In this document: in pieces, positions 1 through 64,000 of the stretch
How the letters are laid out: each line of letters opens with the position of its first letter
Position numbering within the stretch: position 1 is the first letter of the stretch
Assembly (NCBI GenBank): GCA_034423135.1
Contig: DAOUJC010000005.1
Location: 33,985-97,984 of the forward strand
Direction: 5' to 3'
Length of the DNA: 64,000 bases
Source of the DNA: Dehalococcoidia bacterium
GTDB taxonomy: Bacteria; Chloroflexota; Dehalococcoidia; Lucifugimonadales; UBA2985
The notes under the pieces: generated by a model
The model's database searches: none
What the model was told of the DNA's origin: nothing
The model's input: only the letters and a program-made list of their open reading frames with translations
Made by a program: the position numbers and the translations under genes

Positions 1-70
1 TGATTGGGGCGTTGCCTCCAACGGTTACGTCGCCTACCTGGATCGCCTTGGAAACACGTCTGGGACTCAT
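1..70 (-). CDS. ispG: 5' fragment of 4-hydroxy-3-methylbut-2-enyl-diphosphate synthase (runs off window edge)
   Basis: Reverse strand from ATG at 70 reads MSPRRVSKAIQVGDVTVGGNAPI, matching the IspG N-terminus; follows dxr-rseP as in the conserved cluster. Confidence 0.8.
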   Translation of the reverse strand, partial: MSPRRVSKAIQVGDVTVGGNAPI

Positions 71-145
71 AGTGACCCGCCTTTTCTGAACTTTTGGTAG
101 CCTTAGCTTATCCTACCGTGGCGAGGACGGTCAAATTATGCCGCC

Positions 146-1264
146 TCACCCCAGGTCCAGAGGCCTTGCGATGTCCAGGTACACGCCCAGGACTCCGATC
201 AGCACGACGAACACGAACACGGCCGCTCCCACCGGTATCACCTTCCGCATGTCCGGCGGCCGGCCCGTGACCTTCTCGTAGAGCGCCACGACGAAGTGGC
301 CTCCGTCGAACGGGAACAGCGGTAAGGCGTTCAGCACTCCCACGAAGATCGCGATGTAGGCGATGAGCTCCAGCGTGACGTTGATCCCCGCCTGCGAGCT
401 GGCCGCCCCGAACTGCGTTATGCCTATGACACTCACGGGGCGCACCCTGTCCAGCTCCTCGTCGTCGCTGACCACCGCGTTCGCCAGCGTGCCCAGGTTG
501 GTGGCGAAGAGCCAGATGCCTTGCACGCTCAGCCTCGTGTACAGGGCCACGTCGCCTACCGACTTGCCCACGCCCACGATGGGGTTGTCGCGCTCCCGCT
601 CAACCTTCGGCGACACGCCCAGAAAGCCCACCTGCTCGCCCGTTGCCGTATCGATTCTCGACGAGAGCGTGGGCGTCAGCCGCACCAGCGTGTCGTCACG
701 CATCACGTCCAGCTCGATTCGACGGTCGGGGTTGCTCCTGAGCACCGCGGACAGGTCGCTCCACCGATCGAGGGGTTGGCCGTTCGCCGCCACAATGCGG
801 TCGCCGGGAAGCACCCCGGCCAGCGCCGCAGCCGAAGGCGACCCGTCCTCCGTCTCCTCTATCACGCGCGCCACCTCCAGCAGAGGACTGGAGGTGTCCG
901 GCTCTCCGATCACCACGTTCACCATCCACAGCAGCACAAAAGCGATAACGAAGTGCGTTGCGATGCCGCCCAGGACCACCACCGACTTCTGCCAGAACGG
1001 CCTCCCGCGGTAGGCGCGGTCCTCCTCGTGCGGGTCCACGGCGTCCAGCGCATTCATGCCCACAATGCGCACGAAGCCACCGGCCGGGATGGCCTTGATG
1101 CCGTACTCGGTCTCCCCGCGCTGGAAGGACCAGATGGTGGGGCCGAATCCCAGGAAGTACCTGGTGGCCTTTATATTCAGGAGCTTGGCGGCCACGAGAT
1201 GCCCGCCCTCGTGGGCCATCAGGATGACCACGAACGCTATCACCACCATCACTCCGCCCAGCAT
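146..1264 (-). CDS. rseP: RIP metalloprotease RseP (M50, PDZ)
   Basis: AHEGGH zinc motif, PDZ-like GVLPGDRIVAANG, LNALPLFPFDGGH; start placed at MLGGVM (1264), uncertain. Confidence 0.92.
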   Translation of the reverse strand: MLGGVMVVIAFVVILMAHEGGHLVAAKLLNIKATRYFLGFGPTIWSFQRGETEYGIKAIPAGGFVRIVGMNALDAVDPHEEDRAYRGRPFWQKSVVVLGGIATHFVIAFVLLWMVNVVIGEPDTSSPLLEVARVIEETEDGSPSAAALAGVLPGDRIVAANGQPLDRWSDLSAVLRSNPDRRIELDVMRDDTLVRLTPTLSSRIDTATGEQVGFLGVSPKVERERDNPIVGVGKSVGDVALYTRLSVQGIWLFATNLGTLANAVVSDDEELDRVRPVSVIGITQFGAASSQAGINVTLELIAYIAIFVGVLNALPLFPFDGGHFVVALYEKVTGRPPDMRKVIPVGAAVFVFVVLIGVLGVYLDIARPLDLG

Positions 1265-1283
1265 ACCGCTCCTTCCGCCCGGC

Positions 1284-2429
1284 TCAGGCCCGGCCGGGCC
1301 ACGATAGCGCCGTCCGGCGTGCCCACTCGTCCGCAGCCAGGATGTCCTCAAGTGCTGGGGCCGATACCGCGTCGTGCCTCGAGAGCGTCCATTCGACCAC
1401 GGCGGGTATGTCCGTGAACCCGATCGCGCCACCCAGGAACATTTCGACCGCAACCTCGTCCGCCGCGCTGAGCGCCGCGGGATAGGTCATGCCCTTGCGA
1501 CCCGCATCCAAGGCCAGCCGGAAGCAGGGGTACTTGGCCTCGTCCAGCGGCTCGAAGGTGAGCGCGCCTGTCTCCGCCGGCCTGAACCGGGGTAGCGCAT
1601 CGTTCTCGGCGCGCTCGGGGTAGAGCAGTGCGTGCTGTATGGGCATCCGCATGTCCGGCGGGCTGAGCTGCGCCTTCACCGAGCCGTCTGCGAACTCAAC
1701 CATTGCGTGGATGATGCTCTGGTGATGCACCACCACGTCGATCTGCTCCCACGGCAGGTCGAACAGCCAGCGCGACTCTATCACCTCGAACCCCTTGTTC
1801 ATCAGGCTTGCCGAATCGATGGTTATCTTGCGACCCATCGTCCACGTGGGGTGTCGCAGCGCCTCCTCCGGCGTCACCGACGCAAGCTCCTCAGGAGCGC
1901 GACCACGGAATGCGCCACCGGACGCGGTGATGATCACGCGAGATATGGCCCTGTCCTCGCCGCGAAGGCACTGCCATATCGCGCTCGGCTCGCTGTCGAC
2001 CGGCAGCACGTCCACGCCCATGTCCCTCGCAGCGCCCATCACGATCTCGCCGGCCATCACCACCGGTTCCTTGTTGGCAAGCGCCAACGTCTTGCCGGCC
2101 CGAATGGCCGCCAGTATGGGGCCGAGTCCGGCACTGCCCACGCTTGCGGCCATCACGAGGCTCACGTCGGGGTGTGTCGCCACTTCTTCGTGGGTCGCAA
2201 CGGCGCACTCATCAGGCAAGACCGCAGCCAGCTCGTCCACGGGCGCCTCGCTCGACACCATCTGCGGGCCGAACTCGCGCGCCTGTTCCGCAAGCAGCTC
2301 CAGGTTTCGCCCCGCCGAAAGCGCAACTACCGAGAAGCGGTCGGGAAAGGCGCGCACGACGTCCAGGGTCTGTCTGCCGATTGACCCCGTGGAACCGAGA
2401 ATTGCCAAGCCTTTCACCCCGCTGTCCAT
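1284..2429 (-). CDS. dxr: 1-deoxy-D-xylulose-5-phosphate reductoisomerase
   Basis: LGSTGSIG, LALANKE, PVDSEPSA, MGRKITIDSA motifs; start at MDSGVKGL. Confidence 0.97.
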   Translation of the reverse strand: MDSGVKGLAILGSTGSIGRQTLDVVRAFPDRFSVVALSAGRNLELLAEQAREFGPQMVSSEAPVDELAAVLPDECAVATHEEVATHPDVSLVMAASVGSAGLGPILAAIRAGKTLALANKEPVVMAGEIVMGAARDMGVDVLPVDSEPSAIWQCLRGEDRAISRVIITASGGAFRGRAPEELASVTPEEALRHPTWTMGRKITIDSASLMNKGFEVIESRWLFDLPWEQIDVVVHHQSIIHAMVEFADGSVKAQLSPPDMRMPIQHALLYPERAENDALPRFRPAETGALTFEPLDEAKYPCFRLALDAGRKGMTYPAALSAADEVAVEMFLGGAIGFTDIPAVVEWTLSRHDAVSAPALEDILAADEWARRTALSWPGRA

Positions 2430-3256
2430 ACACTGAAATGGTACACGACCACGATAGCGAAGACAACGCTGTCCAGCCGGTCCAGCACGCCCCCGTGGCC
2501 GGGTATCAGCGTGCCGGAGTCCTTCACGTCTGCCGCCCGCTTGAGCATGGACTCCACCAGGTCTCCCACCTGCGCCACAACTCCGACCAGCACGCCCAGA
2601 GCGACGGCCTCCGCCTGCGTGATGGGCAAGTCCAGAAGCACCGCCAGCCCGACCGTCGCGCCCACGCCCGCCACCCACCCAGCAACTGCTCCCTCCCACG
2701 TCTTGCCCGGGCTGATCCGCGGCGCCATGCGCGTGCGCCCGATCGCGCGGCCTACCAGGAACGCGCCCGTGTCCGTGGCGAACGTGGCCAGGACCGCCAG
2801 CAGCACCCACTCCAAGCCGTCATCGCCCGCGCGCAGGCGCAGGAACAGCGAGAGCGTCCACCCGGTGTAGATCGTACCCGCGGCGGTGTATCCCCAGTCG
2901 ACCAGGGTATCGCCGGGGCTGTCCGGCTCCTCGCCCTCGCCACCCACAAGGCGGGCAGGCACGAACCGCCGCGCCAGGTGCCACGCCAGGGCCAGAGCAC
3001 CGCCGCCCAGCGCGACAAGCGTAGTCTGGTACTCCACGTAGTCTTCGCCGTGGCCGCTCACTACGAACGCCAGCGCCCAGATGACGCCCAAGGTGACGGC
3101 GGGCCGCGCGCCTCGCAGCGACGCCATGCGGTAGAACTCTACCGCTCCAAGAGACGCGAGAAGGGCCACCAACAGAGAGAGCCAGGGTGCGCCTGCCCAC
3201 AGGGCGGCGACGATGATGGGTATGCCTACGAATGCGCTTGCCAGTCGAGAAGCCAT
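2414..3256 (-). CDS. cdsA: phosphatidate cytidylyltransferase
   Basis: Hydrophobic protein with SPGKTWEG, GDLVESMLKRAADVKDSG, PGHGGVLDRLDS. Confidence 0.95.
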   Translation of the reverse strand: MASRLASAFVGIPIIVAALWAGAPWLSLLVALLASLGAVEFYRMASLRGARPAVTLGVIWALAFVVSGHGEDYVEYQTTLVALGGGALALAWHLARRFVPARLVGGEGEEPDSPGDTLVDWGYTAAGTIYTGWTLSLFLRLRAGDDGLEWVLLAVLATFATDTGAFLVGRAIGRTRMAPRISPGKTWEGAVAGWVAGVGATVGLAVLLDLPITQAEAVALGVLVGVVAQVGDLVESMLKRAADVKDSGTLIPGHGGVLDRLDSVVFAIVVVYHFSVWTAG

Positions 3257-3364
3257 TGGTCAGAAGTTCAGCGACGCCAGGTCCGGGAGGTGAAACCCCG
3301 CGGCCTCTGCCCATGTGAGCCGGCGGCTACTCTACGGAGCCAGCCGGCCGAGTGGGCCCCGGCC

Positions 3365-4102
3365 TCAACCCTCAATCCTGCCGAAGCGGCGCCTGCGGCG
3401 GCCGTAAGCCTTGAACGCCATGTGCAGCTCCTCCTGATCGAAGTCCGGCCAGTACGCATCCGTGCAGTAGTACTCGCTGTACGCCGACTGCCACAGCAGG
3501 AAGTTGCTCAGGCGCATCTCGCCACCGGTGCGGATGATCAGGTCAGGCTCCGGCATGCCGGCCGTGTCCAGGTAGCTGTTGAAGGTGACCTCGTCGATGT
3601 CCTGAGGCGCCACTCCTTCCTCGACAATCCGGCGCACCGCCCCAAGTATCTCGGCCCTGCCGCCGTAGTTGAAGGCCACGTTGAGGGTGATGCGGTCGTT
3701 GTTCTTGGTCAGGTCTATCGCGCGGCACACGGCATCCCGTAGCTCCGGCGAGAGGCGATCAAGCGTGCCCAGGTGGCACAGCCTGACGCCCTGCTTGTGG
3801 AGCGCGCCAGTTTCCGTCTCAATGACTTCACCAAGGATGCCCAGGAGGCCGTTGACCTCCTCCGCCGGCCGATCCCAGTTCTCCGTGGAGAAGGCGTAAA
3901 TCGTAAGGTGCTTGACCCCAAGCCGCGCCGACTCCTCGATGACGCGCTGGATGTTCTTGCGGCCGGCCTGGTGGCCCGCCAGCCGGGGGAGGCTGCGCTG
4001 CTCCGCCCATCGCCCGTTGCCGTCCATTATGATGGCTACGTGCACCGGCACGTGCGACATCTCGTCGTTCACGTCCGGGGTTGTCTGCTCCTTCGCCTTC
4101 AT
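3365..4102 (-). CDS. uppS: undecaprenyl diphosphate synthase
   Basis: HVAIIMDGNGRWA, YAFSTENW, PDLIIRTGGEMRLSNFLLWQ. Confidence 0.97.
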   Translation of the reverse strand: MKAKEQTTPDVNDEMSHVPVHVAIIMDGNGRWAEQRSLPRLAGHQAGRKNIQRVIEESARLGVKHLTIYAFSTENWDRPAEEVNGLLGILGEVIETETGALHKQGVRLCHLGTLDRLSPELRDAVCRAIDLTKNNDRITLNVAFNYGGRAEILGAVRRIVEEGVAPQDIDEVTFNSYLDTAGMPEPDLIIRTGGEMRLSNFLLWQSAYSEYYCTDAYWPDFDQEELHMAFKAYGRRRRRFGRIEG

Positions 4103-4147
4103 GGGTTCTACAGTCAGGGCGGCGTGGCGCGCGAGCTGCGCGGAAGC

Positions 4148-4711
4148 CTAGACCTCCATGACCTCCTTCTCCTTGTCGGAGCCCAGACCGTCCATCTCAG
4201 ACACGTAGAGGTCGGTCATCTTCTGCAGCTGGTCCTGCGCACGCTTGCCCTCGTCCTGCGAGATCTCCTTCTCCCGCTCCATCCCCCTCAGCTGCTCCAA
4301 CACGTCCCGCCGGATGTTGCGCACCTCGACGCGGCCGTCCTCAACCTTCTTGCGAACGAGGCGGACCAGCTCCTTGCGCCTGTCTTCCGTGAGCTGCGGG
4401 ATGGCGAGTCGCAGCACGTTGCCGTCGTTGATGGGGTTCAGCCCAATGCTCAGCTTCTGTATGGCCTTCTCCACTGCGGGCAAGCTCTGCCTGTCCCAGG
4501 GCTGCACGACGAGCAGCCGCGCCTCCGCCGCGTTGATCGACGCGAGCTGGTTGAGCGGCGTGGACGTTCCGTAGTAGTCCACCATCACGTTCTCAACCAG
4601 CGCCGGGTTGGCCCGGCCCGTCCTGACGGTGGCAAGCTCCCTCTTCAGGGCATCCACCGAGCGTCTCTTTCTTCTGTCGCCCTCTTCGAGGACCTCCCTT
4701 ATCGTGGCCAT
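4148..4711 (-). CDS. frr: ribosome recycling factor
   Basis: RTGRANP, PQLTEDRRKELV, RNIRRD motifs. Confidence 0.97.
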   Translation of the reverse strand: MATIREVLEEGDRRKRRSVDALKRELATVRTGRANPALVENVMVDYYGTSTPLNQLASINAAEARLLVVQPWDRQSLPAVEKAIQKLSIGLNPINDGNVLRLAIPQLTEDRRKELVRLVRKKVEDGRVEVRNIRRDVLEQLRGMEREKEISQDEGKRAQDQLQKMTDLYVSEMDGLGSDKEKEVMEV

Positions 4712-4774
4712 GGGTCACTCCCCTTGCGAGAATTTCCTGCGGCGACTCCCTGGGTGCCACTTGGGCAGCGTCAT

Positions 4775-4793
4775 AGTTGTGGAATCCACAACT
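4775..4793. promoter_or_regulatory. 19-bp inverted repeat (candidate operator) between divergent frr and ion-channel genes
   Basis: AGTTGTGGA-A-TCCACAACT, perfect 9-bp arms around one central base. Confidence 0.35.
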
Positions 4794-5035
4794 TCAAATG
4801 GAGTTTAGCATAGGAAAAGCCCGCCGATAAAGACTTGTGGATTCGACAGCCTTTGCCCGTCTCCAGCCGTGTGGTGTAAGATTGATGCGGCCTCCTGCTG
4901 CCGGACCATCGACGGCGACCGGTTGCCCACCCTGACGCTATCCTGGAATAGCCTTGTCAGGTGCGAACCGGATGCAGCCGACACAAGTGCAGCATCCCGC
5001 CTGAGGCGATTGACATACCCCACGCAGGTAGAGCC

Positions 5036-5896
5036 TTGACCGAACGAGAAGCAACCCAACAAGTCACCCAGCAGGCCGGAACGAACCGGCTGCTGGACGG
5101 GTGCCGGCGGTTGGTCGAGGCCGACCGGTTCGAGTACCTGATCATCGGCATCATCCTGCTCAACGCCGCGCTTCTCGGACTCGGCACATCCCCTGCCATC
5201 GAGCGGGACTACGGCGACTGGCTTCACTTGGGCAACAACGTCATCCTGGGCATCTTCGTGGTGGAGGCGCTGCTGAAGCTGGCGGCCCGGTGGCCGCGGC
5301 CGCTGCGCTACTTCACCGACGGCTGGAACGTCTTCGACTTCACAGTGATTGTGCTGGCGCTGATCCCCGCCACGGGGGAGTTTGCCATTGTGACGCGCCT
5401 CTTCCGCCTGCTGAGGGTTGTAAGGCTGATCTCCACCATCAGGGACCTGCGGCTGATTGTCGCCGCCTTGGTGCGCTCCATTCCCAGCGTGGGCCACGTG
5501 CTGATCCTGATGAGCATTGTGGTCTACATCTACGCCATCATGGGCTACCACCTGTTCCACCAGCACGACCCGGACAACTGGCGCAACCTGGGCACAGCGC
5601 TACTCACGCTCTTCAACATTCTTACACTGGAGGGTTGGACCGCGGTGATGAACACGGCGATGGAGGCGTATCCGTGGGCCTGGGTCTACTTCGTCAGCTT
5701 TGTCGTACTGGGAACGTTCGTCGTCATCAACATGTTCATTGCCATCATCATCAACAACCTGGATGAAGCCAAGATCGAGAGACTGCGCGAACTGGAAGGG
5801 CCCGCGAGCAGGGAAGAGCTCCTGCGCGAAATTCGTGCCGCACAGGACACACTCCGGCGCCTTGAACGGCGCATCGGAGACGACGAGCGGGAGTAG
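5036..5896 (+). CDS. bacterial voltage-gated sodium-channel-like ion transporter (BacNav)
   Basis: 6-TM layout, S4 RLFRLLRVVRLIS, pore filter TLEGW, C-terminal coiled coil; start uncertain (ORF opens at 4961). Confidence 0.88.
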   Translation: MTEREATQQVTQQAGTNRLLDGCRRLVEADRFEYLIIGIILLNAALLGLGTSPAIERDYGDWLHLGNNVILGIFVVEALLKLAARWPRPLRYFTDGWNVFDFTVIVLALIPATGEFAIVTRLFRLLRVVRLISTIRDLRLIVAALVRSIPSVGHVLILMSIVVYIYAIMGYHLFHQHDPDNWRNLGTALLTLFNILTLEGWTAVMNTAMEAYPWAWVYFVSFVVLGTFVVINMFIAIIINNLDEAKIERLRELEGPASREELLREIRAAQDTLRRLERRIGDDERE

Positions 5897-5956
5897 TGAG
5901 CGGGCGGCCGTCAAGCCCTCTTCCCCAACCGATTACGGCGTTGCTATAATTCGTGC

Positions 5957-6334
5957 ATGCAGAGTGATGGAGGCAACGCATTGCTGACTCAAGAACACGC
6001 CGGGACTGCCAGGGCGTTCCTGCAAGAAGCCGACCGCGAGTTTGCGGAGGGCGATACCCTGCAAGCGTCGGAAAAGATGTGGGGAGCGGCATCCCACGCC
6101 ATCATGGCGGTTGCGATGCAACGCGGCCAGGACTGCGGCACGCATCGCCAGATGGTTAACGTGGCCTGGCAGTTAGCCGACGAGCTGAACGACGACGGTC
6201 TGCGGGCAGGAATGATAGCGGCTCAGCAGTTTCACCGGAACTTCTATCACGGCTTCCTGGAGCCTGAGGAGTTCGAGAATCCCGCCGGGTTGGTACGCCG
6301 CTTCGTGGGGCGAATGCTGGCTTTGGCCGGGTGA
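5957..6334 (+). CDS. PaREP1-family (HEPN-like) protein
   Basis: FLQEADREFAEGDTLQASEKMWGAASHA and LHxNFYH-like FHRNFYH typical of PaREP1. Confidence 0.7.
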   Translation: MQSDGGNALLTQEHAGTARAFLQEADREFAEGDTLQASEKMWGAASHAIMAVAMQRGQDCGTHRQMVNVAWQLADELNDDGLRAGMIAAQQFHRNFYHGFLEPEEFENPAGLVRRFVGRMLALAG

Positions 6335-6368
6335 GCGCGCCGGGAACAGCGGCAGGGCAACGCCGGAG

Positions 6369-6893
6369 CTACTCGCTAGCGGCTGCGTCCTCGCCCAGCG
6401 CGAACCGCTGGAACCGCCGGACGCGAATGTTCTCGCCAACACGCGCCATCACCTCGTTCACCACGTCCCTGATCGTCTGGGACGGGTCCTTGATGAAGGC
6501 CTGCTCCATGAGCAGTTGGCCTTCGGCGCCTGAGGTGTCGTCCTCCGATGCGGCCTCGCCGTCCACGTAGCGAGGCGACATGGCAGCAACCTGCATCGCA
6601 AGGTTGTGCGCCAGCTCCTTGAACTCCGGCGTCCTGGCAACGAAGTCAGTCTCGCAGTTCAACTCTACGATTGCGCCGACGCGGCTGCCTGCGTGGATGT
6701 AGCTGTCGACGACGCCTTCCAGCGTGTCCCTCGAAGACTTCTTGGCGGCAATCGACAAGCCCTTCTGTCTCAGAAGCTCCACCGCTTTCGCCATGTCACC
6801 GCCGGCCTCTTCCAGCGCGTTCTTGCAGTCCATAACGCCCGCGCTGGTCTGCTCTCTCAGGTCCTTGATTGCGTCAAGCGATACTCCCGGCAT
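6369..6893 (-). CDS. tsf: elongation factor Ts (short form)
   Basis: IKDLREQTSAGVMDCKNAL, ELNCETDFVA, ENIRVRRFQRF; 174 aa. Confidence 0.97.
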   Translation of the reverse strand: MPGVSLDAIKDLREQTSAGVMDCKNALEEAGGDMAKAVELLRQKGLSIAAKKSSRDTLEGVVDSYIHAGSRVGAIVELNCETDFVARTPEFKELAHNLAMQVAAMSPRYVDGEAASEDDTSGAEGQLLMEQAFIKDPSQTIRDVVNEVMARVGENIRVRRFQRFALGEDAAASE

Positions 6894-6895
6894 GG

Positions 6896-7816
6896 CTATG
6901 CTGTACCTTCCGGGGAGTCCTGGCTTGAGGTCCGCTGCACCGGCGCAGACCCGGGATCACCGGCCATTGCGCGAGCCAGCGCCTCCGGGTCCACTTCCAC
7001 CAGCGTCTCGCCGACCTCTTCTTCCCCTTCCTCGCCCGCCTCCAAGGCCTCCTCCGCCATCTCCAGTTCCTCTGCGGCGCTCGCAAGCTCTGCGCGCCTG
7101 CGCAGGCCCTCCATTACGGCATACGAGATGCGGGAGGTCACGAGGCTTATGGAGCGAATGGCGTCGTCATTGGCTGCGATGGGGTAGTCGACCAGGTCCG
7201 GATCTCCGTCCGTATCCACGAGCGCGACGATGGGTATGCCCATTCGCCGGCCCTCAGCCACGGCTATCTTCTCCCGGCCTATGTCCACCACGAAGAGCGC
7301 ACCGGGCAGCGTGGTCATCTCCTTCACGCCCCCGAAGTTGCGGTTCAGCCTCTGGACTTCGTCCTCCAGCTTCAGCGCCTCCTTCTTGGTGAGCAGGGCG
7401 AAGCCGCCCTTGGCGCGGCGCTCCTCCAACCGCACCAGGTAGTCAATGCGCGACTGTATGGACGGGAAGTTGGTGAGCGTACCGCCAAGCCAGCGATGCT
7501 TCACGTAGAACATGCCGCAGTTCCTGGCGGCGTTCTCGACGGAGTCCTGCGCCTGTCGCTTGGTGCCCACGAACAGGACGCTCTGACCGCCGGCCACAAT
7601 GTCCGAGATGAACTGTTGCGCACGCTTGAGCAGCGACATCGACTGCTGCAGGTCTATGATGTGAATGCCGTTGCGCTGCGAGAAAATGTACTGCTTCATG
7701 CGGGGGTGCCATCTCTGAGTCTGATGCCCAAAGTGGACCCCTGCTTCCAGCAGAGACTTCATGGTTAGTGCCTCTTGAGGTTGAGAGGCTACATCCCGCT
7801 CATCGGATACGACCAT
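6896..7816 (-). CDS. rpsB: 30S ribosomal protein S2
   Basis: LLEAGVHFGHQ, RWLGGTLTN, PIAANDDAIRSI; start at MVVSDERD (7816) or MKSLL (7762). Confidence 0.97.
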   Translation of the reverse strand: MVVSDERDVASQPQEALTMKSLLEAGVHFGHQTQRWHPRMKQYIFSQRNGIHIIDLQQSMSLLKRAQQFISDIVAGGQSVLFVGTKRQAQDSVENAARNCGMFYVKHRWLGGTLTNFPSIQSRIDYLVRLEERRAKGGFALLTKKEALKLEDEVQRLNRNFGGVKEMTTLPGALFVVDIGREKIAVAEGRRMGIPIVALVDTDGDPDLVDYPIAANDDAIRSISLVTSRISYAVMEGLRRRAELASAAEELEMAEEALEAGEEGEEEVGETLVEVDPEALARAMAGDPGSAPVQRTSSQDSPEGTA

Positions 7817-7992
7817 GCGTGCGCGCTCCTCCTGTCTGCGACTCCCGCCTGATGCTGCGTGCGTGAGTATCGCACAGTTGGGCAGCCAATGCAAGCTGGC
7901 GTGGGGGATGGGGCATCAACTTTACCGCTTGGTGGGACGCATGGCACCGCTTGCTCAGCTGGAGGTCGCGGTCTGCGGCCGGGACTGTCAGT

Positions 7993-8340
7993 CTATGCTG
8001 ACGAGAAGGCCACCACCTTGTCCAGCCTCTGCGACAGGCGGTCCTCGGCAGCTTCCAAGTCGTACTGGCTTTGCAGCCCCATCCAGAATGCAGCAGAGTT
8101 TCCGAAGAATCGCGACAACAGCAGCGCGGTCTCCGCTGTAATAGAACGCCTGCCATTGACGATGGAGTGAATCCGGCGCGCGTCCACGCCAATGGCCTTG
8201 GCGAGCCGGTACTGAGTGATCTTCATCGGGAGGAGGAACTCCTCACTGAGTATCTCCCCCGGGTGAGCGGGGGCAAGTTTATTCTCACGGTGCGCTGGCT
8301 CGCTGATCACGGTCGTCTCCCTTCCCAACCTAGCGCTCAA
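7993..8340 (-). CDS. higA: HigA-family antitoxin (HTH)
   Basis: HPGEILSEEFL, ITAETALLLSRFFG, FWMGLQSQYDL. Confidence 0.92.
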   Translation of the reverse strand: MSARLGRETTVISEPAHRENKLAPAHPGEILSEEFLLPMKITQYRLAKAIGVDARRIHSIVNGRRSITAETALLLSRFFGNSAAFWMGLQSQYDLEAAEDRLSQRLDKVVAFSSA

Positions 8341-8618
8341 TGATAGTCTACGATCTCCACTTCATAAGCGTCGCTCCTGTCCCAGACGAAGCAGATGCGC
8401 CACTGGTCGTTGATGCGAATACTATACTGCCCCTGCCTATCACCTGAGAGGGCTTCCAGTCGGTTGCCCGGAGGCGTTCTCAGATCGTTCAAGTTGATGG
8501 CGTTGTTCAGCATCATCAATTTGCGTTGCGCCCGGCGTTGAATGTCCTCGTGGAATCTGCTGACACGCCGGCGGTTAGCTATGGACTGAGTATCCCTATC
8601 CCGGAAACTCCTTATCAC
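8337..8618 (-). CDS. higB: HigB (killer-protein type RelE) toxin
   Basis: IRSFRD..., DLRTPPGNRLEAL, YSIRINDQWRICF, EIVDYH; GTG start at 8618; directly upstream of higA. Confidence 0.92.
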   Translation of the reverse strand: MIRSFRDRDTQSIANRRRVSRFHEDIQRRAQRKLMMLNNAINLNDLRTPPGNRLEALSGDRQGQYSIRINDQWRICFVWDRSDAYEVEIVDYH

Positions 8619-8708
8619 GCACCAATAATAGTACGATGCACCATTAAGGTCAAATGGAGCGTTTCCCGGTCCTGACAATGCGGCGGAAAGGCAAACTCAC
8701 CCGCCCCC

Positions 8709-9557
8709 CTACCCCATGTCCAGGCTGATGTCCAGTGCTCGCACGGAGTGCGTCAGCGCGCCTACTGATATGAGGTCCACTCCTGTCTCCGCCACCGCTC
8801 GCACGGTGTCCAGCGTCACGCCGCCCGACGCCTCCAGCAGCGCCCGGCCGCCCGATATCTCGACCACGCGGCGCATCTCATCCGGCGACATGTTGTCCAG
8901 CAGCACCACGTCCGCGCCTCCCTCTATCGCCTCGATCGCCTCCTCCACCGTCTCCACCTCGATCTCCACCCGCAGCGTGTGCGGCGAGCGCTCCCTCGCA
9001 AGGTCCACTATCTCCGCCAGCCCAAGCTCACGCGCACGCAGCGCGGCAATGTGATTGTCCTTGATGAGAATGCCGTCAGCCAGGTTGTAGCGGTGGTTGT
9101 GGCCTCCACCCACTCGCACGGCGTACTTCTCCAGCTGTCGCAGGCCGGGCACCGTCTTGCGCGTATCGATGATGCGGGCCTTCGTGCCTTGGACAGCCTT
9201 CACGTATGCGGCCGTAGCCGTAGCGATGCCGCTGAGACGCTGCAGGAAGTTGAGGGCAACGCGCTCCGCCTTCAGAATGCCGGTCACGCTCCCTTCCAAG
9301 TCCGCAACCACGTCGCCGGGCGACACAGGTGCGCCGTCCTCGATGAGGACACGGCTCTGCGTCGATGGGTCGACCTGCCGGAACACCTCAAGCGCGACCT
9401 CCAGGCCCGCAACGACGCCGTCGGCCTTCACCACAACCGACGCTAGCCCGCGCGCGTCCGGCGGTATGAGCGAGTCCGTGGTGACGTCGCCGTGGCCGAG
9501 GTCCTCCACCAGAGCTCGCTCCACCATGTCACGTATCGAGGAAGTGATTTGCAGCAT
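8709..9557 (-). CDS. nadC: nicotinate-nucleotide diphosphorylase (carboxylating)
   Basis: EDLGHGDVTT, ERVALNFLQRLSGIAT, DTRKT, HRYNLADGILIKDNH, LEASGG. Confidence 0.97.
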   Translation of the reverse strand: MLQITSSIRDMVERALVEDLGHGDVTTDSLIPPDARGLASVVVKADGVVAGLEVALEVFRQVDPSTQSRVLIEDGAPVSPGDVVADLEGSVTGILKAERVALNFLQRLSGIATATAAYVKAVQGTKARIIDTRKTVPGLRQLEKYAVRVGGGHNHRYNLADGILIKDNHIAALRARELGLAEIVDLARERSPHTLRVEIEVETVEEAIEAIEGGADVVLLDNMSPDEMRRVVEISGGRALLEASGGVTLDTVRAVAETGVDLISVGALTHSVRALDISLDMG

Positions 9558-9586
9558 ATTAGTGAATTCTGAGCCTTACAATCTTG

Positions 9587-9841
9587 TCAGCGATACGCTT
9601 CACGCCGGTGGCGAGCGGCGAATACGGTTATCACCTGATTCGTGTCGTCGATAGTAAAGAGAACTCTGTAGTCGCCAACGCGAAGCCGATAACCATCCTG
9701 GCCTCTCAGCTTCCTGACATCGCCTCGTCGTGGGCCACTTCTCAGGGCTTCTAGTCCTCGCTCAACTCGTCCATGCATCCGTGGCGAAAGTCTGAGAAGA
9801 TCCGATTCAGCAGCTCTCGTAATACTGAGGCTATACCTCAC
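9587..9841 (-). CDS. RelE/ParE-family toxin
   Basis: 84 aa, VRKLRGQDGYRLRVGDYRVLFTIDD, RHRREAYR. Confidence 0.9.
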   Translation of the reverse strand: MRYSLSITRAAESDLLRLSPRMHGRVERGLEALRSGPRRGDVRKLRGQDGYRLRVGDYRVLFTIDDTNQVITVFAARHRREAYR

Positions 9842-10059
9842 TTCGCCCGCAATCGCTCTTCCCTCTCAGCCAGATACTCCTCAAACGGACGAGATTCATC
9901 ACCCTGGCGCTCTTTGATGAGAGCGATATCGATGACTTCTTCCTGGAGCTCGGGATCCTCCAGTATGCGCTCAATCACCATATCCCTCTCCTTCTTGGAG
10001 AGGGACTGCAAGGCCATTAGAAAGACCTCTGCCCTGTTTTCCTTGCCGTTAGCCTTCAT
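9838..10059 (-). CDS. putative antitoxin
   Basis: 73-aa acidic ORF overlapping the RelE start by 4 nt; ends ESRPFEEYLAER as many RelB-type partners do. Confidence 0.75.
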   Translation of the reverse strand: MKANGKENRAEVFLMALQSLSKKERDMVIERILEDPELQEEVIDIALIKERQGDESRPFEEYLAEREERLRAK

Positions 10060-10101
10060 TGCTGCTCCTGCTTGGTAGAACCTTGGTTACGTCACTGAGC
10101 T

Positions 10102-10320
10102 TCAGGTCTCGGTCCCGTTCTCCGGTTGCGAGTTCATTTGCAGGTTCAATTGGGCTATTTGGGCCTCAGCTCTCTCGAGTGTGGCGAATGCCTGCGCCAA
10201 CGTCTGCGACCTGGCGCTAGATGCAGTGAGCGGTGATTCGCCGGAGACAAGTCGGGAGTACTGAGCGGCGAGCCGCCCTACCTCACGCTCCAAATGCGTC
10301 ATTCTCTCCTCAAGAGTCAT
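10102..10320 (-). CDS. small coiled-coil hypothetical protein
   Basis: 72-aa ORF with ATG and G-rich RBS; heptad-like LEERMTHLEREV. Confidence 0.5.
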   Translation of the reverse strand: MTLEERMTHLEREVGRLAAQYSRLVSGESPLTASSARSQTLAQAFATLERAEAQIAQLNLQMNSQPENGTET

Positions 10321-10333
10321 AGTGCCCCACTCC

Positions 10334-10384
10334 CCCTACACCTCTTGCAGCATCCGCTCCAGCGCCACGCGTGCGTGGTGAGCC
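10334..10384 (-). repeat. direct-repeat copy of the last 51 bp of nadA (att-like)
   Basis: 48/51 identical to 11691-11741; encodes AHHARVALERMLQEV*. Confidence 0.9.
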
Positions 10385-10448
10385 AAACACACCCCCGGCT
10401 GGTGTCATCGCAACTCACCCCGCCGCCAGTGCAACCGGTCACGCACGA

Positions 10449-11039
10449 TCAGAGGCCGAATTCCCGCCGTACCTCGTCAGGAATCACCACAGTGCCGTCC
10501 TGCTTCACGTCTACGCCGTGAGCATATCGCAGCAGGTAAGTAGGATTCGCGTCCTCCATCCAGTAGAAGGCTTCGTGGCGGAAATCAATTGCCTCCCAAG
10601 TTGCATATAGTCTCGGCCCTCTAACCGGTGGGGCCAGTAGGAACCTCAGCACGGTGCCCTCCGCGGCCGGAAACGGCTTGAGGGAGCGTGCTTCACACCA
10701 CTCCTCAAATATGGGCCAATGCTCCGCTGACTGTGACAGAGCCAACTGTTGATCTGGATCTTCCGGATGCACCCTCCAATCGACGGGGAACCCGTGCTCG
10801 TCCAATTCCGGCGGTGGCGGACGCCGACCACGCCTGAGGACGTTGCGAAAGAAGGCGCTTCTCGCGTTGTTGAACAGGGCCACCGCCATCAGCAAGAGGG
10901 GCGCCCTCCTTAGAGTGTGTTCGACTCCACGCGGCGGATTGTCTGAATCGGCATCGAGTGTCAGATATTCAGAGTCGCTCCTATACTCGCGCCACGGAGG
11001 CTCCGGTTCCTTTGGGTGGAGTCGGAAGATTCTCAACAT
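10449..11039 (-). CDS. hypothetical protein with tyrosine-recombinase core-binding (SAM-like) domain resemblance
   Basis: WPIFEEWCEARSLKPFPAAEGTVLRFL ... AIDFRH...NPT resembles the Cre-type N-terminal domain; no catalytic domain. Confidence 0.55.
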   Translation of the reverse strand: MLRIFRLHPKEPEPPWREYRSDSEYLTLDADSDNPPRGVEHTLRRAPLLLMAVALFNNARSAFFRNVLRRGRRPPPPELDEHGFPVDWRVHPEDPDQQLALSQSAEHWPIFEEWCEARSLKPFPAAEGTVLRFLLAPPVRGPRLYATWEAIDFRHEAFYWMEDANPTYLLRYAHGVDVKQDGTVVIPDEVRREFGL

Positions 11040-11045
11040 ACACCT

Positions 11046-11648
11046 CTACTGCGAACAGTATACGGTGCCATCCTGCCAGAATTGACCTGTTAGGTTTTCC
11101 GAGATTCCGGAGAAGGTTCTCCCAAAGGCGATTAGCTGATGATCACCCTCCACCTTGTAGTTATACCACGTTCCTGCTTCGCAGTCCCAGTTGACGTACG
11201 CTGTCATCTTTGTGACCGTGCAAGTCGGAGCACCAGCCGCAACTGGACATTGCGAGTACTTGGATGCCACCAATTTCCAGCCTGACCAACTCGAACGGTA
11301 CAGCCTCTGCCAAATGGTCCACACGCTACCTCTTGGAGGATCCAATAGGCAGGCCGTGTGTGACTTGGCTTGGATCCAGCCAGGCCCTGGGTCTATAGTC
11401 GATTCGTGCGGTCTGTCTGACTTCGCCTTGCATCCCCACGGATTCACGGAGGAGTACGCCGCTGTTCCGTCACCTGCCGCCGCCCCACCGGAATCAAGCA
11501 ATTCAGCCTCGGTCTCTAGCGGTTCCTCGATATCTTGCACAGGTATCGCATCCTTGCTGGCTCCTCCCGATACGATCGCGACTGTCAATAGCAACACGAC
11601 CAACAGCGTCTTTCGAGTCCTCTGAACAAACCATGAAGTCGCGGACAT
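11046..11648 (-). CDS. secreted cysteine-containing hypothetical protein
   Basis: Signal-like RKTLLVVLLLTVAIVSGGA, acidic linker, C-terminal domain with 6 Cys. Confidence 0.6.
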   Translation of the reverse strand: MSATSWFVQRTRKTLLVVLLLTVAIVSGGASKDAIPVQDIEEPLETEAELLDSGGAAAGDGTAAYSSVNPWGCKAKSDRPHESTIDPGPGWIQAKSHTACLLDPPRGSVWTIWQRLYRSSWSGWKLVASKYSQCPVAAGAPTCTVTKMTAYVNWDCEAGTWYNYKVEGDHQLIAFGRTFSGISENLTGQFWQDGTVYCSQ

Positions 11649-11690
11649 CGCCCACCTCCTGTACTGGCTGTTCTAAACCGACTTCAGCTG

Positions 11691-11741
11691 CCCTACACCT
11701 CTTGCAGCATCCGCGCAAGCGCCACGCGGGCGTGGTGAGCC
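11691..11741 (-). repeat. nadA 3' end, second copy of the 51-bp direct repeat
   Basis: Matches 10334-10384 with 3 mismatches. Confidence 0.9.
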
Positions 11742-12898
11742 GTCTCGTCGTCGACCGTGATGCGGTTGATCACCTCGCCGTCCAGTAGCCGCTCCAGCGA
11801 CCACAGCAGGTACGCCGGGTGCGTCCGGTACATCGTCGAGCACGGGCACACCACCGAGTCCAGGCAGAACACCAGCTTATCCGGGTGCTCCTGCGCCAGC
11901 CGGTTCACCAGGCTGATCTCCGTGCCCACGGCCCACTTGCTGCCGGAAGGCGCCTCGTTGATGGTCTTGATGATGAACTCCGTCGAGCCGTCGCAGTCGG
12001 CCAGGTCCACCACCTCCCTCACGCACTCCGGGTGTACTATCACGTTGATGTCCGGGTACGCGGCCCTGGCCTTGTTGATCTGCGCAACGCTGAAGCGCGT
12101 GTGCACCGAGCAGTGGCCCTGCCACAGCACGATCTTGGACTCTCTCAGCTTCTCGGGCGTGTGGCCCCCCAGGGGCTTGAACGGGTTCCACACCACCATC
12201 TCCTCCGCCGGTATGCCCAGCTTGAGGCCGGTGTTGCGGCCCAGGTGCTGGTCCGGGAAGAACACCACGCGCTCGCCCTGCTCGAAGGCCCAGCGCATGA
12301 CCGCAGGAGCGTTCGACGACGTGCACACGATGCCGTTGTTTCGACCGCACAGCGCCTTGATGGCCGCCGTGGAGTTCATGTACGTGATGGGTATGATGCC
12401 GCCCTCGCCGAGCACCTCCGTCAGGTCGTCCCAGCAGTCCAGCACGTCGTCCGTGCGAGCCATGTCCGACATGGAGCAGCCGGCCGTGATGTTAGGCAGG
12501 ATGACCTGCTGGTGCGACGCGCTGAGTATGTCCGCCGTCTCCGCCATGAAGTGTACGCCGCAGAAGACGATGAACTCCGCCTGCTCCTGCGCCGCCGCCT
12601 GCTGCGACAGCTTCAGCGAGTCGCCCCGGAAGTCGGCGAACTGGATGATCTCGTCGCGCTGGTAGTGGTGGCCCAGGACCACCAGCCGGTCCGCCAGTAT
12701 GTCCCTGGCGTATCGGATCCGGCGCGTCAGCTCTTCGCCGCCCATGTGGTGGTATTCGGCCGGTATGCTCTGCCAGCTGACCACCGCGGCGAACTCCTCC
12801 GCCAGAGGTTTGACCTCCAGTGTCTCATCGGTACGGCAGAACGCCGACTGCTCGACCTCCGTAAGAGGAATATATGGGGTCTTCTCGGTGGTAGTCAT
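11693..12898 (-). CDS. nadA: quinolinate synthase A
   Basis: LGHHYQRDE, VFCGVHFMAETA, AGCSMSDMA, GHCSVH, HPEC, CPCSTM (three Fe-S Cys). Confidence 0.96.
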   Translation of the reverse strand: MTTTEKTPYIPLTEVEQSAFCRTDETLEVKPLAEEFAAVVSWQSIPAEYHHMGGEELTRRIRYARDILADRLVVLGHHYQRDEIIQFADFRGDSLKLSQQAAAQEQAEFIVFCGVHFMAETADILSASHQQVILPNITAGCSMSDMARTDDVLDCWDDLTEVLGEGGIIPITYMNSTAAIKALCGRNNGIVCTSSNAPAVMRWAFEQGERVVFFPDQHLGRNTGLKLGIPAEEMVVWNPFKPLGGHTPEKLRESKIVLWQGHCSVHTRFSVAQINKARAAYPDINVIVHPECVREVVDLADCDGSTEFIIKTINEAPSGSKWAVGTEISLVNRLAQEHPDKLVFCLDSVVCPCSTMYRTHPAYLLWSLERLLDGEVINRITVDDETAHHARVALARMLQEV

Positions 12899-12902
12899 GT
12901 GG

Positions 12903-14231
12903 TCACCTCACGCCGCTCTTGACTTGCTCTGCGACCTCGCCCCTCAGCGACCAAGGGCCGGTCTTTTCGACTCGCACGTCAACAACCTCTCCCGTCAGGT
13001 CCTGTTCGTGAGAGAAGTATACCAGTTTATTGCCGCGGGTGCGTCCCTGCCACCCGTCTCGATTGCGTCCCTCCACCAGCACCGGCTCGACGCGGCCAGC
13101 CAGGCCTGCGTTGATGCTCTCGGCGATGCCTTCCTGCAGCTGCTCGATTGCCTGCACGCGTGCCCGCTTCACCTCGTGGGGCACGTCGTCGTCCATGCGG
13201 CGGTGCGCGATGGTGCCCTCGCGGTCGGAGTAGGCCGCCACGTGCACCTTGTCGAATCTCACGTCGCGAATGAGGTTCAGCGTAGACCGGAACTCGTCGT
13301 CAGTCTCGCCCGGGAAGCCGACTATCACGTCCGTGCTCATCGAGACGCCCGGGATGGCGTCGCGGATGCGGTCCACCAGCCGCCGGTAGTCGTCCGAGGC
13401 GTAGTTGCGGCGCATGTCCCGCAGCACGCGGTCGTCGCCCGCCTGGAACGGCAGGTTGACGTGCTCGCACACCTTGGGCAGTGAGGCCACCGCATCGATG
13501 ATTCGATCGCTCATGTAGTTGGGATGCGAGGTCAGGAAGCGTATGCGCTCCAGGCCGTCAACCTCGTGAATCGACTCGAAGAGGTCGGCCAGGTCGGGGC
13601 TGTCCGACAGGTCGTGGCCGTAGGCATCGACCGTCTGGCCCAGCAGCGTGACCTCGCGGACGCCCCGGCGCACCAGCAGCTCAACCTCTCGTGTCACGTC
13701 GTCGACGGGGCGGCTCTTCTGCCGGCCCCGGCGGTACGGGATGATGCAGAACGAGCAGAACTCGTCGCAGCCGTGGATGACCGGCACGTGCGTGGCGATG
13801 CTCGGTCGGACGGGCGCCAGGTCGCGCAGACAGCCGTCCACGTCCACACCGAGGCGGCCGCCGATCAGTTCGATGAGCGGCTCGTACTGCTGGGGACGCA
13901 TGAACACGTCCACGTACGGGAATCGCTGCTGGAGCTGTGCCGAGCTTGGGCCCACCATGCACCCCATGAGCGCAAAAATGCGGTCGGGCTTCGACCGCAT
14001 CACTGGCTTCAGCGAGGTTATCATGCCGACCACCTTGTCCTCGGCGCTCTGGCGCACCACGCAGCTGTTGAGCACGACGACGTCGGCGTCCTGAGGCCGG
14101 GCGGTTTCCTCGAGGCCCATGCCTTCGAGCGCGCCGGCGAGCCTTTCGGAGTCGGCTGTGTTCATCTGGCAGCCGATGGTCCAGATATGATAGCTGGAGG
14201 GGCTAGACTGCGTCTGTGGCATCGTGCGCAT
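12903..14231 (-). CDS. miaB: tRNA (N6-isopentenyl adenosine(37)-C2)-methylthiotransferase
   Basis: IWTIGCQMNTADSE, NSCVVRQSAEDK, CDEFCSFC radical-SAM motif, C-terminal TRAM. Confidence 0.93.
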   Translation of the reverse strand: MRTMPQTQSSPSSYHIWTIGCQMNTADSERLAGALEGMGLEETARPQDADVVVLNSCVVRQSAEDKVVGMITSLKPVMRSKPDRIFALMGCMVGPSSAQLQQRFPYVDVFMRPQQYEPLIELIGGRLGVDVDGCLRDLAPVRPSIATHVPVIHGCDEFCSFCIIPYRRGRQKSRPVDDVTREVELLVRRGVREVTLLGQTVDAYGHDLSDSPDLADLFESIHEVDGLERIRFLTSHPNYMSDRIIDAVASLPKVCEHVNLPFQAGDDRVLRDMRRNYASDDYRRLVDRIRDAIPGVSMSTDVIVGFPGETDDEFRSTLNLIRDVRFDKVHVAAYSDREGTIAHRRMDDDVPHEVKRARVQAIEQLQEGIAESINAGLAGRVEPVLVEGRNRDGWQGRTRGNKLVYFSHEQDLTGEVVDVRVEKTGPWSLRGEVAEQVKSGVR

Positions 14232-14239
14232 ACCCCGGT

Positions 14240-14331
14240 TGGCGGAGGGAATGGGATTCGAACCCATGAGAGAGCTTTCGCCCCCTAACCGCTTAGCAGG
14301 CGGCCGCACTAGGCCTCTATGCGATCCCTCC
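14240..14331 (-). tRNA. tRNA-Ser(GCT)
   Basis: Reverse complement GGAGGGATCGCATAG...CCGC-CTGCTAA-GCGG...GGTTCGAATCCCATTCCCTCCGCCA; long variable arm, encoded CCA. Confidence 0.95.
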
Positions 14332-14430
14332 TGCCTATTGACAATACATCATATCAAATTGTGAGGAGGGGGGCAAGGGGCGCGAAATTCTCTGACAGAA
14401 GTGCAAAGTGGATGGGGCGCAAGGTCGCAA

Positions 14431-14679
14431 CTACTTCTTGTACTGCTTCTCCAAGCGCTCCAAGCCATTGCGTCCAAGTCCGGTCTGCTTGGGGCCGAGG
14501 ATTTGGCTGAGTGTCGTCTGAGGGATATTCTCGCGCGTATCCTTCACCGTGGTGAATCGCGTCCGGCCTTCCTCCTGCTTGCGCATCCAGACACCGTGGG
14601 GGTTGCTGCGCACTCTCACCCAGCCATCGGCTACGAGAAGCCGAATGAGCTCCTTGCCCGTCACCGGCCTACCCAGCAA
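14431..14679 (-). CDS. hicA: HicA-family toxin
   Basis: 82 aa, GKELIRLLVADGW...SNPHG, IPQTTLSQIL. Confidence 0.75.
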   Translation of the reverse strand: MLGRPVTGKELIRLLVADGWVRVRSNPHGVWMRKQEEGRTRFTTVKDTRENIPQTTLSQILGPKQTGLGRNGLERLEKQYKK

Positions 14680-15028
14680 CTTGCGACGGGGGGAGTTTCA
14701 CGATGCGAGGTTGAAAGTATGGACCGCTCGACACGTCGAATATGTCCACCCAGTTAGCGACCACTGCGGCCTCTATGCTTCTCCGCAGCCGTTCAAGATC
14801 CAGCTCGGCGGGATTCATTTCAATCCCGTTCTCCGCGAAGAAGCGCTCACGCTCTCCGGCTTCTTCCAGGAGATTCAGGTGTTCTTCCACCAATGCCTCC
14901 AGATCCGCCGTGACTCTCTCGAAGTTCCTACCGAATGTACTCGTGCCTAACTCGATACAAACGCCTACCCACTTACCTTCCTCCCTTGTATACCGGAGCG
15001 TTAGTGTCACACTACCTTCTACGGTCAC
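14669..15028 (-). CDS. hicB: HicB-like antitoxin
   Basis: EEGKWVGVCIELGTSTFG...LEALVEEHL, overlaps the hicA start. Confidence 0.7.
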   Translation of the reverse strand: MTVEGSVTLTLRYTREEGKWVGVCIELGTSTFGRNFERVTADLEALVEEHLNLLEEAGERERFFAENGIEMNPAELDLERLRRSIEAAVVANWVDIFDVSSGPYFQPRIVKLPPSQVAG

Positions 15029-15199
15029 GGCTCTCCCTTCACACTCGCCTTGGCGATGGGTGTCCCCGCCCTATGATCGCCCGGCCTGGCAGGGCTGGGC
15101 AGTTGAATCTTATCACGGCGACCTCATGATAACCAATCTCTGCAATCTGTAGGCTGCCGACCGCTGGGTCAAAAGCAGCCGGGCTCCCAGTGACTTACA

Positions 15200-17587
15200 T
15201 TACCAGGTAGAGGAGCCGTACAACCTGTCCCAGACTTCCTGCATCTTATTCTCTGCACCTGGCGGTGTGTGTCTCAAGAATGCCTCATATATGTCCCTAT
15301 CGCTATTGGGAACCTGACTAGCCAAGCTCGTGCGCTGAAGATCTCCCAAGGCTGCCACTACAGCCTCGAATCCAACCTCCCTCTCCAAGCTGAGCAGCAG
15401 GTGCAAGCCAATCTTAAACTTGCAGAAGGGCGGTATTCCTGGGCTGTCGACGAGGGCCTCCACAATCTGCAAGACCCCTTGGGACGTACAGTCATCCCTG
15501 ACCAGGTTTGTCACGCGGGTGTATACGTCCTGGTCAGCGTAGCCCTTCCACTTTTGTATATACTCACGGACGTACTCTGCGCCCGCCTCTCTAAACCACA
15601 GGGGACCTATTAGGTTATCGAAATAGGAATGGGCTACTTCGTGATTAATGACGTCCCGCATGCCTCTGTCGGATAGATTATCGACTATCTCGATACGTTG
15701 CCCCCCGTCGAAAGACTTCCCAGCGAAAGTAGGAGATCTGCCGTCATAGCCGTACTTCTGCACCGTGGCAACAACCAGTTCACTATGGGGGAACGGCTCC
15801 TCCATGAGCCGCTCCGCTCCCCTAGCGGCATCTTCAAGCCAATCCATGGCACCCTCCCAAGAGTTCATGCTGCCCTCAACCATCCACAGTTTGACCTCAC
15901 CTGCAAGCGGGAGTTCAATTGTCCTCAACTTAATCCTTCCCGCGTTTAGTTTCGGCCATTCTCGATAAGAGCCGTATTCACTACTCAGGCCGATAACATG
16001 AACCCTCTCCATGTCCGTCAGCCCGTCGACGAACCAGTCCGCAGCCATCATCTCTTCGAGGAGCTTGCGCCTCGTTTCCTGTTCCTCCAAGCCATATCCA
16101 AAGCTGCGCATCAGCATATTCTCAATGGGACTATACGGGCCGTCAGCCTCGTCCACTAGAAGGCTTAGGAGTTCAAAGGGATCGCGGTCAAGGGTATCGG
16201 CCACAGCCAAGATATTTCCCAATCCACGCATCTGCTGGACATCAGTGTAGGTTATGCCGTCCGTCACCCAAGCTTGGTCAAGGAGCCAGTTTCCCGCGAC
16301 GTCATAGTCTCTAATTGCATTAATTGCGCCGCGTTCGCTCTCCGTAATCCCATCTGCCACCCAAGGCAGTTCGATGAGCCTGACGCTCAGCTCCGGGGTA
16401 AACTCCGCCAAGTGTCTTATGATGCCGAGTGCGCCATGCTCGACATCTGTGATGCCATCTTGTAGCCAAGTGAAATGTACCAGCATGACTCCAGAGCCGC
16501 GATTGAAATGCTCCAGGTCTCTGATTTGAGTGACCGTATTAAATTCGGGCCCAGTCAAGTCGTCGAAGGCCCACTCTAGCTCGACGATACCAGGGAGCAC
16601 ATCCCGGTACGTTTCGGCAACGGAAGCCAAGACGTTTACCGTCCACGCCTCATCCCAATTGATGCCGTCGGTGAACCACCCCGCATTGAAGACTTGCTCA
16701 GCGAGGCGACTGTCGAGATCGTCCTCCGATCCGACAAAACTGCCAATGCCGTTGACTGCACTCAGTTCGTGCTCGTCCAAACCGTCAATGAACCAGGGAA
16801 GAGCAGCGATGTACCTAGCCGACTCAATGTCTTTGGACGCTACTCTCTCGAAGGCTCGGAGGTCAGTCAGCTCTTCACTGGTAACGACGCTCGCTAGCCA
16901 GGTAAAGGCAATTAGTTGACTGACCAGGTCAGTATCCATGTCAGCGATGCCCTGAAGACTCCGCAACAGGTCCACTTCTACTTGAGTTGCTTCGTCTACA
17001 ACCCAAGGCAATTGGGCAACTTCATGGCCGGCATCAGGATCGTAAAGGAAGATATCAATCAGTATCCCAACCGCATCGGCTGAAGCAGCTCCCTCGGGAT
17101 CCTCGAACCATGGAATCACTTGAGCCAGCTCAGAGGCAGCCACATCTCGGGGATTTGGTGTCGCCGTTGGAACTGGAGTGGGTGTGGCGGTAGGAGAAGG
17201 CACAGGAGTGGGCGTAGATGTCGGCGCGGGTGTGCTGGTGGGTGCGGGGGTAGGGGAGAGTGTGGGGGTGTTGGCGAGCGTTGGAGTAGGTGTGGGTGGG
17301 GGAGTGCTGGTGAGAGTTGGGGTAGGTGCGGGTGCGAGCGTGCTGGTCGGTAGTGGAACGGGAGTTGGGGTTCGCGTGGGAGTAGGCGAACTGGTAGGTA
17401 TAGGTACGGCGGAAGCTGTCGGCGCGTAGGCTGGTTCCGGATCCTGACCCCCCGGAGTTGAATCTGTCACTTGGGCGCCGTCTTCACATGCCATCGACGA
17501 CATTGCAATCATTAGGCACAGCGCTCCTAGATGCACTCCCCAACGGAGGTGCCCGCTCAGCCCGCTCGACGAAACGGAGGTCAGCAA
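15200..17587 (-). CDS. large repeat-containing lipoprotein with C-terminal HExxH metallopeptidase-like domain
   Basis: Lipobox-like SSMAC, Pro/Thr stalk, ~10 W-x-x-D-G-[IL]-T-x-x-E repeats, NHEVAH...WFREAGAEY; start uncertain (ORF opens at 17686). Confidence 0.75.
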
Positions 17588-17742
17588 TCCATTAACCCCC
17601 CCTAGTGTGGAATCACAGGAATTGCGTAGGAATTGGCTTGGAATTTCTTGGAATGATACGTGGGCGATTTGGCGCCTCAATCCCAAGAGAAGGATGCCTG
17701 AGGGACTATAGGATTCTCTTGACTAAGTGGAGCAACGTAGGC

Positions 17743-17826
17743 TGGCGGAGGGAATGGGATTCGAACCCAATAGAGAGTTTTCACCCCTAAGCAGGCGACC
17801 GCACTAGGCCTCTATGCGATCCCTCC
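17743..17826 (-). pseudogene. decayed duplicate of tRNA-Ser(GCT)
   Basis: Both ends match 14240-14331, but ~8 nt of the anticodon arm are missing and the variable arm is mutated. Confidence 0.85.
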
Positions 17827-17919
17827 TGCCTGTTGGCTAAACATCATAACAATACGGGGCCAGCGTCACAAGTGGCGATTACAGCGGAGAGAGAAGTGCG
17901 TTGCGCTGTAGAGTACCCC

Positions 17920-19362
17920 CTACACCACCCACCACAGCAGCGCGCTCCGGGCCGCGTCTATCGCGTCCACCAGGGGAGCCGGGTACACGCCAATCGCTAT
18001 GATGCCCACCAGCAGCAACCCCAACACGCCGCGGCTCAGCCCCGACACCGGCATCGGCGACTCGTCCTCCGGCTCCTCCATGTACATCTGCTTCATCACC
18101 ATCATGTAGTAGTACAAGGATATGAGGCTGTTCGTGATCGCCAGCGCCACCAGCCACAGCAGATCGCCCTGCGCAACCGCCGTGAACAGGTAGAACTTCG
18201 TCGTGAACCCGGCGAAGAACGGCAGCCCCGCCAGCGAGAACAGCGACACCGTCAGAACCATCGCCACGTAGGGCGAGCGCTTCGCCAGCCCTGCGAAGTC
18301 CGCGATGTTCTCCTTGCCCGTCGCGTTGAAGAACACGATGATGCACAGAAACGCCGCCAGGCTGGTGACCGCGTATCCCGCCAGGTGGAATATCACCCCC
18401 GTGGCCGCCACCGGTGATATGGCCGCCACGCCCATCAGCAGGTAGCCCACCTGTCCCACGCTGGAGTACGCCAGCATCCGCTTGATGTTCGACTGCGCCA
18501 GCGCGACCAGGTTGCCGAGCGTCATCGTCAGCGCGGCCAGCACCACCAGCACGATCTGCCAGTCGTCGAAGGCCGGCATGAACGCCTGGGTGAACAGGCG
18601 CAGTATCAGCGCGAACGCCGCGGCCTTTGAGCCGACGGCCAGGTATGCGGTGACCGGCGTCGGCGCGCCCTCGTAGACGTCCGGCGCCCACATGTGGAAC
18701 GGCACGGCCGCCACCTTGAAGCCCAGCCCGGCTATGATCAGCGCGAGGCCAACCAGCACCGCCGGGTTCAGCGGCGAGTCGGCAGCGGCCAGCGCTGCGT
18801 TGATCTCGTCGAAGCGCGTCGTGCCGAGTATTCCGTAGACCTGGCTGATGCCGTACAGCAGCAGCGCCGAGGCGAACGCGCCCAGCAGGATGTACTTCAC
18901 GCCCGCCTCGCTCGGCTTGAGGCCGTGCCTCCCGTACGAGACCAGCACGTACAGGCTGAAGCTCAGCAGCTCCAGCGAGATGTAGGCCGTCAGCAGCTCG
19001 CCGGACGCGGCCATCAGCATCATGGCCAGCACGGAGAACAGCAGTATGCCGTAGTACTCGCCGGGGCGGCTCAGGTGCTGCCTCACGTACTCCACCGAGA
19101 CCAGCACCACCAATATGCCAAGCACCAGGAAGAACCCCTTGAAGAATAGCGAGAAGTCGTCGATGAGGAACAGGCCGTCGTAGAGGTTCTCGTCGCGGCC
19201 CCACAGGTACCACAGCGACAGCACGAGCACGGCGACCAGCCCGACGATGCTCAGCGCCGGCAGGTAGTTCTTCCGCTCGCGGGGCAGGAACAGGTCGACT
19301 CCTAGCACGGCGAACGCCGCCCCCGTCAGCGCAAACTCCGGCGAGAAGAGCCACCAGTTCAT
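17920..19362 (-). CDS. nuoN: NADH-quinone oxidoreductase subunit N
   Basis: SLELLSFSLY, EAGVKYILLG, GFKVAAVPFHMWAPDVYEGAPTP. Confidence 0.95.
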   Translation of the reverse strand: MNWWLFSPEFALTGAAFAVLGVDLFLPRERKNYLPALSIVGLVAVLVLSLWYLWGRDENLYDGLFLIDDFSLFFKGFFLVLGILVVLVSVEYVRQHLSRPGEYYGILLFSVLAMMLMAASGELLTAYISLELLSFSLYVLVSYGRHGLKPSEAGVKYILLGAFASALLLYGISQVYGILGTTRFDEINAALAAADSPLNPAVLVGLALIIAGLGFKVAAVPFHMWAPDVYEGAPTPVTAYLAVGSKAAAFALILRLFTQAFMPAFDDWQIVLVVLAALTMTLGNLVALAQSNIKRMLAYSSVGQVGYLLMGVAAISPVAATGVIFHLAGYAVTSLAAFLCIIVFFNATGKENIADFAGLAKRSPYVAMVLTVSLFSLAGLPFFAGFTTKFYLFTAVAQGDLLWLVALAITNSLISLYYYMMVMKQMYMEEPEDESPMPVSGLSRGVLGLLLVGIIAIGVYPAPLVDAIDAARSALLWWVV

Positions 19363-20879
19363 TGCAGACCCGCCACTCGTGCCAGGATTGGGGCTACGCC
19401 GCTATCGATCATGTCTATCCACGGCTTCGGATACAGGCCCACGACGACCAGGAAGAACACCAGCACCCCTGCCGAGAACCCCTCGACACGGGTGGCGTCT
19501 CTTAGCCGGCCGCCGTCTGGCAGAGGGTCCCATCGCGGGTCAAGCTGCCCGAAGAACACCTTGGACAGCAGCCTCAGGATGTAGACGGCGGTTATCGCCG
19601 CGCCCACGATGCCGAGCACGCCCAGGAGCGGGTAGTCCTGGAACACGCCGATGAACACCATCACCTCAGCCACGAACCCGCTCAGCCCCGGCAGCCCCAG
19701 CGACGTGAGGCCCGCCACGGCGAAGAACGCCGCAGTCACCCCCATGCGCTTGGTTAGCCCCTCCAGCCGACCGATGTCCCGGTCGTGCGTCTGGTCGTAT
19801 ATCACGCCCACGAGAGCGAAGAAGAGAGCGGTCATTACGCCGTGCGAGAACATCTGGAGCACGGCGCCGCTCACTCCGATTGCGTTCAGCGTGGCGAAGC
19901 CCATGAGCACGTAGCCCATGTGGCTGACGCTGGAGTAGCCGATGACGTACTTCAGGTCCCGCTGCCCCATCGCGGAGATGGCGCCGTACACGACGTTGAT
20001 CGTGCCCAGGATGATGAGCACCGGCATCCAGTCGTCGGCGCCCTGCGGCAGCAGGTCAATGCCCACGCGAATGATGCCGTATGCGCCCAGCTTCATCAGC
20101 ACGCCAGCGTGCAGCATGCTCACCGCCGTCGGCGCGGCAACGTGGCCGTCCGGCGACCACGTGTGGAAGGGCCACAGGCCCGCCAGCACGCCGAACCCGA
20201 TCATGAACAGCGGGAAGAAGATGCGCTGGAACTCGGGCGAGAAGGACACCTCTCGCAGCTCCACCAGAGAGAAGCTGCCGATGCCGCCGTCCACGTACAC
20301 GGCCATCAGCGCCACCCACACCAGGATGCTGCCCGCAACCAGGTACAGCATCAGCTTCATCGCCCCGTACTCCTTGGGACGCAGGAAGCTGCCGAAATCG
20401 CTGCTGCTGCCCCACACGCCGATGAGCAGGTACATCGGCATCACGGCCAGCTCGTAGAAGAAGAAGAAGAAGAACAGGTCCAGCGTGACGAACACACCGT
20501 AGACGCCCGCCACGAGCAGGAAGAACAGGACGAAGAACTCCTTGGCGCGGTCCTGGATGTTCCACGAGATGAGCACGCCGGTGAGTCCAACAATGCCCGT
20601 GAGCAGGAGCATGGGCACGGATATGCCGTCCACGCCCAGCGAGAAGGTGATGCCCAGCGAGTCCAGCCACGCAATCTCCTGCGTCAGCTGAAAGTCGCCC
20701 GCCTTGTGGTCGTAGACCAGGAACACGTAGACCGTGAGCGCCATGAGCACCGCGGCCACGGCGGCGGAGGTCATGCGAATGTGCTGCAGCCTGTCTTTGG
20801 GCAGGAAGGCCAGCACGACGCCCCAGACGAATGGGACGCCCACAAGCGCCATCAGCACGTATGAGTCCAGCGTTTCCAC
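19359..20879 (-). CDS. nuoM: NADH-quinone oxidoreductase subunit M
   Basis: LGVDGIS, FYELAVMPMY, PFHTWSPDGHVAAPT, KLGAYG. Confidence 0.95.
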   Translation of the reverse strand: METLDSYVLMALVGVPFVWGVVLAFLPKDRLQHIRMTSAAVAAVLMALTVYVFLVYDHKAGDFQLTQEIAWLDSLGITFSLGVDGISVPMLLLTGIVGLTGVLISWNIQDRAKEFFVLFFLLVAGVYGVFVTLDLFFFFFFYELAVMPMYLLIGVWGSSSDFGSFLRPKEYGAMKLMLYLVAGSILVWVALMAVYVDGGIGSFSLVELREVSFSPEFQRIFFPLFMIGFGVLAGLWPFHTWSPDGHVAAPTAVSMLHAGVLMKLGAYGIIRVGIDLLPQGADDWMPVLIILGTINVVYGAISAMGQRDLKYVIGYSSVSHMGYVLMGFATLNAIGVSGAVLQMFSHGVMTALFFALVGVIYDQTHDRDIGRLEGLTKRMGVTAAFFAVAGLTSLGLPGLSGFVAEVMVFIGVFQDYPLLGVLGIVGAAITAVYILRLLSKVFFGQLDPRWDPLPDGGRLRDATRVEGFSAGVLVFFLVVVGLYPKPWIDMIDSGVAPILARVAGLQ

Positions 20880-20925
20880 TTCAGCCTGCTATTCCCGCAC
20901 TCTCGATTCGATTCGCCTCACTGCG

Positions 20926-22920
20926 TCACAATCTCGGCAGCGCCAGCCACCATATCAGCACGACGACCACAGTCCCAACCGCCATGCCGAGAGCGTAGTT
21001 ATACACCTTGCCGGTCTCCAGCAGCCTCAGCACCCATCCGGAGAGCACCACCGAGCGACCTGTGCCGTTCACGCCAGTGTCGTTCACGACGACGCGGTCG
21101 AACAGGGCCATGAAGTTGCCGAAAGCCAGCGCCACACGGTCGATGACCCACTGGTACAGCTCGTCGATGTAGAACTTGTTAAAGACCAGCGTGTGCAGGC
21201 CGGAGAACTGCTCCTGGAGCCTGGCCGGTATCGGATACCTGGCGTACGCTGGCTCATCCTGCTGACCGGACGCCCGCTGACGCCTCCGCACCTCCTCCGC
21301 CGACTCGACGCCGCGCCCGTACAGATACCACCCAAGGCCGAATCCGGCCGCGGCCAGCAGCACGGACAGCCCCATGACCAGCACGTTCACCTTGTAGGGA
21401 TGCGGCTTATCGTGGAACAGCCACGCGCCCAAGCCGTCGAAGCCCGGCCACCAGCCGCCCACGGCCAGCAGGCCGGAGCCAAGCGCCAATACGGCCAGAA
21501 TCGCGAGAGGCGCCGTCATCACGGAAGGAGACTCGTGCGCGTGCTCGTTCTCAGATTTCAGGTCGCCCAGCACCACCACGAACAGCAGCCGCGCCATGTA
21601 CAGCGCGCTCAGGAAAGCCGCCAGCAGGAGCAGCGCGAAGAACACCGGCCCGCGGCCGTCCAGCACGGAAAGCAGCACCTCGTCCTTGCTGAAGAACCCA
21701 CCCATGAGCGGGATGCCTCCCAGCGAAAGAACCCCGATGGCGAAGGTTATGGACGTGACGGGCATGACCTTCCACAAGCCGCCCATCTGCCGAATGTCCC
21801 TTGCGCCCTCCGGCCGGTCGTGGTCTTCCGTGCCGTGCGATATGCTGCCGGCGCCCAGGAACAACAGCGCCTTGGCGAAGGCGTGCGCCACCATGTGAAG
21901 CAACGCCGCCGTGAACCCGAACGAGCCGAGCGCCAGCATCATCAGGCCAAGGTGGCTAACCGTGGAGTACGCAAGCACGCGCTTGAGGTCGGTCATCACC
22001 AGTGCCATCAGCGCCGTGACCAGAGCCGTGACCAGGCCGATCACGGCGACCGCCAGCATGGCCGTGTCGGACGTGACGAATATCGGGTACAGGCGCGCCA
22101 CAAGGAACACGCCCGCGACCACCATCGTCGCTGCGTGGATCAGGGCGCTGACCGGCGTGGGGCCTTCCATCGCGTCCGGCAGCCAGACGTGCAGCGGGAA
22201 CTGCGCCGACTTGCCCATCGCGCCCAGGAAAATGAGCAGCGCCGCGACCGTCAACGTCCCGGAGTCAATACCGCCCTGCTCCACAACGTGGAAGATGGCG
22301 GATATGTCGAACGTGCCGGTCTCCTTGAACAGCATCAGGATGCCTATCAGCAGGCCCACGTCGCCAATGCGCGTGGTCACAAACGCCTTCTTGGCCGCCT
22401 CCGCCGCAGACCGCCTCTCGTACCAGAAGCCTATCAGCAGGTAGGAGCAAACGCCCACCAGCTCCCACGCTATGTAGACCAGCAGCAGGTTGTCGGCCAG
22501 CGAGAGCGCCAGCATGGCCGCCGCGAACAGCGAGTGGACTGCGAAGTACCAGCCGATGTCTCCCGGCATGTGCCTCATGTAGCCCAGCGAGTAGATCTGC
22601 ACCATCAGCGCCACGAATGTCACGAGGCCCAGCATCACCACCGACAGCTCGTCGATGATCATGCCTACGGCGAACGTGCTCTCGCCTACACTGAACCACT
22701 CCTCGGTGAACACGCCACCGCCGGACGCGAGGAACTCGGTCAGCACGTACCAGAACAGGCCGAATGAGCCGAGGATGGCCAGAATAGACAGGAACACGCC
22801 GCGCCACGGCAGGAAGCGCCCCAGTACCACAATGCCGAGAAATGCGGCTACGCATGCGGCCGGCGCAAGCCACGCAAGCTCCACCCCTGAGGTCGTAGTC
22901 GTTCCTGCCTGAAATAGCAT
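20926..22920 (-). CDS. nuoL: NADH-quinone oxidoreductase subunit L
   Basis: WELVGVCSYLLIGFW, GKSAQFPLHVWLPDAMEGPTPVSALIHAATMV. Confidence 0.96.
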   Translation of the reverse strand: MLFQAGTTTTSGVELAWLAPAACVAAFLGIVVLGRFLPWRGVFLSILAILGSFGLFWYVLTEFLASGGGVFTEEWFSVGESTFAVGMIIDELSVVMLGLVTFVALMVQIYSLGYMRHMPGDIGWYFAVHSLFAAAMLALSLADNLLLVYIAWELVGVCSYLLIGFWYERRSAAEAAKKAFVTTRIGDVGLLIGILMLFKETGTFDISAIFHVVEQGGIDSGTLTVAALLIFLGAMGKSAQFPLHVWLPDAMEGPTPVSALIHAATMVVAGVFLVARLYPIFVTSDTAMLAVAVIGLVTALVTALMALVMTDLKRVLAYSTVSHLGLMMLALGSFGFTAALLHMVAHAFAKALLFLGAGSISHGTEDHDRPEGARDIRQMGGLWKVMPVTSITFAIGVLSLGGIPLMGGFFSKDEVLLSVLDGRGPVFFALLLLAAFLSALYMARLLFVVVLGDLKSENEHAHESPSVMTAPLAILAVLALGSGLLAVGGWWPGFDGLGAWLFHDKPHPYKVNVLVMGLSVLLAAAGFGLGWYLYGRGVESAEEVRRRQRASGQQDEPAYARYPIPARLQEQFSGLHTLVFNKFYIDELYQWVIDRVALAFGNFMALFDRVVVNDTGVNGTGRSVVLSGWVLRLLETGKVYNYALGMAVGTVVVVLIWWLALPRL

Positions 22921-22934
22921 CGTCTAGCGGATGG

Positions 22935-23240
22935 CTACCCCTTCATTAGGTCCACTTCATCCAGGTCCACGGAACCGCGGTCACGGAACAGTCGCAGGAT
23001 GATGGCCATCGCCAGGCCAACCTCCGCGGCCGCCACCGTAATCACGAATATCGCTATGATCTGCCCGGTCGAGTCCGCCGGCGTCGCGTACGCCGCATAA
23101 GCTATCAGGTTCACGTTGACCGCGTTCAGCATCAGCTCTAGCGCCAGCAGTATGAGCACCGCGCTGCGGCGCGCGAGCACCCCGTACACCCCTATCGAGA
23201 AGAGCGCCGCGCCGAGAAGCTGGAAGTGGAGAAGTGTCAC
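22935..23240 (-). CDS. nuoK: NADH-quinone oxidoreductase subunit K
   Basis: ELMLNAVNVN, VAAAEVGLAMAI. Confidence 0.95.
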   Translation of the reverse strand: MTLLHFQLLGAALFSIGVYGVLARRSAVLILLALELMLNAVNVNLIAYAAYATPADSTGQIIAIFVITVAAAEVGLAMAIILRLFRDRGSVDLDEVDLMKG

Positions 23241-23737
23241 TCTTCCTCCCCCTCCTCACGCTCCCGCGCAATCACGATGGCGCCGATGAGCGCCACCAGC
23301 AGCACGAGTGAAGCCACCTCGAACGGCACGGCCCACTGCGCGAACAGGCTGTCGCCCAGCCTGCTGAAGCTCACGCTGCGCCTCACCGTCTCGTCCGGCG
23401 CGCCGTTGATCAGCGCAAGCGCTAGCAGCGCAAACACGCCGAGGGACGTCAGCAGCGCCAGCGGCCACTGCGGGTTGTCGCGCATGGCCCGGAACTCCTG
23501 GACGCGGGTGAGCATTATGACGAACAGGATGACTATGGTAATCGCCCCGCCGTAGATGAGCACCTGAACCAGCGCGAGGAACTCAGCCAGCAGCATCAGG
23601 TACAGCCCGGCCACGGCCACCAGCGAGACCAACAGGAGAAACGCTGCGTACACCACGTTCCGCGAGACCACCACGCCGATTGCGCCGGCAAGGCACACCG
23701 CGCTCAGCAGGTAGAAAACCGCGAGGGACAGGCTCAA
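23237..23737 (-). CDS. nuoJ: NADH-quinone oxidoreductase subunit J
   Basis: AEFLALVQVLIYGGAITIVILFVIML, PFEVASLVLLVALIGAI; TTG start overlapping the nuoI stop. Confidence 0.93.
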   Translation of the reverse strand: MSLSLAVFYLLSAVCLAGAIGVVVSRNVVYAAFLLLVSLVAVAGLYLMLLAEFLALVQVLIYGGAITIVILFVIMLTRVQEFRAMRDNPQWPLALLTSLGVFALLALALINGAPDETVRRSVSFSRLGDSLFAQWAVPFEVASLVLLVALIGAIVIAREREEGEEE

Positions 23738-24234
23738 CTCTCCGCCTCCACCTTTTCCTCCTCCTCTTCCTTCTCCTTGGAGGGCCTCCATCCAGTCTCC
23801 TGCTGGTAGGCCCAGCCCATCTCCAGCAGCCTGCCGAGGTCGCTGCGATTGTCGTTGCGAGCGTACTTGCTCAGCTCGTGCTCGTGGCTCATCTCAATGG
23901 CGTCGAAGTTGCAGACGTCCACGCAGATGCCACACACGATGCACCGGCCCAGGTTGATCTCGAAGCTGTCCACGATCTTGCGGCGGGAGCTCTTCCCCTC
24001 CGCGTGCAGTGGGTTGTCCTTCATCACTGCGGTCATGCACTGCGTCGGGCAGTACCGCACGCACACCATGCAGCCGGTGCAGTACGGCTCCTCCACCTTC
24101 TGGTCCCACATGAGGACGGGGAAGCCCATGTAGCGGTCCTCAATGGGCTTGTGCTCGTTGGGGTACTGGTAGGTTACGGGCTTTCTGATCATGGTCGCAA
24201 ATGTGACCAGGAGGCCCTTGAGATTACCCAGCAT
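23734..24234 (-). CDS. nuoI: NADH-quinone oxidoreductase subunit I
   Basis: Two CxxCxxCxxxCP-type motifs (CTGCMVCVRYCP, CIVCGICVDVC). Confidence 0.94.
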   Translation of the reverse strand: MLGNLKGLLVTFATMIRKPVTYQYPNEHKPIEDRYMGFPVLMWDQKVEEPYCTGCMVCVRYCPTQCMTAVMKDNPLHAEGKSSRRKIVDSFEINLGRCIVCGICVDVCNFDAIEMSHEHELSKYARNDNRSDLGRLLEMGWAYQQETGWRPSKEKEEEEEKVEAES

Positions 24235-25339
24235 GGCCTGCCTCCGACGTTGGATTGTAGATTCGCACCGTGTATTCGGGCTTGGGAGCCGTGCGCATGG
24301 CCTTGCTCAGCCCCCAGACCGCCGCCGCCAGGATGGCCACGGACAGAAGGCTCAGCACCCACGCCGGCCAGCCGTAGAAGAGGTATGCGCCCGTTATCAG
24401 AATGTTCAGGAACGCCAGCGGCACCAGCACCTTCCACCCCAGCGACATCAGCTGATCGATGCGCAGCCTGGGGTACGTGCCGCGTATCCAGAATATGACC
24501 AGTATCACCAGGTAGGTCTTGGCCAGGAACACGGCGAGGCTGATGATTGGCACGTCGCCCGGCAGCCCCGGGAACAGCCAGCCGCCGAAGAAGAGCAGCA
24601 CCGTGAGGGCGGCGATGGCAAAGGTGTTGATGTACTCGGCCAGGAAGAAGACCGACCAGTGGGCGCCGCTGTACTCCACGAACGGCCCTCCCACGACCTC
24701 CGACTCCGCCGGATGGATGTCGAACGGGGTGCGCCCAAGCTCCGCCAATCCCGCGATGAAGAATATGACCAGTCCCAGCGGCTGTATCAGCGCGTAGACC
24801 AGCACGTCCTGCTCGTTCACCACGCGGACCAGGTTCATCGACTGCGCCAGCATGGCCACGCCCAGCACGGCCAGTATGAGCGGTATCTCGTAGCTCACCA
24901 GCTGCGCGGCGGCCCGGAAACCGCCCAGGACGGCGTACTTGTTGGAGGACGCCCATCCGGCGGCCACCAGTCCCACGATCGACAGCACGGAAAAGGCGAT
25001 GATGTAGAACAAGCCCAGGTCCAGGTTCCGTATCACAAGGTCTCGCGTAACGGGAATCGTGACCCATATCATGAATATGGGCACGAACACCACCAGCGGC
25101 GACACCCAGTACACAACCCTGTCGACCCACGACGACAGCAGGTCCTCCTTCGCCATGAGCTTGATGGCGTCCGCAACGGGCTGCAGCAGCCCGAACGGGC
25201 CGACGCGCATGGGGCCCATTCGCATCTGTATGCGGCCAAGGAACTTGCGCTCCACCCACACCAGCGAGAGCACCACCACGGACAGCGCCGTCAGCAGCAC
25301 AAAGGAAGCGGTGACAAGCAGCGCGGTGTCAAGCAGCAT
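24224..25339 (-). CDS. nuoH: NADH-quinone oxidoreductase subunit H
   Basis: ERKFLGRIQMRMGP, GLLQPVADAIKL, RAAAQLVSYE, RTPFD..AESE. Confidence 0.96.
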   Translation of the reverse strand: MLLDTALLVTASFVLLTALSVVVLSLVWVERKFLGRIQMRMGPMRVGPFGLLQPVADAIKLMAKEDLLSSWVDRVVYWVSPLVVFVPIFMIWVTIPVTRDLVIRNLDLGLFYIIAFSVLSIVGLVAAGWASSNKYAVLGGFRAAAQLVSYEIPLILAVLGVAMLAQSMNLVRVVNEQDVLVYALIQPLGLVIFFIAGLAELGRTPFDIHPAESEVVGGPFVEYSGAHWSVFFLAEYINTFAIAALTVLLFFGGWLFPGLPGDVPIISLAVFLAKTYLVILVIFWIRGTYPRLRIDQLMSLGWKVLVPLAFLNILITGAYLFYGWPAWVLSLLSVAILAAAVWGLSKAMRTAPKPEYTVRIYNPTSEAGHAG

Positions 25340-26463
25340 TACCGGTCCACCTCTCCGAGCACGATGTCCAGCGACCCCAAGATGACCACAGCATCCGCAA
25401 CATACGTGTTCAGCAGAAGCTCCCTGATGGCCATCAGGTTGCAGAACGACGGCGGGCGTACCTTCACGCGGTACGGCCTGTCAGCGCCGTTGCTCACCAG
25501 GTACACGCCGATCTCGCCGCGGGGGTTCTCGCCGCGCACGTAAACCTCGCCCTGCGGCGGGCGCAGAACGAGCCGCGTCGGCGTGATGGTCGGACCGTCC
25601 GGCATCTGGCCAAGCGCCTGCTCGATAATGCCGAGCGACTGCCTCATCTCCTCAACGCGCACGTAGAAACGGTCCCAGGAGTCGCCCTTCTCACCAATGG
25701 GAATGCCGAAGTCGAACCGGTCGTAGATGGAGTATGGGGCGTCCTTGCGCACGTCCATGGGCACGCCGGAGGCCCGCAGAGTGGGGCCGCTTGCGCCGTA
25801 GCTTATGGCCTTCTTGGCGTCAATGACGCCGATGCCCTTGGTGCGGGCCAGGAATATCTCGCTGAAGCTCAGGAGCCTGTCCGCCTCGTCAATGCCCTGG
25901 CGAATCTCACCAATCAGGCCGGTCATGCGCTGGCGAAAGTCGTCCGGCACATCGTTCTTGACGCCGCCGATGCGAATGTAGTTGTGCATCATGCGCGCGC
26001 CCGTCACCGCCTCGAACATCGACTGAATCTTCTCGCGGTCGCGGAAGGCGTACATGATGGGCGTCATGGCCCCGGCGTCGATGCCGAATGTGCCGAAGAA
26101 GAGCAGGTGGCTGGCAACCCTGTTTAGCTCACACAGGATGACGCGAATGTACTCGGCGCGCTCCGGCACCTCCAGCCCCATCAACTTCTCGACGGCGCGG
26201 CAGAAGACCATCTCATTGTTCAGGTTGCTGATGTAGTCCAGCCTGTCGAAGAGCGTGACGATCTGGGCGTAGATCTCGCCCTCGCACAGCTTCTCCGAGC
26301 CGCGGTGCAGGTAACCGATGTGAGGCTCCACGTCCACCACGCGCTCGCCGTCCACCATCAGCACCATGCGGAACACGCCGTGAGTGCTGGGGTGCTGCGG
26401 CCCCATGTTGACCAGCATCTGGACGGTGTCCAGCTGGCCTTCCGACTGGCTCTCCACGCTCAC
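25339..26463 (-). CDS. nuoD: NADH-quinone oxidoreductase subunit D
   Basis: NMGPQHPSTHGVFR, GYLHRGSEK, FDRLDY, LDIVLGEVDR; GTG start at 26463. Confidence 0.96.
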   Translation of the reverse strand: MSVESQSEGQLDTVQMLVNMGPQHPSTHGVFRMVLMVDGERVVDVEPHIGYLHRGSEKLCEGEIYAQIVTLFDRLDYISNLNNEMVFCRAVEKLMGLEVPERAEYIRVILCELNRVASHLLFFGTFGIDAGAMTPIMYAFRDREKIQSMFEAVTGARMMHNYIRIGGVKNDVPDDFRQRMTGLIGEIRQGIDEADRLLSFSEIFLARTKGIGVIDAKKAISYGASGPTLRASGVPMDVRKDAPYSIYDRFDFGIPIGEKGDSWDRFYVRVEEMRQSLGIIEQALGQMPDGPTITPTRLVLRPPQGEVYVRGENPRGEIGVYLVSNGADRPYRVKVRPPSFCNLMAIRELLLNTYVADAVVILGSLDIVLGEVDR

Positions 26464-26465
26464 GT

Positions 26466-26964
26466 CTACCACTCCGTGTACTCCGGCATCTCGAAGTTCT
26501 TGCGACCGGGGTACCCCTCGAAGCCCTCGTACAGCAGCAGCGGCGCAAGGTTGGGGTGCCCCTCGAAGGTCACGCCGAACAGGTCGTGGCCCTCCCTCTC
26601 GTACCAGTCGGCGCCGAGCCACACAGAGGTCACCGTGGGCACAACGGGGTCGTCCGGCGAGACGTTGGTCTTGAGCACCATCATGTGCTTCATGGAGGTG
26701 CTGTAGAGGTGGTAGACCACCTGCAGGTGCTCCTCGTAGTCGACCACGCACAGGCAGGTCAGGTAGTCCATCTGGAGCTCCGGCGAGTCCCTGAGCGTGA
26801 GGCAGGCGTCCGCGACGTCGGCGGGGCTCACGGTGGCAGTCACAAGGTCGACTGCGGCGCCCAATTCGGGGTTGAACCGCGCCAGGACCTCCGGGAGCAG
26901 TCGTTCCAGGGCCAGCCCTTTCTCGTCCAGGGAAACGGCGGCCTGGGGGGTAGTGTGCCCGGGT

Positions 26965-26981
<17 letters not shown>
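26466..26981 (-). CDS. nuoC: NADH-quinone oxidoreductase subunit C
   Basis: [31 protein letters not shown]. Confidence 0.92.
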
Positions 26982-27476
<495 letters not shown>

Positions 27477-27480
<4 letters not shown>

Positions 27481-27848
27481 TTCCACTGGAGCACCCCCTT
27501 CTTCCAGCTGTAGACGATCCCGAAGAAGAGAATTGCGATGAACAGGAGCATCTCGTAGAACACGGCGTCGATGCTGGTGAGGAACACCACGGCCCACGGG
27601 AAGAGGAACACGGCCTCGACGTCGAAGATGAGGAACAGGATGGCGAATATGTAGTAGCGCATGTGGAGCTGCGACCAGGAGTAGGGTGCGGGCGGGATGC
27701 CGCACTCGTAGGGCATGTCCTTGAGGGGGGTGCGCTTCTTGGGCGAGAGGATGAAGGAGGCGCCGAACATGATCGCCATGCCCACAAACCCCACGATCCC
27801 TGCTATCACCACGGCGGTGTAGTTGAGGGCAAAGCCTTCAGGGGCCAA
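27477..27848 (-). CDS. nuoA: NADH-quinone oxidoreductase subunit A
   Basis: [35 protein letters not shown]. Confidence 0.95.
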
Positions 27849-28047
27849 TTGGTCCTCCAGACCGGCGGCCTGCGTTCGGCCGCCGTTACGGGGCTTGCAG
27901 ACTGGGCTAAGGATATATCACCGAATAGGGACTGTCAATTGAAGCATCCACCGCCGCCCTGGCCGCTCGTGATGAGCGATTCGAAGGGTGTAACCAATCT
28001 AGGGACGGAGACGCTCCGGAGAGACGACAGCAGCTGGGAGAACGTCG

Positions 28048-28269
28048 TCACGCAGTTACCTCAAGACGTTGCGGATCATCCACCGGAACAGGACGACCGC
28101 TCGCCTTGAGGTATTGCACCGCAACCTGCGCCGCGTCGCGTAATTCCTCAATGGCTTCTTCCTTGGTGTCGCCGAATGCCGTGCACCAGGGAATCGCAAG
28201 TAGCCATGCGCTCCATCGCCCATCCTCCTCCTCTTCCACGCCGATTGTGAAGCTATATGTGTCTTCCAT
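28048..28269 (-). CDS. HicB-like antitoxin (orphan)
   Basis: EEEEDGRWSAWLLAIPWCTAFGDTKEEAIEELRDA; no HicA ORF seen beside it. Confidence 0.8.
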   Translation of the reverse strand: MEDTYSFTIGVEEEEDGRWSAWLLAIPWCTAFGDTKEEAIEELRDAAQVAVQYLKASGRPVPVDDPQRLEVTA

Positions 28270-28398
28270 GCCAACCCCCTGTGCGAGTTAGGGTGCAGAT
28301 CTGCCTTTGGTCAATGCAATGCGCCAACATTCTATACCGGCAGTCAAACCATGCACAGATGCGCCGAGGTGCTATCCGACCACGTCCACGCGACCTTG

Positions 28399-28433
28399 CC
28401 GCTCGTGGTGAGCCTGTCGAACCATACGAGCGG
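28399..28433. repeat. REP-like hairpin (family A)
   Basis: CCGCTCGT-GGTGAGCCTGTCGAACC-ATACGAGCGG; relatives at 36964, 38896 and 39142. Confidence 0.7.
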
Positions 28434-28483
28434 GCGATTGCCTATGGTACAATCGGTCACAACACTTACGTAGGGTAAAGACT

Positions 28484-30514
28484 ATGAATCAGGACACTAT
28501 CGGTCTGGACTATCTCGAACGAGCCTTTGATGAAGGGCATGCCGAGATTACAGGCGATGGGCGGAACCAGCGCATCCGCTATATCGCCGCCGGCCGCTCA
28601 GAGCGGTGGAGCGACCCGGAGGAGAGAGTGCGGGCCGAGCTGTGGGCGGAGCTCATCTACAGGTACGAATACTCACCCGAACGAATAGGCTTCGAGGTCA
28701 ACGTTCCACGCCGGACTCCAAACGACTACGCCGACCTGGTCATCTACGAAGACGACGACCTGAAGTCACCCTACATGGTCTTTGAGTGCAAGCGCCCCGA
28801 CGTATCCGACGCCGCGTTTGGCCAGTCCATAGAACAGGCCTGCGGCAACCGAGCCAGCCTTGGCGCCAAGTATTGCGGCGCGGTGGCCGGTCTCACTCGC
28901 CGCCTGCTGCGCTTTGACCGCTACCCGCCAGCTGAGCGGGAGAGAAACCACATGACCGATATTCCCGTTCGCTACGGGAGCCCCCCATCCTGGCGCTTCT
29001 TGAAGAAAGTCCAAGGCCGTGATCTGACGACTGTTTCGCGGGAAGAGTTGCGGGCCGCCATCCGCAAGTGCCACCAGACCCTCTGGGAGGGCGGCAGGCG
29101 CAGTGCCATCGCCGCCTTTGGCGAGTTCTGCAAGCTGGTCTTCATCAAGCATCGTGATGAGAAGGATCTGGACCGGAAGGAAGGCCAGCATTATGAATTC
29201 CAGCGAAAGGACGGGGAAACTGCCCCCGACCTGGCCAGACGCATAACGATTCTGTATGAGAGCGAGAAGAGCAGGGAGCCGGACGTCTTTACCGAGAGCA
29301 TCAACGTAGATCCGCCCATTCTGGCGCAGTGCGTGGAACACCTGGAAGGCATTTCCCTTGAGCACACCGAGCTTGACACCAAAGGAGTGGCCTTCGAGGA
29401 ATTCATGGGCAGCTTCTTCAAGGGTGACTTCGGGCAGTACTTCACTCCCCGGGAGTTGATCGCTTTCTGCGTGGAAATGCTTGACCCGAAGCGCACCGAC
29501 CTAGTGCTCGACCCGGCCTGCGGCTCCGGCGGATTCCTGCTCTACGCAATGGACCACGTTCGCCGGGAGGCAGATCAAAGGTACTCTCCAGGCGGCGAAC
29601 AGCACCTCCTGTACTGGCACGACTTCGCCCAGAAGAACCTCTTTGGCATTGAGATAAACGATGAACTGGCCCGGGTCGCCAAGATGAACATGATCATTCA
29701 CGACGACGGCCATACCAACATCGTTGGCCACGACGCCCTGGACTTCTCTGAGAACATTCGCAGCAAGAATAGCGGCGTCGACCTACGCAAATTCGATCTC
29801 ATCCTCACCAACCCGCCCTTCGGCGCAGTCGTAAAGCGCACGGAGAAGGGGGACGGCTACCTAGAGCAGTTCGACTTGAGGCATTACCTGGGCAAGAGCT
29901 ATCCAGTATATTCCGACATGACGGGAGAAGACGGCGACTCCAGCGCGAAGACGGGCGCAAGAGCAGTAAGAGCACGGGCCAGCATCAAGACCGAGCTCCT
30001 GTTCCTGGAGCGGGTTCACTCCTTCCTGAAGCCCGGCACGGGCCGGGCTGCCGTGGTGGTGCCGGACGGCATCCTGACCAACTCATCGCTTCAGGGCGTG
30101 AGGCATTGGCTGCTCGAGAACTTCCAGCTTCTGGCGGTGGTCAGCCTGCCCCAGTTCGCCTTCAGCCACTACGACGCCGGTGTGAAGGCCAGCATAATAT
30201 TCCTGCGCCGCTTAGCCGATGGCGAAACAGTCTCAGACAATGAAGCCATATTCATGGCCCTGGCCGAGAACATCGGGTACGACGCCACCGGGCGCAAGAC
30301 ATTTGACGTTTCCGTGGAGCGGGAGGAGCCGGGCGTGGAGAAGGTTGAGCGGCACAGCTGCGACCTGTTCGACTACCGCGTATATTACGAACCCGTCTCC
30401 ACGAATCTCTTTGAAACCAATTGGAGCGAGCGCCGTAGGGAAACCATACCAGGCACCGGCATAGTGGCCCAGTGGCAGGCCTTCCAGCGGGAACCGACAC
30501 CTTTTTTAGTGTAG
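28484..30514 (+). CDS. restriction-modification protein: HsdR-N-like nuclease domain fused to N6-adenine methyltransferase
   Basis: N-terminal PEERVR...ADLVIY...FECKR nuclease motif; GQYFTPR, DPACGSGGFL, NPPFG. Confidence 0.88.
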   Translation: MNQDTIGLDYLERAFDEGHAEITGDGRNQRIRYIAAGRSERWSDPEERVRAELWAELIYRYEYSPERIGFEVNVPRRTPNDYADLVIYEDDDLKSPYMVFECKRPDVSDAAFGQSIEQACGNRASLGAKYCGAVAGLTRRLLRFDRYPPAERERNHMTDIPVRYGSPPSWRFLKKVQGRDLTTVSREELRAAIRKCHQTLWEGGRRSAIAAFGEFCKLVFIKHRDEKDLDRKEGQHYEFQRKDGETAPDLARRITILYESEKSREPDVFTESINVDPPILAQCVEHLEGISLEHTELDTKGVAFEEFMGSFFKGDFGQYFTPRELIAFCVEMLDPKRTDLVLDPACGSGGFLLYAMDHVRREADQRYSPGGEQHLLYWHDFAQKNLFGIEINDELARVAKMNMIIHDDGHTNIVGHDALDFSENIRSKNSGVDLRKFDLILTNPPFGAVVKRTEKGDGYLEQFDLRHYLGKSYPVYSDMTGEDGDSSAKTGARAVRARASIKTELLFLERVHSFLKPGTGRAAVVVPDGILTNSSLQGVRHWLLENFQLLAVVSLPQFAFSHYDAGVKASIIFLRRLADGETVSDNEAIFMALAENIGYDATGRKTFDVSVEREEPGVEKVERHSCDLFDYRVYYEPVSTNLFETNWSERRRETIPGTGIVAQWQAFQREPTPFLV

Positions 30515-31914
30515 ACCCCGCCAGACTGGCAAAGCCGGAAAGCTTTGCGGTGAAGCGGGGCAAAGTTGTCGGAAGGTTAGATACATGGTTCAATCATCCC
30601 CGGTATGAGTTGCTGCGCGCCAGATTGGACGCTTCAATAGTCAAAACGACCGAGTTGGACGGTTTCCTGTGGTCAATAGCCGGCGGTGCAACGCCAAAAC
30701 TAAGTGATGCTTCTCTCTACACCGATTCCGGGATTAAGTTCCTACGCATCCTCAACGTAGAAGATGGCGAGATTATTGAGCAGGATATCAAATACATCAC
30801 CGATGCGGTTCATCAAGAGGAACTTGGGCGTTCCCAGCTTGAAGCTGGCGACGTGCTTATCACAATTACGGGGCGTGTAGGTTCAGCCGCAGTAATTCGC
30901 GAAGAGCATCTTCCAGCCAACATCAATCAGCACATTGCTCGACTGAGGATTGATTTGAAACGCTGCAGGCCGGAGTTCCTCAGTGAATGGTTGAACTGCC
31001 CCGCTGGGCAACAGCTGTCCAATCGCTCTGTCTCTGGAGGCACACGCCCCGCTCTTGACTATGGAGCTGTTCGCAGCATCCTAGTGCCGTTGCCTGATAC
31101 GCTGGAAGCGCAAGACAAGCTATTGGTCGCGATGGATGCCTCCCGTGCGAAGCGCAAGGCAAAGCTAGCTGAGGCAATCGCACTACTGGCAAGTCTAGAT
31201 GATTTCGTGCTGGACGCGCTAGGTATTGCACCACCGGAGAAGGACTCCAGACGTGCGTTTGCAGTAACGCTTGGCCAGTCACGCACCCAGGGACAGCTTA
31301 ATGCGGACTTCTACCATCCGGAGCGTATTCGGACCTTAGACGAATTGAACAATGCGGGAATGCATACGGAACTGACGCCACTTGCTAAAGTCGTGAATTT
31401 TGAGCGAGCACAGATCAAGTCACCGGATGAGAATTACCTGAGTCTAGCGCACGTGGAAAGCCATACCGGCGAACTGACTGACTCCCAGGATAAGGCGTCA
31501 GGCAATGCCTTTATGTTCCAAGTCGATGATGTTCTATTTGCTCGATTGCGTCCCTACCTTAACAAGGTATATCACGCTGAAATGAATGGCACTTGCTCAA
31601 CGGAGTTCCACGTCCTTCGGGTCAAGGATCGGAATACTCTGCTACCTGAGTATCTCAGCACCATCCTACGCAGCCGTTTGATACTGGCTCAAACTGTCCA
31701 CATGATGACCGGTAACACCCACCCGCGTCTAGTCAACGCTCACGTAGAGAGCCTTCGAATCCCTATTCCCAAGGTGAATGTTCAAAAGACCATCGCAGTG
31801 GACGTTGCGGTTCGGCGCGAGGAGGCACGCCGTTTGCGCGCCGAAGCGGAGGCGGGCTGGCAGGAGGCCAAGCGGTGGTTCGAGGAGCAACTGTTGGGAG
31901 CGGATTCGCCATGA
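30472..31914 (+). CDS. hsdS: restriction-modification specificity subunit (two TRDs)
   Basis: GGATP...ILNV, ITGRVG, NINQH; second TRD FARLRPYLNKV, CSTEF, GNTHPR; helical spacers; start uncertain. Confidence 0.85.
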   Translation: MAGLPAGTDTFFSVDPARLAKPESFAVKRGKVVGRLDTWFNHPRYELLRARLDASIVKTTELDGFLWSIAGGATPKLSDASLYTDSGIKFLRILNVEDGEIIEQDIKYITDAVHQEELGRSQLEAGDVLITITGRVGSAAVIREEHLPANINQHIARLRIDLKRCRPEFLSEWLNCPAGQQLSNRSVSGGTRPALDYGAVRSILVPLPDTLEAQDKLLVAMDASRAKRKAKLAEAIALLASLDDFVLDALGIAPPEKDSRRAFAVTLGQSRTQGQLNADFYHPERIRTLDELNNAGMHTELTPLAKVVNFERAQIKSPDENYLSLAHVESHTGELTDSQDKASGNAFMFQVDDVLFARLRPYLNKVYHAEMNGTCSTEFHVLRVKDRNTLLPEYLSTILRSRLILAQTVHMMTGNTHPRLVNAHVESLRIPIPKVNVQKTIAVDVAVRREEARRLRAEAEAGWQEAKRWFEEQLLGADSP

Positions 31915-32741
31915 CATTTGAGATTCTCATTTCCTGTCACATGCCACCGAACGATGGTCTTGCGGGCATAAGCGAGATGTTGGAGGATGCGCTGAATCAG
32001 GCCTTGGAGTATAGCCCAATAGACTTTGATGAGAGCATGATCCAGATTCACTGCCAGCGGCCGCTAAACGAGGCACCGGCCGACAGAGGCAACCTCCTAG
32101 TCGGTTTCTCTCTGGAACTGCCGGAAGATGACGCTGGAATCAAGTCCGTGGTTGACGGCTTTGTTGGGGCCCTAAGGGACAGGTCAGAAGTCATGCATCT
32201 AGTGCGGTTTGAAGATCCACTCCTTCAAGCCGAACTATCTAAGTGGGCCGCCGAGATTTTCTCGCTGGAGATGAAACTGCGCCGAGTGCTGTCTTTCATT
32301 TATCTGCACGCGTATCAGGTCAGCAATCCCTTCGAGCTACTTCAAGAAGAGCAGGTTCAAATACCACAAGGTGTGAAACCACAAGAGACACAAATGAACA
32401 ACCTTAGCGAGAACGAGTTTTTTCACTTGACGTTCAGCCAGTACATAGGCCTAAACCAGCGCCGCCAAATAGACCTCCGCCACATAGTAGGCATAATCCT
32501 TGATTCGGAGCAATACGGCGATTTACGTCAAGAACTCATGCGGTCTCCAGTATCAGACGGGCGCGATACCGAACTCATGAATAACTTGCAGCAACACTTG
32601 AATGCTATTGAGCGGATGCGCAACTGTGTGGCCCATAACAGAAGACCCAGCGAGGGAATAAGACAAGATTACTCGTTTAATCGCCCTCGCCTGGAAGAAC
32701 TACTGGATAGCTATTTGGCAAGCCTGGCTATTCAACATTAG
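31911..32741 (+). CDS. HEPN-domain protein (putative RNase)
   Basis: LEMKLRRVL helix and C-terminal RNCVAH (Rx4H); ATGA overlap with hsdS. Confidence 0.65.
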   Translation: MTFEILISCHMPPNDGLAGISEMLEDALNQALEYSPIDFDESMIQIHCQRPLNEAPADRGNLLVGFSLELPEDDAGIKSVVDGFVGALRDRSEVMHLVRFEDPLLQAELSKWAAEIFSLEMKLRRVLSFIYLHAYQVSNPFELLQEEQVQIPQGVKPQETQMNNLSENEFFHLTFSQYIGLNQRRQIDLRHIVGIILDSEQYGDLRQELMRSPVSDGRDTELMNNLQQHLNAIERMRNCVAHNRRPSEGIRQDYSFNRPRLEELLDSYLASLAIQH

Positions 32742-32872
32742 TCCCGCCCCAGCCCTTGACCCGCCCGCAACGTTGGTAATACAATCCCCCTGCAACCCAC
32801 GTTGCCCTTGGAAGGGAGCTCTTGAGCAAGGTGACCTTTCCGACCGGGGTGGAGGCGGCTGGGGATCGGGAC

Positions 32873-34270
32873 ATGCCGCAGGAGAACTGCGGTGTTGTCG
32901 GCGTATATGCACCCGGCGAGGACGTGGGGCGCATCGCCTTCTTCGGACTGTTCGCCCTGCAGCACCGCGGCCAGGAGAGCGCCGGCATTGCCGTCAGCGA
33001 CGGTGAATCCCTCCGACACAGCACCGCCATGGGACTGGTCGCCCAGGCATTCCGCGAGGAAGACCTCCAGCGGCTCACCGGCCACATGGCCATAGGGCAC
33101 ACCCGGTACTCCACCGCCGGCTCCAGCATCCTCTGCAACGCCCAGCCCATCCTCGCCAGCGGCCCATACGGCGAACTGGCCCTGGGCCACAACGGCAACG
33201 TGGTCAACGCCGTGCCCCTGCGAAAGGAACTCGAGGAGTGGGGCTGCCGCTTCTCATCCACCTCCGACTCGGAGATCGTGGCGCTTCTCCTCGCCAACGC
33301 ACCGGGCCGCGACTGGTCAGAGCGCATTCAGTATCTCATGCGTCGCCTGCAGGGCGCATACTCCCTGGTGGTTCTTACCAAAGACTCGCTAATCGCCATT
33401 CGAGACCCACTCGGCGTGCGGCCCATGTGCGTGGGCAGGATGAACGGCGGCTGGATCGTGGCGTCGGAGAGCTGCGCTCTCGACCACCTTGGCGCCACAC
33501 TGCTCCGCGATATCGAGCCCGGCGAGGCCATCGTCATCGATGACCAGGGCATGAGGACGCTCTACCGCGGCGGCGAGCGCAGCCGCGCCTTCTGCGTATT
33601 CGAGTACATCTACTTCGCACGGCCCGACAGCGTCCTGGGAGGCCGGCTGACCTACTCGCTGCGCCAAGAGATGGGCGCTCAGCTTGCGAAGGAGCACCCC
33701 GTGGACGCGGACGTGGTCATCGGCGTGCCGGACTCCGCTACGGCGGCGGCAGTGGGCTACGCCCGGGAGGCCGGCATCCCGTACAGCGAGGGGCTGCTCA
33801 AGAACCGCTACGTGGGACGCACCTTCATCGAGCCGGACCAGCGTGTCCGCGATTTGGGAGTCCAGCTCAAGTTCAACACCCTGCCTGAAGTGCTGGCCGG
33901 AAAGCGCGTTGTTGTCGTCGACGACAGCATCGTCAGGGGCACCACGACGCCACACGTCGTGCGCCTGGTCAGACGGGCCGGCGCCACGGAGGTACACCTG
34001 CGCGTGTGCGCTCCACCCATCAGGCACCCCTGCCAGCTTGGCGTGGACATGGCCTCCTACCGCGAGCTCATCGCCGCCAACAAGAGCGTGGAAGAGATCC
34101 AGGAGTTCGTGGGCGCCGACTCGCTCGGCTACCTGAGCGTGGATGGGCTGCTTGAGACCGTGAGTAGCGACGGTAACTCGCACTGCGCGGGCTGCTTCAC
34201 CGGCAATCACCCCATACCCGTCCAGCTGGAGATGAACAAGCTGGCCCTCGAAGTCCCGGCCCTGGGATGA
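32873..34270 (+). CDS. purF: amidophosphoribosyltransferase
   Basis: ENCGVVG, ALQHRGQESAG, GHTRYST, HNGN, VDDSIVRGTT. Confidence 0.97.
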   Translation: MPQENCGVVGVYAPGEDVGRIAFFGLFALQHRGQESAGIAVSDGESLRHSTAMGLVAQAFREEDLQRLTGHMAIGHTRYSTAGSSILCNAQPILASGPYGELALGHNGNVVNAVPLRKELEEWGCRFSSTSDSEIVALLLANAPGRDWSERIQYLMRRLQGAYSLVVLTKDSLIAIRDPLGVRPMCVGRMNGGWIVASESCALDHLGATLLRDIEPGEAIVIDDQGMRTLYRGGERSRAFCVFEYIYFARPDSVLGGRLTYSLRQEMGAQLAKEHPVDADVVIGVPDSATAAAVGYAREAGIPYSEGLLKNRYVGRTFIEPDQRVRDLGVQLKFNTLPEVLAGKRVVVVDDSIVRGTTTPHVVRLVRRAGATEVHLRVCAPPIRHPCQLGVDMASYRELIAANKSVEEIQEFVGADSLGYLSVDGLLETVSSDGNSHCAGCFTGNHPIPVQLEMNKLALEVPALG

Positions 34271-34276
34271 CGCACA

Positions 34277-35284
34277 ATGCCGGGTGAGACCTACCTCGCC
34301 GCCGGGGTGAACCTGGGAGCCGCGCGACAGGCAACCGAGACCATCAAGAGGCTTGCCGAGGCCACGCACGGCCCAAACGTCATCGGAGGCGTGGGCTTCT
34401 TCGGCGGAATGTACCGGCTGCAGGGCTATCGACGGCCGGTGCTCGTATCCAGCACCGACTCGCCGGGCACCAAGCTCATGCTTGCCACCTTGACCGGCCG
34501 ATTCGAAAGCGTCGGGATAGACGTTGTGAACCACTGCGTCAACGACGTTTTCGTCTCCGGCGCAACGCCTCTCTTCTTCCTGGACTACCTTGGCGTCGGA
34601 CGGCTGCAGCCGGAACGAGCGGAGGCGCTGGTGCGAGGCGTTGCGGAGGCATGCACCGCCGTGGGATGCGCCCTGATCGGAGGCGAGACCGCTGAGCTGC
34701 CGGGTATCTACCCCGAGGACGGCTTCGACCTGGCCGGGTTCGCGGTTGGCGTGGTCGAGGAGGACGCCATCCTGGACGGGTCCACGATCGCGGAGGGCGA
34801 CGTGCTCCTTGCAGTACCCTCCAACGGCCTGCACACCAACGGCTACTCACTGGCCCGCAGGGTGTTCGGTGTGGACGACAACCCCTCCGTCCTCGACCGC
34901 GTTCCGCCGGAGCTTGGCATCACCCTAGGGGAGGCGCTCATGGTGCCCCATCGCTGCTACTACCCACTCCTGGAGCCTGTACTACCGCTCATCAAGGGCA
35001 TGGCGCACATCACCGGCGGCGGCCTGCCGGAGAACGTCCCGCGCATACTGCCTGCGGGACTCGGCGCACGTTTCGACACCGCTGCATGGCATGTACCGCC
35101 GATCTTCTCGCTCATCCGCGAGGCGGGACGGGTAGAGATCGACGAAATGTACCGCGTGTTCAACATGGGAGTGGGGATGGTGGTGGCATGCTCACCGGAG
35201 AGCGCGGACGAGGTGCGCCGCCTGGTGCCCGAGGCCGTCCCGGCCGGTGAGGTTGTGGCGGGCGAGGGCGTGACACTGGACTGA
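34277..35284 (+). CDS. purM: phosphoribosylformylglycinamidine cyclo-ligase
   Basis: LVSSTDSPGTK, GGETAELPG, GLHTNGYSL, AHITGGG, FNMGVG. Confidence 0.96.
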   Translation: MPGETYLAAGVNLGAARQATETIKRLAEATHGPNVIGGVGFFGGMYRLQGYRRPVLVSSTDSPGTKLMLATLTGRFESVGIDVVNHCVNDVFVSGATPLFFLDYLGVGRLQPERAEALVRGVAEACTAVGCALIGGETAELPGIYPEDGFDLAGFAVGVVEEDAILDGSTIAEGDVLLAVPSNGLHTNGYSLARRVFGVDDNPSVLDRVPPELGITLGEALMVPHRCYYPLLEPVLPLIKGMAHITGGGLPENVPRILPAGLGARFDTAAWHVPPIFSLIREAGRVEIDEMYRVFNMGVGMVVACSPESADEVRRLVPEAVPAGEVVAGEGVTLD

Positions 35285-35311
35285 CTATACTTCGACACGA
35301 GGAGGTGGCCG

Positions 35312-36874
35312 ATGAAGGCCCTGCTCAGCGTATTCGACAAGAACGGCGTGGTGGACTTCGCCCAGGACCTGCACAGGGCGGGCGCCGACCTCATCAGTAC
35401 GGGAGGCACCCATCAGACGCTCGCGGACGCGGGCCTGCCCGTTCAGCAGGTCTCCGACTTCACCGGCTCGCCGGAGATTCTGGGCGGCCGCGTCAAGACG
35501 CTCCATCCCGCCATTCACGGCGGCATCCTGGCCCGACGCGACAACCCCGGCCACGTTGAAGAGCTCGCCGGCCTCAGCATGGAGACGATCGACGTGGTGG
35601 CCGTCAACCTGTACCCGTTCGCCGCAACCATCGCAAGGCCCGGCGTAACCCTCGACGACGCGCTGGAGAACATCGACATCGGCGGCCCGACCATGATTCG
35701 CGCGGCGGCCAAGAACTTCCCGTTCGTGTCCGTGGTGGTGGACCCAGCCGACTACGCCTGGGTTGCCGAGAAGCTGGCAGGCGATGGCCTCTCACTGGAG
35801 GAAAGGCGGCGACTGGCTCACAAGGCGTTCCAGCACGTGGCCTACTACGATACGCTGATAGCATCGTACCTGCGCCGCGGCGATCCCGATGGGACGTTCC
35901 CGCAGGAGCTCACGCTGGCATACCAGAGGGTTCAGCAGCTGCGCTACGGAGAGAACCCCCACCAGCTTGGAGCGCTGTACGCGGAGCCTCTGCCCAGCTT
36001 CGCCAGCCTCGCGACAGGCTCGCAGGTGCTGGGCCAGGAGCCATCGCTGTGCAACGTGTACGACATGTCGGCGGCGCTGGAGAGCGTGCGCGACTTCATG
36101 GACAGGCCCGCGGCCGTGGTCATCAAGCACGCCACGCCCAGCGGCTTTGCGTTCGGCGCGACTTCCGCTGAGGCGCTGCAGAAGGCGATCCACGCGGACG
36201 CCACGTCTGCATTCGGCGGCATCATCGGTCTGAACAGACCGATGGACGTCGAGACGGCAGAGGTAGTAGCCCGCTTCCGCGAGCTTGAGTCGTCCAACAT
36301 AGACGCCATCGTGGCACCCGGCGCGTCCGAGGAGGCCGTGGCCATCCTGCGCAGGACTCGCAGGCGCATGGTGCTCTACACCGTCGACGAGCTTGGGGAG
36401 CTTCCGGCCGGAAGCGTGAACGTCAAGCAGGTGCCCGGCGGGCTCCTGTACCAGCAGGCCAACACTTCACCCATCGATAGCTCGGCGTGGCGCGTGGCCA
36501 CGCAAGTCGAGCCCACGCCCGAGCAGCTGCGCGGCATGGAGGACGCCTGGATGCTCATGCGCCACATCCGCTCCAACACCATCATGGTCTGGGACGATGC
36601 AGCGGGCGTGACCCTGGGGATAGGCAGCGGCCAGGTGAGCCGCGTTGGCTCGGCGCGCATTGCGCTGGAGCAAGCCGGCGAGCGCGCCCGCGGAGCCATC
36701 CTGGCGTCGGACTCCTTCTTCCCGTTCCAGGACAGCGTGGAGCTGGCGGCAAGCTACGGCATCGCAGCCATCGTGCAGCAGGGCGGCTCGATCAATGACC
36801 AAGCCTCCATCGACGCCGCTGACGCTGCGGGCATCGCCATGGTGCTCACCGGCGAGCGCGCATTCTGGCACTAG
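35312..36874 (+). CDS. purH: bifunctional AICAR transformylase / IMP cyclohydrolase
   Basis: ALLSVFDK, GRVKTLHP, IDIGGPTMIRAAAKN, LRYGENPHQ, ASDSFFPF. Confidence 0.97.
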   Translation: MKALLSVFDKNGVVDFAQDLHRAGADLISTGGTHQTLADAGLPVQQVSDFTGSPEILGGRVKTLHPAIHGGILARRDNPGHVEELAGLSMETIDVVAVNLYPFAATIARPGVTLDDALENIDIGGPTMIRAAAKNFPFVSVVVDPADYAWVAEKLAGDGLSLEERRRLAHKAFQHVAYYDTLIASYLRRGDPDGTFPQELTLAYQRVQQLRYGENPHQLGALYAEPLPSFASLATGSQVLGQEPSLCNVYDMSAALESVRDFMDRPAAVVIKHATPSGFAFGATSAEALQKAIHADATSAFGGIIGLNRPMDVETAEVVARFRELESSNIDAIVAPGASEEAVAILRRTRRRMVLYTVDELGELPAGSVNVKQVPGGLLYQQANTSPIDSSAWRVATQVEPTPEQLRGMEDAWMLMRHIRSNTIMVWDDAAGVTLGIGSGQVSRVGSARIALEQAGERARGAILASDSFFPFQDSVELAASYGIAAIVQQGGSINDQASIDAADAAGIAMVLTGERAFWH

Positions 36875-36963
36875 GCGGCGCAAGAGAAGCCACGTGAGTT
36901 TGCCGTGATGCGCGGGCTGTGACCAGCCGTCCCAGAAAACACGGTAAGGGGATAATCTCCTCG

Positions 36964-37002
36964 CCCCGCTCATTCTGAGCTTGTCGAAGGAAATGAGCGG
37001 GG
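36964..37002. repeat. REP-like hairpin (family A)
   Basis: CCCCGCTCAT-TCTGAGCTTGTCGAAGGAA-ATGAGCGGGG; related inverted core GGTTCGACAAGCTC at ~37035. Confidence 0.65.
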
Positions 37003-37114
37003 TGACTTGGCCTCATTGATCTTCTCACTCACATGGTTCGACAAGCTCTCCATGAGAGGGAAGATCACCCTTCCGGTATATCCGAGAAGGCCCCGGATGC
37101 CGGCGTCACAGGGG

Positions 37115-37143
37115 TTGACATTAGCGCGCAAACCGACTAGTTT
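37115..37143 (+). promoter_or_regulatory. sigma70-type promoter
   Basis: TTGACA (37115-37120), 17-nt spacer, TAGTTT (37138-37143). Confidence 0.55.
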
Positions 37144-37147
37144 TAGT

Positions 37148-37450
37148 TATCTCGACCGAACCCCAACAGGTCGATTCAAAAGATGGGGCTGCATCCGCGG
37201 TCTCACTCGCCAATTCCGAATCCATCCCAAGGTATTCAAATGCCTTGCATCGCGCGATAGGACACGCGGCAGGTAGCGCGAATTGGCTTGCGACCGCAGC
37301 GGGGACGGCAAATAAAGAGGACAGGAGGTGAACGGCCCAGAAACTGGTATCGGAGTCAGATCTCCGAACGGATGGGAACAGGCCAAATCCGAATTACACG
37401 GTTTCTCCCGTCCCTGGACCTAAACGGACATTGAACATCACAAGGAGGCA
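37148..37450 (+). ncRNA. candidate structured 5' leader RNA
   Basis: Nested complementary segments (see findings); family not recognised. Confidence 0.35.
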
Positions 37451-37457
37451 ATTGCAG

Positions 37458-38660
37458 ATGAAAGGCAGATATTCGCGCCCCAGAACTATGGGGCTCTTCC
37501 TGGGCATTGTAGGGCTGATGCTTCTGGTTGTGGCAGCCTGCAGTGAGGATCCCACGGCAACTCCGCAACCAACGGCCACGCCGGTACCCACGCCAACCGA
37601 GGCCATGATGGAGCCTACCGAGGCGATGATGGAACCGACCGAGGCCGCGATGGATTCCATGGAGCCCAAGGAGGCCGTCAAGGTCTACACCTCCAACTGG
37701 ACATCGGTCGAGCTCAACACCCGCATCCCCGCCTACATCATTGAGCACGGCTATGGCTATCCGGTAGAGTACATTCCCGGCACCACGACCACCATGCTCG
37801 CCACCTTCCCGGCCGGCGAAATGGACGTCAACATGGAGCTCTGGCGCCAGAACATCTACGACTGGTACGAAGAGCAGATCGCCGCCGGGACCATCATCGA
37901 CCTGGCCGGTACGGGCGAGAGCCTTCCCAACGGCTCCAAGGGACAGATTCTGGAGCAGTCGGCTCAGGGCTTCTACGTACCACAGTACGTTGTGGACGAG
38001 AACCCCGGTCTGCAGTCTGTGTCCGACCTGCCGGAGTACTGGGAGCTGTTCGAGGACCCCGAGGATCCCGGCAAGGGCGTGATGATCAACTGCATCCTCG
38101 GCTGGAAGTGCCAGAGGATCAACAGGGCCAAGTGGCATGCCTACGGCCTGTTTGACACCTACAACGTCGCCGAGCCAGGCTCCGCAGGCGCGCTCGACGC
38201 AGCAATCAAGGGCGCCTACACGGCCGGCGACCCCGTGCTGGCCTACTACTGGGAGCCCACCACCATCGTCAACGAGCTGGACCTGTATCGGCTGGAGGAG
38301 CCCGAGTGGACCCAGGAGTGCCAGGACACCCTGAATGAGGCAACCGCCGAAGGTGTCCAGGCGCCCTTCGACACGGCAACGGAGGCATGCGCCTACCAGG
38401 TCTGGGACGTCCACAGCGCTGTCCACACCAACCTGCAGGAGCGCGCCCCCGAGGTGACGGAGTTCCTGGCCAATGTCTTCATCGGCGCCCTCAACTTGGG
38501 CGATCTGGAGATCTGGAAGGACGAGAACGACGCCGAGTGGCGGGACGTTGCGGTCTACTACCTGCAGAACAACAGGGACGTGTGGACCACCTGGATCACG
38601 GACGACAACGCGGACCAGATCATCGCCAACGTTGACGCAGCGCTCGCAGCGGAGCAGTAG
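37458..38660 (+). CDS. glycine betaine/proline-type ABC substrate-binding lipoprotein
   Basis: Lipobox VAAC, PTEAMME repeats, SNWTS, NMELWRQN, GFYVPQYV, GCILGW-like NCILGWKC, YYWEP; ATG after AGGAGG (ORF opens at 37431). Confidence 0.85.
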   Translation: MKGRYSRPRTMGLFLGIVGLMLLVVAACSEDPTATPQPTATPVPTPTEAMMEPTEAMMEPTEAAMDSMEPKEAVKVYTSNWTSVELNTRIPAYIIEHGYGYPVEYIPGTTTTMLATFPAGEMDVNMELWRQNIYDWYEEQIAAGTIIDLAGTGESLPNGSKGQILEQSAQGFYVPQYVVDENPGLQSVSDLPEYWELFEDPEDPGKGVMINCILGWKCQRINRAKWHAYGLFDTYNVAEPGSAGALDAAIKGAYTAGDPVLAYYWEPTTIVNELDLYRLEEPEWTQECQDTLNEATAEGVQAPFDTATEACAYQVWDVHSAVHTNLQERAPEVTEFLANVFIGALNLGDLEIWKDENDAEWRDVAVYYLQNNRDVWTTWITDDNADQIIANVDAALAAEQ

Positions 38661-38712
38661 GCGCGCAGCGCAGCGGAAACCGGTCGTATCCGTAACCACG
38701 GAGACGCTATGA

Positions 38713-38748
38713 GAGAGGGGGGAGCGAATGCTCCCCCCTCTCCGTTTG
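38713..38748 (+). terminator. intrinsic terminator
   Basis: 13-bp stem GAGAGGGGGGAGC-GAAT-GCTCCCCCCTCTC followed by CGTTTG. Confidence 0.65.
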
Positions 38749-38770
38749 TGCGGAAACGGCCGCCTCCACA

Positions 38771-39180
38771 GTCATTTCCAGCGAGGCGTAGCCGAGTCGA
38801 GAATTCCTGGACAAGGGATGTCCCGTCCGCTCACGCCCTTCGACAGGCTCTGGGTGAGCGGACTAACGTGACGAATGCTCGGTGAGCCGCCTCCGGCCCG
38901 CTCATGGTGAGCTCCGTCGAACCATATGAGCGGGCTGTCCCCAACCGTCATTTCGAGCGAGGCGTAGCCGAGTCGAGAAATCCTGGACACACGTGGCCTC
39001 AAGCGACTCGTCATCCAAGGCCAGGCGGCTTCGTTGGGGAGGCGAGCGGCGCACGAGCCTTCCCCCTCGATGGGGGAGAGAGGGAAAGTCCCGTCCGCTC
39101 ACGCCCTCCGACAGGCTCTGGGTGAGCGGACGCAAAAACCACCGCTCATGGTGAGCCCCGTCGAACCATATGAGCGGGCC
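38771..39180. repeat. composite REP/BIME-like repeat cluster (two ~3-unit blocks)
   Basis: GTCATTTC..GCGAGGCGTAGCCGAGTCGAGAA.TCC at 38771 and 38947; GTCCGCTCAC...GTGAGCGGAC at 38825 and 39093; CCGCTCAT...ATGAGCGG at 38896 and 39142. Confidence 0.8.
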
Positions 39181-39213
39181 TGAACTGCTCGCTAGAACAG
39201 GCCAGAGTGCGCC

Positions 39214-39585
39214 TTAGCCCAGCGCTTGCCGGGCGCTGTCCAGGTCGTAGACGGCGACCACCAGCCGCGAGTCGGTGCCCATGTACACCATGTCGATGTT
39301 GATCCCCGCGTCAGCGATTCGCCGGGCCACCTTGCCCAACTCGCCTGGGCTGTCCTTCATGTCCACGGTCAGCACCTCGCGCTCCTGCAGCACCTGAATG
39401 CCGCCGGCCTCCAGCGCACTGCGCGCCGCCTCCGCGTCCTGGACCAGCACGTGAAGCTGCGTCTTGATGCCGACCGTAGAGGAGCAGTAACCGTCGATGT
39501 TGATTCCGGACTCACCCAGCTTTTCGCCCACCTGCGCCAGCGCGCCCGGCAGGTCGTCTATGAGAACTGTAATATCGTATGCCAT
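39214..39585 (-). CDS. ACT-domain protein (two ACT repeats)
   Basis: DDLPGALAQVGEKLGESGINID and DSPGELGKVARRIADAGINID. Confidence 0.85.
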   Translation of the reverse strand: MAYDITVLIDDLPGALAQVGEKLGESGINIDGYCSSTVGIKTQLHVLVQDAEAARSALEAGGIQVLQEREVLTVDMKDSPGELGKVARRIADAGINIDMVYMGTDSRLVVAVYDLDSARQALG

Positions 39586-39654
39586 GATGCTCTCCTTTCC
39601 CGTGAGCCTTCCATACCTGTTATCTGCCCCCGCGCAGGCTGTGGCTCGTCGTCG

Positions 39655-40917
39655 TCAGGGGACGATCGTGTCAAGCCCCATGTAGGGCCTGAGTACGTCC
39701 GGCACGCTGATTGAGCCGTCTGCCTGCTGGTAGGTCTCCAATATCGCGATTAGCACCCTGGGGAGGGCCAGCCCCGAGCCGTTGAGGGTGTGCACCAGCT
39801 GCGGCCTGGCGCCCGCCTGTGGCCTGTAGCGTATGTTGGCCCTTCTGGCCTGGAAGTCGGTGCAGTTGGAGCATGAGCTGACCTCCAGCCACTCCTGGCA
39901 GCCCGGCGCCCACATCTCCAGGTCGTAGGACTCCGCGGACGGGAAGCCCATGTCCCCGGCGCACAGCCGCACCATGCGATAAGGGATGTCCAGGCGTCGG
40001 CAGACGTCCTGCGCGTCCTCCAGCAGCTTCTCCAGCTCTTGGCCCGAGGACTCCGGCTCGACCAGCTTGTACAGCTCCACCTTGTCGAACTGGTGAACGC
40101 GCTTGATGCCCCGCGTGTCCTTGCCCGCCGCGGCCTTCTCGCGGCGGAATGACGGCGTATGCGCCACGTAGTAGAGTGGAAGAGTGCCAGGCTCCAGAAT
40201 CTCGTCGCCGTGGAAGCCGGTGAGCGGAACTTCCGCCGTCGGAATGAGCCACAGGTCGTCTTCCTCGTCATGGTACAGGTTGTCGGCGAACTTCGGGAGA
40301 TTGCCGCTGCCATACATCGTGTCCCTGCGCACCAGGTAGGGCACGTAGACTTCACGATAGCCGTGCTCCTGCACATGGAGGTCGATCATCCAGGTGGTGA
40401 GAGCGCGTTGCAGCCGTGCGCCTGCGCCCGCGAGCGCGAAGAATCGCGAGCCGGACAGCTTGGCGCCGCGGGACAGGTCGATTATCCCCAGGCGCTCGCC
40501 AAGGTCCCAGTGTGGCAGCGGCTCGAAGTCGTAGGTGCGCGGCGTTCCCCACGTGCCCACGACTGTGTTGGCTGACTCGTCAGCGCCGTCCGGCACGCCG
40601 GGCAGGGGCAGGTTGGGAAGCGCCAGTAGCTCCGCCTCCAGGCCGGACTCGACCTCCTTCACGCGCTCCTCCAGGCTGCGGATGCGGTCGCCGGTGCGGC
40701 GCATCTCCTCAATCATGCCGGCGGGCCTCTCCGACATGCGGCCCATCTCGCGGCTCACGCGGTTGCGCTCGGCGCGCAGTCCCTCCAGCTCCGTGAGGAG
40801 CGAGCGCCTCTCGGCGTCCAGGGCTGCGATGGCGTCCAGGGGCGCGTGCTCGCCTCTTCGCTCAAGCGCCAGCCTGACCGCGTCCGGGTTGCTGCGAAAT
40901 AGCTCAATGCTCAGCAT
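39655..40917 (-). CDS. serS: serine--tRNA ligase
   Basis: LIPTAEVPL, FRREKAAAG, RVHQFDKVEL, EVSSCSNCTDFQARR, HTLNGSGLA. Confidence 0.97.
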   Translation of the reverse strand: MLSIELFRSNPDAVRLALERRGEHAPLDAIAALDAERRSLLTELEGLRAERNRVSREMGRMSERPAGMIEEMRRTGDRIRSLEERVKEVESGLEAELLALPNLPLPGVPDGADESANTVVGTWGTPRTYDFEPLPHWDLGERLGIIDLSRGAKLSGSRFFALAGAGARLQRALTTWMIDLHVQEHGYREVYVPYLVRRDTMYGSGNLPKFADNLYHDEEDDLWLIPTAEVPLTGFHGDEILEPGTLPLYYVAHTPSFRREKAAAGKDTRGIKRVHQFDKVELYKLVEPESSGQELEKLLEDAQDVCRRLDIPYRMVRLCAGDMGFPSAESYDLEMWAPGCQEWLEVSSCSNCTDFQARRANIRYRPQAGARPQLVHTLNGSGLALPRVLIAILETYQQADGSISVPDVLRPYMGLDTIVP

Positions 40918-40923
40918 ATCCGG

Positions 40924-42411
40924 CTACCTCTCCTTCAGCTGCGGAAACAGGACAACCTCTCGTATCGACGGCTTGCCGGTCAGCAGCATGACCAGCCGGT
41001 CGATACCCATGCCGAGTCCGCCGGTGGGTGGCATGCCGTACTCCAGGGCCAGCAGGAAGTCATCGTCCAGGCGGTCCGTGTCCTCCTCCGCGTTGGTCGC
41101 TCTGCGCAGCTCCTCCTGCTCCATGAAGCGGCTGCGCTGCTCGTCCGGGTCGTTCAGCTCACTGAAGGAGTTGGCGATCTCCATGCCTCCCGCGAAACCC
41201 TCGAACCGCTCCACTAGGGTTGGCTCTCCAGGCTTCTGCTTGGCCAGAGGCGACATCTCCACGGGGTAATCCATGAGGAACGTGGGCTGCACCAACTGAG
41301 GCTCCACGCCGGTCGACACCAGCTTGTCGATGAGCCTTCCGCGGCTGTCGCGTCCCTCCACGTGTATGCCCTTGGCCCGCATCGCCTCGGCGAGTGAGGC
41401 CGCGTCCGGGTACTGCTGGAAGTCGATGCCCGTGCAGCGCAGTGTCTCATCCCGCAGGCTAACCCTGCGCCACGGAGGCGTGAAGTCGATGGCATCATCG
41501 CCGTACGGTACCACGGCAGTCCCTAGAGCCTCGATTGCCACGCTGGACACCATCTGCTCGACCATCTCCATCACGTCGTTGTAGTCTGCGTAGGCCTCAT
41601 AGCTCTCCAGCAGGGTGAACTCCGGGTTGTGGTCCTGGTCGATTCCCTCATTGCGGAACACGCGGCCGATCTCGAACACCTTGTCCATCCCGCCGATGAT
41701 GAGACGCTTGAGATAGAGCTCCGTTGCGATGCGAAGATACAGGTCGCGGTCGAGGGCGTTGTGGTGGGTGGAAAACGGCTGTGCCATCGCGCCTGCGGCA
41801 ACGGGCACGAGCACTGGCGTCTCCACTTCTATGAAGCCGCGGCCTTCCAGAAAGCGGCGCACCGCGCCGACGATGGTGCTCCGAAGCCGAAATCCCTGAC
41901 GCACCTCCGGGCTGGCCATCAGGTCCAGGTAACGCTGCCGGTGCCGCGTTTCCACGTCGGAAAGCCCGTGCCACTTCTCCGGCGGCGGTCGCATAGACTT
42001 GGCCAGGACGGTCACCTCGGCTGCCTCGATCGTCACCTCGCCGGTGCGCGTGAGAAACAGAGGCCCGCGTGCGCCCAGGAAGTCGCCCAGGTCCAGGTCG
42101 CGGGTCAGCTCGTACTCGTCCTGCAGAACGTCCCGCCTCAGGTGCACCTGTACGTCTCCGGTGGCGTCCTGGATGTTCAGGAATGCGGCCCTGCCCATAC
42201 CCCGCAGCGACATGACACGCCCTGCAAGAGATACCGCCTCCGTACGGGCCTGCGGCCCGTCCTCGCGTTCCCGCGCCCGGAAGCAATCGACTGCCTCCCG
42301 GATAGTGTGGGTCCGCCGGTAGCTGTTGGGGAACGGCTCCGTACCTCTGCTTCTCAGGCGTCGCAGCTTCTCTCGACGGCTGAACAGGAGGTCTCCGCCT
42401 TGTCCGGCCAT
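40924..42411 (-). CDS. lysS: lysine--tRNA ligase (class II)
   Basis: PEKWHGL, RQRYLDL, LRIATELYLKRL, FRNEG, YGMPPTGGLGMGIDRL. Confidence 0.97.
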   Translation of the reverse strand: MAGQGGDLLFSRREKLRRLRSRGTEPFPNSYRRTHTIREAVDCFRAREREDGPQARTEAVSLAGRVMSLRGMGRAAFLNIQDATGDVQVHLRRDVLQDEYELTRDLDLGDFLGARGPLFLTRTGEVTIEAAEVTVLAKSMRPPPEKWHGLSDVETRHRQRYLDLMASPEVRQGFRLRSTIVGAVRRFLEGRGFIEVETPVLVPVAAGAMAQPFSTHHNALDRDLYLRIATELYLKRLIIGGMDKVFEIGRVFRNEGIDQDHNPEFTLLESYEAYADYNDVMEMVEQMVSSVAIEALGTAVVPYGDDAIDFTPPWRRVSLRDETLRCTGIDFQQYPDAASLAEAMRAKGIHVEGRDSRGRLIDKLVSTGVEPQLVQPTFLMDYPVEMSPLAKQKPGEPTLVERFEGFAGGMEIANSFSELNDPDEQRSRFMEQEELRRATNAEEDTDRLDDDFLLALEYGMPPTGGLGMGIDRLVMLLTGKPSIREVVLFPQLKER

Positions 42412-42437
42412 GGCGTGTGGTGTATCCCGCTCGACGG

Positions 42438-42908
42438 CTAGCTTATGCTCGATATGGTCAGCGTTACGGTGCCGGCGGGGGTTTTGACCTCCACCTCATC
42501 GCCGACGCGCTTGTTCAGGAGGGCTTTGCCCACGGGAGACTCGTTGGAGATCCGTCCCTGCGCCGGGTCCGCCTCCGGGCTGCCCACAATCGTGTACTCT
42601 TCCTCGTTGCCGTTCTGGTTCAGCAGGGTAACGCGGCCGCCCATCTTCACCTCGCCGGAGAGCGCGGCCACTTCGCCGATGATGATCGCGCCGCCGGTGA
42701 TGCGCTCCAGCGTGAGAATGCGGCCCTCCACAAAGGCCTGCTCGTTCTTGGAATCGTCGTACTCCGCGTTGTCCACCGTGCCGCCCAGCTCCGTGGCCTT
42801 CTGGATCCGCTCCGCGACGCGCTGTCGCCGGACGGTGCGCAACTCCTCAAGCTCCGCCTCCAGCCTGGTCAGCCCCTCCCTGGTGAGATAGCTCTCTCTA
42901 CCTGGCAC
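42438..42908 (-). CDS. greA: transcription elongation factor GreA
   Basis: YLTREG, DNAEYDDSKNEQ, ISNESPVGKALL. Confidence 0.95.
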   Translation of the reverse strand: MPGRESYLTREGLTRLEAELEELRTVRRQRVAERIQKATELGGTVDNAEYDDSKNEQAFVEGRILTLERITGGAIIIGEVAALSGEVKMGGRVTLLNQNGNEEEYTIVGSPEADPAQGRISNESPVGKALLNKRVGDEVEVKTPAGTVTLTISSIS

Positions 42909-43103
42909 GGCTCCCCTCCGAAACGCAAAAAGTGAGAGAGGAACCGCGGGTTCCCCTCAACTGCGTGCTATTGTAAGGCCCATGCGGGCGGCTGTAAAGC
43001 GTTCTCACCTTGCCCGCTGCTGCACTGGTGCGACCTCAACCCGGCAGCCCGCGCATTGTGCTCACCGCGAGGGCGACTGTAGAATTGGCGAGATGAGTAG
43101 CGA

Positions 43104-43973
43104 ATGGGCTGCGATGCGGGGCAGGTCGTGACACGCGTGACCGAGTGCACCGGCCGGGGCGGGCCTGTCTTCATCTGCGACTTCTCGCCGCCGCGCGGGC
43201 CGGACCCAGCACTCCTGGACGGCGCACGCCTGCTGGACGCCGAATTCCTGTCCGTGGCTTACAGCCCCGGAGGTTCCGTGAGAGCCAACTCCGCCATGAC
43301 GGCGCATGCCATCAGCCAGCGATTCGGCAAGCAGGTTGTGTTCACCATCGCCACCAGGGACATGAACAGGCTGGCCGTTCAGAGCCACCTGCTGGGCGCC
43401 GCGCTGCTGGGCCTCGAAAACGTGATCGTGCTCGCGGGAGACGGATCTCCGGCAAGCCCGGGGGGAGACGGATTCCGCACCACGGAGCTCATCAGCGCCA
43501 TCAAGGACATGAACCGCGGCGTGGACTACCGAGAACTGCCCCTGCGCTCGCCCACCTCTTTCTGCGTGGGCGCTGTAGCTGACCCCGGCGGTGACATCGC
43601 AAAGGAGGCAGCGCTGGCGCATCGCAAGGTGACGGCGGGAGCGGACTTTCTGGTCACGCAGCCGGTCTTCGAGCCTGCGCGGGTTGCGGAGTTCCTCTCG
43701 TGCTACCGCGACGTTGCCGGAGAGGAGCCGTCCTGCCCTCTGTTTGTGGGGCTGCAGGTGCCGGCGAAGGGAGGCCTGTCGTTCAGCGAGATGCCGGAAG
43801 ACTTGCAGCGACAGTTGGACGCCGGTCGGCCTGGCGAGGAGATAGCAATCGAGCTTGGGCGCCGCCTCATGGCCGTGGGACACGACCGCATCTACCTAGT
43901 GCCGCCTGTCTTGCCCCGCGGCCTGCGCGACTACGCGGCGGCGCAGCGTGTGATTGAGGCATTCCAGCGGTAG
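43104..43973 (+). CDS. methylenetetrahydrofolate reductase-family protein
   Basis: DFSPP, TRDMNRLAVQSHLLGAALLGLENVIVLAGD, KVTAGADFLVTQPVF. Confidence 0.8.
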   Translation: MGCDAGQVVTRVTECTGRGGPVFICDFSPPRGPDPALLDGARLLDAEFLSVAYSPGGSVRANSAMTAHAISQRFGKQVVFTIATRDMNRLAVQSHLLGAALLGLENVIVLAGDGSPASPGGDGFRTTELISAIKDMNRGVDYRELPLRSPTSFCVGAVADPGGDIAKEAALAHRKVTAGADFLVTQPVFEPARVAEFLSCYRDVAGEEPSCPLFVGLQVPAKGGLSFSEMPEDLQRQLDAGRPGEEIAIELGRRLMAVGHDRIYLVPPVLPRGLRDYAAAQRVIEAFQR

Positions 43974-44008
43974 CCAGCCGCCCGCTGGAGTGCGACACTA
44001 CCTCGACC

Positions 44009-44157
44009 GTCATTCCGAGCCACAAGGCGAGGAATCCAGGACGTTCGCATGCCTCCGTCTTTAGGAGCGAGGAGACTGGTCCGGTTCCGGGGATGGGTGG
44101 GTTGAGCCGGCGAAGGCTTTGGATTCTTCGACTCCGCTACGCTCCGCTCAGAATGAC
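44009..44157. repeat. inverted pair of REP-like elements (family B)
   Basis: GTCATTCCGAGCC..GCGAGGAATCC (44009-44037) and GGATTCTTCGACTCCGCTACGCTCCGCTCAGAATGAC (44121-44157), the latter the reverse complement of the 38947 type. Confidence 0.7.
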
Positions 44158-44325
44158 AGGTAAAGTGGACTTGCCGCGGGCATGTCTCAATTGGGGTGTA
44201 GCTCCCGCAGCTGAGAGCGCAAGAAGTTGGATGTGCCCCACATTCTCAGCTTTGCCCCTGCAATGGCCGTGTGCTAAACTGTGTCTTGTTCCTGAAGTGA
44301 GCGCCATATTCGGCATGGTGCATAG

Positions 44326-44940
44326 TTGAACTGGCTTGACGTAGCCATCCTATTCCTGCTGGGAATCAGCATTCTGCTGGGTTGGAGGACCGGGCTCTTC
44401 AATGCCGCCTTCCTCGCGGCAGGCGCAGCCGCCGGCGTATTCGTGGCCGGCCACATCAGCGACGACGTCTCTGAGCTGTTCACAGACTCGCTGTTCAGCG
44501 ACACGCTCGCAACGGTCATCGCATACGCCGCCATAACTACGGTCGTTTTCATTGCGGTGCAGGCGCTTCGAGGGCTTCTCAAGGGGCCGCTCGACAGGAT
44601 AATGAACTTGGTCTCGATTCACTGGATGGACAATCTGAGCGGCACCGTCCTCGGAGTTGTGCTGGGGCTTGCGCTCACAGGCGGCCTGATCGCCATGATG
44701 GCCAGACTGGCCAGCGATCTGCCGAAGGAGATCGAGGTGATAGACTTGGAGGGCATAGACAGGACTGAGCTCCAGGCGGGGCTAAACGACTCGCTGACGG
44801 AGTCCGCACTGGTCCCCGCCTACCTGGAGGCGCGCCGCTCCATCCCCGGCGAGGCGATGGGTTTCGTTCCGGACGACTTCGACGTTGCGCTGGACATCCT
44901 GGAGGCCCAGATCGATGGCGGCGGCCGGGAGGGTTCATGA
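44326..44940 (+). CDS. CvpA-family membrane protein
   Basis: MNWLDVAILFLLGISILLGWRTG, MDNLSGTVLG. Confidence 0.8.
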   Translation: MNWLDVAILFLLGISILLGWRTGLFNAAFLAAGAAAGVFVAGHISDDVSELFTDSLFSDTLATVIAYAAITTVVFIAVQALRGLLKGPLDRIMNLVSIHWMDNLSGTVLGVVLGLALTGGLIAMMARLASDLPKEIEVIDLEGIDRTELQAGLNDSLTESALVPAYLEARRSIPGEAMGFVPDDFDVALDILEAQIDGGGREGS

Positions 44941-45524
44941 ACGGCTCATCGTCGACCGGCGCGCCAGTCCTGGTCCTAAACCAGAACTACCAGCCGCTCA
45001 ACGTGTGCACTGTGCGCCGCGCCGTAGTCCTGCTTGACGTGGGCAAGGCCGAGCTTCTGCAGGACGGCCACGGCAGGCTGCGAACAACTGCCACCTCGTT
45101 CCCGCTGCCGTCCGTGATACGGCTTGTGTACCTCATACGCAGGCCGCTGCTCCAGCGCCGCCTGTCCCGGCGCGAGGTCTTCCTGCGCGACAACTACACG
45201 TGCCTGTACTGCGGCCGCGAGACCCGCCAGCTCACGCTCGACCACGTGATTCCGAGGTATCGCGGCGGCGCCCATACGTGGGAGAACGTGGTAAGCGCCT
45301 GCATGGCCTGCAACCACCGCAAGGCGGGGCGCACGCCCCAGGAGGCGGGCATGAACCTGCCCGGCGAGATCCGCCCGCCGAAGCCGAACCCGTACGCCAT
45401 CTTCGCGCACGGGCCGATTCGCGAGGAGTGGTTGAACTACGTGCCGTGGCTCAGCGACCTCCGGCCCGGCGCGGCTGCAAGAGCGGTCAGGTCACCTGTG
45501 GTGAGTCCGGATCAGCCTTCCTGA
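44937..45524 (+). CDS. HNH endonuclease
   Basis: VLVLNQNYQPL, RDNYTCLYCG, TLDHVIPRYRGG, WENVVSACMACNHRK. Confidence 0.9.
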   Translation: MNGSSSTGAPVLVLNQNYQPLNVCTVRRAVVLLDVGKAELLQDGHGRLRTTATSFPLPSVIRLVYLIRRPLLQRRLSRREVFLRDNYTCLYCGRETRQLTLDHVIPRYRGGAHTWENVVSACMACNHRKAGRTPQEAGMNLPGEIRPPKPNPYAIFAHGPIREEWLNYVPWLSDLRPGAAARAVRSPVVSPDQPS

Positions 45525-45714
45525 TCACGCTCCCAAAGGGGCCGCGAGCCTCGCTGTACGCCACCTGCTCCGGGCCGATCACCACCTGCGCGGTCTCCTC
45601 GCCTCGCTCGGTCTCCACCACGACGCTGTCCAGAAGCTCCACATCGATGTCGCCAGAATCCACGTAGCGGACCCGGTGCTCGGATTGAAGCCTGACGCCT
45701 ATCAGCATGGTCAC
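45487..45714 (-). CDS. short PSP1/RicT(YaaT) N-terminal-like protein
   Basis: IGVRL...VVVETERGEETAQV...VIRKA directly after holB; only 75 aa. Confidence 0.6.
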   Translation of the reverse strand: MTMLIGVRLQSEHRVRYVDSGDIDVELLDSVVVETERGEETAQVVIGPEQVAYSEARGPFGSVIRKADPDSPQVT

Positions 45715-46746
45715 TCAAACCGCCTTTCCATGCGCCTCCGCCGGTCGGCGGGGGAACCCGAACATCATCACCTCCAGCGCCAGCCTCGGGTTGACGTTGG
45801 CCTCCAGGTGGCCGACAGCCTCCCGAATGCGGCCCACGGCCTCGACCGCCTGATGCGAGGCGACCCACTCTGCGTGACGCCGCAGCGACTCCAGCGCCGG
45901 CGTGTTCGACACCAGCGCCTCGCCGCCCTCCTTGAGCGCCAGCAGGTCGCGCCACCAGCCCAGCGCCGTCCTGAGCCGCGCAAGCGCCCTCTCCCTGTCC
46001 CTGGAGTAGAGGCCCGCCGTCTCTTCGGCGAATGCAAACCGCCCTTCCAGGCCCTCGTCGAGGAGCGAGGCCACGCGCTCAAGCTCGTCAGCGTACTCCT
46101 GCAACACCTCGGGACGCTCGGCGGCTTCCATCGCCCAGCCGATGCTGCCACCCGACAGCTTGGCCAGAGACTCGGCCTCGTCCTGCGTCACATTGCGAGA
46201 ACGGACTAGCTCACCCGCGATGGTCTCGACCGGCAGCCGGCCAAGCTCCACTCGCTGGCAGCGCGAGCGGATGGTGGGCAGGACAGCGCCCTCGTCGGTG
46301 GCGATGAGCAGCAGCAGCACGGACTCAGGAGGCTCCTCCAGCAGCTTTAGCAGTGCGTTGGAGGCCTCCTGGCTGAGCGCGGGCGCATCCGGGAAGATAA
46401 ACACGCGGCGGCGTCCCTCGAACGGCTTGAGCGCCGCGGCCCGCTGCGCCTCACGCACCTGGTCGATGCCTATCTCGCGCCGCGTGGGCGACTGTGCGGA
46501 TGATAGGTCTATCGTCTGCACGTCCGGGTGCTGCCCCGCCGCGATGCGCACGCACTGGGAGCACTCGTCGCACGGCCGCTCGCCGGTGTCTGAGATGCAG
46601 TTCACGCCCTGCGCCAGTAGCATTGCTAGCGTGGTCTTGCCCACTCTCGGCGGCCCCACGAACAGGTACGCATGCGCCAGCTTCTCCTGCTGCAGGCTCC
46701 TGGAGAGGAGCGAGACGGCCTCGTCGTGACCCGCGATTCGCCACAT
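45715..46746 (-). CDS. holB: DNA polymerase III delta' subunit
   Basis: HAYLFVGPPRVGK, CDECSQC, HPDV, ASNALLKLLEEPP, TIRSRC. Confidence 0.93.
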   Translation of the reverse strand: MWRIAGHDEAVSLLSRSLQQEKLAHAYLFVGPPRVGKTTLAMLLAQGVNCISDTGERPCDECSQCVRIAAGQHPDVQTIDLSSAQSPTRREIGIDQVREAQRAAALKPFEGRRRVFIFPDAPALSQEASNALLKLLEEPPESVLLLLIATDEGAVLPTIRSRCQRVELGRLPVETIAGELVRSRNVTQDEAESLAKLSGGSIGWAMEAAERPEVLQEYADELERVASLLDEGLEGRFAFAEETAGLYSRDRERALARLRTALGWWRDLLALKEGGEALVSNTPALESLRRHAEWVASHQAVEAVGRIREAVGHLEANVNPRLALEVMMFGFPRRPAEAHGKAV

Positions 46747-46773
46747 GGTTCGGCAGTCAGCCCGCCCGCACCT

Positions 46774-48060
46774 TCAGACCACGTCGTGCCGCATGAGGTC
46801 GTCGTACGACTCGCGGCGACGAATGAGGCTGGCGCGCCCGTCCTTCACCATGACGATGGCGGGCCGGGGCACAAGGTTGTAGTTGCTGGCCATGGCGGGG
46901 GCGTAGGCGCCGGACGCAGGAATCGCGAGCACGTCGCCCGGCTCCAGCCGAGGAATGAGCACGTCGCGCAGCAGCACGTCACCCGACTCACAGAACCTGC
47001 CGGCCACCGACACGGCCTCCCACTCCTCCTCCACCATCTTGTTGGCAATGACCGCCTCGTACTGCGCCTGGTAGAGCGCGGGGCGTATGTTGTCTCCCAT
47101 GCCGCCGTCCACCGACACGTAACGCCGAACGCCCGGCACGTCCTTCACCGCGCCCGCGCTGTAGAGGGCAACGCCGGCCCGTCCGACTATGGCGCGGCCA
47201 GGCTCCACCACCAGGTGCGGGCCGCCCTCCGCGGGCAGAGGCGCGGCGATGGCCTCCGCGTACGCCTCAACCGGCGGCGGCTCCTGGTCTCGCGTATAGG
47301 CTATTGCAAAGCCGCCACCCGGGCTGATCTCCGACATCGTCAGCCCCTGCCTGGAGGCGAACTCAAGCGTGACCTCCATGGCGCGGGTGTACGGCTCCAG
47401 CTCGAATATGGGCGAGCCAAGGTGGAAGTGGAGGCCGACCAGCCGAACGCTGCTCACGCCGGAGGCGCGAGCCACGGCCTCAGCCGCATCGCCCGTCTGG
47501 ATGGCAAATCCGAACTTGCTGTCCAGGACGCCCGTCGTTGTGTAGACGTGGGTGTGAGGATCCACGCCCGGCGAGACGCGGAGCGTGATGTCCTGTACCA
47601 CGCCCCGCTCGGACGCAAGCTCTGCGAGGAGCGACAGCTCGTGGAAGTTGTCGACCACCACGCGGCCGATGCCGCACTCCAGCGCCATCGCCAGCTCCTC
47701 GCGGCTCTTGTTGTTGCCGTGGAAGTAGATGCGCTCCGGCGGGCAGTCGGCGCGCAGCGCAACCGCGAGCTCGCCGCCGGACACCACGTCGAATCCCAAG
47801 CCCTCCTCATGGAGCAGCCGAGCCAGCCCCACGTTGATGAAGGCCTTGCAGGCGTAGATGACCGAGCTATCGGCGTAACGAGACCTGAAGCCTCCGACGA
47901 ACTCCCTGCACATTCCGCGCAGCGTGTCCTCGTCAAACACGTACAGCGGCGTTCCGAATTCGGCAGCCAGATCCACGGTGTCGCATCCGCCCAGCAACAG
48001 CCGGCCGCGGGCGTCCACCTCGGCGGTGTAGGGAAACAGGTTGGCGTTGGGAAAGCTCAA
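46774..48060 (-). CDS. lysA: diaminopimelate decarboxylase
   Basis: GTPLYVFD, YACKAF, DVVSGGE, HFHLGS, EPGRAIVG, CESGD, GAYAPAMASNYN. Confidence 0.96.
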   Translation of the reverse strand: MSFPNANLFPYTAEVDARGRLLLGGCDTVDLAAEFGTPLYVFDEDTLRGMCREFVGGFRSRYADSSVIYACKAFINVGLARLLHEEGLGFDVVSGGELAVALRADCPPERIYFHGNNKSREELAMALECGIGRVVVDNFHELSLLAELASERGVVQDITLRVSPGVDPHTHVYTTTGVLDSKFGFAIQTGDAAEAVARASGVSSVRLVGLHFHLGSPIFELEPYTRAMEVTLEFASRQGLTMSEISPGGGFAIAYTRDQEPPPVEAYAEAIAAPLPAEGGPHLVVEPGRAIVGRAGVALYSAGAVKDVPGVRRYVSVDGGMGDNIRPALYQAQYEAVIANKMVEEEWEAVSVAGRFCESGDVLLRDVLIPRLEPGDVLAIPASGAYAPAMASNYNLVPRPAIVMVKDGRASLIRRRESYDDLMRHDVV

Positions 48061-48106
48061 GGCGGGTTCCTCCCGGTTCAGAGTGCGTAAGTGCTATGCG
48101 TTGAGG

Positions 48107-48514
48107 TTATTGCTGCTCACCCACGCAAACCTCCTCCTCCGTGACCTCGCCGCCATCGATGCGGAAGGCCCGGATTGGAGGATCGTCGCGCTGGAGGAGC
48201 GAGATAAGGATGTAGTACGCCTCCGGCCACGTGGCGAGCCGGATATCAGTCGACGATGGGTACGCCTCCGAGTGGGTGTGTGAGTGGTAGATTGCCATTA
48301 TCTCCCAGCCGCGATCGTCGATCTCCCGGTAGACGTTGAGCAGCTCCTTGGGGTCCATGCGATAGCGGTAGGGACTCGCCTCCACGTTGACCATGCGGTA
48401 CAGGTTGTGGACCTCGCCATCGCTGCCGGCGAGTATGCCACAGCACTCGTTGGGGTCGTCTTCCAGGGCGTGGGCAACCATATCCCGGGCGTACTTCTGG
48501 TCGAGGTAGAGCAT
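48107..48514 (-). CDS. M67/JAB (Mov34/MPN) metalloprotease
   Basis: PNECCGIL, YHSHTHSEAYPSSTD JAMM motif. Confidence 0.9.
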   Translation of the reverse strand: MLYLDQKYARDMVAHALEDDPNECCGILAGSDGEVHNLYRMVNVEASPYRYRMDPKELLNVYREIDDRGWEIMAIYHSHTHSEAYPSSTDIRLATWPEAYYILISLLQRDDPPIRAFRIDGGEVTEEEVCVGEQQ

Positions 48515-48622
48515 AGCTGCGCTACATTGTAGCCGCTGGAGGGCGCAGGGGCAAAGCGCGAGGCAGAGGCGATTCCGGCATCTCGAAACGAGGGCGGCGG
48601 TGGCTGCCGCAGTCTCTGGCCG

Positions 48623-49504
48623 TCACCCTCTGCCCCAGGCCGCGGCCGGCCTGCGAAACGCCAGGTACACGCCCGCAAGCACCAGCGCGCCTCCCGCGAC
48701 GCTCGCCGGCGGCGGTGCCTCGCCGAGCACCAGCCACGCCAGAATCGTCGCACCCACCGGCTCCGCCATCACCGCCACGGCCACCAGCGTGGCGCTCAGG
48801 TGGCCCAGCGCCCAGTTGAGCGACGAGTGCCCCAGAAGTTGCGGCCCCAGCGCCATCAGCGCCAGAATCAGGTACGTGAACGCGCTGTAGCCGGTCATCG
48901 GGGCGCCCGTCACTGCGACCGCCGCCAGCAGCAACACGGCCGCGGCGGGGTACACAATGGCTATGTAGCTGACGTTTGACATCTCCCGCCTGACTCTCCT
49001 GCCGATGAGGAAGTAGGCCGCGGCGCCAACGGCGCCCAGGAGCGCGAGCAGGTCGCCGAAGAGCTCCCGGTCCCCCGCGGCGCGGTCGCCGACGGCGATC
49101 ACGAGGCTGCCCGCCAGGCCAAGTGCGATTCCGCCCGCCAGGTGCGCAGTGACCCTCTCCCGGTATGCCACGTATGAGACCACGGCTATCAGCAGTGGGC
49201 TTGTGGTCACCAGCACCACGGAGCTGGTGACGGAGGTGTGCTCCAGTGAAGCGGTCCAGGCGACGAAGTGGGCGGCAAGCGTAATCGCGGAGGCCGCGCA
49301 CCACACCGCCTGCGAGAAGGTCAGAGAGCGGAGGCCGCTCCGGTCACGGGATGCGGCCAGCGGCGCCACCACCAGGCTGGCCATGCTGAGCCGGTATGCG
49401 GCGATTACCAGCGCCGGGGCGTCGGCAAGCCGGATGAGCACAGCGGCGCAGGACACGGCGGCAACGCCGGCTGCCACCACGCCGTAGAGCACTATCGGGC
49501 GCAA
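48623..49504 (-). CDS. DMT/EamA-family transporter
   Basis: 10-TM pattern, GDLLALLGA, EPVGATILAWLVLGE. Confidence 0.88.
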   Translation of the reverse strand: MRPIVLYGVVAAGVAAVSCAAVLIRLADAPALVIAAYRLSMASLVVAPLAASRDRSGLRSLTFSQAVWCAASAITLAAHFVAWTASLEHTSVTSSVVLVTTSPLLIAVVSYVAYRERVTAHLAGGIALGLAGSLVIAVGDRAAGDRELFGDLLALLGAVGAAAYFLIGRRVRREMSNVSYIAIVYPAAAVLLLAAVAVTGAPMTGYSAFTYLILALMALGPQLLGHSSLNWALGHLSATLVAVAVMAEPVGATILAWLVLGEAPPPASVAGGALVLAGVYLAFRRPAAAWGRG

Positions 49505-49527
49505 GCCGAGCGCGGGCGGCCGCCGCC

Positions 49528-50286
49528 CTATCCTCCGTCCGACTTCAACGCGCGGGACACGCCCCCAAACCTGAGCCGGTACAGCCCCTTCAGGTCGTCG
49601 ATGGCCGTCTTGACGACGCGCACGCGCGTGTCCGGGTCGTCGACCCAGCGCACCGGGATGTCCTTGATGCGGTAGCCGCCCTTCTCAGCAAGGATGAGCA
49701 GCTCCGAGTCGAAGAACCAGCCCTGGTCCAGCACCTTGGGCACCAGCGCCTGCGCCGCACTGCTGCTGATTGCCTTGAACCCGCACTGCGCGTCCGAGAA
49801 CCGAGTGAAGAACGACGCCTTGATGATCGCGTTGTAGGAGCGTGAGGTTATCTCCCGCTTGAGCGTGCGCTTGCTCACGTTGGACCCCTTCATCAGGCGG
49901 GAGCCCACGGCCAGGTCGAACCCCTCCTCGCCAATGGCCCGCACCATGGGCGGGAACGCCGCAAGGTCGGTCGAGAGGTCCACGTCCATGTAGGTGAGGA
50001 TGTCGGCGTCGCTCTCCAGCCACGCCTTGCGCAGCGCCCTGCCCCGTCCGCGAATCTCCAGCCGGCTCCAGGCTACGCGCGGCCAGTTCTCCTGAGCGAG
50101 CGACTCCGCGATCTCCGGCGTCCGGTCCGTGGAGCCGTTGTCAGCAATGACGATGCGGAACGGGTAGGGCGAGGAGTCCGTCAGGAACTGCAGAAGCGTG
50201 TCCACGCAGACGGGCAGTGCCCGCTCCTCGTTCAGGACCGGGATTACTACGTCTACTCTGGGAGGCATGGCTTCATGCGAGCCCAA
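49528..50286 (-). CDS. GT2 glycosyltransferase (dolichyl-phosphate beta-glucosyltransferase-like)
   Basis: VIPVLNEE, ADNGSTD, GRGRAL, YMDVD, DAQCGFKA. Confidence 0.88.
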   Translation of the reverse strand: MGSHEAMPPRVDVVIPVLNEERALPVCVDTLLQFLTDSSPYPFRIVIADNGSTDRTPEIAESLAQENWPRVAWSRLEIRGRGRALRKAWLESDADILTYMDVDLSTDLAAFPPMVRAIGEEGFDLAVGSRLMKGSNVSKRTLKREITSRSYNAIIKASFFTRFSDAQCGFKAISSSAAQALVPKVLDQGWFFDSELLILAEKGGYRIKDIPVRWVDDPDTRVRVVKTAIDDLKGLYRLRFGGVSRALKSDGG

Positions 50287-50310
50287 CAGCGGCCGAGGCT
50301 GGTCGAAGCG

Positions 50311-50748
50311 CTACTCGGCGCGAATCACCAGCATCGGGTTGGTGGAGGCGCGCAGCACCTTGTCGGTGATGCTCCCCATGACCCATCGCGCCACGCCTGA
50401 GTAGCCGTGGGTGGTCATGGCTATGAGGGTGTCCGGCTCCGACTCGGCCTCGTCGATGATGCGGGAGGCGACGTCGCCCTCCCGAACCTCGCAGTTCACC
50501 TCGACGCCCTCGTCACGCATGGAGGCGGCGACCTTGTTGAGGTACTCCTGCGCGTTATTCCGTATGCTCAGGGAGACCTGATCAAGGTACAAGCCGTGGC
50601 GGGGGTCGGACAACTGTGGGTCAACCGGGTCGATTATTCGCACGAGCGTCACCGGGATGTTCATGCCCTTGGCGATCTGCGTCGCATGGGGGAGAACCTT
50701 CTCCGCCAGTCCACTGCTATCCAGGGGCACCAGGATCCGTGAATACAT
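50311..50748 (-). CDS. universal stress protein
   Basis: ILVPLDSS, MTTHGYSGVARWVMGSITDKVL. Confidence 0.9.
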   Translation of the reverse strand: MYSRILVPLDSSGLAEKVLPHATQIAKGMNIPVTLVRIIDPVDPQLSDPRHGLYLDQVSLSIRNNAQEYLNKVAASMRDEGVEVNCEVREGDVASRIIDEAESEPDTLIAMTTHGYSGVARWVMGSITDKVLRASTNPMLVIRAE

Positions 50749-50953
50749 GGTTCAACATCCTCCTTCCGCGATTGCTTCCGGCCCGCCCCGGAGGGCTAGG
50801 CCAGCGCCATTATACCACCTATCCGCTCGGCTGAACCGGCGACTACAGCCCGAATATGCGGGCCTCTGTGGGGATTGACCGCGCCCTGGACGGCGCGTCG
50901 GCGTGAACTTCACCGTCTTGCCCAGCCATCACGCAGTGGCAAAGCGAGGGGCG

Positions 50954-51994
50954 CTAGGCCCGGACGGATCCGCCAACCAACTCAGCCAGCGACGACACTC
51001 CCTCGCGCTCCATGCTCTCCAGCAGGTAACGATTGATGCGCTTCACCAGCCAGGGCCCCTCGTAGACGAAGCCTGTGAACAGCTGCAGGGAGTTGGCGCC
51101 GGCACGCAGCACCCTCAGTGCGTCCTCGCCGGAGGAGACGCCCCCGCACCCGTTGATCGCCAGCCCGTCTCCGGCGTGATTCCTGATGTCCGCCACCATC
51201 CGCAACGTGTGGGGCAGCAAGGGCTTGCCGCTCAGCCCGCCCCTTCCCACGGCCAGCCGCTCGTCCGGCACAGGGTGCGTGTTGGCCACGGTCACGCCCT
51301 CCACGCCGTGCTCCATGCACACGTCCACCAGCTTCAGCACGCCGCCCCTCTGGTCGTCGTCGAAGTACGGCGGCAGCTTCAGGAACAGCGGTCCAGCCTT
51401 CTGCGGCCGGAGCGCGGTCAGCAGCTCGGCGAGTCTCTCGGGTTCCTGAAACACGCGAATGCCCTGGGTGTTTGGGGAGCTGACGTTCAGCTCGACGCCG
51501 TCGCAGAGCGGGGCCAGTTTTCGGTAGCACAGCGCGAACTCATGTAGGTTCAGGTCGGAGATGCTGACGAGCAGAGGCACGCCTGGCAACCGCCGACCGA
51601 GTCTTCCAGCCACCTCCTCCACGCCGCGGCTGGGGAATCCCAACGAGTTCACCAGCGCGCCATCATGCGGGTTGCGCACGATTCGTGGCCTGGGGTTGCC
51701 CGGACGCGGCTCCGCGGTGACCGTGCCTCCCACCATGTAGCCGAATCCAAGGCCGGCCAGGCGGTCCAGCATGAGGCAGTCCTTGTCGTAGCCGGCTGCC
51801 AGGCCGACGGGGTTCGGCAGGCGGATACCGGCCACTTCGCAGTGAAGACGCGGGTCGCTCAGGCCGGACAGGGCGCGCCAGACGGGACCTGCGACGAGGA
51901 GTGATTCGGCGAGGCGCTGCGCCCTCTCAGGAGGAAGCCTGAACAGGAGGGGCCGTACCAGACGAGTATAGATGCTCAACCCTGTCCCTCCCAT
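50954..51994 (-). CDS. pyrD: dihydroorotate dehydrogenase (quinone)
   Basis: NPVGLAAGYDK, PRPGNPRPRI, NSLGFPS, NVSSPNT, GGLSG. Confidence 0.93.
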   Translation of the reverse strand: MGGTGLSIYTRLVRPLLFRLPPERAQRLAESLLVAGPVWRALSGLSDPRLHCEVAGIRLPNPVGLAAGYDKDCLMLDRLAGLGFGYMVGGTVTAEPRPGNPRPRIVRNPHDGALVNSLGFPSRGVEEVAGRLGRRLPGVPLLVSISDLNLHEFALCYRKLAPLCDGVELNVSSPNTQGIRVFQEPERLAELLTALRPQKAGPLFLKLPPYFDDDQRGGVLKLVDVCMEHGVEGVTVANTHPVPDERLAVGRGGLSGKPLLPHTLRMVADIRNHAGDGLAINGCGGVSSGEDALRVLRAGANSLQLFTGFVYEGPWLVKRINRYLLESMEREGVSSLAELVGGSVRA

Positions 51995-52089
51995 GTTCCA
52001 GTCCAGTTATAGCACGGGCAGCCCGCGCTAGCAACTCCCGGCGCTCTCCGGCGACGGGCAGTTTGTCCCGCTAGCGCGCCGGTGGTATA

Positions 52090-52770
52090 GTGCCTGCGTA
52101 CGCTTGGCACTACGGGAGGCGACCATTGCTGGGAATCCTGGGAGGAACTGGGCCGGAGGGCATGGGGCTGGCACTGCGCCTTGGGCTGGCGGGTGAGCCG
52201 GTGTTCATCGGCTCGCGTGACGCGGCCCGCGCCGCCGCTGCGGCCGAGAGCCTGCGCGACCAGGGCGTCACGGCAGACGTACAGGCAGGCCTGAACGAGG
52301 AGGCTGCCGAGCGAGCCGACACAGTCATCATCGCCGTGCCGTTCGAGGCGCAGCGCGCCGTCCTAGAGCCGGTGCGAGACGCGCTGCGGGGCAAGACCGT
52401 GGTGGACACGGCGGTTGCGCTCATCCGCTCCGGCGGTCGCTTCGACCTGATGCACGTGGAGGAGGGGTCGGCGGCGCTGCAGGCGCAGGCCCTGCTACCG
52501 GACAGCAACGTGGTTGCAGCCTTCCAGACGATCAGCGCCCAAGACCTGCTGGACGCCGCGCATCCCGTGGAGGGCGACGTAGTCGTGTGCGCAGACGACG
52601 ACGCGGCGAAGTCGCTCGTGATGTCCTTCGTGGAGCGGATCCCTGCGCTGCGGGCTGTGGACGGCGGAGGCCTGGCAGGCTCGCGCTACGTCGAGGGCAT
52701 CACGCCTCTGCTGCTCAACGTCAACCGGAAGTACAGGGCGCGGACAGCCATACGGATACTGGGTCTCTAG
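52090..52770 (+). CDS. npdG: NADPH-dependent F420 reductase
   Basis: ILGGTGPEGMGLA, IGSRD, EGSAA, VAAFQTISA, YVEGITPLL. Confidence 0.88.
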   Translation: MPAYAWHYGRRPLLGILGGTGPEGMGLALRLGLAGEPVFIGSRDAARAAAAAESLRDQGVTADVQAGLNEEAAERADTVIIAVPFEAQRAVLEPVRDALRGKTVVDTAVALIRSGGRFDLMHVEEGSAALQAQALLPDSNVVAAFQTISAQDLLDAAHPVEGDVVVCADDDAAKSLVMSFVERIPALRAVDGGGLAGSRYVEGITPLLLNVNRKYRARTAIRILGL

Positions 52771-53333
52771 GCCTGCTCCACCACGCGGATTCTGCCGTCC
52801 GGCGCCGGCTCCAGAAGCGCCCGAAAGTCGTAGCCGCGCCGTCGCAGCTCCTCGCCGCCGCCCTGGTGGCGGTCCAGCACCACCATCACCCTCGCAACGC
52901 TGCAGCCCGCGGCCTCCACCGCCTCGATTGCCGTGAAGAGCGAGCCCCCTGTGCTACAGACGTCATCCACGATCATCACACGGCTGCCGGACCGGAGGCC
53001 TCCCTCCACCTGCTGCTGCATACCGTAGCCCTTCGCCTCCGACCTGACGAAGAAGGCGTGCACCGGCTTGCCCTCCAACCCGGCGGTCAGGGCCACCGCG
53101 GTGGCGATGGGGATTGCGGCCGTCGCGGGGCCGCCCACGGCTGTCACGTCCTCCTGGACTGCAGCGAGAAAGGCCCGCCCCAGCCAGTAGGAGCCTTCCG
53201 GGTGGAGGCTGACCAGCCGCCCGTCGAAGTAGTAGCTGCTCGTCGCACCTGATGACAGGGTGAACTCCCCGTACTTGAGCGCGCCCACCTCTTCCGAAAT
53301 CTCCAAGATCCTGCGAGCCGGATCATTGCTCAC
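52767..53333 (-). CDS. pyrE: orotate phosphoribosyltransferase
   Basis: GEFTLSSG, YYFD, KGYG, IVDDVCSTGGS. Confidence 0.93.
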   Translation of the reverse strand: MSNDPARRILEISEEVGALKYGEFTLSSGATSSYYFDGRLVSLHPEGSYWLGRAFLAAVQEDVTAVGGPATAAIPIATAVALTAGLEGKPVHAFFVRSEAKGYGMQQQVEGGLRSGSRVMIVDDVCSTGGSLFTAIEAVEAAGCSVARVMVVLDRHQGGGEELRRRGYDFRALLEPAPDGRIRVVEQA

Positions 53334-53334
53334 G

Positions 53335-53940
53335 CTAGACCTCCCGATACAGTCCGTTCTCGTATATGTACTCCTCCACTGCGCTGGGCACCCAGTGGGT
53401 GATGGGCAGCCCGCGGGCGACTCGACGGCGTACCTCAGCTGCGCTGATTCCTATGCCTGGGCCGTGCACCACTGCGACGCCGCTGGACGCCCCGACGCGG
53501 ATCTGCTCCAGCGACTGCAGGTCGAAGTTACGATGGCCGGGCCGCGCCACCGCCACGATGGTGCAGAGGTCGAAGAGGCGCTCCGGCCTGCTCCACCTGT
53601 GCAGGTTCTCCAGCGAGTCCATACCCAGGATGAAGTGGAGGCTGTCGGCGGCGTCCATGCCGGCACGCAGCTGCTCCAGCGTATCGGCTGTGTAGGTCGG
53701 CCCCGGCCTGTCGACCTCAACGGTGGAGACGTCGAATCGGTCATTGAGCGCCACGGCCCGCCGCGTCATCTCCAGCCGGTGCCTTCCCTCCGACACCTGC
53801 GTTCCTGCCTTCAGCCACGGCTGCCCCGCCGGCACGAAGAGCACCCGGTCGAGACCGACCTCGACCGCGGCCTCCTGCGCGATGATGAGGTGACCTACGT
53901 GAATGGGATCAAAGGTGCCCCCGAAGACTCCAAGCTTCAC
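53335..53940 (-). CDS. nadD: nicotinate-nucleotide adenylyltransferase
   Basis: GGTFDPIHVGH, SYT-like TYTADTL, FILGMDS, ISAAEVR. Confidence 0.95.
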   Translation of the reverse strand: MKLGVFGGTFDPIHVGHLIIAQEAAVEVGLDRVLFVPAGQPWLKAGTQVSEGRHRLEMTRRAVALNDRFDVSTVEVDRPGPTYTADTLEQLRAGMDAADSLHFILGMDSLENLHRWSRPERLFDLCTIVAVARPGHRNFDLQSLEQIRVGASSGVAVVHGPGIGISAAEVRRRVARGLPITHWVPSAVEEYIYENGLYREV

Positions 53941-53941
53941 G

Positions 53942-55204
53942 CTACTTCCACTCCAGCTCCCAGCTGCCGATTCGCACCGTCGCTCCAGTACGCGCCCCGG
54001 CGCGCTCGAGGGCTCGGACGGCGCCCATACGCTTCAGTTCGGCCCACAGCTGCACCTGCACCATCCAGTCGTCCATGTTGACGCGGCGGACGATGCGCTC
54101 CGCCCGATCGGCGTGCAGCACGAACACGTCGCCGTCCCGCGCGACGGACACGCGCTCACCTGTAGGTCGCGGCGTGAGCACGGGCGGCGGCTGTTGCTGC
54201 GGCTCAGGTGCGCCCTGCTCGCTCAGCATGTGCTCCACACGCAGCAGCAGTTCCGCTATGCCGACCTCGCCGGCAGCCGAGATGAAGCTGGGCCTCAGGC
54301 CGCGGCCCCGGAGGGAGGCCTCGATCTCATCGCGGCGGGCTTCCACCTCCGGCATGTCCATCTTGTTGACTGCCACAATCTCAGGCTTTGCAGCCAGCGA
54401 CGCGTCATACAGACGCATCTCCTCGCGGATCTGGTGATAGTCCGCGAGCGGGTCGTCTGCGGTTCCATCGAGAAGGTGCACGACAGTGCTCACTCTGCCT
54501 GCGTGCCGCAAGAATTCAGTGCCGAGACCTACACCGCGGTGGGCACCCTCCAGCAGCCCTGGAATCTCAACCAGGACGAAGTCGCGGGAACGTCCTTCCA
54601 CTGCGCCAAGCACAGGCTCAAGTGTGGTGAACGGATACGCCGCCACCTCTGGGTGAGCGCGCGTACACGCCCGGAGCAGCGAAGACTTCCCGACGCTCGG
54701 CATGCCCATAATCGCCACATCCGCGAGGAGTTGTAACTCTAGCTGCAGTGTGATCTCAGAAGTCACCTCTCCACCTTCAGCAATAACAGGCACGCGGTTC
54801 TGCGCATGAGCGAACCGCGCATTGCCCTTGCCCCCCTTGCCTCCGGCCGCGACCAGCACTGAAGCCCCTAGGTCAGTGAGGTCAGCCAGCAGGTGCCCAC
54901 CGTTACCTTCATCAGCGTACTTCACAAGTGTTCCTGGAGGTACGCCTATCAGGAGGTTCTCCCCACTGCGGCCAGTCTTGTTGCTCGTCTGACCGTTCTG
55001 TCCATTCATTGCCACAAATAGCTGCTTCGAGCGGAAGCTCCTGAAGAGATGTTGCCCAGACCTTGCCTGCAGCACCACACTTCCTCCATCTCCTCCGTCT
55101 CCCCCATCAGGACCGCCTTGAGGCACATACTTCTCCCTGCGAAAGCTGATCGCTCCCGAGCCTCCATTACCGCCGCGTACAACAACAGTTGCTGTATCTA
55201 TCAC
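53942..55204 (-). CDS. obgE: GTPase ObgE
   Basis: FRREKYVPQGGPDGGDGG, GMPSVGKS, YPFTT, NKMD, C-terminal DUF1967-like domain. Confidence 0.95.
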   Translation of the reverse strand: MIDTATVVVRGGNGGSGAISFRREKYVPQGGPDGGDGGDGGSVVLQARSGQHLFRSFRSKQLFVAMNGQNGQTSNKTGRSGENLLIGVPPGTLVKYADEGNGGHLLADLTDLGASVLVAAGGKGGKGNARFAHAQNRVPVIAEGGEVTSEITLQLELQLLADVAIMGMPSVGKSSLLRACTRAHPEVAAYPFTTLEPVLGAVEGRSRDFVLVEIPGLLEGAHRGVGLGTEFLRHAGRVSTVVHLLDGTADDPLADYHQIREEMRLYDASLAAKPEIVAVNKMDMPEVEARRDEIEASLRGRGLRPSFISAAGEVGIAELLLRVEHMLSEQGAPEPQQQPPPVLTPRPTGERVSVARDGDVFVLHADRAERIVRRVNMDDWMVQVQLWAELKRMGAVRALERAGARTGATVRIGSWELEWK

Positions 55205-55368
55205 TATGCTAACCTTCTAGAGAAGTGAAGAGAGTATTAGGAATAATAGCTGAATGCAGAGCTAATGTGAAACTAAGCATAATTTCGGAATAGATGAGGA
55301 AGTGTGAGACTGCTTAGAGACGCTGGGAGGAATTGGAGGTAATGGAATAAAGCGTAAGCACTGACACT

Positions 55369-56757
55369 TTAGGACACAGGTATGTATGACTGAGAAGTGA
55401 TACTCTCCGAAATGCGTCGGATCTGCTTGTCCAGTGTGGTGTCAGCATGACGAGCTCTCTGGATCTTCGCCCAAGCCTGCCGGATGGAGGGATGCTCTCT
55501 GTTGCCGACGAGGACACCAATGCTTTTCAGAGGCAACTGTGCCAGCTCTCGCAACAGGTAGATTGCCACTTGGCGAGCAAGTGTGACTTTCCTGTCCCTG
55601 CGCTTGCTGATGACAGCCTGTACGTCTACGGCGAAGAACTCACAGACGCAGCTGAGTATTGCCTCGGGCGCAGGCAGAGCCACTTGGGGCGACGACAGGA
55701 GATCACCTAGCGCGCTGCAGGCAAGAGTGAGGTCGATGTCACTGCCTGTCAGGTCTGCGTAGGCGGCGACGCGGTTGAGCGCGCCCTCCATGTCCCGAAC
55801 ACTCCCCGGGAACTTGGCTGCAAGCAGATCAAGCACATCTGCTGGAACGGTCACACCCATCTCCTGCGCCTTGAACTCCAGGATGGCCTGCCGCGTCTCC
55901 TGCGCGGGCAGTTGAATGTCCGCGCTCAGTCCCCACTGCAGCCGCGAGCGAATACGGTCCTCTATCGGGGCAAGCGCCGACGTTGGCCTGTCGCATGCCA
56001 GGACTATCTGTCGGTTGGAGTTGTGGAGGTCGTTGAAGGTGTGGAAGAAGCTCTCCTGGACGGTCTCCTTGCCGCGAAGAAACTGGATGTCGTCCATCAG
56101 GAGGACGTCGACGGACCGGTACTTCTCGCGGAACTCGCGCATCCGCTTCGTCTGCAATGAGGTGATGAAGTCATTGGTGAACTGCTCGGAACTCACGTAC
56201 AGGCAGGAAAGGCCCATGCTGGAGGAGGCGTTGCCGATGCCGTGCAGGAGGTGTGTCTTGCCCAGGCCCACGCCGCCGTACAGGAAAAGCGGATTGTAGG
56301 CTGTGCCCGGCCGGCTGGAGACGGCCACCGCCGCGGCATAGGCAAGCTGGTTGGACTCGCCGACCACGAATGAACTCAGCGTGTAGCGCGGGTTGAGCGG
56401 GTAGTTGCCGCGGACTGGCGGCGCCGTTCGCTCGTCTGGGCGTTGCTCCCCGTGACCGGCGTGGACGTGCGCTCCGACCGGCGAGGGGCTGGAATCCGGC
56501 GGCGCGCCGGCAACGCGGAAGCGCACCGTGGAGGGCCGGCCCGCGATCTGCGAAAGCGTGGCCTCGACGAGAGCCGACATCCGCTGCTCGAGCCAGCGGG
56601 CCGCGAAGGGCGATGCCGTCTCCACCACCATCCTGCCGTCGTCGTAGGAGACTCCCGTGGTATCCCGGAGCCAGGTGGCAAAGCTGGGCTTGCTGACCTG
56701 CAGTTCCAGGCGGCCCAGGACGGCCTCCCAAGTGGTGCGTGGACTCGGATGGTTCAA
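55369..56757 (-). CDS. dnaA: chromosomal replication initiator DnaA
   Basis: SFATWL, YNPLFLYGGVGLGKTHLL, DDIQFL, FFHTFN; TTG start at 56757 after AGGAG (ORF opens at 56922). Confidence 0.92.
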   Translation of the reverse strand: MNHPSPRTTWEAVLGRLELQVSKPSFATWLRDTTGVSYDDGRMVVETASPFAARWLEQRMSALVEATLSQIAGRPSTVRFRVAGAPPDSSPSPVGAHVHAGHGEQRPDERTAPPVRGNYPLNPRYTLSSFVVGESNQLAYAAAVAVSSRPGTAYNPLFLYGGVGLGKTHLLHGIGNASSSMGLSCLYVSSEQFTNDFITSLQTKRMREFREKYRSVDVLLMDDIQFLRGKETVQESFFHTFNDLHNSNRQIVLACDRPTSALAPIEDRIRSRLQWGLSADIQLPAQETRQAILEFKAQEMGVTVPADVLDLLAAKFPGSVRDMEGALNRVAAYADLTGSDIDLTLACSALGDLLSSPQVALPAPEAILSCVCEFFAVDVQAVISKRRDRKVTLARQVAIYLLRELAQLPLKSIGVLVGNREHPSIRQAWAKIQRARHADTTLDKQIRRISESITSQSYIPVS

Positions 56758-57046
56758 CGCTGTGTCGCCTCTCCTCAGGTGAGCCGCGGACGGCCGCGGC
56801 GCGGGCTGGACATGCCGGTATAGATAGCGCCGGAAGGCACTGGAGAGGCGCCCTAAGGCCGGGCGGCTTGGGGAGCGCGACGGGGTTGGAACCGGGGTAA
56901 GGCGGGTCGTTTCGTCGGTCACAGAGAATATAACAGGGGGCTAGTTTGGGGGGTACAAGAGGGTTGCGACGGGAATTTTGGGAGACTTTTGGAGGGCTGT
57001 TGTTTGGGCCCCTTCGTCCCACTATAATCGCCGCGAAGGAGCCGGA

Positions 57047-57991
57047 ATGCGTGTAGTCTACATGGGTACGCCTGCCTACGCAGTTACCCCGCTGGCCGGA
57101 CTGCTGGAGAGCGGCCACTGCTTAGCCGGTGTCGTGACGCAGCCCGACCGACCGGCGGGCCGCGGCCGCGGACTGCTGCCTCCGCCGGTCAAGGTGTACG
57201 CGGAGTCCCAGGGGCTGCGAGTGCTCCAGCCGACCACCCTCCGCGACGCGAACGCTCAGGCCGAGATCCGGGCGCTGGAGCCTGAGGTGATCGTCATTGC
57301 GGCCTACGGGCTGATCCTGCCGCGGGCCGTGGTCGAGTCGCCGCCGCTGGGGTGCGTCAACATTCACCCTTCGCTGCTGCCGAGGCATCGAGGGCCGTCG
57401 CCGGTCGCCTTCACCATCCTGGAGGGGGACGATAAGGCCGGCGTCTCGCTCATGCTGCTGGATCGGGGAACGGACTCCGGGCCGGTCATCGCTCAGGAGG
57501 AGAGGCCGTCGCAGCCCCAGGACACGACCGGTACCCTGACGAACGAGCTGTTCGAACGCGGCGCCGCGTTGCTGGCGCGCGTCCTGCCCGCCTACGGCCG
57601 CGGCGAGATCGCGCCATTGCCGCAGGACGAGAGCAGCGTAACCTACGCCCGCAAGCTCACCAAGGAGGACGGCGCCATCCGGTGGGAGCTGCCGGCAGTG
57701 GAGCTGTGGCGGCAGGTCCGGGCTTTCACGCCCTGGCCCGGCTCCTTCACGCGATGGCGCGGCGGCCTGCTGAAGGTCGTGGAGGCGGCGCCGCTGCCTG
57801 AGCAGGTCGACTCGACGCCCGGCACAGTCCTACGGCTGCCGCCCGGCGGGCCGGCCCCCGTGGGAGTGGCGACGGGCGACGGCGTGCTTGGCCTGGTGAA
57901 GGTGCAGCCGGAAGGACGCCGCATCATGGATGCTGCCGAGTTCATGCAGGGGCACGCAGACATCGTCGGATCGACGCTGACCGGACATTAG
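57047..57991 (+). CDS. fmt: methionyl-tRNA formyltransferase
   Basis: VYMGTP, VVTQPDRPAGRG, NIHPSLLPRHRG, DSGP. Confidence 0.95.
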   Translation: MRVVYMGTPAYAVTPLAGLLESGHCLAGVVTQPDRPAGRGRGLLPPPVKVYAESQGLRVLQPTTLRDANAQAEIRALEPEVIVIAAYGLILPRAVVESPPLGCVNIHPSLLPRHRGPSPVAFTILEGDDKAGVSLMLLDRGTDSGPVIAQEERPSQPQDTTGTLTNELFERGAALLARVLPAYGRGEIAPLPQDESSVTYARKLTKEDGAIRWELPAVELWRQVRAFTPWPGSFTRWRGGLLKVVEAAPLPEQVDSTPGTVLRLPPGGPAPVGVATGDGVLGLVKVQPEGRRIMDAAEFMQGHADIVGSTLTGH

Positions 57992-58112
57992 CTGAGGAGG
58001 GGATGCAGACCTGAACGTTGATGAGCAAGGGGAGGATCCGGAGGCTGCGCGAGCGGCCGCGTTCTACACCGGTGAGGGGTGAGATTAGCGACGGTCGCCG
58101 GATGCCGTGATG

Positions 58113-58280
58113 TCAGTCGCGATGGTTCATTTCGAAAAGGGCGTTGATTTCCGTGGCGTCGCCGGGGTTTTGGTCGCGTCGGGTCATCTCGAACTTCGCG
58201 GTGATCCTGTACGCCTTCAACAGGCGCACCACCATGACTACCACGCTGGCCAGAATCACAACTGCAGCTAGTGCACGCAT
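58113..58280 (-). CDS. putative 55-aa single-TM protein
   Basis: Hand translation MRALAAVVILASVVVMVVRLLKAYRITAKFEMTRRDQNPGDATEINALFEMNHRD*; GGAG upstream. Confidence 0.35.
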   Translation of the reverse strand: MRALAAVVILASVVVMVVRLLKAYRITAKFEMTRRDQNPGDATEINALFEMNHRD

Positions 58281-58401
58281 AGCTCGATGATGTCTCCGAA
58301 CCGCCGATTTCCCGTCTGCCGACGCTTCCGCCCGGCATCGTCCGCAGATACGAAGCCTAGCTGAACTGAAGCTCCGGTGTCAAACGGAGCGCGATGCCGC
58401 G

Positions 58402-58959
58402 TCACCTCGCATCGCGCATTGCGGCATCAATGACGCCCGTGATGAAGGCGGCCTTGGAGTCGGTGTAGGTCCGCCGGTCCTCCCGGTATCGAATCGCTAG
58501 CTCCCTCTTCAGACGGTCGTACTCGCGGGCCACGTCAGGGTTAAACCGGAGGTGGTCGCGGAATACCAGGTGTCGCTGGACTTCCGGATGGCCCGCCGGA
58601 AACATGTGGACGTGCATGACCGTGCGCCCCTCGACGACCCTGTCGAAGTAGAAGCGGCCTGCGATGCCGTTCTCGCCGCGGTACCGGTACCCGAGAGCCG
58701 TCATCCGGGAGACGGCTTCGAGGGCCTCCGCGGGGCCCGCCGCGACCGGCAGAATGTCCAGGATGGGCTTCGCCGCGAGACCCGGCATGGACGTGCTGCC
58801 GATGTGGTGTACCTCGGTGATCAAGGGCCGGCACGCCGCCAGGATGGCCATCGCCTCGCGCTGGAAGATCCGAGGCCACTCAGCGTTGTATTCGACGATC
58901 TCGATGTGCTCCCCAGGGGTGCCGAGTGAGTGCCAGCTAATGTGAGTGCTGCCCTCCAT
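58402..58959 (-). CDS. GrpB-family (UPF0157) protein
   Basis: IEIVEYNAEW, HHIGSTS, AKPILDI, FRDHLR, YTDSKAAFI. Confidence 0.9.
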   Translation of the reverse strand: MEGSTHISWHSLGTPGEHIEIVEYNAEWPRIFQREAMAILAACRPLITEVHHIGSTSMPGLAAKPILDILPVAAGPAEALEAVSRMTALGYRYRGENGIAGRFYFDRVVEGRTVMHVHMFPAGHPEVQRHLVFRDHLRFNPDVAREYDRLKRELAIRYREDRRTYTDSKAAFITGVIDAAMRDAR

Positions 58960-59602
58960 TATCGTGGGAGTGGCCCTCGTCTGCTTCCTCTTCCTGGGCG
59001 AACACATCCGGGTACACAAAAGCAGCAAACTCCTCCAACGCGTCCAGGAAATGAGGGCTGTCTATGCTGAATGAGTGGTCATCACTCAGTACGAAGATGT
59101 GATGTCGGATATGACTCGGGTCCTGCACCATGTGGAGGTTGGCCAGCTCAGGGTTGAACACCACGCTGCTTATCGAGTCCGCTACGATAATGTCAGGTTC
59201 AAGGTCGAGAATCACTGCCGGGCTGATCGGTTGGTATCCCTCGTGGGTGGCGACGTTTTCCATCTTCAGCAGTTCGAAGACGTCGTTCATCAGCGTGTTT
59301 CTCCCAGGCGTCAGCCAGTCGTCACTATGGAAATAGACCGTCCACACTGGATCTACCGACTCCATCTTTTCGCGGATTGCGTCCAAGCGAGGGTCAGCAA
59401 CTCGTGAGATGCGCTCAGGCACTTCTGTCGGTGGAATAGGAGTGGCAGTGGGAGTCGGTGTTGCAGTTGGCGACGGCGTCGAGGTTGGCACTGGCGTGGG
59501 GGTAGGTCGAGGCGTCGCCGTAGGCTCCGGCGTGGGCGTGGCCGGGCTGCTGCACGCAACCGCCAGCAAGAGTACGGCAACGATCGCCAGGTACTCTCTC
59601 AC
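58937..59602 (-). CDS. lipoprotein with partial periplasmic-binding (BtuF/Fe-siderophore type) domain
   Basis: Lipobox AVAC, Pro/Thr stalk, YQPISPAVILDLEPDIIV, His-rich tail. Confidence 0.65.
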   Translation of the reverse strand: MREYLAIVAVLLLAVACSSPATPTPEPTATPRPTPTPVPTSTPSPTATPTPTATPIPPTEVPERISRVADPRLDAIREKMESVDPVWTVYFHSDDWLTPGRNTLMNDVFELLKMENVATHEGYQPISPAVILDLEPDIIVADSISSVVFNPELANLHMVQDPSHIRHHIFVLSDDHSFSIDSPHFLDALEEFAAFVYPDVFAQEEEADEGHSHDNGGQHSH

Positions 59603-59727
59603 GCGGCAACTTCCCGAACGTGGACTTCCATTGGCAACAACCTCAGTCACTGTATCGCTCTGTCATTCTAGTGCGAGGTGATGAGCGTTAGCAACCGGCT
59701 GACTAGCAAAGCATCCTAGCGCGGCGA

Positions 59728-60564
59728 CTAGGCCGCCAAGTCAAAGGGCAAGTCGCTGATGTCACGCAGTCTTCTGCCTGTGACAAGTGTGGTTAGCAGA
59801 TCAGAGTCCGAATCGCCAACTGAGACCGAGGCCTTCAATTCACGCAATGCGAAGTGGTAGATACAGTCAATGTCACCGGTACCATAGGCGAGTGAGGCAA
59901 TTCGACCAGGCAGAGGTTCTCCCGTTACGACTACTATGTGTGGCGTCTTGCCTTTGCGGTTGCGTATAAGATTGAGGCCTTCCGTTCTTGCATTTTGGGA
60001 GCGGTCACTACGGATAGTCCACTTGCATGAGACGCTTGCGTGTAGGATTCTCGCTTGTGAATTAGTGCTCCGCAATGGCGTATGTGTAGCTACCGCGTCG
60101 TCGTTTAAGAGGTTGTCGTTCGCGTTGATTTTGGAATCAGTAACCGGCTCTCGGCAGATCACGATGTCCGGTGTGACGATGTAGTCACCGAATATGATTC
60201 GCAGCTCTTCATGCTGTTCAACAACTCTTCGTACATCCGATAAGTGCAAGTACTGCTCGTAGTCCCGTATGTTCCCACCAAGCGAGAACTCCCATTCCCC
60301 CGGTCGCAGATGCTGAAGTAAGGCAAAGGCGTCACGCAAGAAAGTCATTGTAGCCGCTTCAAACATGCGGCCTGCAGTCTGTCCCACCACCTTACCCGTT
60401 CCCAATTCAAGCCCGATATTGTCAATGACACTCTCGGCAAGCCTGACGCTGGAGGCGCTTGCGCCATCGGCATTGTTTGGAATCCCTGAGGAGTTCAGAC
60501 GCAGGACGTCACGGGCAATCTGGCGGTGGTAAGCCCGCCGAAGTGTCTCTAGCCTGCCGGGCAT
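59728..60564 (-). CDS. NgoMIV-family type II restriction endonuclease
   Basis: PDIV, HASVSCKWTIRSDRSQNARTE, PHIVVVTGEPLPGRIASLAYGTGDID. Confidence 0.9.
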   Translation of the reverse strand: MPGRLETLRRAYHRQIARDVLRLNSSGIPNNADGASASSVRLAESVIDNIGLELGTGKVVGQTAGRMFEAATMTFLRDAFALLQHLRPGEWEFSLGGNIRDYEQYLHLSDVRRVVEQHEELRIIFGDYIVTPDIVICREPVTDSKINANDNLLNDDAVATHTPLRSTNSQARILHASVSCKWTIRSDRSQNARTEGLNLIRNRKGKTPHIVVVTGEPLPGRIASLAYGTGDIDCIYHFALRELKASVSVGDSDSDLLTTLVTGRRLRDISDLPFDLAA

Positions 60565-61949
60565 TATGGCTTCACCAAGCCGATTACATATTCTTCATGC
60601 ATGCGCTTTTCGATCTGCGAGGACTTCAACTGGTCCCATCGCGCGGGCATCATGCGCTTGTCTCGGTCCAGCAACCGCGTTCCAATTCCAGCCAGAAGAA
60701 GGCCTGCGCATTCACCGATTGAGGCCAGTCCCTTATGTGTTTCTACGTCGAGGCCGCGCAATCTTGAGGAGCCTACAACCATGATGGACGCCCTGTCCCT
60801 CTTCAGAACGCGTCTCATTTCGCTGATCACACCCCTCATCTCCTCAAAGTATCGGCGCAGCACAAGAGCCTTCTTGTGGTCGAGAGCCGACAGTTTCGCC
60901 AGGATGTCTTCGCACTGCACAGGAAGCATCCCGGAATTCAGGCCGGTCGTGGCATTGTGCCCAACATATTTGCTACGAATGTGGCCCAAGTCGGAAAGCT
61001 TCCAACCGAACCACACCAGGGAGAATTTGTGGGCACGCATATAGTCAATGGCGTTGCTGGCATAGGGAGGCGATGTCACAATCAGGTCGACGCTTTCGGC
61101 CGGTAGGCCAGTGTCAGCAGCGCTAGTAGCGTGGATGGGAACTGGGGTGGCATACCTTTGGACCGGATTTCCGTCGCCCTCAAAAAGGGCAGGCATGTAA
61201 GCGCGAGGAGTCTTGCGCTGGGTGTGTCCAGAGGCGGTACGTTGCAGGCGTTTGCTGAATTCTGCGAAAGCTGAAACAGGTGTCTTTTGTGAATCCCTGT
61301 GTGGTCGGGTGTGAGCGAGGTCTCGCGCCAGCGACACGCCCCCCGATTTAGCAATGATCGTAGAGGAGAATACCACCTGCAAAAGATTCCGCGCTCCGCC
61401 TTCAGGCAGAGCTTCAATGCGCTGCACAAGGGCGAGCAATTCAAGCTGCTGTTGGGATGGAAACCAATAGTTGATGAAATTCTGTGTTGCAGCGTCGAAC
61501 CGAGCCGCAAATGCCCTTTCCAACCTGCTAGGGGATTGGTGGTAGTCTTCGCGTGCATCAGACAAGATTCTCTTGCCTTCCAAGAGGACCGCGACCAGGT
61601 CGATGTGGGTCAGCTTGGCAGTCGCAATCAGTCTTGCCAGCGGGTCAATGTCGCAGCCAACGGCACGGCGGCCGAGCCGTAGGGCTTCGACAAGTGTTGT
61701 ACCGGAGCCGAGCATCGGATCGAGAATGAGGTCTCCTGGGCGGGAGAGTTGGCGAATGAAGAATTCAGGCAGCTGTGGTGGGAACTTTGCGGGGAAAGGA
61801 TGCCAGGCGTGAGAATCGTAGGTTCCATCTGTGCCATGGAAATCCAGGTTGGCGTCAAGTGCTGCGCGCGTCGCATCCAGGCTGCGGCCGCTCCGGTCCT
61901 CAAGCTGGACATCGTGGTCCCTGCCGAGATCCGCTATTTTCATCGACAT
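60564..61949 (-). CDS. amino-type (SPPY) DNA methyltransferase
   Basis: HPFPAKFPP, LDPMLGSGTT (motif I), LIVTSPPY (motif IV); start at MSMKIAD; 1-nt overlap with the REase. Confidence 0.88.
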   Translation of the reverse strand: MSMKIADLGRDHDVQLEDRSGRSLDATRAALDANLDFHGTDGTYDSHAWHPFPAKFPPQLPEFFIRQLSRPGDLILDPMLGSGTTLVEALRLGRRAVGCDIDPLARLIATAKLTHIDLVAVLLEGKRILSDAREDYHQSPSRLERAFAARFDAATQNFINYWFPSQQQLELLALVQRIEALPEGGARNLLQVVFSSTIIAKSGGVSLARDLAHTRPHRDSQKTPVSAFAEFSKRLQRTASGHTQRKTPRAYMPALFEGDGNPVQRYATPVPIHATSAADTGLPAESVDLIVTSPPYASNAIDYMRAHKFSLVWFGWKLSDLGHIRSKYVGHNATTGLNSGMLPVQCEDILAKLSALDHKKALVLRRYFEEMRGVISEMRRVLKRDRASIMVVGSSRLRGLDVETHKGLASIGECAGLLLAGIGTRLLDRDKRMMPARWDQLKSSQIEKRMHEEYVIGLVKP

Positions 61950-62035
61950 CTCCGCGTCCTGGCATCCAAAAGACTTCAGTCGACTGTTTCTCGTATCGTC
62001 GGCTGGGCAACAGGTTATGTGGGTTCGTCCCACCC

Positions 62036-62110
62036 TGGTGGAGACAGGGAGTTCGAACCCCCAACTTCGGCGATGCGAACGCAGCGCTCTCCCAGTTGAG
62101 CTATAGCCCC
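62036..62110 (-). tRNA. tRNA-Ala(CGC), degenerate/possibly pseudogene
   Basis: Reverse complement GGGGCTATAGCTCAACTGGGAGAGCGCTGCG-TTCGCAT-CGCCG...GGTTCGAACTCCCTGTCTCCACCA; 75 nt with acceptor- and anticodon-stem mismatches. Confidence 0.7.
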
Positions 62111-62206
62111 GCGAACACGTCACTCGCGCTGTGCAGTCGATTGTATCGGCGCGGGCGTTGAGCGTCAATTCGCACGGAAGGGGCGATTACGTATCGATGT
62201 CCCACC

Positions 62207-62259
62207 GTCATTGCGGCGGAGAGCCTGCTCCGTATCGCGATGCGGGGTAGAAATCCAGG
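62207..62259. repeat. REP-like element (family B relative)
   Basis: GTCATTGCGGCGGAGAGCCTG...AAATCCAGG; same GTCATT...AATCC termini as 38947 and 44009. Confidence 0.45.
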
Positions 62260-62406
62260 AGCAGGGCGCGGCGCGGTTGACGCGGTTCTCCCCTATCAGG
62301 TGTAAAGAGTATTCGTGAAGGTATACGCAGCGCAACCTCCTTTCCTTGTGAAGCCCGAGGCACTGATATAATATGCTTACCACCAACAACTTTGGAGGAA
62401 ACCGAC

Positions 62407-62802
62407 ATGGCGCTGACCCTGGACGAATCGATCAAGCTGTGTGAAGCCGCTATAGCGAAGGCAAACGAGCTGGGAATCAAGATCAGCGTGGCCGTGTGCG
62501 ACCCCGGCGGAAAGTTGATCGCCTTCAACAGAATGGACGGGGCCATCTGGGCCAGCGTTTACGGATCCCAGGGTAAGGCAACCGCATCTGTCGGATTCGG
62601 GAGGCCCAGCGCCATGCTTCAGGAGCGCGCCGACCACCCGACCATCCGGGGCATCATCGCCGCCTCAGGCAGTGGCATGATCCCCGGCCAGGGCGCGGTA
62701 CCCGTCATCCGCGATGGTGTCGTAGAGGGGGCCTGTGGAGTCGGTGGTGGCACGGGTGAACAGGACGAGGTCTGCGCCCAGGCCGCGGTGGACTCACTGT
62801 AG
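62407..62802 (+). CDS. GlcG/HbpS-family heme-binding protein
   Basis: SVAVCDPGG, RMDGA, GQGAVPV, GACGVGGGTGEQD; GGAGG RBS. Confidence 0.9.
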   Translation: MALTLDESIKLCEAAIAKANELGIKISVAVCDPGGKLIAFNRMDGAIWASVYGSQGKATASVGFGRPSAMLQERADHPTIRGIIAASGSGMIPGQGAVPVIRDGVVEGACGVGGGTGEQDEVCAQAAVDSL

Positions 62803-62980
62803 TCACGGCGCCCGCTCGCGCTGCGACGGGGCTCGGGACGAGTCTCGCCGGGAAGGGTCATCCATGGGCAGATCAGTGGTGACGATGGTGGAGACGCCGC
62901 TGGCATCCGTGGCCCGGCTGCGAACCATCCTGGCTATGGACCTGTCGATACGCGGGTCCAAGAGGCCGGAATTGCCTTAG

Positions 62981-63721
62981 TCATTCAAACACCTTGGGAG
63001 AGCGCCGGGAAGACAGTTCGGCAACGACTCCGAAATGGTCTGACAGACTCCCACCATCGTGGAAGTTGCTGATGACGCCCAGTGACTTGACTGTCAGATC
63101 ATCACTCGATGCGATGTGATCAATACTCCTGCGTCCTTGGAATGCAAGTGCAGCGGTTACGACCGTCATGCTTGACGGGAAGGCTCTCTGGAGCGCCAAT
63201 TGAAGTTCAGATGGGGCACGACTGTCTGGTCCGATGGTCTGATTGAAGTCCCCCATTACGATCAGATGCTTCGCAGAAACTCGTGCGAGGACTTCGGTGA
63301 GACCGCCCAAGTACTGTCGATGGTCTTCCCACTGCTTCTTGCGTCCCACCTTGCGTCTGGCCTCAGTCCGTGATCCGAACCACGGAATACAGACTCCGAC
63401 AATTGTGACCGGGCCTAAAGATGTCTGCGTGACTCCGGCCACGAATCGTCCGGGCGGCATCGAATCGAGTCCCAAGTCATCGATCTGCTCCCAGGGTTCC
63501 TGTGACCAGAGCATAACCTTGCGTCGCCCTTCCTTGATCGTGTATCCGTAGTCGGGTTGAGAACAGATAGTGTGTCCATGTCGCGACAGCAACTCGACAT
63601 GGGCCTCGGTGAGACAGACAACATCGGGAGCATGCTGGTCTATGCGGTTCAGGACTTGAGCCGTTCGACGTGAGACGGGTGTAGCCCACTCCACATTCCA
63701 TGAAATCACTTTCAGTGACAT
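62981..63721 (-). CDS. endonuclease/exonuclease/phosphatase-family protein
   Basis: ISWNVEW, VCLTE, MGDFN, IDHI, SDHFGV. Confidence 0.88.
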   Translation of the reverse strand: MSLKVISWNVEWATPVSRRTAQVLNRIDQHAPDVVCLTEAHVELLSRHGHTICSQPDYGYTIKEGRRKVMLWSQEPWEQIDDLGLDSMPPGRFVAGVTQTSLGPVTIVGVCIPWFGSRTEARRKVGRKKQWEDHRQYLGGLTEVLARVSAKHLIVMGDFNQTIGPDSRAPSELQLALQRAFPSSMTVVTAALAFQGRRSIDHIASSDDLTVKSLGVISNFHDGGSLSDHFGVVAELSSRRSPKVFE

Positions 63722-64000
63722 GGCCTGCTCTCTTCGCCTATGCCTAGGGAAGTCGGTTATGGTCTCTCCGCGGTGGTCCGCAGGAGCGTCTGATAGCAGA
63801 GTAACAGACCCAGCCCTTAGGATGCGTTACAGTGCCAGCGTGAGGGTTCTAGATTCTTTCCGGATGGTGGGCCTGACTGAAGCGGCCTGTTGCCGGAAGT
63901 CAACGGGCACTGTTCTGCCCATCGCTAGCCGCTCACCTCAATGTCTACGCCCACCGGGCAGTGGTCGCTCCCCATGACCTCCGGCAGGATGAAGGCGCCC

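Follow-up and report, generated by a model that had tools for sequence, protein, structure and literature searches.

Whether a short stretch of DNA lying between two copies of a gene's 3' end was inserted there by site-specific recombination, or whether the second copy is the scar of some other rearrangement, is the question raised by an islet located next to nadA in a Dehalococcoidia genome. The islet was encountered in a contig segment of 64,000 nucleotides (hereafter referred to as the window), for which an earlier note, made from the sequence alone, had proposed that nadA is a protein-coding attB site for a tiny or decayed integrative element with no integrase of its own. If site-specific insertion is the true explanation, the islet would rank with the smallest integrative elements known to carry genes, target choice by a stand-alone core-binding protein would be separable from catalysis in tyrosine recombination, and the result would bear on the spread of integrase-less islets and on the engineering of recombinase specificity. 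If the repeat is a scar, the locus would provide a clean example, away from toxin loci, of displacement turnover between the core genes nadA and nadC in uncultured Chloroflexota, and a caution that a duplicated gene terminus alone is no proof of an att site.

The duplicated nadA terminus

All the features of the locus described here lie on the minus strand. A repeat search in the window recovered a direct repeat of 51 nt, at 10334-10384 and 11691-11741, with 48 of the 51 positions identical and a start-to-start spacing of 1357 nt, in agreement with the repeat of the nadA C-terminus and its stop codon described in the earlier note. The mismatches between the two copies are located at 10358/11715, 10360/11717 and 10372/11729. 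The runner-up repeats in the 6-kb region are at most 36 nt long with 72-74% identity, and by our own estimate a match of 48/51 would be expected by chance about 1e-14 times in 64 kb.

The right copy (11691..11741, attL-like) consists, on the gene strand, of the last 46 sense nucleotides of nadA, followed by its stop codon and a further 2 nt. It encodes AHHARVALARMLQEV followed by the stop and is the functional terminus (...ALARMLQEV) of an intact nadA (quinolinate synthase A, 11693..12898; Pfam NadA, E 2.8e-98), the last 16 codons of which fall inside the repeat; the gene has been regenerated, as the earlier note had supposed. The left copy (10334..10384, attR-like) encodes AHHARVALERMLQEV followed by the stop, and an in-frame stop just upstream identifies it as a dead nadA fragment, which keeps the ancestral ...ALERMLQEV terminus. 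Two derived changes (CTT GCG) are carried by the right copy, including a substitution of E by A in the LERML motif that is invariant in six relatives. That the unusual changes sit in the functional terminus, rather than in the dead copy, fits a terminus brought from outside. The 6% divergence between the copies is on par with the inter-lineage divergence of nadA. A recombinase-type core site could not be recognised in the repeat, the only palindrome there being one of 6 bp.

That the repeat was created in assembly, or by the merging of two strains into a chimera, is extremely improbable. The assembly is of the metagenome type and the repeat lies within a conserved gene, but an independent Logan contig of the run SRR13587050 (L083, 3738 nt) is 100% identical to the window at 8391-12128, both copies included. 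In addition, the two copies have no exact block in common that is longer than 24 nt, and the sequence across the left junction 10384/10385 is unique and could not arise by graph collapse, which makes a repeat-induced misassembly very unlikely.

The two enclosed genes

The islet encodes two proteins, ORF200 (11046..11648) and ORF196 (10449..11039), the GC3 of which is foreign-like (0.61-0.65, as against 0.82-0.91 in nadC, nadA and miaB). Neither protein has a match in Pfam, including the Phage_integrase, Resolvase and Recombinase families, or in NCBIfam, PADLOC or PHROGs, and the description of the two genes as non-housekeeping in the earlier note holds. Searches against the PDB by sequence yielded nothing meaningful and those against viral contigs and plasmids no match.

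ORF200 is predicted to be a membrane-anchored or exported Ig-like beta-sandwich protein. A membrane helix or signal anchor at the N-terminus is followed by a disordered linker and then by a Cys-containing all-beta domain (AF2 model, pLDDT 75-90 over residues 62-198). Foldseek returned generic Ig-like beta-sandwich matches only, with no toxin or enzyme fold among them. Three homologues are known, of which the one in L168 is 59% identical and is encoded directly after nadA.

ORF196 is a stand-alone homologue of the core-binding (SAM-like) domain of tyrosine recombinases. Its residues 95-190 align with residues 31-132 of the integrase P0128 (PF00589 + PF02899) with an hhalign probability of 96% (E 4.7e-9), its best Foldseek matches are to Cre, and among the weaker profile matches that were checked are genuine integrases, which align through their N-terminal domain. 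ORF196 stops at residue 196, close to the point at which the catalytic domain of P0128 begins (residue 129), and it lacks this domain, with its RKHRH pentad and nucleophilic tyrosine. The ORF196 family comprises 144 representative clusters all told, of which 63 lie below 1e-10, none of them with a catalytic domain; PF00589 found no match in any of the larger family members tested, and no close relative with a catalytic domain was found among 1.84 billion representatives. Whichever explanation of the repeat is adopted, this is an undescribed conserved protein family for which Pfam and NCBIfam hold no model.

With dN/dS values of 0.20 for ORF200 and 0.15-0.3 for ORF196, the pair is a conserved two-gene module under purifying selection; between lineages, the synonymous divergence of both genes is 2-3 times that of the adjacent nadA. 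A catalytic recombinase was found neither in the module nor elsewhere in the 64-kb window, using Pfam on the low-GC3 and other ORFs and phmmer searches of every six-frame ORF with four integrases as queries, ORF196 being the only match. The statement of the earlier note that the element has no integrase of its own thus holds for the catalytic domain and has to be amended for the core-binding domain, of which ORF196 is a homologue. The term decayed is not supported, since the ORF196 family lacks the catalytic domain as a whole and is under purifying selection.

The nadA-nadC interval in the window and its relatives

Downstream of ORF196, a spacer of 64 nt (10385..10448) separates its stop codon from the dead nadA terminus and holds the unique junction 10384/10385. 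ORF72, a small coiled-coil protein (10102..10320), starts 13 nt after the dead nadA stop and is followed by an antitoxin (9838-10059) and a ParE toxin (9587-9841; Pfam ParE_toxin, E 8e-13), which form a pair spanning 9587..10059 upstream of nadC (quinolinate phosphoribosyltransferase, 8709..9557; Pfam QRPTase_N and QRPTase_C), the far border of the variable interval. An Rfam search gave no match in the region or in the loci L166, L167 and L169, a scan for promoters and terminators gave nothing above shuffled sequences, and the sliding-window identity across miaB-nadA revealed no recombination breakpoint. A second islet is present in the window at 14.3-17.8 kb, flanked by a whole duplicated tRNA-Ser gene with its upstream sequence and likewise without an integrase.

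Among close relatives the genes miaB, nadA and nadC are collinear and the nadA-nadC interval is hypervariable, while in more distant relatives nadC follows about 50-130 nt after nadA. The nadA of the window is 94% identical at the amino acid level to that of L081, its miaB-nadA segment is 90.7% identical at the nucleotide level to that of L173, and the nadA genes of the window, L173 and L081 are equidistant from one another. The antitoxin-ParE pair of the window, in contrast, shares 70-72% nucleotide identity with its counterparts in L173 and L081, the identity between these two being 83.5%. When GTDB genomes and JGI metagenomes were searched for nearer relatives, the best nadA matches had 67% and 72% amino acid identity; they are too distant and have nadA beside nadC.

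The ancestral junction at the dead copy has its counterpart in L081, in which the junction of the nadA end with the next ORF aligns with the dead copy and the start of the next ORF of the window (10384-10288) at 75% over 97 nt. This next ORF is a relative of ORF72 (44% identity at the N-terminus, E 5e-5) and starts 11 nt after the real nadA stop. The earlier note had suggested looking for relatives with an empty site, and L081 resembles one in having nadA followed directly by the ORF72 relative; it carries copies of ORF196 further downstream, however, and a precise empty allele of the window's own strain was not found. On six related contigs from Chloroflexota the nadA-nadC interval contains relatives of ORF196, without ORF200 and without a repeat, and on a seventh ORF200 stands right after nadA; no remnants of a nadA end were found in seven related loci. 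A 3' remnant of ORF200 is present in L173. Tandem ORF196 units are common at the locus (760 nt in L081, 624-627 nt in L084 and L171). The junction formed by the ORF196 homologue, a promoter and the antitoxin is conserved in all the relatives and broken in the window only. The 64-nt spacer of the window has no significant similarity to this conserved spacer in a shuffle test; an apparent resemblance to the TGGTACAAT promoter spacer of the relatives, of which it might have been a degenerate version, did not survive this test.

Recurrence of the module at another gene

The ORF200-ORF196 pair was also found at three other loci (L166, L167 and L169). In L166, which comes from another bacterium, the module, composed of a frameshifted ORF200 homologue and an ORF196 homologue, is bracketed by a 55-nt repeat with 84-89% identity, the first copy of which corresponds to the 3' end of a Peptidase_M55 gene with its stop codon and 4 nt beyond. 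Measured from the end of the stop codon, the repeat blocks of the window and L166 extend from 49 and 51 nt before this point to 2 and 4 nt past it, respectively. The intervening DNA measures 1306 nt in the window and about 1340 nt in L166 when an IS-derived insert is subtracted, and ORF196 adjoins the attR-like copy in both. No flanking direct repeat was found in L169. A CGTGG..CAAT motif common to the L166 repeat and the relatives' promoter was considered as a candidate core site, as was the 6-bp palindrome of the 51-mer; both were rejected, being unremarkable in GC-rich DNA or accounted for by an extended -10 promoter.

Origin of the islet

We tentatively favour, at somewhat less than an even chance, the explanation that the islet is a tiny non-autonomous integrative module which brought its own replacement gene terminus. 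A module of about 1.3 kb, comprising about 50 nt that replace the terminus of the target gene, ORF200 and ORF196, would have recombined into the last 16 codons of nadA, and the repeat would represent the attL-like and attR-like junctions left behind. Such an insertion would leave nadA intact and push the old terminus, together with ORF72, the antitoxin and ParE, 1357 nt away. The event would be a conservative site-specific recombination in which ORF196 may bind the junction sequence and the catalytic recombinase may be supplied in trans by a resident element or by a host tyrosine recombinase. The predicted empty junction, with nadA joined directly to ORF72, would read ...GACGACGAGACGGCTCACCACGC...GAGGTGTAGGGGGAGTGGGGCACTATGACTCTT, and the predicted circle junction, running from the ORF196 spacer to the 51-mer and ORF200, would read ...CCAGCCGGGGGTGTGTTTGGCTCACCACGC...GAGGTGTAGGGCAGCTGAAGTCGG.

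As in integrative elements, the module has direct repeats at both ends which contain the 3' end of the target, and the target gene is regenerated; a recombinase with a catalytic domain is lacking. The same pair bracketed alike beside a different gene in L166 suggests that a gene-end-regenerating insertion is plausibly repeatable, the bracketed module being known from two cases (n = 2). The ORF72 junction shared with L081, the core-binding homology of ORF196 and its position beside the attR-like copy in both cases, the purifying selection and higher synonymous divergence of the two genes and their foreign-like GC3 also speak for this explanation. Against it stand the lack of a catalytic recombinase in the 64-kb window, of a recognisable core site in the repeat and of a flanking direct repeat in L169. 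To act on two different target sequences, moreover, the module would require two integrases working in trans, or else ORF196 would have to determine specificity, and to our knowledge neither has a precedent. Furthermore, the ORF196 relatives on the six contigs without a nadA remnant, followed by the conserved promoter-antitoxin junction, look like the outcome of long residence and not of repeated integration. A broader proposal would be that of a Chloroflexota family of modules of about 1.3 kb, each with its own terminus of about 50 nt, in which an ORF196-family protein without a catalytic domain, the sole recombination-related protein of the module, directs a recombinase encoded elsewhere (a host Xer-like enzyme or a resident integrase) to the last 16 or so codons of a gene; such a split tyrosine-recombinase system, and with it a new minimal class of mobile elements, is doubtful.

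Nearly as likely as the integrative module is a displacement event, in which homology-facilitated illegitimate recombination (HFIR) shuffled the alleles of a hotspot between nadA and nadC. Two alleles of the population, nadA-ORF200-ORF196-... and nadA-ORF72-antitoxin-ParE-nadC, would have been joined, on the arrival of outside DNA, by a homologous crossover in a flanking core gene and an illegitimate join at 10384/10385, leaving the nadA terminus of the other allele as a scar, the 51 nt of which would have no mechanistic meaning. The hypervariable interval between collinear core genes argues for such an event, as does the presence in relatives of both types of junction (nadA with an ORF200 homologue in L168, the ORF200 remnant in L173 and nadA with an ORF72 relative in L081). 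The outlying antitoxin-ParE pair, despite the equidistant nadA, suggests that the right side stems from a different allele. The loss in the window only of the promoter-antitoxin junction kept in all the relatives, and the agreement of the copy divergence with that of nadA between lineages, likewise speak for displacement. A conserved anchor is found together with alternative downstream modules and a 3' fragment of the anchor ahead of the displaced genes, no recombinase is present, and the islet with the duplicated tRNA-Ser has none either. Such recombination has been proposed for the orphan arrays in the T6SS clusters of V. cholerae and hypothesised to underlie the orphaned 3' regions that stand in strings at Rhs loci (PMC5361080). 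It does not, however, predict the same scar geometry in L166 (51 and 55 nt, with the same stop-codon offsets), the coincidence of which amounts by rough estimate to a few percent; it leaves a protein with an integrase domain without a role, and the first arrival of the pair at L166, L167 and L169 needs another mechanism. The proposal of the earlier note is partly supported, in that a gene-end-regenerating insertion is plausible in the light of L166, and hotspot recombination explains the window almost as well.

Two further explanations carry less weight. It is improbable that a classical genomic island with a full integrase once sat in the 3' end of nadA and was then reduced in situ to a remnant of the CIME type. 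Cargo flanked by att-like repeats where a housekeeping gene ends is reminiscent of the streptococcal ICEs, IMEs and CIMEs at fda, rpsI, rpmG and rplL (PMC7563491), and an integrase-related ORF adjoins one repeat. ORF196 is, however, no recent truncation, for the members of its family are all short, the family is conserved under purifying selection and no close relative is of full length; the ORF196 stop codon lies just 64 nt from the repeat. In L166, too, this minimal pair of genes abuts both repeats, and two independent decays to it are improbable; no ICE or IME was found in tandem or in any relative. Less likely still is a duplication made in place, either by tandem duplication or replication template switching with gene replacement, or as a target duplication of about 50 nt of the transposition type. 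The frequent tandem ORF196 units at the locus would suit the former and the similar repeat lengths (51 and 55 nt) a ruler-like staggered cut, but there is no transposase domain in the islet and there are no terminal inverted repeats at its ends, the duplication is 51 nt long, and we know of no bacterial element that makes target duplications of about 50 bp. The tandem route needs several extra replacement steps, and most of the derived changes are in the functional copy and not in the useless one.

Comparison with known systems

IMEX elements and pdif modules are small modules moved by the host XerC/XerD at dif-like sites. The islet resembles them in being small and non-autonomous with a recombinase encoded elsewhere, if the integrative module is accepted, and differs in that its repeats are GC-rich coding sequences of unrelated genes with no dif-like organisation. 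CIMEs, with a reported size of 1.2-13 kb, are integrase-less and att-flanked at the 3' ends of fda, rpsI, rpmG and rplL in Streptococcus (PMC7563491). Small size, repeats with the target 3' end, a regenerated gene, cargo only and the lack of a functional recombinase are common to the two. CIMEs, however, arise by deletion from an ICE or IME that occupies the same site, and they move through accretion with such an element, whereas the islet has no visible parent, no ICE or IME signature being found at nadA in the related loci; its minimal content is seen at two target genes, together with a conserved integrase homologue that lacks the catalytic domain.

The ssrA islands of Dehalococcoides (PMC3146451) are an example of tyrosine-integrase islands at the 3' ends of tRNA, tmRNA or protein genes, and such islands encode a full integrase with core-binding and catalytic domains (PMC8138268). 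They share with the islet a replacement 3' end, an intact gene with a partial downstream copy, foreign composition and a Chloroflexota host, but the islet has a core-binding homologue only. In the displacement arrays of Rhs C-terminal tips, CDI orphan modules and T6SS clusters, as at the nadA locus, an upstream anchor is kept, the downstream modules alternate and the old module is shifted downstream; the occurrence of ORF196 singly or in diverged tandem arrays, often with loss of ORF200, is like that of orphan immunity genes. The nadA locus differs from these arrays in having as its anchor a housekeeping gene of biosynthesis outside any toxin system, in the lack of a recognisable toxin or immunity function and in a scar geometry that recurs at another gene. 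At least two members of the ORF196 family were also observed on a single contig of 2.31 Mb.

Structure and setting of the islet

A repeat search of the region identified two copies of a 51-nt direct repeat, identical at 48 positions, at 10334-10384 and 11691-11741 of the window (spacing 1357 nt), which bears out the duplication described in the earlier note; the remaining repeats around the islet are at most 36 nt long with about 72% identity. On the minus strand, the locus comprises miaB (12903-14309), nadA (11693-12898; Pfam NadA, E 2.8e-98), the islet genes ORF200 (11046-11648) and ORF196 (10449-11039), a dead nadA terminus (10334-10384), ORF72 (10102-10320), an antitoxin gene (9838-10059), ParE (9587-9841), nadC (8709-9557) and a HigB/HigA-like pair (7993-8678). 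The right, attL-like copy consists of 46 sense nucleotides of nadA, the stop codon and 2 nt further, and encodes the functional terminus, ending in ALARMLQEV and a stop. The left, attR-like copy encodes ALERMLQEV and a stop and is cut off by a stop codon upstream. The odd changes, including the E to A substitution in an otherwise invariant motif, lie in the functional terminus and not in the dead one. The DNA between the repeats is 1306 nt long. A Logan contig (run SRR13587050) matches the window at 100% over 3738 nt including both copies, and the longest exact block common to the copies is only 24 nt, which makes an artefact of assembly highly improbable.

The closest nadA genes in GTDB genomes and JGI metagenomes belong to Chloroflexota (Dehalococcoidia or SAR202 MAGs) with only 67-72% amino acid identity. 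In several of these MAGs miaB, nadA and nadC are neighbours with a nadA-nadC gap of about 50-130 nt, indicating that the whole 2.1 kb interval of the window is lineage-specific. GC3 is 0.61-0.67 in ORF200, ORF196 and ORF72 as against 0.8-0.9 in the core genes. No match in Rfam and nothing informative in a promoter/terminator scan were obtained for the islet, and PADLOC, NCBIfam and PHROGs gave no informative match for its genes. Toxin-antitoxin pairs occur on both sides of nadC, HigB/HigA-like downstream (7993-8678) and antitoxin/ParE upstream (9587-10059), and the nadC-flanking interval in relatives holds one to three ParE-type pairs.

ORF200 and ORF196

ORF200 and ORF196 constitute a conserved module, homologous pairs being found at three loci unrelated to nadA (one pair each on contigs L166 and L169, two on L167). 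Three homologues of ORF200 and 21 close homologues of ORF196 were found; viral and plasmid collections gave no matches to either, and PDB sequence searches with both yielded nothing informative. A search of 1.84 billion representative proteins with the ORF196 profile gave 144 matches, 63 of them below 1e-10, of which 60 are short (77-338 aa). Among the representatives of 282-333 aa are some with two matched stretches, possibly fused tandems. The Pfam Phage_integrase threshold was not reached by any larger member that was scanned, faint sub-threshold integrase-related signals being confined to two outliers of about 1000 aa.

Weaker profile matches include bona fide tyrosine recombinases, aligned at the N-terminal SAM-like (core-binding) domain. 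With hhalign, the ORF196 family matched one integrase with a probability of 96% (E 4.7e-9), residues 95-190 corresponding to integrase residues 31-132, where the catalytic domain begins at 129. AF2 models residues 75-196 with confidence, and the best PDB matches of the model, each weak (E ~1) yet consistent, are nearly all Cre recombinase. Tyrosine recombinases require both the core-binding and the catalytic domain (PMC8138268), and ORF196 has the former only. Its dN/dS between lineages is 0.15-0.3, and it is therefore not a pseudogene fragment; the earlier description of a tiny or decayed element with no integrase of its own was too simple. ORF200 (dN/dS 0.20) is modelled with a membrane helix at its N-terminus, followed by a disordered linker and then an all-beta domain, which in a structure search resembled generic Ig-like sandwiches only. 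Synonymous divergence of the module genes between lineages is two to three times that of nadA.

The nadA-nadC interval in relatives

Six contigs (L081, L084, L085, L171, L172 and L173), chosen through ORF196 homologue look-ups, have an ORF196 relative in the nadA-nadC interval; their nadA is 81-92% identical in nucleotides to that of the window. On a further contig, L168, an ORF200 homologue directly follows nadA in a single collinear alignment with the window, and in L173, the closest relative by flank identity, ORF200 is reduced to its last ~19 nt before ORF196. Past the ORF196 homologue, all these relatives have some 40 nt and then a conserved extended -10 promoter (TGGTACAAT) with an antitoxin-ParE operon, a junction broken only in the window. 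A remnant search found no second nadA terminus in any of them.

A junction like the empty site anticipated earlier occurs in L081, where a coiled-coil ORF, its start resembling ORF72, begins 11 nt past nadA; however, ORF196 copies lie further downstream in the same interval, and the contigs examined yielded no precise empty allele for the strain of the window. The dead terminus and ORF72 start of the window align with this junction (75% over 97 nt; 44% amino acid identity over 34 residues between the two ORFs), so that the dead copy marks an old nadA/ORF72 junction. The L081 ORF (188 aa; 8258-8707) carries a 90-nt (30-aa) unit repeated four to five times in tandem with 97% identity. Tandem ORF196 copies, diverged or recent, occur in two to four lineages: the L081 pair (9208-10675) is recent (91% nt), those of L084 (10001-11224) and L171 (7332-8555) are old and diverged (about 75%), and all resemble arrays of orphan genes. 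The 64-nt spacer after ORF196 in the window looks by eye like a homologue of the relatives' promoter region, but this similarity failed a shuffle test.

The module at other loci

In L166 the module lies downstream of a Peptidase_M55 gene and is bracketed by a 55-nt direct repeat (84-89% identical), the first copy comprising the last 48 nt of the M55 gene, its stop codon and 4 nt further, and the second lying 26 nt past the stop of the ORF196 homologue. The ORF200 homologue is frameshifted, and between it and the M55 gene the bracketed DNA contains an IS-derived insert of ~815 bp (9111-9925), which ends in 19-nt inverted repeats without mismatch (CTAGGTAGTGTTGACATTT) and carries a DUF4096 fragment. 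With the insert removed, ~1340 nt separate the repeats, as against 1306 nt in the window, and the duplicated blocks begin 49 and 51 nt ahead of the stop-codon end (window and L166). The same gene pair thus shows the same bracketing geometry at two unrelated genes.

No flanking repeat of this kind surrounds the module in L169, and the L167 contig begins within a module. A conserved AT-rich non-coding element of 82-92 nt, without an Rfam match, precedes the gene pairs in L167 (1915-1996 and 4347-4428) and L169 (7140-7225), contigs from related samples, and may be a promoter or leader. In L169 the 5' end of the adjacent histidine-kinase gene also occurs as a 26-nt inverted duplicate (6893-6918 and 7067-7092) upstream of the module, and downstream of the intact ORF196 homologue lies a short piece (8692-8712) like its YWHTGAC region.

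Origin of the islet

The islet is tentatively regarded as a non-autonomous integrative module that would bring along a new terminus for the gene it targets, with ORF196 as a putative site-binding factor and the catalytic recombinase provided in trans. This is supported by the recurrence of module and geometry in L166, the position of an integrase-domain protein next to the attR-like copy, the foreign composition and elevated synonymous divergence, and the occurrence of the odd changes in the functional terminus. Against it count the absence of a catalytic recombinase from the module, the 64-kb window and close ORF196-family members, the two different target sequences, the long repeat-free residence of ORF196 beside nadA in relatives and the lack of a recognisable core site in the window repeat. 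Islands targeting tRNA genes and gene ends likewise bring a replacement terminus, and a CIME or gene-end-targeting island is the closest working likeness; the islet lacks the catalytic recombinase of the former islands, and no parent ICE or IME, as expected for a CIME, was seen at nadA in the related loci. A classical island decayed in place (CIME, PMC7563491) is improbable. A split tyrosine-recombinase mobile module is unlikely, and a duplication made in place is very improbable.

Nearly as likely as the integrative module is a scar of homology-facilitated illegitimate recombination at a nadA-nadC hotspot, where two alleles, nadA-ORF200-ORF196-... and nadA-ORF72-antitoxin-ParE-nadC, would have recombined with a single illegitimate join at 10384/10385. 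Both junction types are present in relatives, and the loss of the conserved ORF196-promoter-antitoxin junction in the window alone agrees with such a join. The antitoxin-ParE of the window is an outlier (70-72% identity to L173 and L081, versus 83.5% between those two) although the nadA genes of all three are equally distant from one another; the 6% divergence between the repeat copies is at the level of inter-lineage nadA divergence, and a second islet of the window is flanked by a complete duplication of a tRNA-Ser gene and has no integrase. A sliding identity scan across miaB-nadA revealed no breakpoints. Such recombination has been proposed for orphan immunity arrays of the V. cholerae T6SS and hypothesised for Rhs loci, where orphaned 3' regions lie in strings (PMC5361080), but it predicts neither the coincidence with L166 nor an integrase-like protein. 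The interpretation first proposed is supported in part: an insertion that regenerates the gene end is plausible and has a second example in L166, the recombination scar being its close competitor.

Other features of the window

The tRNA-Ser(gct) gene is duplicated whole with ~25-50 nt of upstream sequence (14237-14382 and 17740-17877); the copy by miaB is intact (Rfam 52.5 bits) and in the distal copy (29.3 bits) 8 nt of the variable arm are missing. The DNA between them (14383-17739) forms a second islet with a duplicated gene at its borders; it has HicA/HicB-like genes, GC ~0.55, no integrase and an 828-aa ORF having no family match and only a partial PDB sequence match (8zvk). Two low-GC3 restriction-modification islands occur at 28484-32741 and 59728-62168. 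One encodes a fusion of an N6 methylase with an HsdR N-terminal domain, together with a type I S subunit and a 288-aa ORF without assignment; the other encodes an NgoMIV-type endonuclease and a methylase and directly adjoins tRNA-Ala(cgc) (62037-62111), which is overlapped by a long, probably over-extended methylase ORF call. With dnaA at 55369-56922 (minus strand), the window probably lies near the replication origin.

What the first reader, a model, noticed from the sequence alone, without database searches (positions are those of the whole stretch)
28484..32741. Defence cassette: nuclease-methylase fusion + specificity subunit + translationally coupled HEPN RNase candidate
Seen: a three-gene overlapping operon of lower GC, inserted between nuo and pur, with no helicase HsdR. 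The third ORF has an E-x-x-L-R helix and RNCVAH (Rx4H). Known: RM-fusion + S resembles type IIB/IIG-like systems; HEPN RNases such as PrrC/RloC act as abortive back-ups to R-M. Inference: a compact R-M system guarded by a HEPN effector with an unrecognised ~110-aa N-terminal sensor domain.
Basis: partly seen in the sequence, partly recalled or inferred. Interest (0 to 1): 0.7.

Follow-up and report, generated by a model that had tools for sequence, protein, structure and literature searches.

The report
Restriction enzyme cassette with RNase partner
A mobile three-gene cassette encodes a BcgI/BsaXI-like (type IIB) restriction-modification enzyme and a third, unannotated protein that looks like a toxic RNase and is found almost only beside this kind of enzyme, so it is probably a back-up anti-phage weapon, a variant of an idea proposed in 2013.

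Summary
Three same-strand overlapping genes (28484-30514, 30472-31914, 31911-32741) form a low-GC island between nuoA and purF.

- **ORF1** is an RM fusion. Its best solved relative is the type IIB enzyme RM.BsaXI. All four BsaXI nuclease catalytic residues and the methylase motifs are conserved.
- **ORF2** is a two-domain HsdS-like specificity subunit.
- **ORF3** (276 aa) has no Pfam, NCBIfam or PADLOC match above threshold. It belongs to a small family of 386 clusters with an invariant RNCVAH motif. The model shows a ferredoxin-like N-terminal domain and a helical C-terminal domain. Some relatives reach the Abi_2 (AbiD/AbiF, HEPN) threshold. Fold searches did not confirm the HEPN fold.

Linkage:
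- In 43 of 46 genomes from many bacterial phyla and DPANN archaea, ORF3 homologs sit directly downstream of RM and S homologs. The other three are decayed remnants.
- The S/ORF3 junction is usually an ATGA overlap.
- ORF1 and ORF3 divergence correlate (rho 0.84).
- RM+S can occur without ORF3.
- The RNA antitoxin motif of canonical AbiF is absent.

The most likely function is a PrrC/Ronin-like RNase back-up held in check by protein contacts, but this is inference. HEPN genes in R-M operons were described in 2013, so I rate this a new variant of a known kind, of moderate interest.

The parts
28484..30514 (+). ORF1, RM subunit (676 aa): N-terminal PD-(D/E)xK nuclease domain (aa ~45-131; catalytic E71, D84, E101, K103), helical connector, and gamma-class N6-adenine methyltransferase (motif I DPACGSGGF at aa 343, motif IV NPPFG at aa 443)
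   Evidence: Pfam HSDR_N_2 6e-10 and N6_Mtase 2e-36. PADLOC MTase_I PDLC03030 5e-115. PDB RM.BsaXI 8w0p 1.8e-29. Catalytic residues and motifs are 99-100% conserved in 110 homologs.
30472..31914 (+). ORF2, HsdS-like specificity subunit (480 aa, two target-recognition domains). It overlaps the ORF1 3' end by 43 nt.
   Evidence: Pfam Methylase_S, two stretches. Many PADLOC Specificity_I models, best 4.6e-37. PDB type I S subunits 2e-15. Identity to homologs varies from 24 to 67%, as expected if the recognition domains are swapped.
31911..32741 (+). ORF3 (276 aa): accessory protein of an unannotated family, a candidate Abi2-like HEPN RNase. Its start overlaps the ORF2 stop (ATGA).
   Evidence: No Pfam, NCBIfam or PADLOC hit above threshold. 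At least 512 homologs, and 386 clusters at 50% identity. AF2 model mean pLDDT 84. Near-obligate linkage to RM+S.
31911..32210 (+). ORF3 N-terminal domain (aa 1-100): beta-alpha-beta-beta-alpha-beta ferredoxin-like fold, function unknown
   Evidence: DSSP of the model: E2-10, H16-32, E44-51, E61-69, H77-89, E94-99. Foldseek PDB best matches are ribosomal protein S6, PII and ACT-like folds, E 7e-4 and weaker, which indicates only a generic fold.
32217..32726 (+). ORF3 C-terminal helical domain (aa 103-272): Abi_2-like, putative HEPN
   Evidence: Relatives P0062 and P0085 match Pfam Abi_2 positions 24/51-181 of 184 above the gathering score. 12 of 37 members match at E<0.01. The window protein itself scores only 12.9 bits.
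32268..32285 (+). Invariant EMKLRR (aa 120-125) in the long helix 103-135. E120 is a candidate for the conserved acidic residue of HEPN active sites.
   Evidence: Invariant in the 37-sequence alignment.
32619..32636 (+). RNCVAH (R237-H242): the Rx4H motif, at the end of helix 217-241 and the start of the loop before the last helix
   Evidence: R237, N238, C239, A241, H242 and R244 are invariant. Position in the model. The family profile aligns the motif to WRNSVAHGGR of Csx1 8y7f.
28048..28269 (-). HicB-like small ORF (73 aa) in the same low-GC stretch. It may be part of the inserted island and is not part of the conserved cassette.
   Evidence: Pfam HicB_lk_antitox E 5e-4, below threshold. 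No homolog in the related loci.

Best explanation
The locus is a horizontally mobile three-gene anti-phage cassette.

ORF1 and ORF2 encode a BcgI/BsaXI-like type IIB restriction-modification enzyme. By analogy with BsaXI it would assemble as (RM)2S. It would methylate a bipartite site set by the two recognition domains of S, and cut unmodified DNA with the N-terminal PD-(D/E)xK domain, without a helicase.

ORF3 is a dedicated accessory protein of this enzyme clade. It has a ferredoxin-like N-terminal domain followed by a divergent Abi2-like HEPN domain, with R237/N238/H242 and probably E120 forming an RNase site. It is made in fixed proportion to S through translational coupling.

I propose that ORF3 is held inactive by protein contacts, either with the RM-S complex, or with its own N-terminal domain, or both, and not by the RNA antitoxin that canonical AbiF uses. 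It would be released as an RNase when the restriction enzyme is blocked or overwhelmed, for example by a phage anti-restriction protein. RNA cleavage would then stop translation and abort the infection, as with PrrC/EcoprrI and Ronin.

Shown: gene content, catalytic-residue conservation, operon architecture, near-obligate linkage and co-divergence. Inferred: complex formation, RNase activity, the trigger and the abortive outcome.
For: RM identity: with BsaXI mutagenesis of E73/D90/E105/K107 in PMC11997821. S identity.

ORF3 HEPN-like features:
- Invariant RNCVAH and EMKLRR.
- The motif lies at the end of the penultimate helix, as the HEPN definition in PMC3710099 requires.
- Abi_2 is above the gathering score in 2 relatives and at E<0.01 in 12 of 37.
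- Weak hits go only to HEPN families: Csx1 8y7f, AbiD and CARF_HEPN.

Linkage:
- 43 of 46 genome loci have RM-S-ORF3 in the same order and strand, across Chloroflexota, Proteobacteria, Cyanobacteria, Planctomycetota, Bacteroidota, Poribacteria and DPANN archaea. The other three are remnants.
- ATGA overlap in 24 of 38 junctions, and a 1-2 nt gap in 11.
- ORF1 and ORF3 identity correlate, Spearman rho 0.84, n=36.

Asymmetry: RM+S occurs without ORF3. ORF3 is present in 19 of 23 close ORF1 relatives and 7 of 29 distant ones. In the more distant relatives the slot after S often holds other effector-like genes, including other Rx4H proteins, an OLD-type ATPase-nuclease and a DUF4365 protein.

Mobility and defence context: no related locus shares the flanks. 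L128 lies in an integrase/transposase/AbiEii island and L130 lies next to TIR genes.

No RNA antitoxin: no abiF motif RF03085 in the window at E<=5 or in 7 related loci, and the ATGA overlap leaves no intergenic space upstream of ORF3.

Precedents for the mechanism: PrrC/EcoprrI and the general HEPN-R-M proposal (PMC3710099), and Ronin (bioRxiv 10.1101/2023.04.06.535777).
Against: - No experiment bears on this family.
- The HEPN fold was not confirmed. Foldseek hits with the full model are dominated by the N-terminal domain. The C-terminal-only model was poor (pLDDT 65) and gave no significant match.
- The window protein and the family consensus are below the Abi_2 threshold.
- A whole-library profile search stays within 386 clusters and does not reach the canonical Abi_2 family.
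- In L129 the RM gene is split by IS elements and S is truncated, yet ORF3 is intact. This argues against RM-S being an indispensable antitoxin and favours autoinhibition or weak expression.
- Restriction activity and cutting on both sides of the site are untested. PADLOC's best model files ORF1 as a type I methyltransferase.
Confidence: 0.55

Rival explanations
1. ORF3 is a self-contained abortive-infection toxin. Its own N-terminal domain would regulate it, sensing a phage product or a metabolite, and it would only share an operon and mobility with the R-M genes. There would be no physical or regulatory tie to the RM-S complex.
For: ORF3 stays intact in L129, where RM and S are disrupted. 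The ferredoxin-like N-terminal domain resembles ligand-binding or regulatory modules such as PII and ACT only at fold level. Canonical AbiD/AbiF proteins act without R-M partners (PMC13064643).
Against: No intact stand-alone ORF3 homolog was found in 46 genome loci. The exceptions are remnants. Translational coupling to S and co-divergence with ORF1 go beyond what defence-island clustering predicts.
Confidence: 0.2
2. ORF3 is a non-catalytic subunit or regulator of the restriction enzyme, for example one that tunes cleavage against methylation or controls establishment. The helical domain would bind nucleic acid or protein rather than cleave RNA.
For: The HEPN fold is unconfirmed. Some HEPN-like proteins, such as MtlR, are non-catalytic (PMC3710099). 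Coupling and co-divergence fit a structural subunit.
Against: R, N and H of the Rx4H motif are invariant across the family, which is typical of active HEPN RNases. RM+S cassettes lacking ORF3 are common, so the enzyme does not need it. BsaXI is active as (RM)2S alone (PMC11997821).
Confidence: 0.12
3. ORF3 is a canonical AbiF-type type III toxin, neutralised by a small RNA encoded nearby, for example inside the 3' end of the S gene.
For: The only protein-family links are to Abi_2/AbiD, whose characterised members use an upstream RNA antitoxin (PMC12373285; PMC13064643).
Against: No abiF motif (RF03085) was found in window 27800-33000 at E<=5 or in seven related loci. The ATGA overlap with S leaves no upstream intergenic region. 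Only 80 nt lie downstream before purF, and they contain a promoter-like site.
Confidence: 0.05
4. The cassette is only an orphan methyltransferase plus specificity subunit with a vestigial nuclease domain, and ORF3 is an unrelated hitch-hiker.
For: PADLOC and NCBIfam models class ORF1 with type I and MADS methyltransferases. No cleavage data exist.
Against: The nuclease tetrad is 99-100% conserved in 110 homologs spread over many phyla, which implies selection on catalysis. ORF3 linkage is near-obligate.
Confidence: 0.05

Closest known systems
BsaXI / BcgI type IIB restriction-modification enzymes (RM fusion + S; (RM)2S)
   Same: N-terminal PD-(D/E)xK nuclease, helical connector and gamma-class N6A methylase in one chain. 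A separate HsdS-like subunit with two recognition domains. No helicase. BsaXI catalytic E73/D90/E105/K107 align with E71/D84/E101/K103.
   Different: ORF1 is 676 aa against 916 aa for BsaXI, and the HMMER match ends at chain residue 627 of 916, so the C-terminal 'paddle' region is not matched. The sequence relation is distant (E 1.8e-29). The papers read describe no third, coupled gene for BsaXI or BcgI. Cutting on both sides of the site is untested here.
PrrC anticodon nuclease with the EcoprrI type Ic R-M system
   Same: A HEPN RNase gene embedded in an R-M operon. The proposed logic is the same: the RNase is kept latent by the R-M proteins and released when a phage blocks restriction (PMC3710099).
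   Different: PrrC has an ABC-ATPase N-domain, whereas ORF3 has a ferredoxin-like one. EcoprrI is a helicase-dependent type I hsdMSR system, whereas this one is type IIB-like. No sequence relation was detected.
Ronin (HsdM + HsdS + 61-aa RonA), triggered by Ocr/ArdA/Aop1
   Same: An M and S pair without HsdR plus a tightly linked effector. The effector is always found with hsdM/hsdS and is neutralised by M-S co-expression (bioRxiv 10.1101/2023.04.06.535777).
   Different: RonA is a 61-aa membrane peptide, whereas ORF3 is a 276-aa soluble putative RNase. The Ronin methylase has no nuclease domain, whereas ORF1 keeps an intact one. So this cassette is probably a working restriction enzyme rather than a pure decoy.
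AbiD/AbiD1/AbiF group (Pfam Abi_2, 'Abi2'), HEPN toxins of type III toxin-antitoxin systems
   Same: Closest protein family. The RNxxAH motif is shared. A few ORF3 relatives exceed the Abi_2 gathering score over nearly the whole model. Abi2 is listed as 'embedded in R-M operons' in PMC3710099.
   Different: The window protein scores 12.9 bits against a cut-off of 25.6. There is an extra N-terminal ferredoxin-like domain. There is no upstream abiF RNA motif and no room for one. Linkage to one R-M clade is obligate.
MADS (methylation-associated defence system) MAD2/MAD5
   Same: ORF1 and ORF2 give partial hits to the MAD2 methylase and the MAD5 S subunit.
   Different: Scores are far below the curated cut-offs (293 against 720, and 74.7 against 400). 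Only three genes lie between nuoA and purF, so the other mad genes are absent.

Membership tests
Type IIB R-M (BcgI/BsaXI-like) | Single RM polypeptide with N-terminal PD-(D/E)xK nuclease followed by a gamma-class N6-adenine methyltransferase | tested here: met
   Pfam HSDR_N_2 45-131 and N6_Mtase. RM.BsaXI match over residues 45-582. DPACGSGGF and NPPFG conserved.
Type IIB R-M (BcgI/BsaXI-like) | Nuclease catalytic tetrad (BsaXI E73, D90, E105, K107), reported as conserved in all type IIB enzymes | tested here: met
   Aligned to E71, D84, E101, K103. 99-100% conserved in 110 homologs. Mutagenesis data in PMC11997821.
Type IIB R-M (BcgI/BsaXI-like) | Separate HsdS-like subunit with two target-recognition domains, and no helicase/translocase subunit | tested here: met
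   Two Methylase_S stretches. No helicase next to the cassette here or in L128/L130.
Type IIB R-M (BcgI/BsaXI-like) | Cuts both strands on both sides of a bipartite recognition site | not testable with these tools
   Needs in vitro digestion with the purified RM+S.
HEPN superfamily | Conserved Rx4-6H motif | tested here: met
   R237-N-C-V-A-H242 is invariant in 37 sequences.
HEPN superfamily | [quoted passage not shown] | tested here: met
   In the model, helix 217-241 ends in RNCVA, H242 starts the loop, and the last helix is 248-272. Invariant E120 lies in helix 103-135. This rests on a predicted structure.
HEPN superfamily | Four-helix-bundle fold similar to solved HEPN domains | tested here: inconclusive
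   Foldseek PDB with the full model lists only N-terminal-domain matches in the top 50. The C-terminal-only model has pLDDT 65 and no hit at E<0.9, with Csx1-Crn2 8y7g at rank 33, E 4.9. The sequence profile hits Csx1 8y7f at E 0.011.
HEPN superfamily | Metal-independent RNase activity | not testable with these tools
   Requires biochemistry.
Pfam Abi_2 (AbiD/AbiF group) | Score at or above the PF07751 gathering threshold (25.6 bits) | tested here: not met
   Window protein 12.9 bits. Family consensus 15.3 bits. Relatives P0062 and P0085 reach 27.8 and 28.9 bits. ORF3 is therefore a neighbouring family, not a member.
Pfam Abi_2 (AbiD/AbiF group) | Upstream non-coding RNA antitoxin carrying abiF motifs (Rfam RF03085) | tested here: not met
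   No match in window 27800-33000 at E<=5 or in 7 related loci. ORF3 overlaps the S gene.
PrrC/RloC anticodon nucleases | N-terminal ABC-ATPase fused to the HEPN domain, and for PrrC a position inside a type Ic hsdMSR operon | tested here: not met
   The N-terminal domain is a ~100-aa ferredoxin-like fold with no ATPase hit. No hsdR is present.
Ronin | hsdM + hsdS lacking any nuclease, plus a 61-aa transmembrane effector RonA | tested here: not met
   ORF1 keeps an intact nuclease domain. The effector is 276 aa, and the model shows a folded two-domain alpha/beta plus helical protein. Ronin is described.
MADS | MAD2 and MAD5 above the NCBIfam cut-offs, with the other mad genes present | tested here: not met
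   293 against 720 bits, and 74.7 against 400 bits. The island holds only three genes plus a HicB-like ORF.

The most novel reading that the evidence does not exclude
ORF3 is a stoichiometric fourth component of a type IIB restriction holoenzyme. It would be an Abi2-derived HEPN RNase whose RNA antitoxin has been replaced by protein caging, through its ferredoxin-like domain docking on the (RM)2S complex. One particle would then both restrict DNA and, when a phage inhibitor or DNA mimic binds it, switch to RNA cleavage and abort the infection. The position after S in this R-M clade would be a general, exchangeable effector slot, filled elsewhere by other Rx4H proteins, an OLD-type nuclease, or DUF4365 and DGQHR-like proteins.
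Probability: 0.3. Interest if true: 0.75.

Novelty: new variant of a known kind. Interest (0 to 1): 0.55.

Why it matters
It would add a widespread, compact module (bacteria and DPANN archaea) to the few cases where a restriction enzyme is wired to a suicide effector. PrrC/EcoprrI and Ronin are the only ones I found with experimental support.

It would be the first such link I could find for a type IIB enzyme. A full-text search for type IIB with HEPN and abortive infection returned nothing.

It would also show an Abi2-like HEPN toxin controlled without the RNA antitoxin now regarded as typical of that group. That bears on how these toxins, proposed as ancestors of Cas13, are regulated.

On the practical side, the ORF3 family is invisible to Pfam, NCBIfam and PADLOC v2. 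Current defence-annotation tools would therefore call these loci methylase plus S subunit and miss the effector. At about 4.3 kb the cassette is small enough to test directly in E. coli.

Tried and rejected
- **Fold confirmation of HEPN.** Foldseek against PDB with the full model returned only ferredoxin-like matches to the N-terminal domain. A second prediction of residues 99-276 alone was poor (pLDDT 65) and gave no significant PDB match. BFVD gave nothing useful.
- **Sequence searches against PDB.** The single sequence gave nothing. The family profile gave only Csx1 at E 0.011.
- **Pfam with the family consensus.** Abi_2 scored only E 0.025. PHROGs gave nothing.
- **Canonical AbiF for a profile-profile comparison.** I tried to fetch one from plasmid pNP40, using an accession recalled from memory, but it is not in the collection. 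No hhalign against true Abi_2 was done.
- **Other third-gene family.** hhalign of the ORF3 family against the RRNxFFH proteins gave probability 3.9%, so no relation is detectable.
- **MADS membership.** Rejected on scores.
- **RNA antitoxin.** Rejected on Rfam scans.
- **Insertion scars.** I looked for tRNA-free island scars. The only notable repeat is a 31-nt direct pair around the HicB-like ORF. No repeat pair brackets the whole cassette. No terminator-like sites were found.
- **Possible helicase.** A long ORF at 15203-17722 (-) with DEAD/GKS strings has no Pfam hit and is probably spurious.
- **Viral contigs.** Only one related locus among 2.9 million contigs, so the cassette is not typically phage-borne.

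Full report

Yes. The window carries three same-strand ORFs: 28484-30514 (676 aa), 30472-31914 (480 aa) and 31875/31911-32741 (288/276 aa).
- ORF1 and ORF2 overlap by 43 nt.
- The ORF2 stop and the ATG at 31911 form an ATGA overlap.
- Homologs all begin MTFEF..., so 31911 is the true start of ORF3.
- GC drops from 0.62-0.67 in the flanking nuo and pur genes to 0.49-0.56 over 30250-32750.
- The cassette lies between nuoA (27477-27848, -) and purF (32822-34270, +).
- A 73-aa HicB-like ORF (28048-28269, -) sits in the same low-GC stretch.
- No helicase gene is adjacent. The only DEAD-containing long ORF in the window has no Pfam match and is probably spurious.

**2. ORF1 and ORF2: a type IIB-like restriction-modification enzyme**

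ORF1 combines Pfam HSDR_N_2 (aa 45-131) with N6_Mtase. Its best solved relative is RM.BsaXI, a type IIB enzyme (8w0p, E 1.8e-29, residues 45-582).

The BsaXI cryo-EM paper shows an (RM)2S assembly. Alanine substitution of E73, D90, E105 or K107 abolishes cleavage, and the authors state these four residues are conserved across type IIB enzymes (PMC11997821). In the HMMER alignment they correspond to ORF1 E71, D84, E101 and K103.

In an alignment of ORF1 with 109 homologs from the fetched loci, these residues are 99-100% conserved. So are methylase motif I (DPACGSGGF) and motif IV (NPPFG).

ORF2 has two Methylase_S domains and matches many type I specificity models and solved HsdS chains.

PADLOC's best model for ORF1 is a 'type I methyltransferase' (PDLC03030, 5e-115). 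NCBIfam gives sub-threshold hits to the MADS proteins MAD2 and MAD5. I reject MADS membership on score and gene content.

The architecture meets every testable criterion of a BcgI/BsaXI-like type IIB system. Cutting on both sides of the site cannot be tested here.

**3. ORF3: what it is**

No Pfam, NCBIfam or PADLOC model reaches threshold. The only trace is Abi_2 at E 0.13 over the RNCVAH region.

The family is real but compact:
- At least 512 relatives in the 90%-clustered database.
- 386 clusters at 50% identity at E<=1e-3 among 1.84 billion representatives.

In 37 aligned members, EMKLRR (120-125), N168, F170, F171 and R237-N-C-x-A-H242-x-R244 are invariant.

The AlphaFold model (mean pLDDT 84) shows two parts:
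- An N-terminal beta-alpha-beta-beta-alpha-beta domain (aa 1-100).
- A helical C-terminal part: helices 103-135, 217-241 and 248-272, with a less ordered middle.

The N-terminal domain matches only generic ferredoxin-like folds such as ribosomal protein S6, PII and ACT-like domains (best E 7e-4).

The Rx4H motif sits at the end of the penultimate helix and the start of the following loop. That is the position the HEPN definition specifies (PMC3710099).

Sequence links point only to HEPN families:
- 12 of 37 members hit Abi_2 at E<0.01.
- Two members exceed the gathering score, with matches that span model positions 24/51-181 of 184.
- The family profile aligns its motif with WRNSVAHGGR of Csx1 (8y7f, E 0.011).
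- A few members give weak PADLOC hits to AbiD and CARF_HEPN.
- One relative is named 'Abi family protein' by NCBI.

Against this:
- The fold searches did not return HEPN structures.
- The family consensus scores only 15 bits on Abi_2.
- The whole-library profile search does not bridge to canonical Abi_2 proteins.

I therefore call ORF3 a probable (about 0.8) divergent Abi2-like HEPN protein. It is not a member of Pfam Abi_2.

**4. Linkage to the R-M genes**

A scan of one genome per species found 46 loci encoding ORF3 relatives.
- In 43 of them, ORF1 and/or ORF2 homologs lie immediately upstream, in the same order and on the same strand.
- The loci span Chloroflexota, Beta- and Deltaproteobacteria, Binatia, Gemmatimonadota, Latescibacterota, Acidobacteriota, Planctomycetota, Cyanobacteria, Ignavibacteria, Poribacteria, Bacteroidota, Cloacimonadota, Paceibacterota and DPANN archaea.
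- The three exceptions are decayed remnants: a 130-aa fragment, a 38-aa match, and a copy beside what looks like an S-gene remnant.

The S/ORF3 junction is an ATGA overlap in 24 of 38 resolvable cases and a 1-2 nt gap in 11.

Identity of ORF1 and ORF3 to the window proteins co-varies (Spearman rho 0.84, n=36). S varies more, as expected if recognition domains are swapped.

None of the related loci shares the nuo/pur flanks. Examples of context:
- L128 lies in an island with AlpA, a transposase, AbiEii and an integrase.
- L130 lies beside TIR-domain genes.

The cassette is therefore mobile and keeps defence-island company. It is almost absent from viral contigs, with one locus.

**5. The reverse question: does RM+S need ORF3?**

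No. I seeded a metagenome scan with ORF1, which is blind to ORF3. Among evaluable loci:
- ORF3 is present in 19 of 23 with ORF1 at least 59% identical.
- ORF3 is present in only 7 of 29 more distant ones.

In several of the more distant loci without ORF3, the gene after S is a different effector-like gene:
- A 225-245-aa family with an invariant RRNxFFH (also Rx4H), again usually overlapping the S stop by 4 nt, in four loci. It shows no profile-level relation to ORF3.
- Small RNxxAH proteins with weak Abi_2 and RiboL-PSP-HEPN hits (L116, L120).
- A 496-aa protein with a DGNHR motif (L098, L100).
- An OLD-type AAA_15+TOPRIM protein (L107).
- A DUF4365 protein (L125).

In other such loci the next gene looks like ordinary cellular or mobile-element content, for example a sigma-54-type regulator, an SMC protein or an IS transposase.

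So ORF3 depends on RM+S but not the reverse. The position after S often behaves like an exchangeable accessory slot.

**6. How it most likely works**

*Shown.* The locus encodes an intact-looking type IIB-like enzyme, plus a co-inherited, translationally coupled protein with an invariant HEPN-type motif.

*Inferred.* ORF3 is an RNase that serves as a second line of defence.

Three precedents support this inference:
- PrrC is kept latent by the EcoprrI R-M proteins and is released by the T4 Stp peptide. On that basis Anantharaman et al. proposed the same logic for at least 16 HEPN clades linked to R-M systems, and listed Abi2/AbiF/AbiD as 'embedded in R-M operons' (PMC3710099).
- Ronin is an HsdM-HsdS pair with a tightly linked 61-aa effector. 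The effector is neutralised by M-S co-expression, and the system is triggered by the anti-restriction proteins Ocr, ArdA and Aop1 (bioRxiv 10.1101/2023.04.06.535777).
- Canonical AbiF proteins are bacteriostatic HEPN toxins held in check by an upstream RNA with abiF motifs (PMC12373285, PMC13064643).

ORF3 differs from AbiF in two ways. There is no abiF motif in the window or in seven related loci, and there is no intergenic space upstream. Control must therefore be by protein, either the N-terminal domain, the RM-S complex, or both.

One observation tempers the strict 'RM-S is the antitoxin' version. In L129 the RM gene is broken by IS elements and S is truncated, yet ORF3 is intact. This suggests ORF3 is not constitutively lethal on its own.

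My estimates:
- About 0.55 for the R-M-coupled RNase back-up.
- About 0.2 for a self-contained Abi toxin that merely travels with the R-M genes.
- About 0.12 for a non-catalytic subunit or regulator.
- About 0.05 each for an undetected RNA antitoxin and for an orphan methylase with a hitch-hiker.

**7. Comparison with what is known, and novelty**

The idea of a HEPN effector wired to an R-M system has been in the literature since 2013.

What appears new:
- A discrete protein family that current Pfam, NCBIfam, PADLOC and PHROGs models do not capture.
- Near-obligate, translationally coupled association with one clade of type IIB-like RM+S enzymes. I found no paper combining type IIB, HEPN and abortive infection.
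- An Abi2-like domain preceded by a ferredoxin-like domain and lacking the RNA antitoxin.
- Hints of an exchangeable effector slot after S.

I rate it a new variant of a known kind, with interest about 0.55. It is a clean, testable 4.3-kb module rather than a conceptual surprise.

**8. Limits**

- All functional statements about ORF3 are inference.
- The HEPN fold rests on sequence motifs and a predicted secondary-structure layout.
- Restriction activity is inferred from conserved catalytic residues.
- Loci counts depend on pattern-seeded scans (RNCVAHNR and EMKLRR peptides for ORF3), which favour conserved members of the family.

Noticed in passing
window 28048-28269 (-), with repeats at 27955-27985 and 28391-28421: An orphan HicB-like antitoxin ORF (73 aa, Pfam HicB_lk_antitox E 5e-4, below threshold) with no HicA-like partner ORF nearby. 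It is bracketed by a 31-nt direct repeat (81% identity, 436 nt apart). It lies in the same low-GC stretch as the cassette but is absent from all related loci.
   Followed up: partly
L080:4267-4956, L085:9230-9901, L090:9277-9966, L095:3915-4586: In related RM+S cassettes that lack ORF3, the gene after S is a different 223-230-aa family with an invariant RRNxFFH (Rx4H) motif. It usually overlaps the S stop by 4 nt. It has no Pfam hit and no profile-level relation to ORF3 (hhalign probability 3.9%). It may be a second unannotated HEPN-like partner of this R-M clade.
   Followed up: partly
L098:8635-10125, L100:9201-10691, L107:8078-9841, L116:8102-8626, L120:3872-4438, L125:9202-9930: Other genes occupy the position after S in more distant RM+S loci: a 496-aa protein with a DGNHR motif (two loci), an OLD-type AAA_15+TOPRIM protein, two small RNxxAH proteins with weak Abi_2 and RiboL-PSP-HEPN hits, and a DUF4365 protein. 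This suggests an exchangeable effector slot.
   Followed up: partly
proteins P0045, P0080, P0091, P0120 (e.g. locus L003): About a third of the listed ORF3 homologs are ~385 aa long. They carry an extra conserved C-terminal domain of about 100 aa (…WD..AREAVE…YAN…GE…ECDEYGV…) with no Pfam match. The window protein lacks it.
   Followed up: no
L129:1-10846; also L023, L043, L013, L015: Decaying copies of the cassette. In L129 the RM gene is split by IS elements and S is truncated while ORF3 is intact. In L023 the ORF3 match is split by about 1.2 kb of intervening sequence. In L043 RM and ORF3 are fragmented. This bears on whether ORF3 is toxic without RM-S.
   Followed up: partly
window 30472-30514 and the same junction in related loci (e.g. 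L001 8568-8610): The 43-nt overlap between the 3' end of the RM gene and the predicted GTG start of S recurs at the same length in many loci. The true S start was not established.
   Followed up: no
L001:11822-13321 (-): In the closest genome locus (Dehalococcoidia MAG, ORF1 83% identical) a complete 16S rRNA gene lies about 1 kb downstream of the cassette.
   Followed up: no
window 15203-17722 (-): An 840-codon open frame containing DEAD and GKS strings has no Pfam match at E<=0.001. It is probably a spurious long ORF in high-GC DNA, not a helicase.
   Followed up: partly
window 32756-32785 (+): A sigma-70-like promoter match (TTGACC, 18 nt, TACAAT; 10 of 12) lies in the 80-nt gap between the ORF3 stop and purF. 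It is a candidate purF promoter, which suggests purF may be transcribed independently of the inserted cassette. No terminator-like site was found anywhere in 27800-32900.
   Followed up: no

What the first reader, a model, noticed from the sequence alone, without database searches (positions are those of the whole stretch)
30472..30545. Canonical U-UUU-UUA slippery site two codons before the methylase stop: possible programmed R-M-S fusion
Seen: the M frame ends CCT TTT TTA GTG TAG, placing the heptamer T-TTT-TTA at 30502-30508. The -1 frame (TTT TTT AGT GTA GAC...) is the open hsdS frame. Small hairpins follow (GCCA-GAC-TGGC; CTGGC-AAA-GCCGG). The S ORF has no ATG before its first conserved block (ESFAV...GRLD..F.HP, repeated as AFAV...GQLNADFYHP), only a GTG at 30472 without an obvious RBS. 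Known: X-XXY-YYZ heptamers such as UUUUUUA drive -1 frameshifting, and T runs allow slippage or phase variation. Inference: the locus may yield both a 676-aa RM protein and a ~1140-aa single-chain R-M-S enzyme, tuning subunit stoichiometry or switching restriction on and off.
Basis: partly seen in the sequence, partly recalled or inferred. Interest (0 to 1): 0.75.

Follow-up and report, generated by a model that had tools for sequence, protein, structure and literature searches.

The report
Frameshift site joining restriction-enzyme subunits
The end of a restriction-methylase gene carries a conserved slippery sequence plus RNA hairpin that most likely makes some ribosomes slip back one base and read on into the DNA-specificity gene, so one message would give both the enzyme alone and an enzyme-specificity fusion; I found no published case of this in a restriction system.

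Summary
The RM gene (28484-30514) ends CCT TTT TTA GTG TAG. The specificity (S) gene lies in the -1 frame and has no credible start of its own.

The interpretation, programmed -1 ribosomal frameshifting, is strongly supported by comparison, though not by experiment.
- Of 81 loci chosen only by RM protein similarity, across many phyla, 73 carry the same cassette: U_UUU_UUC/U/A, a 0-frame stop one codon later, and a hairpin about 6 nt downstream.
- The hairpin has a median energy of about -28 kcal/mol and shows compensatory base changes.
- The S frame has no stop in the 40 codons from the T-run onward. It has 44 stops in the 20 codons before it.
- 23 of 72 loci have no ATG, GTG or TTG before the first conserved S block.
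- Three homologues are natural in-frame RM-S fusions with the predicted junction peptide. All three have lost the hairpin and carry a half-size S.
- In a sister subfamily, 29 loci have a slippery heptamer (U_UUU_UUC, U_UUU_UUU or C_CCU_UUU) plus hairpin. 37 others have a Shine-Dalgarno sequence plus an ATGA start instead and no hairpin.

Phase variation, sequencing error and transcriptional slippage are not supported. The likely purpose, inferred only, is to make RM and RM-S together for an (RM)2S-type IIB enzyme. I found no prior description.

The parts
28484..30514 (+). RM gene (0 frame), 676 aa. It has an N-terminal PD-(D/E)xK nuclease domain and a gamma-type N6-adenine methyltransferase, and ends two codons after the slippery Phe codon.
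   Evidence: ORF list. Pfam HSDR_N_2 and N6_Mtase. Best solved relative is RM.BsaXI, E 1.8e-29.
30489..30492 (+). Possible Shine-Dalgarno-like GGGA, 9 nt upstream of the heptamer. It is a candidate upstream stimulator and is uncertain, because the bases also encode conserved Arg/Lys-Asp/Asn.
   Evidence: RGGA-like tetramers lie at -14/-13 in 57 of 72 loci. GGGAG/GGAG lies upstream of all 13 C_CCT_TTT sites in the sister subfamily.
30502..30508 (+). Slippery heptamer T_TTT_TTA (X_XXY_YYZ) in the RM frame.
   Evidence: Homologues have T_TTT_TTC in 58 loci, T_TTT_TTT in 7, T_TTT_TTA in 6 and A_TTT_TTC in 1. A sister clade has C_CCT_TTT at the same place.
30512..30514 (+). 0-frame stop codon (TAG) inside the spacer, one codon after the heptamer.
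   Evidence: The stop is one codon after the heptamer in 69 of 72 loci and adjacent to it in 3 of 72.
30516..30560 (+). Frameshift-stimulating stem-loop. The outer stem is CCCCGC 30516-30521 paired with GCGGGG 30555-30560. The inner stems are 30525-30528 and 30530-30535, paired with 30542-30551. The spacer from the heptamer is 7 nt.
   Evidence: strand folding gives -25.4 kcal/mol, z -2.93. The hairpin sits at the same place in nearly all homologues. Covariation is shown. A covariance model built without the window hits 30496-30569 at 54 bits, E 1.3e-13, and it is the only strong hit in 64 kb.
30508..31914 (+). S (specificity) coding sequence in the -1 frame, read from the first codon after the slip (AGT) to TGA. 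It is 468 aa with two target-recognition domains.
   Evidence: Pfam Methylase_S matches twice. The S frame has no stop from the T-run onward in 71 of 71 loci.
31911..32741 (+). Third gene, 276 aa, of unknown function. Its ATG overlaps the S stop (ATGA), which is ordinary translational coupling and contrasts with the RM/S junction.
   Evidence: found downstream of S in 21 of 80 loci. No Pfam, PADLOC, NCBIfam or PDB match.

Best explanation
The junction is a programmed -1 ribosomal frameshift cassette in a two-gene, Type IIB-like (BcgI/BsaXI-like) restriction-modification locus. Ribosomes translating RM reach U_UUU_UUA (30502-30508) while the 45-nt G+C-based hairpin (30516-30560) sits at the mRNA entry channel. 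Most ribosomes probably continue in frame and terminate two codons later, giving the 676-aa RM protein. A fraction slips back one base and reads on through S, giving a 1143-aa RM-S chain with junction ...EPTPF(L/F)-SVDPARLAKPESFAV.... S has no start of its own, so it is made only as this fusion. What is shown: the anatomy, its conservation, the covariation, the lack of start codons, the natural in-frame fusions, and the mutual exclusion with SD+ATG junctions. What is inferred: that slipping really occurs, how efficient it is, and its purpose. The proposed purpose is to supply RM and RM-S together from one message so that one RM plus one RM-S assemble into the equivalent of the (RM)2S enzyme known for BsaXI.
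For: (1) Conservation. Of 81 loci chosen only by RM protein similarity, covering Chloroflexota, Cyanobacteria, Proteobacteria, Verrucomicrobiota, Acidobacteriota, Bacillota, Actinomycetota, Ignavibacteriota, Deinococcota, Planctomycetota and others, 73 share the cassette: heptamer, a 0-frame stop one codon later, S in the -1 frame, and a hairpin. These include cultured isolates such as Microcystis, Chlorogloea and ESFC-1.
(2) No independent start. 23 of 72 loci have no ATG, GTG or TTG in the S frame before the first conserved S block. 17 of 72 have an S-frame stop within 15 nt upstream of the T-run. There are 44 S-frame stops in the 20 codons before the T-run and 0 in the 40 codons after it.
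(3) RNA structure. The median energy is -27.9 kcal/mol and the main stem starts 6 nt after the heptamer. On a gapless, structure-blind alignment, 76.6% of cells are paired against 41-50% when the partners are slid. 12 of 18 pairs show double changes, and 0 of 500 shuffles reach the observed value on any of the five measures.
(4) Natural in-frame fusions. L001, L013 and L043 read ...DPTLFFSVSPAVRAKPECFAV..., which is the predicted trans-frame peptide. All three have lost the hairpin (-12 to -17 kcal/mol, z about 0) and have a one-TRD half S.
(5) Sister subfamily (44% identical RM). 29 loci have U_UUU_UUC, U_UUU_UUU or C_CCU_UUU with a stop and a hairpin, and no start codon. 37 loci have SD plus (A/G)TGA overlap and no hairpin. 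Median energies are -26.6 and -7.6 kcal/mol, Mann-Whitney p 2.6e-11.
(6) Precedent. An engineered EcoKI M-S fusion is active but needs extra free M in vitro (PMC3510504). BsaXI is (RM)2S (PMC11997821).
Against: There is no direct evidence: no protein, ribosome-profiling or reporter data. The efficiency of U_UUU_UUA or U_UUU_UUC in these mostly uncultured hosts is unknown. About half of the loci, including the window (GTG 30472), have a GTG or ATG 30 nt upstream in the S frame, so some independent initiation cannot be excluded there. The window's stem has a 7-nt spacer, and an A.C mismatch where most homologues have the first G-C pair. The stimulator is a simple hairpin and no pseudoknot was shown. 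The stoichiometry rationale is an inference. The shuffle control does not correct for relatedness of the sequences.
Confidence: 0.8

Rival explanations
1. Ordinary translational coupling or re-initiation. S is made as a separate protein from GTG 30472, GTG 30550 or a non-canonical codon. The hairpin merely hides that start until a terminating RM ribosome melts it.
For: The RM stop lies 1 nt before the stem, so a terminating ribosome would open it. GTG or ATG is present at -30 in 37 of 72 loci and GTG at about +48 in 15 of 72. Sister-clade loci and a distant plasmid homologue do use SD+ATG overlap. Gene callers annotate separate S proteins.
Against: No start codon is conserved. 23 of 72 loci have none before the conserved S block, and 17 of 72 have an S-frame stop within 15 nt of the T-run. 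The -30 codon is a by-product of RM residues Gln-Trp and has no SD. The sequence between the T-run and +45 is kept open in frame in 71 of 71 loci, and it is translated in the natural fusions. The slippery heptamer would be unexplained, including its replacement by a different canonical heptamer. Gene callers place the S start inconsistently, giving 413-494 aa.
Confidence: 0.1
2. Transcriptional slippage. RNA polymerase adds a U in the T6 run, so a fraction of mRNAs encode an in-frame RM-S.
For: Homopolymer runs can cause RNA polymerase slippage (my own knowledge of known bacterial cases). T7 or T8 runs occur in 13 of 72 loci.
Against: T6 is short for efficient slippage. The sister clade uses C_CCT_TTT, with only T4 and C3 runs, at the same position. 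A conserved hairpin 6 nt downstream is the geometry of ribosomal frameshifting and could not act on a polymerase that has not yet transcribed it. The heptamer is always in the X_XXY_YYZ phase relative to the RM frame.
Confidence: 0.05
3. Not programmed. The locus is a single RM-S gene broken by a homopolymer indel (mutation, phase-variable OFF state or sequencing error), or two genes whose overlap is accidental.
For: T runs are error-prone. Some long-read MAG homologues do have broken S genes elsewhere. Fused homologues exist.
Against: The same -1 layout, with the stop at the same codon, recurs in 73 of 81 loci from many phyla and sequencing technologies, including isolate genomes. No mixture of frames is seen. 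The tract length is fixed. The hairpin covaries and is lost exactly where the genes are fused in frame.
Confidence: 0.03

Closest known systems
E. coli dnaX tau/gamma -1 frameshift (A_AAA_AAG, upstream SD-like element, downstream hairpin)
   Same: It is a cellular bacterial gene. It has a canonical heptamer, a stable downstream stem-loop about 6 nt away and a possible upstream SD-like stimulator. Two products from one mRNA assemble into one complex in a set ratio.
   Different: In dnaX the shift truncates the protein, because the -1 frame stops at once. Here the shift extends RM by a whole second protein, and the 0 frame is the one that stops. The heptamer is U-rich. The comparison rests on my knowledge of dnaX and on the mention; nothing was tested here.
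Phage tail assembly chaperone G/GT, IS3/IS911 OrfAB, and retroviral gag-pol (HIV-1 uses U_UUU_UUA)
   Same: The logic is 'terminate or slip and extend': an abundant short product and a rarer C-terminally extended fusion. The 0-frame stop lies just after the slip site. The window's heptamer is identical to that of HIV-1 gag-pol (my knowledge).
   Different: Those are mobile elements or viruses. This is a defence enzyme, and the extension is a DNA-recognition subunit.
Type IIB restriction-modification enzymes of the 'RM + S' group (BcgI, BsaXI) and single-chain 'RMS' enzymes
   Same: The RM chain has a nuclease and an N6-adenine methyltransferase, S has two TRDs, and there is no motor subunit. 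BsaXI is (RM)2S. Both split and fused architectures exist among characterised enzymes (PMC11997821).
   Different: The characterised enzymes are either split, with separate starts, or fused in frame. None in the accessible literature is described as using frameshifting. The window's RM is only distantly related to BsaXI (E 1.8e-29), and its cleavage pattern is unknown.
Engineered EcoKI HsdM-HsdS fusion ('Type IMS', Roberts et al. 2012, PMC3510504)
   Same: Joining the C-terminus of M to the N-terminus of S gives a functional enzyme that needs additional free M in vitro. That is the M plus M-S mixture a frameshift would supply.
   Different: The fusion is artificial, is Type I (it needs HsdR and ATP), and was made by deleting the natural 1-nt overlap. 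Natural EcoKI uses coupled initiation.

Membership tests
-1 programmed ribosomal frameshift cassette | Canonical X_XXY_YYZ heptamer in phase with the upstream (0) frame | tested here: met
   T_TTT_TTA at 30502-30508 is in the RM frame. 72 of 72 homologous cassettes are in phase. The alternative canonical heptamer C_CCT_TTT occurs in a sister clade.
-1 programmed ribosomal frameshift cassette | Stable downstream RNA structure 5-9 nt after the heptamer | tested here: met
   The window hairpin spans 30516-30560, with a 7-nt spacer, -25.4 kcal/mol and z -2.93. In the homologues the main stem starts 6 nt after the heptamer and the median energy is -27.9 kcal/mol.
-1 programmed ribosomal frameshift cassette | Phylogenetic conservation of the signal, with compensatory changes in the structure | tested here: met
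   12 of 18 pairs show double changes, 0 of 500 shuffles reach the observed value, and slid controls give 41-50% paired against 76.6%. The hairpin is absent in in-frame fusions and in SD+ATG loci.
-1 programmed ribosomal frameshift cassette | The downstream -1 ORF lacks its own initiation signal and is open from the slip site | tested here: met
   In the window only GTG 30472 (no SD) and GTG 30550 are available.
-1 programmed ribosomal frameshift cassette | A trans-frame protein is produced at a measurable efficiency | not testable with these tools
   This needs a reporter assay, western blot, mass spectrometry or ribosome profiling.
Type IIB (BcgI/BsaXI-like) R-M system | RM polypeptide with a PD-(D/E)xK nuclease plus an N6-adenine methyltransferase, and a separate or fused S with two TRDs | tested here: met
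   Pfam, PADLOC MTase_I and Specificity_I, and best PDB hit RM.BsaXI.
Type IIB (BcgI/BsaXI-like) R-M system | No ATP-dependent HsdR/Res motor subunit in the locus | tested here: met
   The neighbours are nuoD/nuoB, a HicB-like ORF, an unknown 276-aa gene and purF/purM/purH. Only the window was examined.
Type IIB (BcgI/BsaXI-like) R-M system | Cleaves on both sides of a bipartite site; (RM)2S stoichiometry | not testable with these tools
   This is biochemistry.
Homopolymer phase-variation switch | Tract length varies among relatives, giving both ON and OFF frames | tested here: not met
   T6 occurs in 58 of 72 loci. The T7 and T8 variants keep the same -1 relation through compensating changes. 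The tract is replaced by C_CCT_TTT in a sister clade.
Translational coupling by stop/start overlap | A start codon at or near the upstream stop, preceded by a Shine-Dalgarno sequence | tested here: not met
   This is absent at the RM/S junction. It is present at the S/gene-3 junction (ATGA) and in sister-clade loci.
MADS (methylation-associated defence system) MAD2/MAD5 | NCBIfam equivalog score above the cut-off | tested here: not met
   MAD2 scores 293 bits against a cut-off of 720. MAD5 scores 74.7 against 400.

The most novel reading that the evidence does not exclude
A widespread clade of Type IIB-like restriction-modification systems, found in hundreds of genomes across many phyla, makes its specificity subunit only as a frameshift extension of the nuclease-methylase. 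The efficiency of a conserved -1 frameshift signal would then set the RM : RM-S ratio for an asymmetric (RM)(RM-S) enzyme. Slippery site plus hairpin, SD plus ATG, and in-frame fusion would be three interchangeable evolutionary states, linking multi-subunit and single-chain restriction enzymes. As far as I could find, this would be the first conserved programmed frameshift described in an anti-phage defence system.
Probability: 0.55. Interest if true: 0.85.

Novelty: new variant of a known kind. Interest (0 to 1): 0.78.

Why it matters
Conserved programmed frameshifts in cellular bacterial genes outside mobile elements are few (dnaX, copA, and some others).

A case conserved across many phyla in a defence enzyme would add a large new class. 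It would also give a clear functional rationale: two RM chains are needed per S.

It would correct the annotation of many 'restriction endonuclease subunit S' genes. Their starts are currently guessed, giving 413-494 aa.

It would matter for anyone expressing such enzymes, because S cloned from a guessed start would be truncated or not made at all.

It would also document an evolutionary route between split (Type I and IIB) and single-chain (IIB 'RMS', IIG) enzymes. That route was proposed from engineering experiments (PMC3510504, PMC6158711).

Tried and rejected
- RNAalifold on the 71-sequence MAFFT alignment returned only 4 pairs, because loop-length variation misaligned the inner stem. I therefore tested a stated structure on that alignment and on a gapless one.
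- Rfam has no family at the junction.
- Ten literature searches and five papers read found no frameshift in an R-M system. The Antonov 2013 supplements held as text have no R-M cluster.
- The Sharma 2014 heptamer paper did not return the U6N motifs by text search, so no efficiency figure was taken from it.
- Plasmid homologues are at most 35% identical over the full protein and use ordinary coupling or fusion. They do not show how NCBI annotates the cassette.
- The apparent class of 'half-size S with frameshift' turned out to be mostly S genes disrupted further downstream or cut by contig ends.
- T6 by itself is not enriched in the window.
- The ATG in the hairpin loop of many homologues is in the third frame and is not an S start (read from the sequences).
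- Gene 3 could not be assigned to any family.
- I did not attempt structure prediction of the fusion, because sequences translated from fetched loci cannot be submitted to that tool.
Full report
**1. The observation.** The window reads ...CCG ACA CCT TTT TTA GTG TAG in the frame of ORF 28484..30514. The T6 run is 30502-30507 and the heptamer T_TTT_TTA is 30502-30508. The stop is 30512-30514. The next long ORF (30472..31914) is in the -1 frame, which is open from 30439. Its only nearby start codons are GTG 30472, with no Shine-Dalgarno-like sequence before it, and GTG 30550. The two 'small hairpins' are parts of a larger two-tier stem-loop at 30516-30560, with -25.4 kcal/mol and z -2.93; 1 of 200 shuffles folds as well.

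**2. The genes.** The 676-aa product has a PD-(D/E)xK nuclease domain (HSDR_N_2) and an N6-adenine methyltransferase. Its best solved relative is the RM subunit of the Type IIB enzyme BsaXI (E 1.8e-29). The downstream product has two Methylase_S stretches, that is two target-recognition domains. NCBIfam MADS models match far below their cut-offs. No motor subunit lies nearby. The locus sits in a lower-GC island (0.53-0.60 against 0.64-0.67) between nuo genes and purF/purM/purH. It is therefore a BcgI/BsaXI-like 'RM + S' system. A third gene of 276 aa follows S with an ATGA stop/start overlap.

**3. Homologous loci.** A scan of one genome per species found at least 578 RM relatives. The best 80, at 51-78% identity, were fetched. 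They come from Chloroflexota, Cyanobacteria, Beta-, Gamma- and Deltaproteobacteria, Acidobacteriota, Verrucomicrobiota, Planctomycetota, Bacillota, Actinomycetota, Ignavibacteriota, Deinococcota and others, and include cultured isolates.

- With the window, 73 of 81 loci have the same junction, (C/T)CT TTT TTC GNN TAR GCCCCGC...GCGGGGC.
- The heptamer is T_TTT_TTC in 58 loci, T_TTT_TTT in 7, T_TTT_TTA in 6 and A_TTT_TTC in 1.
- The 0-frame stop is one codon after the heptamer in 69 loci and adjacent in 3. S is always in the -1 frame.
- The T7 and T8 variants are substitutions or have shifted stops, and they keep the same relation.
- Of the other eight loci, three are in-frame fusions, two are cut by contig ends, two have a different RM C-terminus and one is a degraded second copy.

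**4. S has no start of its own.** In 23 of 72 loci there is no ATG, GTG or TTG in the S frame between its upstream stop and +45 nt, that is before the conserved CFAV(K/R)RGE block. In 17 of 72 the S frame is closed by a stop within 15 nt of the T-run. The GTG or ATG 30 nt upstream, which is 30472 in the window, comes from RM codons CAG/CAA-TGG (Gln-Trp) and is present in only 37 of 72 loci. Across 71 loci there are 44 S-frame stops in the 20 codons before the T-run, right up to the adjacent codon, and none in the 40 codons from the T-run on. The reading-frame constraint on S therefore begins exactly at the slippery site. Gene callers place the S start inconsistently, giving products of 413-494 aa.

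**5. The RNA structure.** Nearly every locus folds into a hairpin whose G+C-rich base starts 6 nt after the heptamer. The median energy is -27.9 kcal/mol and the range extends to -42. Six loci have a shorter local hairpin at the same position.

- On a gapless MAFFT alignment of 41 junctions, with the structure stated by me, 76.6% of cells are paired against 41-50% when the 3' partners are slid by 1-3 columns. 12 of 18 pairs have compensatory double changes. None of 500 shuffles reaches the observed value on any of the five measures.
- The full 71-sequence alignment gives the same picture.
- Some compensatory changes cost an amino-acid change in S, for example CCCCG/CGGGG becoming CCCTG/CAGGG, which turns Arg into Gln (sequences).
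- A covariance model built without the window finds one strong hit in the 64-kb window, at 30496-30569 (54 bits, E 1.3e-13).
- Rfam has no matching family.

**6. Internal controls.**

(a) Three homologues (L001, L013, L043) are natural in-frame RM-S fusions. Their junction, for example ...DPTLFFSVSPAVRAKPECFAV..., is the peptide predicted for the frameshift product. All three have lost the hairpin (-12.0, -14.7 and -17.4 kcal/mol, z about 0). All three carry a half-size, one-TRD S.

(b) Loci with the cassette carry a full two-TRD S. The apparent exceptions are S genes broken further downstream or cut by contig ends.

(c) A sister RM subfamily, 44% identical, was sampled by protein similarity only and splits cleanly.
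- 29 loci have a canonical heptamer (T_TTT_TTC in 12, T_TTT_TTT in 4, C_CCT_TTT in 13), then one codon, a stop and a GCCCCGG-based hairpin. They have no start codon.
- 37 loci have a Shine-Dalgarno sequence plus an (A/G)TGA stop/start overlap and no hairpin. In these, S begins M-S-F-x-L-S-P, which is homologous to the F-F-R-L-S-P that follows the slip site.
- Median energies are -26.6 and -7.6 kcal/mol, p 2.6e-11.

A different canonical slippery heptamer at the same position, with runs of only T4 and C3, argues against transcriptional slippage and against phase variation.

(d) An exact-pattern scan for the cassette core found at least 120 stretches. Of the 117 loci newly fetched, 74 are RM/S junctions, including more distant RM subfamilies with quite different hairpin sequences.

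**7. Mechanism and purpose.** The best-supported reading is a programmed -1 ribosomal frameshift. Termination gives RM. Slippage gives RM-S with the junction ...EPTPF(L/F)SVDPAR... and a total of 1143 aa.

The purpose is inferred. BsaXI is (RM)2S (PMC11997821). An engineered EcoKI M-S fusion is functional but needs extra free M in vitro (PMC3510504). One RM plus one RM-S would give the same composition.

That in-frame fusion is seen only with half-size S fits this idea, since there a homodimer would already have the right ratio. The sample is only three loci.

A Shine-Dalgarno-like GGGA or GGAG 7-10 nt upstream of the heptamer may be a third stimulator, as in dnaX. Because it overlaps conserved codons, this is uncertain.

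**8. Rivals.**
- Coupled re-initiation is the most serious. It fails on the lack of any conserved start, on the closed S frame just upstream, and on leaving the heptamer unexplained.
- Transcriptional slippage fails on the C_CCT_TTT variants and on the downstream position of the hairpin.
- Error, pseudogene or phase variation fails on the uniform layout across phyla and sequencing technologies.

**9. Novelty.** Within the searchable library I found no description of frameshifting in a restriction-modification system. This includes the 2016 review of frameshifting (PMC5009743), the 2013 genome-wide survey (PMC3711429) and a 2025 survey preprint. The library is incomplete, so prior notice cannot be excluded, for example in REBASE. 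The mechanism itself is canonical. What is new is the setting and the evolutionary interchange with SD+ATG and with in-frame fusion.

**10. Verdict.** My confidence in programmed -1 frameshifting is 0.8, and the interest score is 0.78.

Noticed in passing
L100:5268-5320 (Segatella copri HDE04); also L103, L099, L133, L092 and about 27 more loci: The same kind of cassette lies between a Mu-type portal gene (PF06074, 0 frame) and a Mu F-like head protein gene (PF04233, -1 frame) in Prevotella, Segatella and Bacteroides prophage regions. It reads CCT TTT TTC GAY TAA, followed by a 7-bp GCCCCNN...NNGGGGC hairpin whose inner pairs covary (AC/GT, TC/GA, GC/GC). This may be a second, unrelated programmed frameshift that fuses portal and MuF. 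The loci were picked by the motif itself, and the -1 ORF has ATG codons 45-170 nt downstream, so independent initiation is not excluded.
   Followed up: partly
window 31911-32741 (+): A 276-aa gene of unknown function is coupled to S by an ATGA overlap. It is found directly downstream of S in 21 of 80 homologous loci, including the in-frame fusion loci. It has no Pfam, PADLOC, NCBIfam or PDB match. It contains R-N-C-V-A-H near the C-terminus, which resembles a HEPN Rx4H motif; that is my reading and was not tested.
   Followed up: partly
window 28200-32750: The RM-S-gene 3 block has lower G+C (0.53-0.60) than its flanks (0.64-0.67). It lies between nuoD/nuoB-like genes on the minus strand and purF/purM/purH on the plus strand, which suggests a horizontally acquired island. 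No tRNA gene lies in 20-40 kb.
   Followed up: partly
window 28048-28269 (-): A small ORF just upstream of RM has a weak HicB-like antitoxin match (E 5e-4, below the Pfam cut-off).
   Followed up: no
L002, L006, L016, L018, L019, L032, L044, L059, L060 (S genes): In several homologous loci the S gene is interrupted. Its C-terminal conserved end (…W(F/I)E.QLL…) reappears in another frame, or 1-2 kb further on. These could be frameshift errors in long-read MAGs, insertions, or real decay. They were not distinguished.
   Followed up: partly
L085, L086, L165 and L091, L109, L135: More distant RM subfamilies (733-790 aa; ~44% (L091-type) and ~30% (L085-type) identical to the window's RM) carry the same heptamer, stop and spacing. 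Their hairpin interiors and S N-termini are quite different, for example GCCCCTCG...CGAGGGGC. The cassette is therefore older or more mobile than any one subfamily.
   Followed up: partly
window 32418-32423 (+): This is the only other T6 run in the 64-kb window, and it lies inside gene 3. It was not examined further.
   Followed up: no
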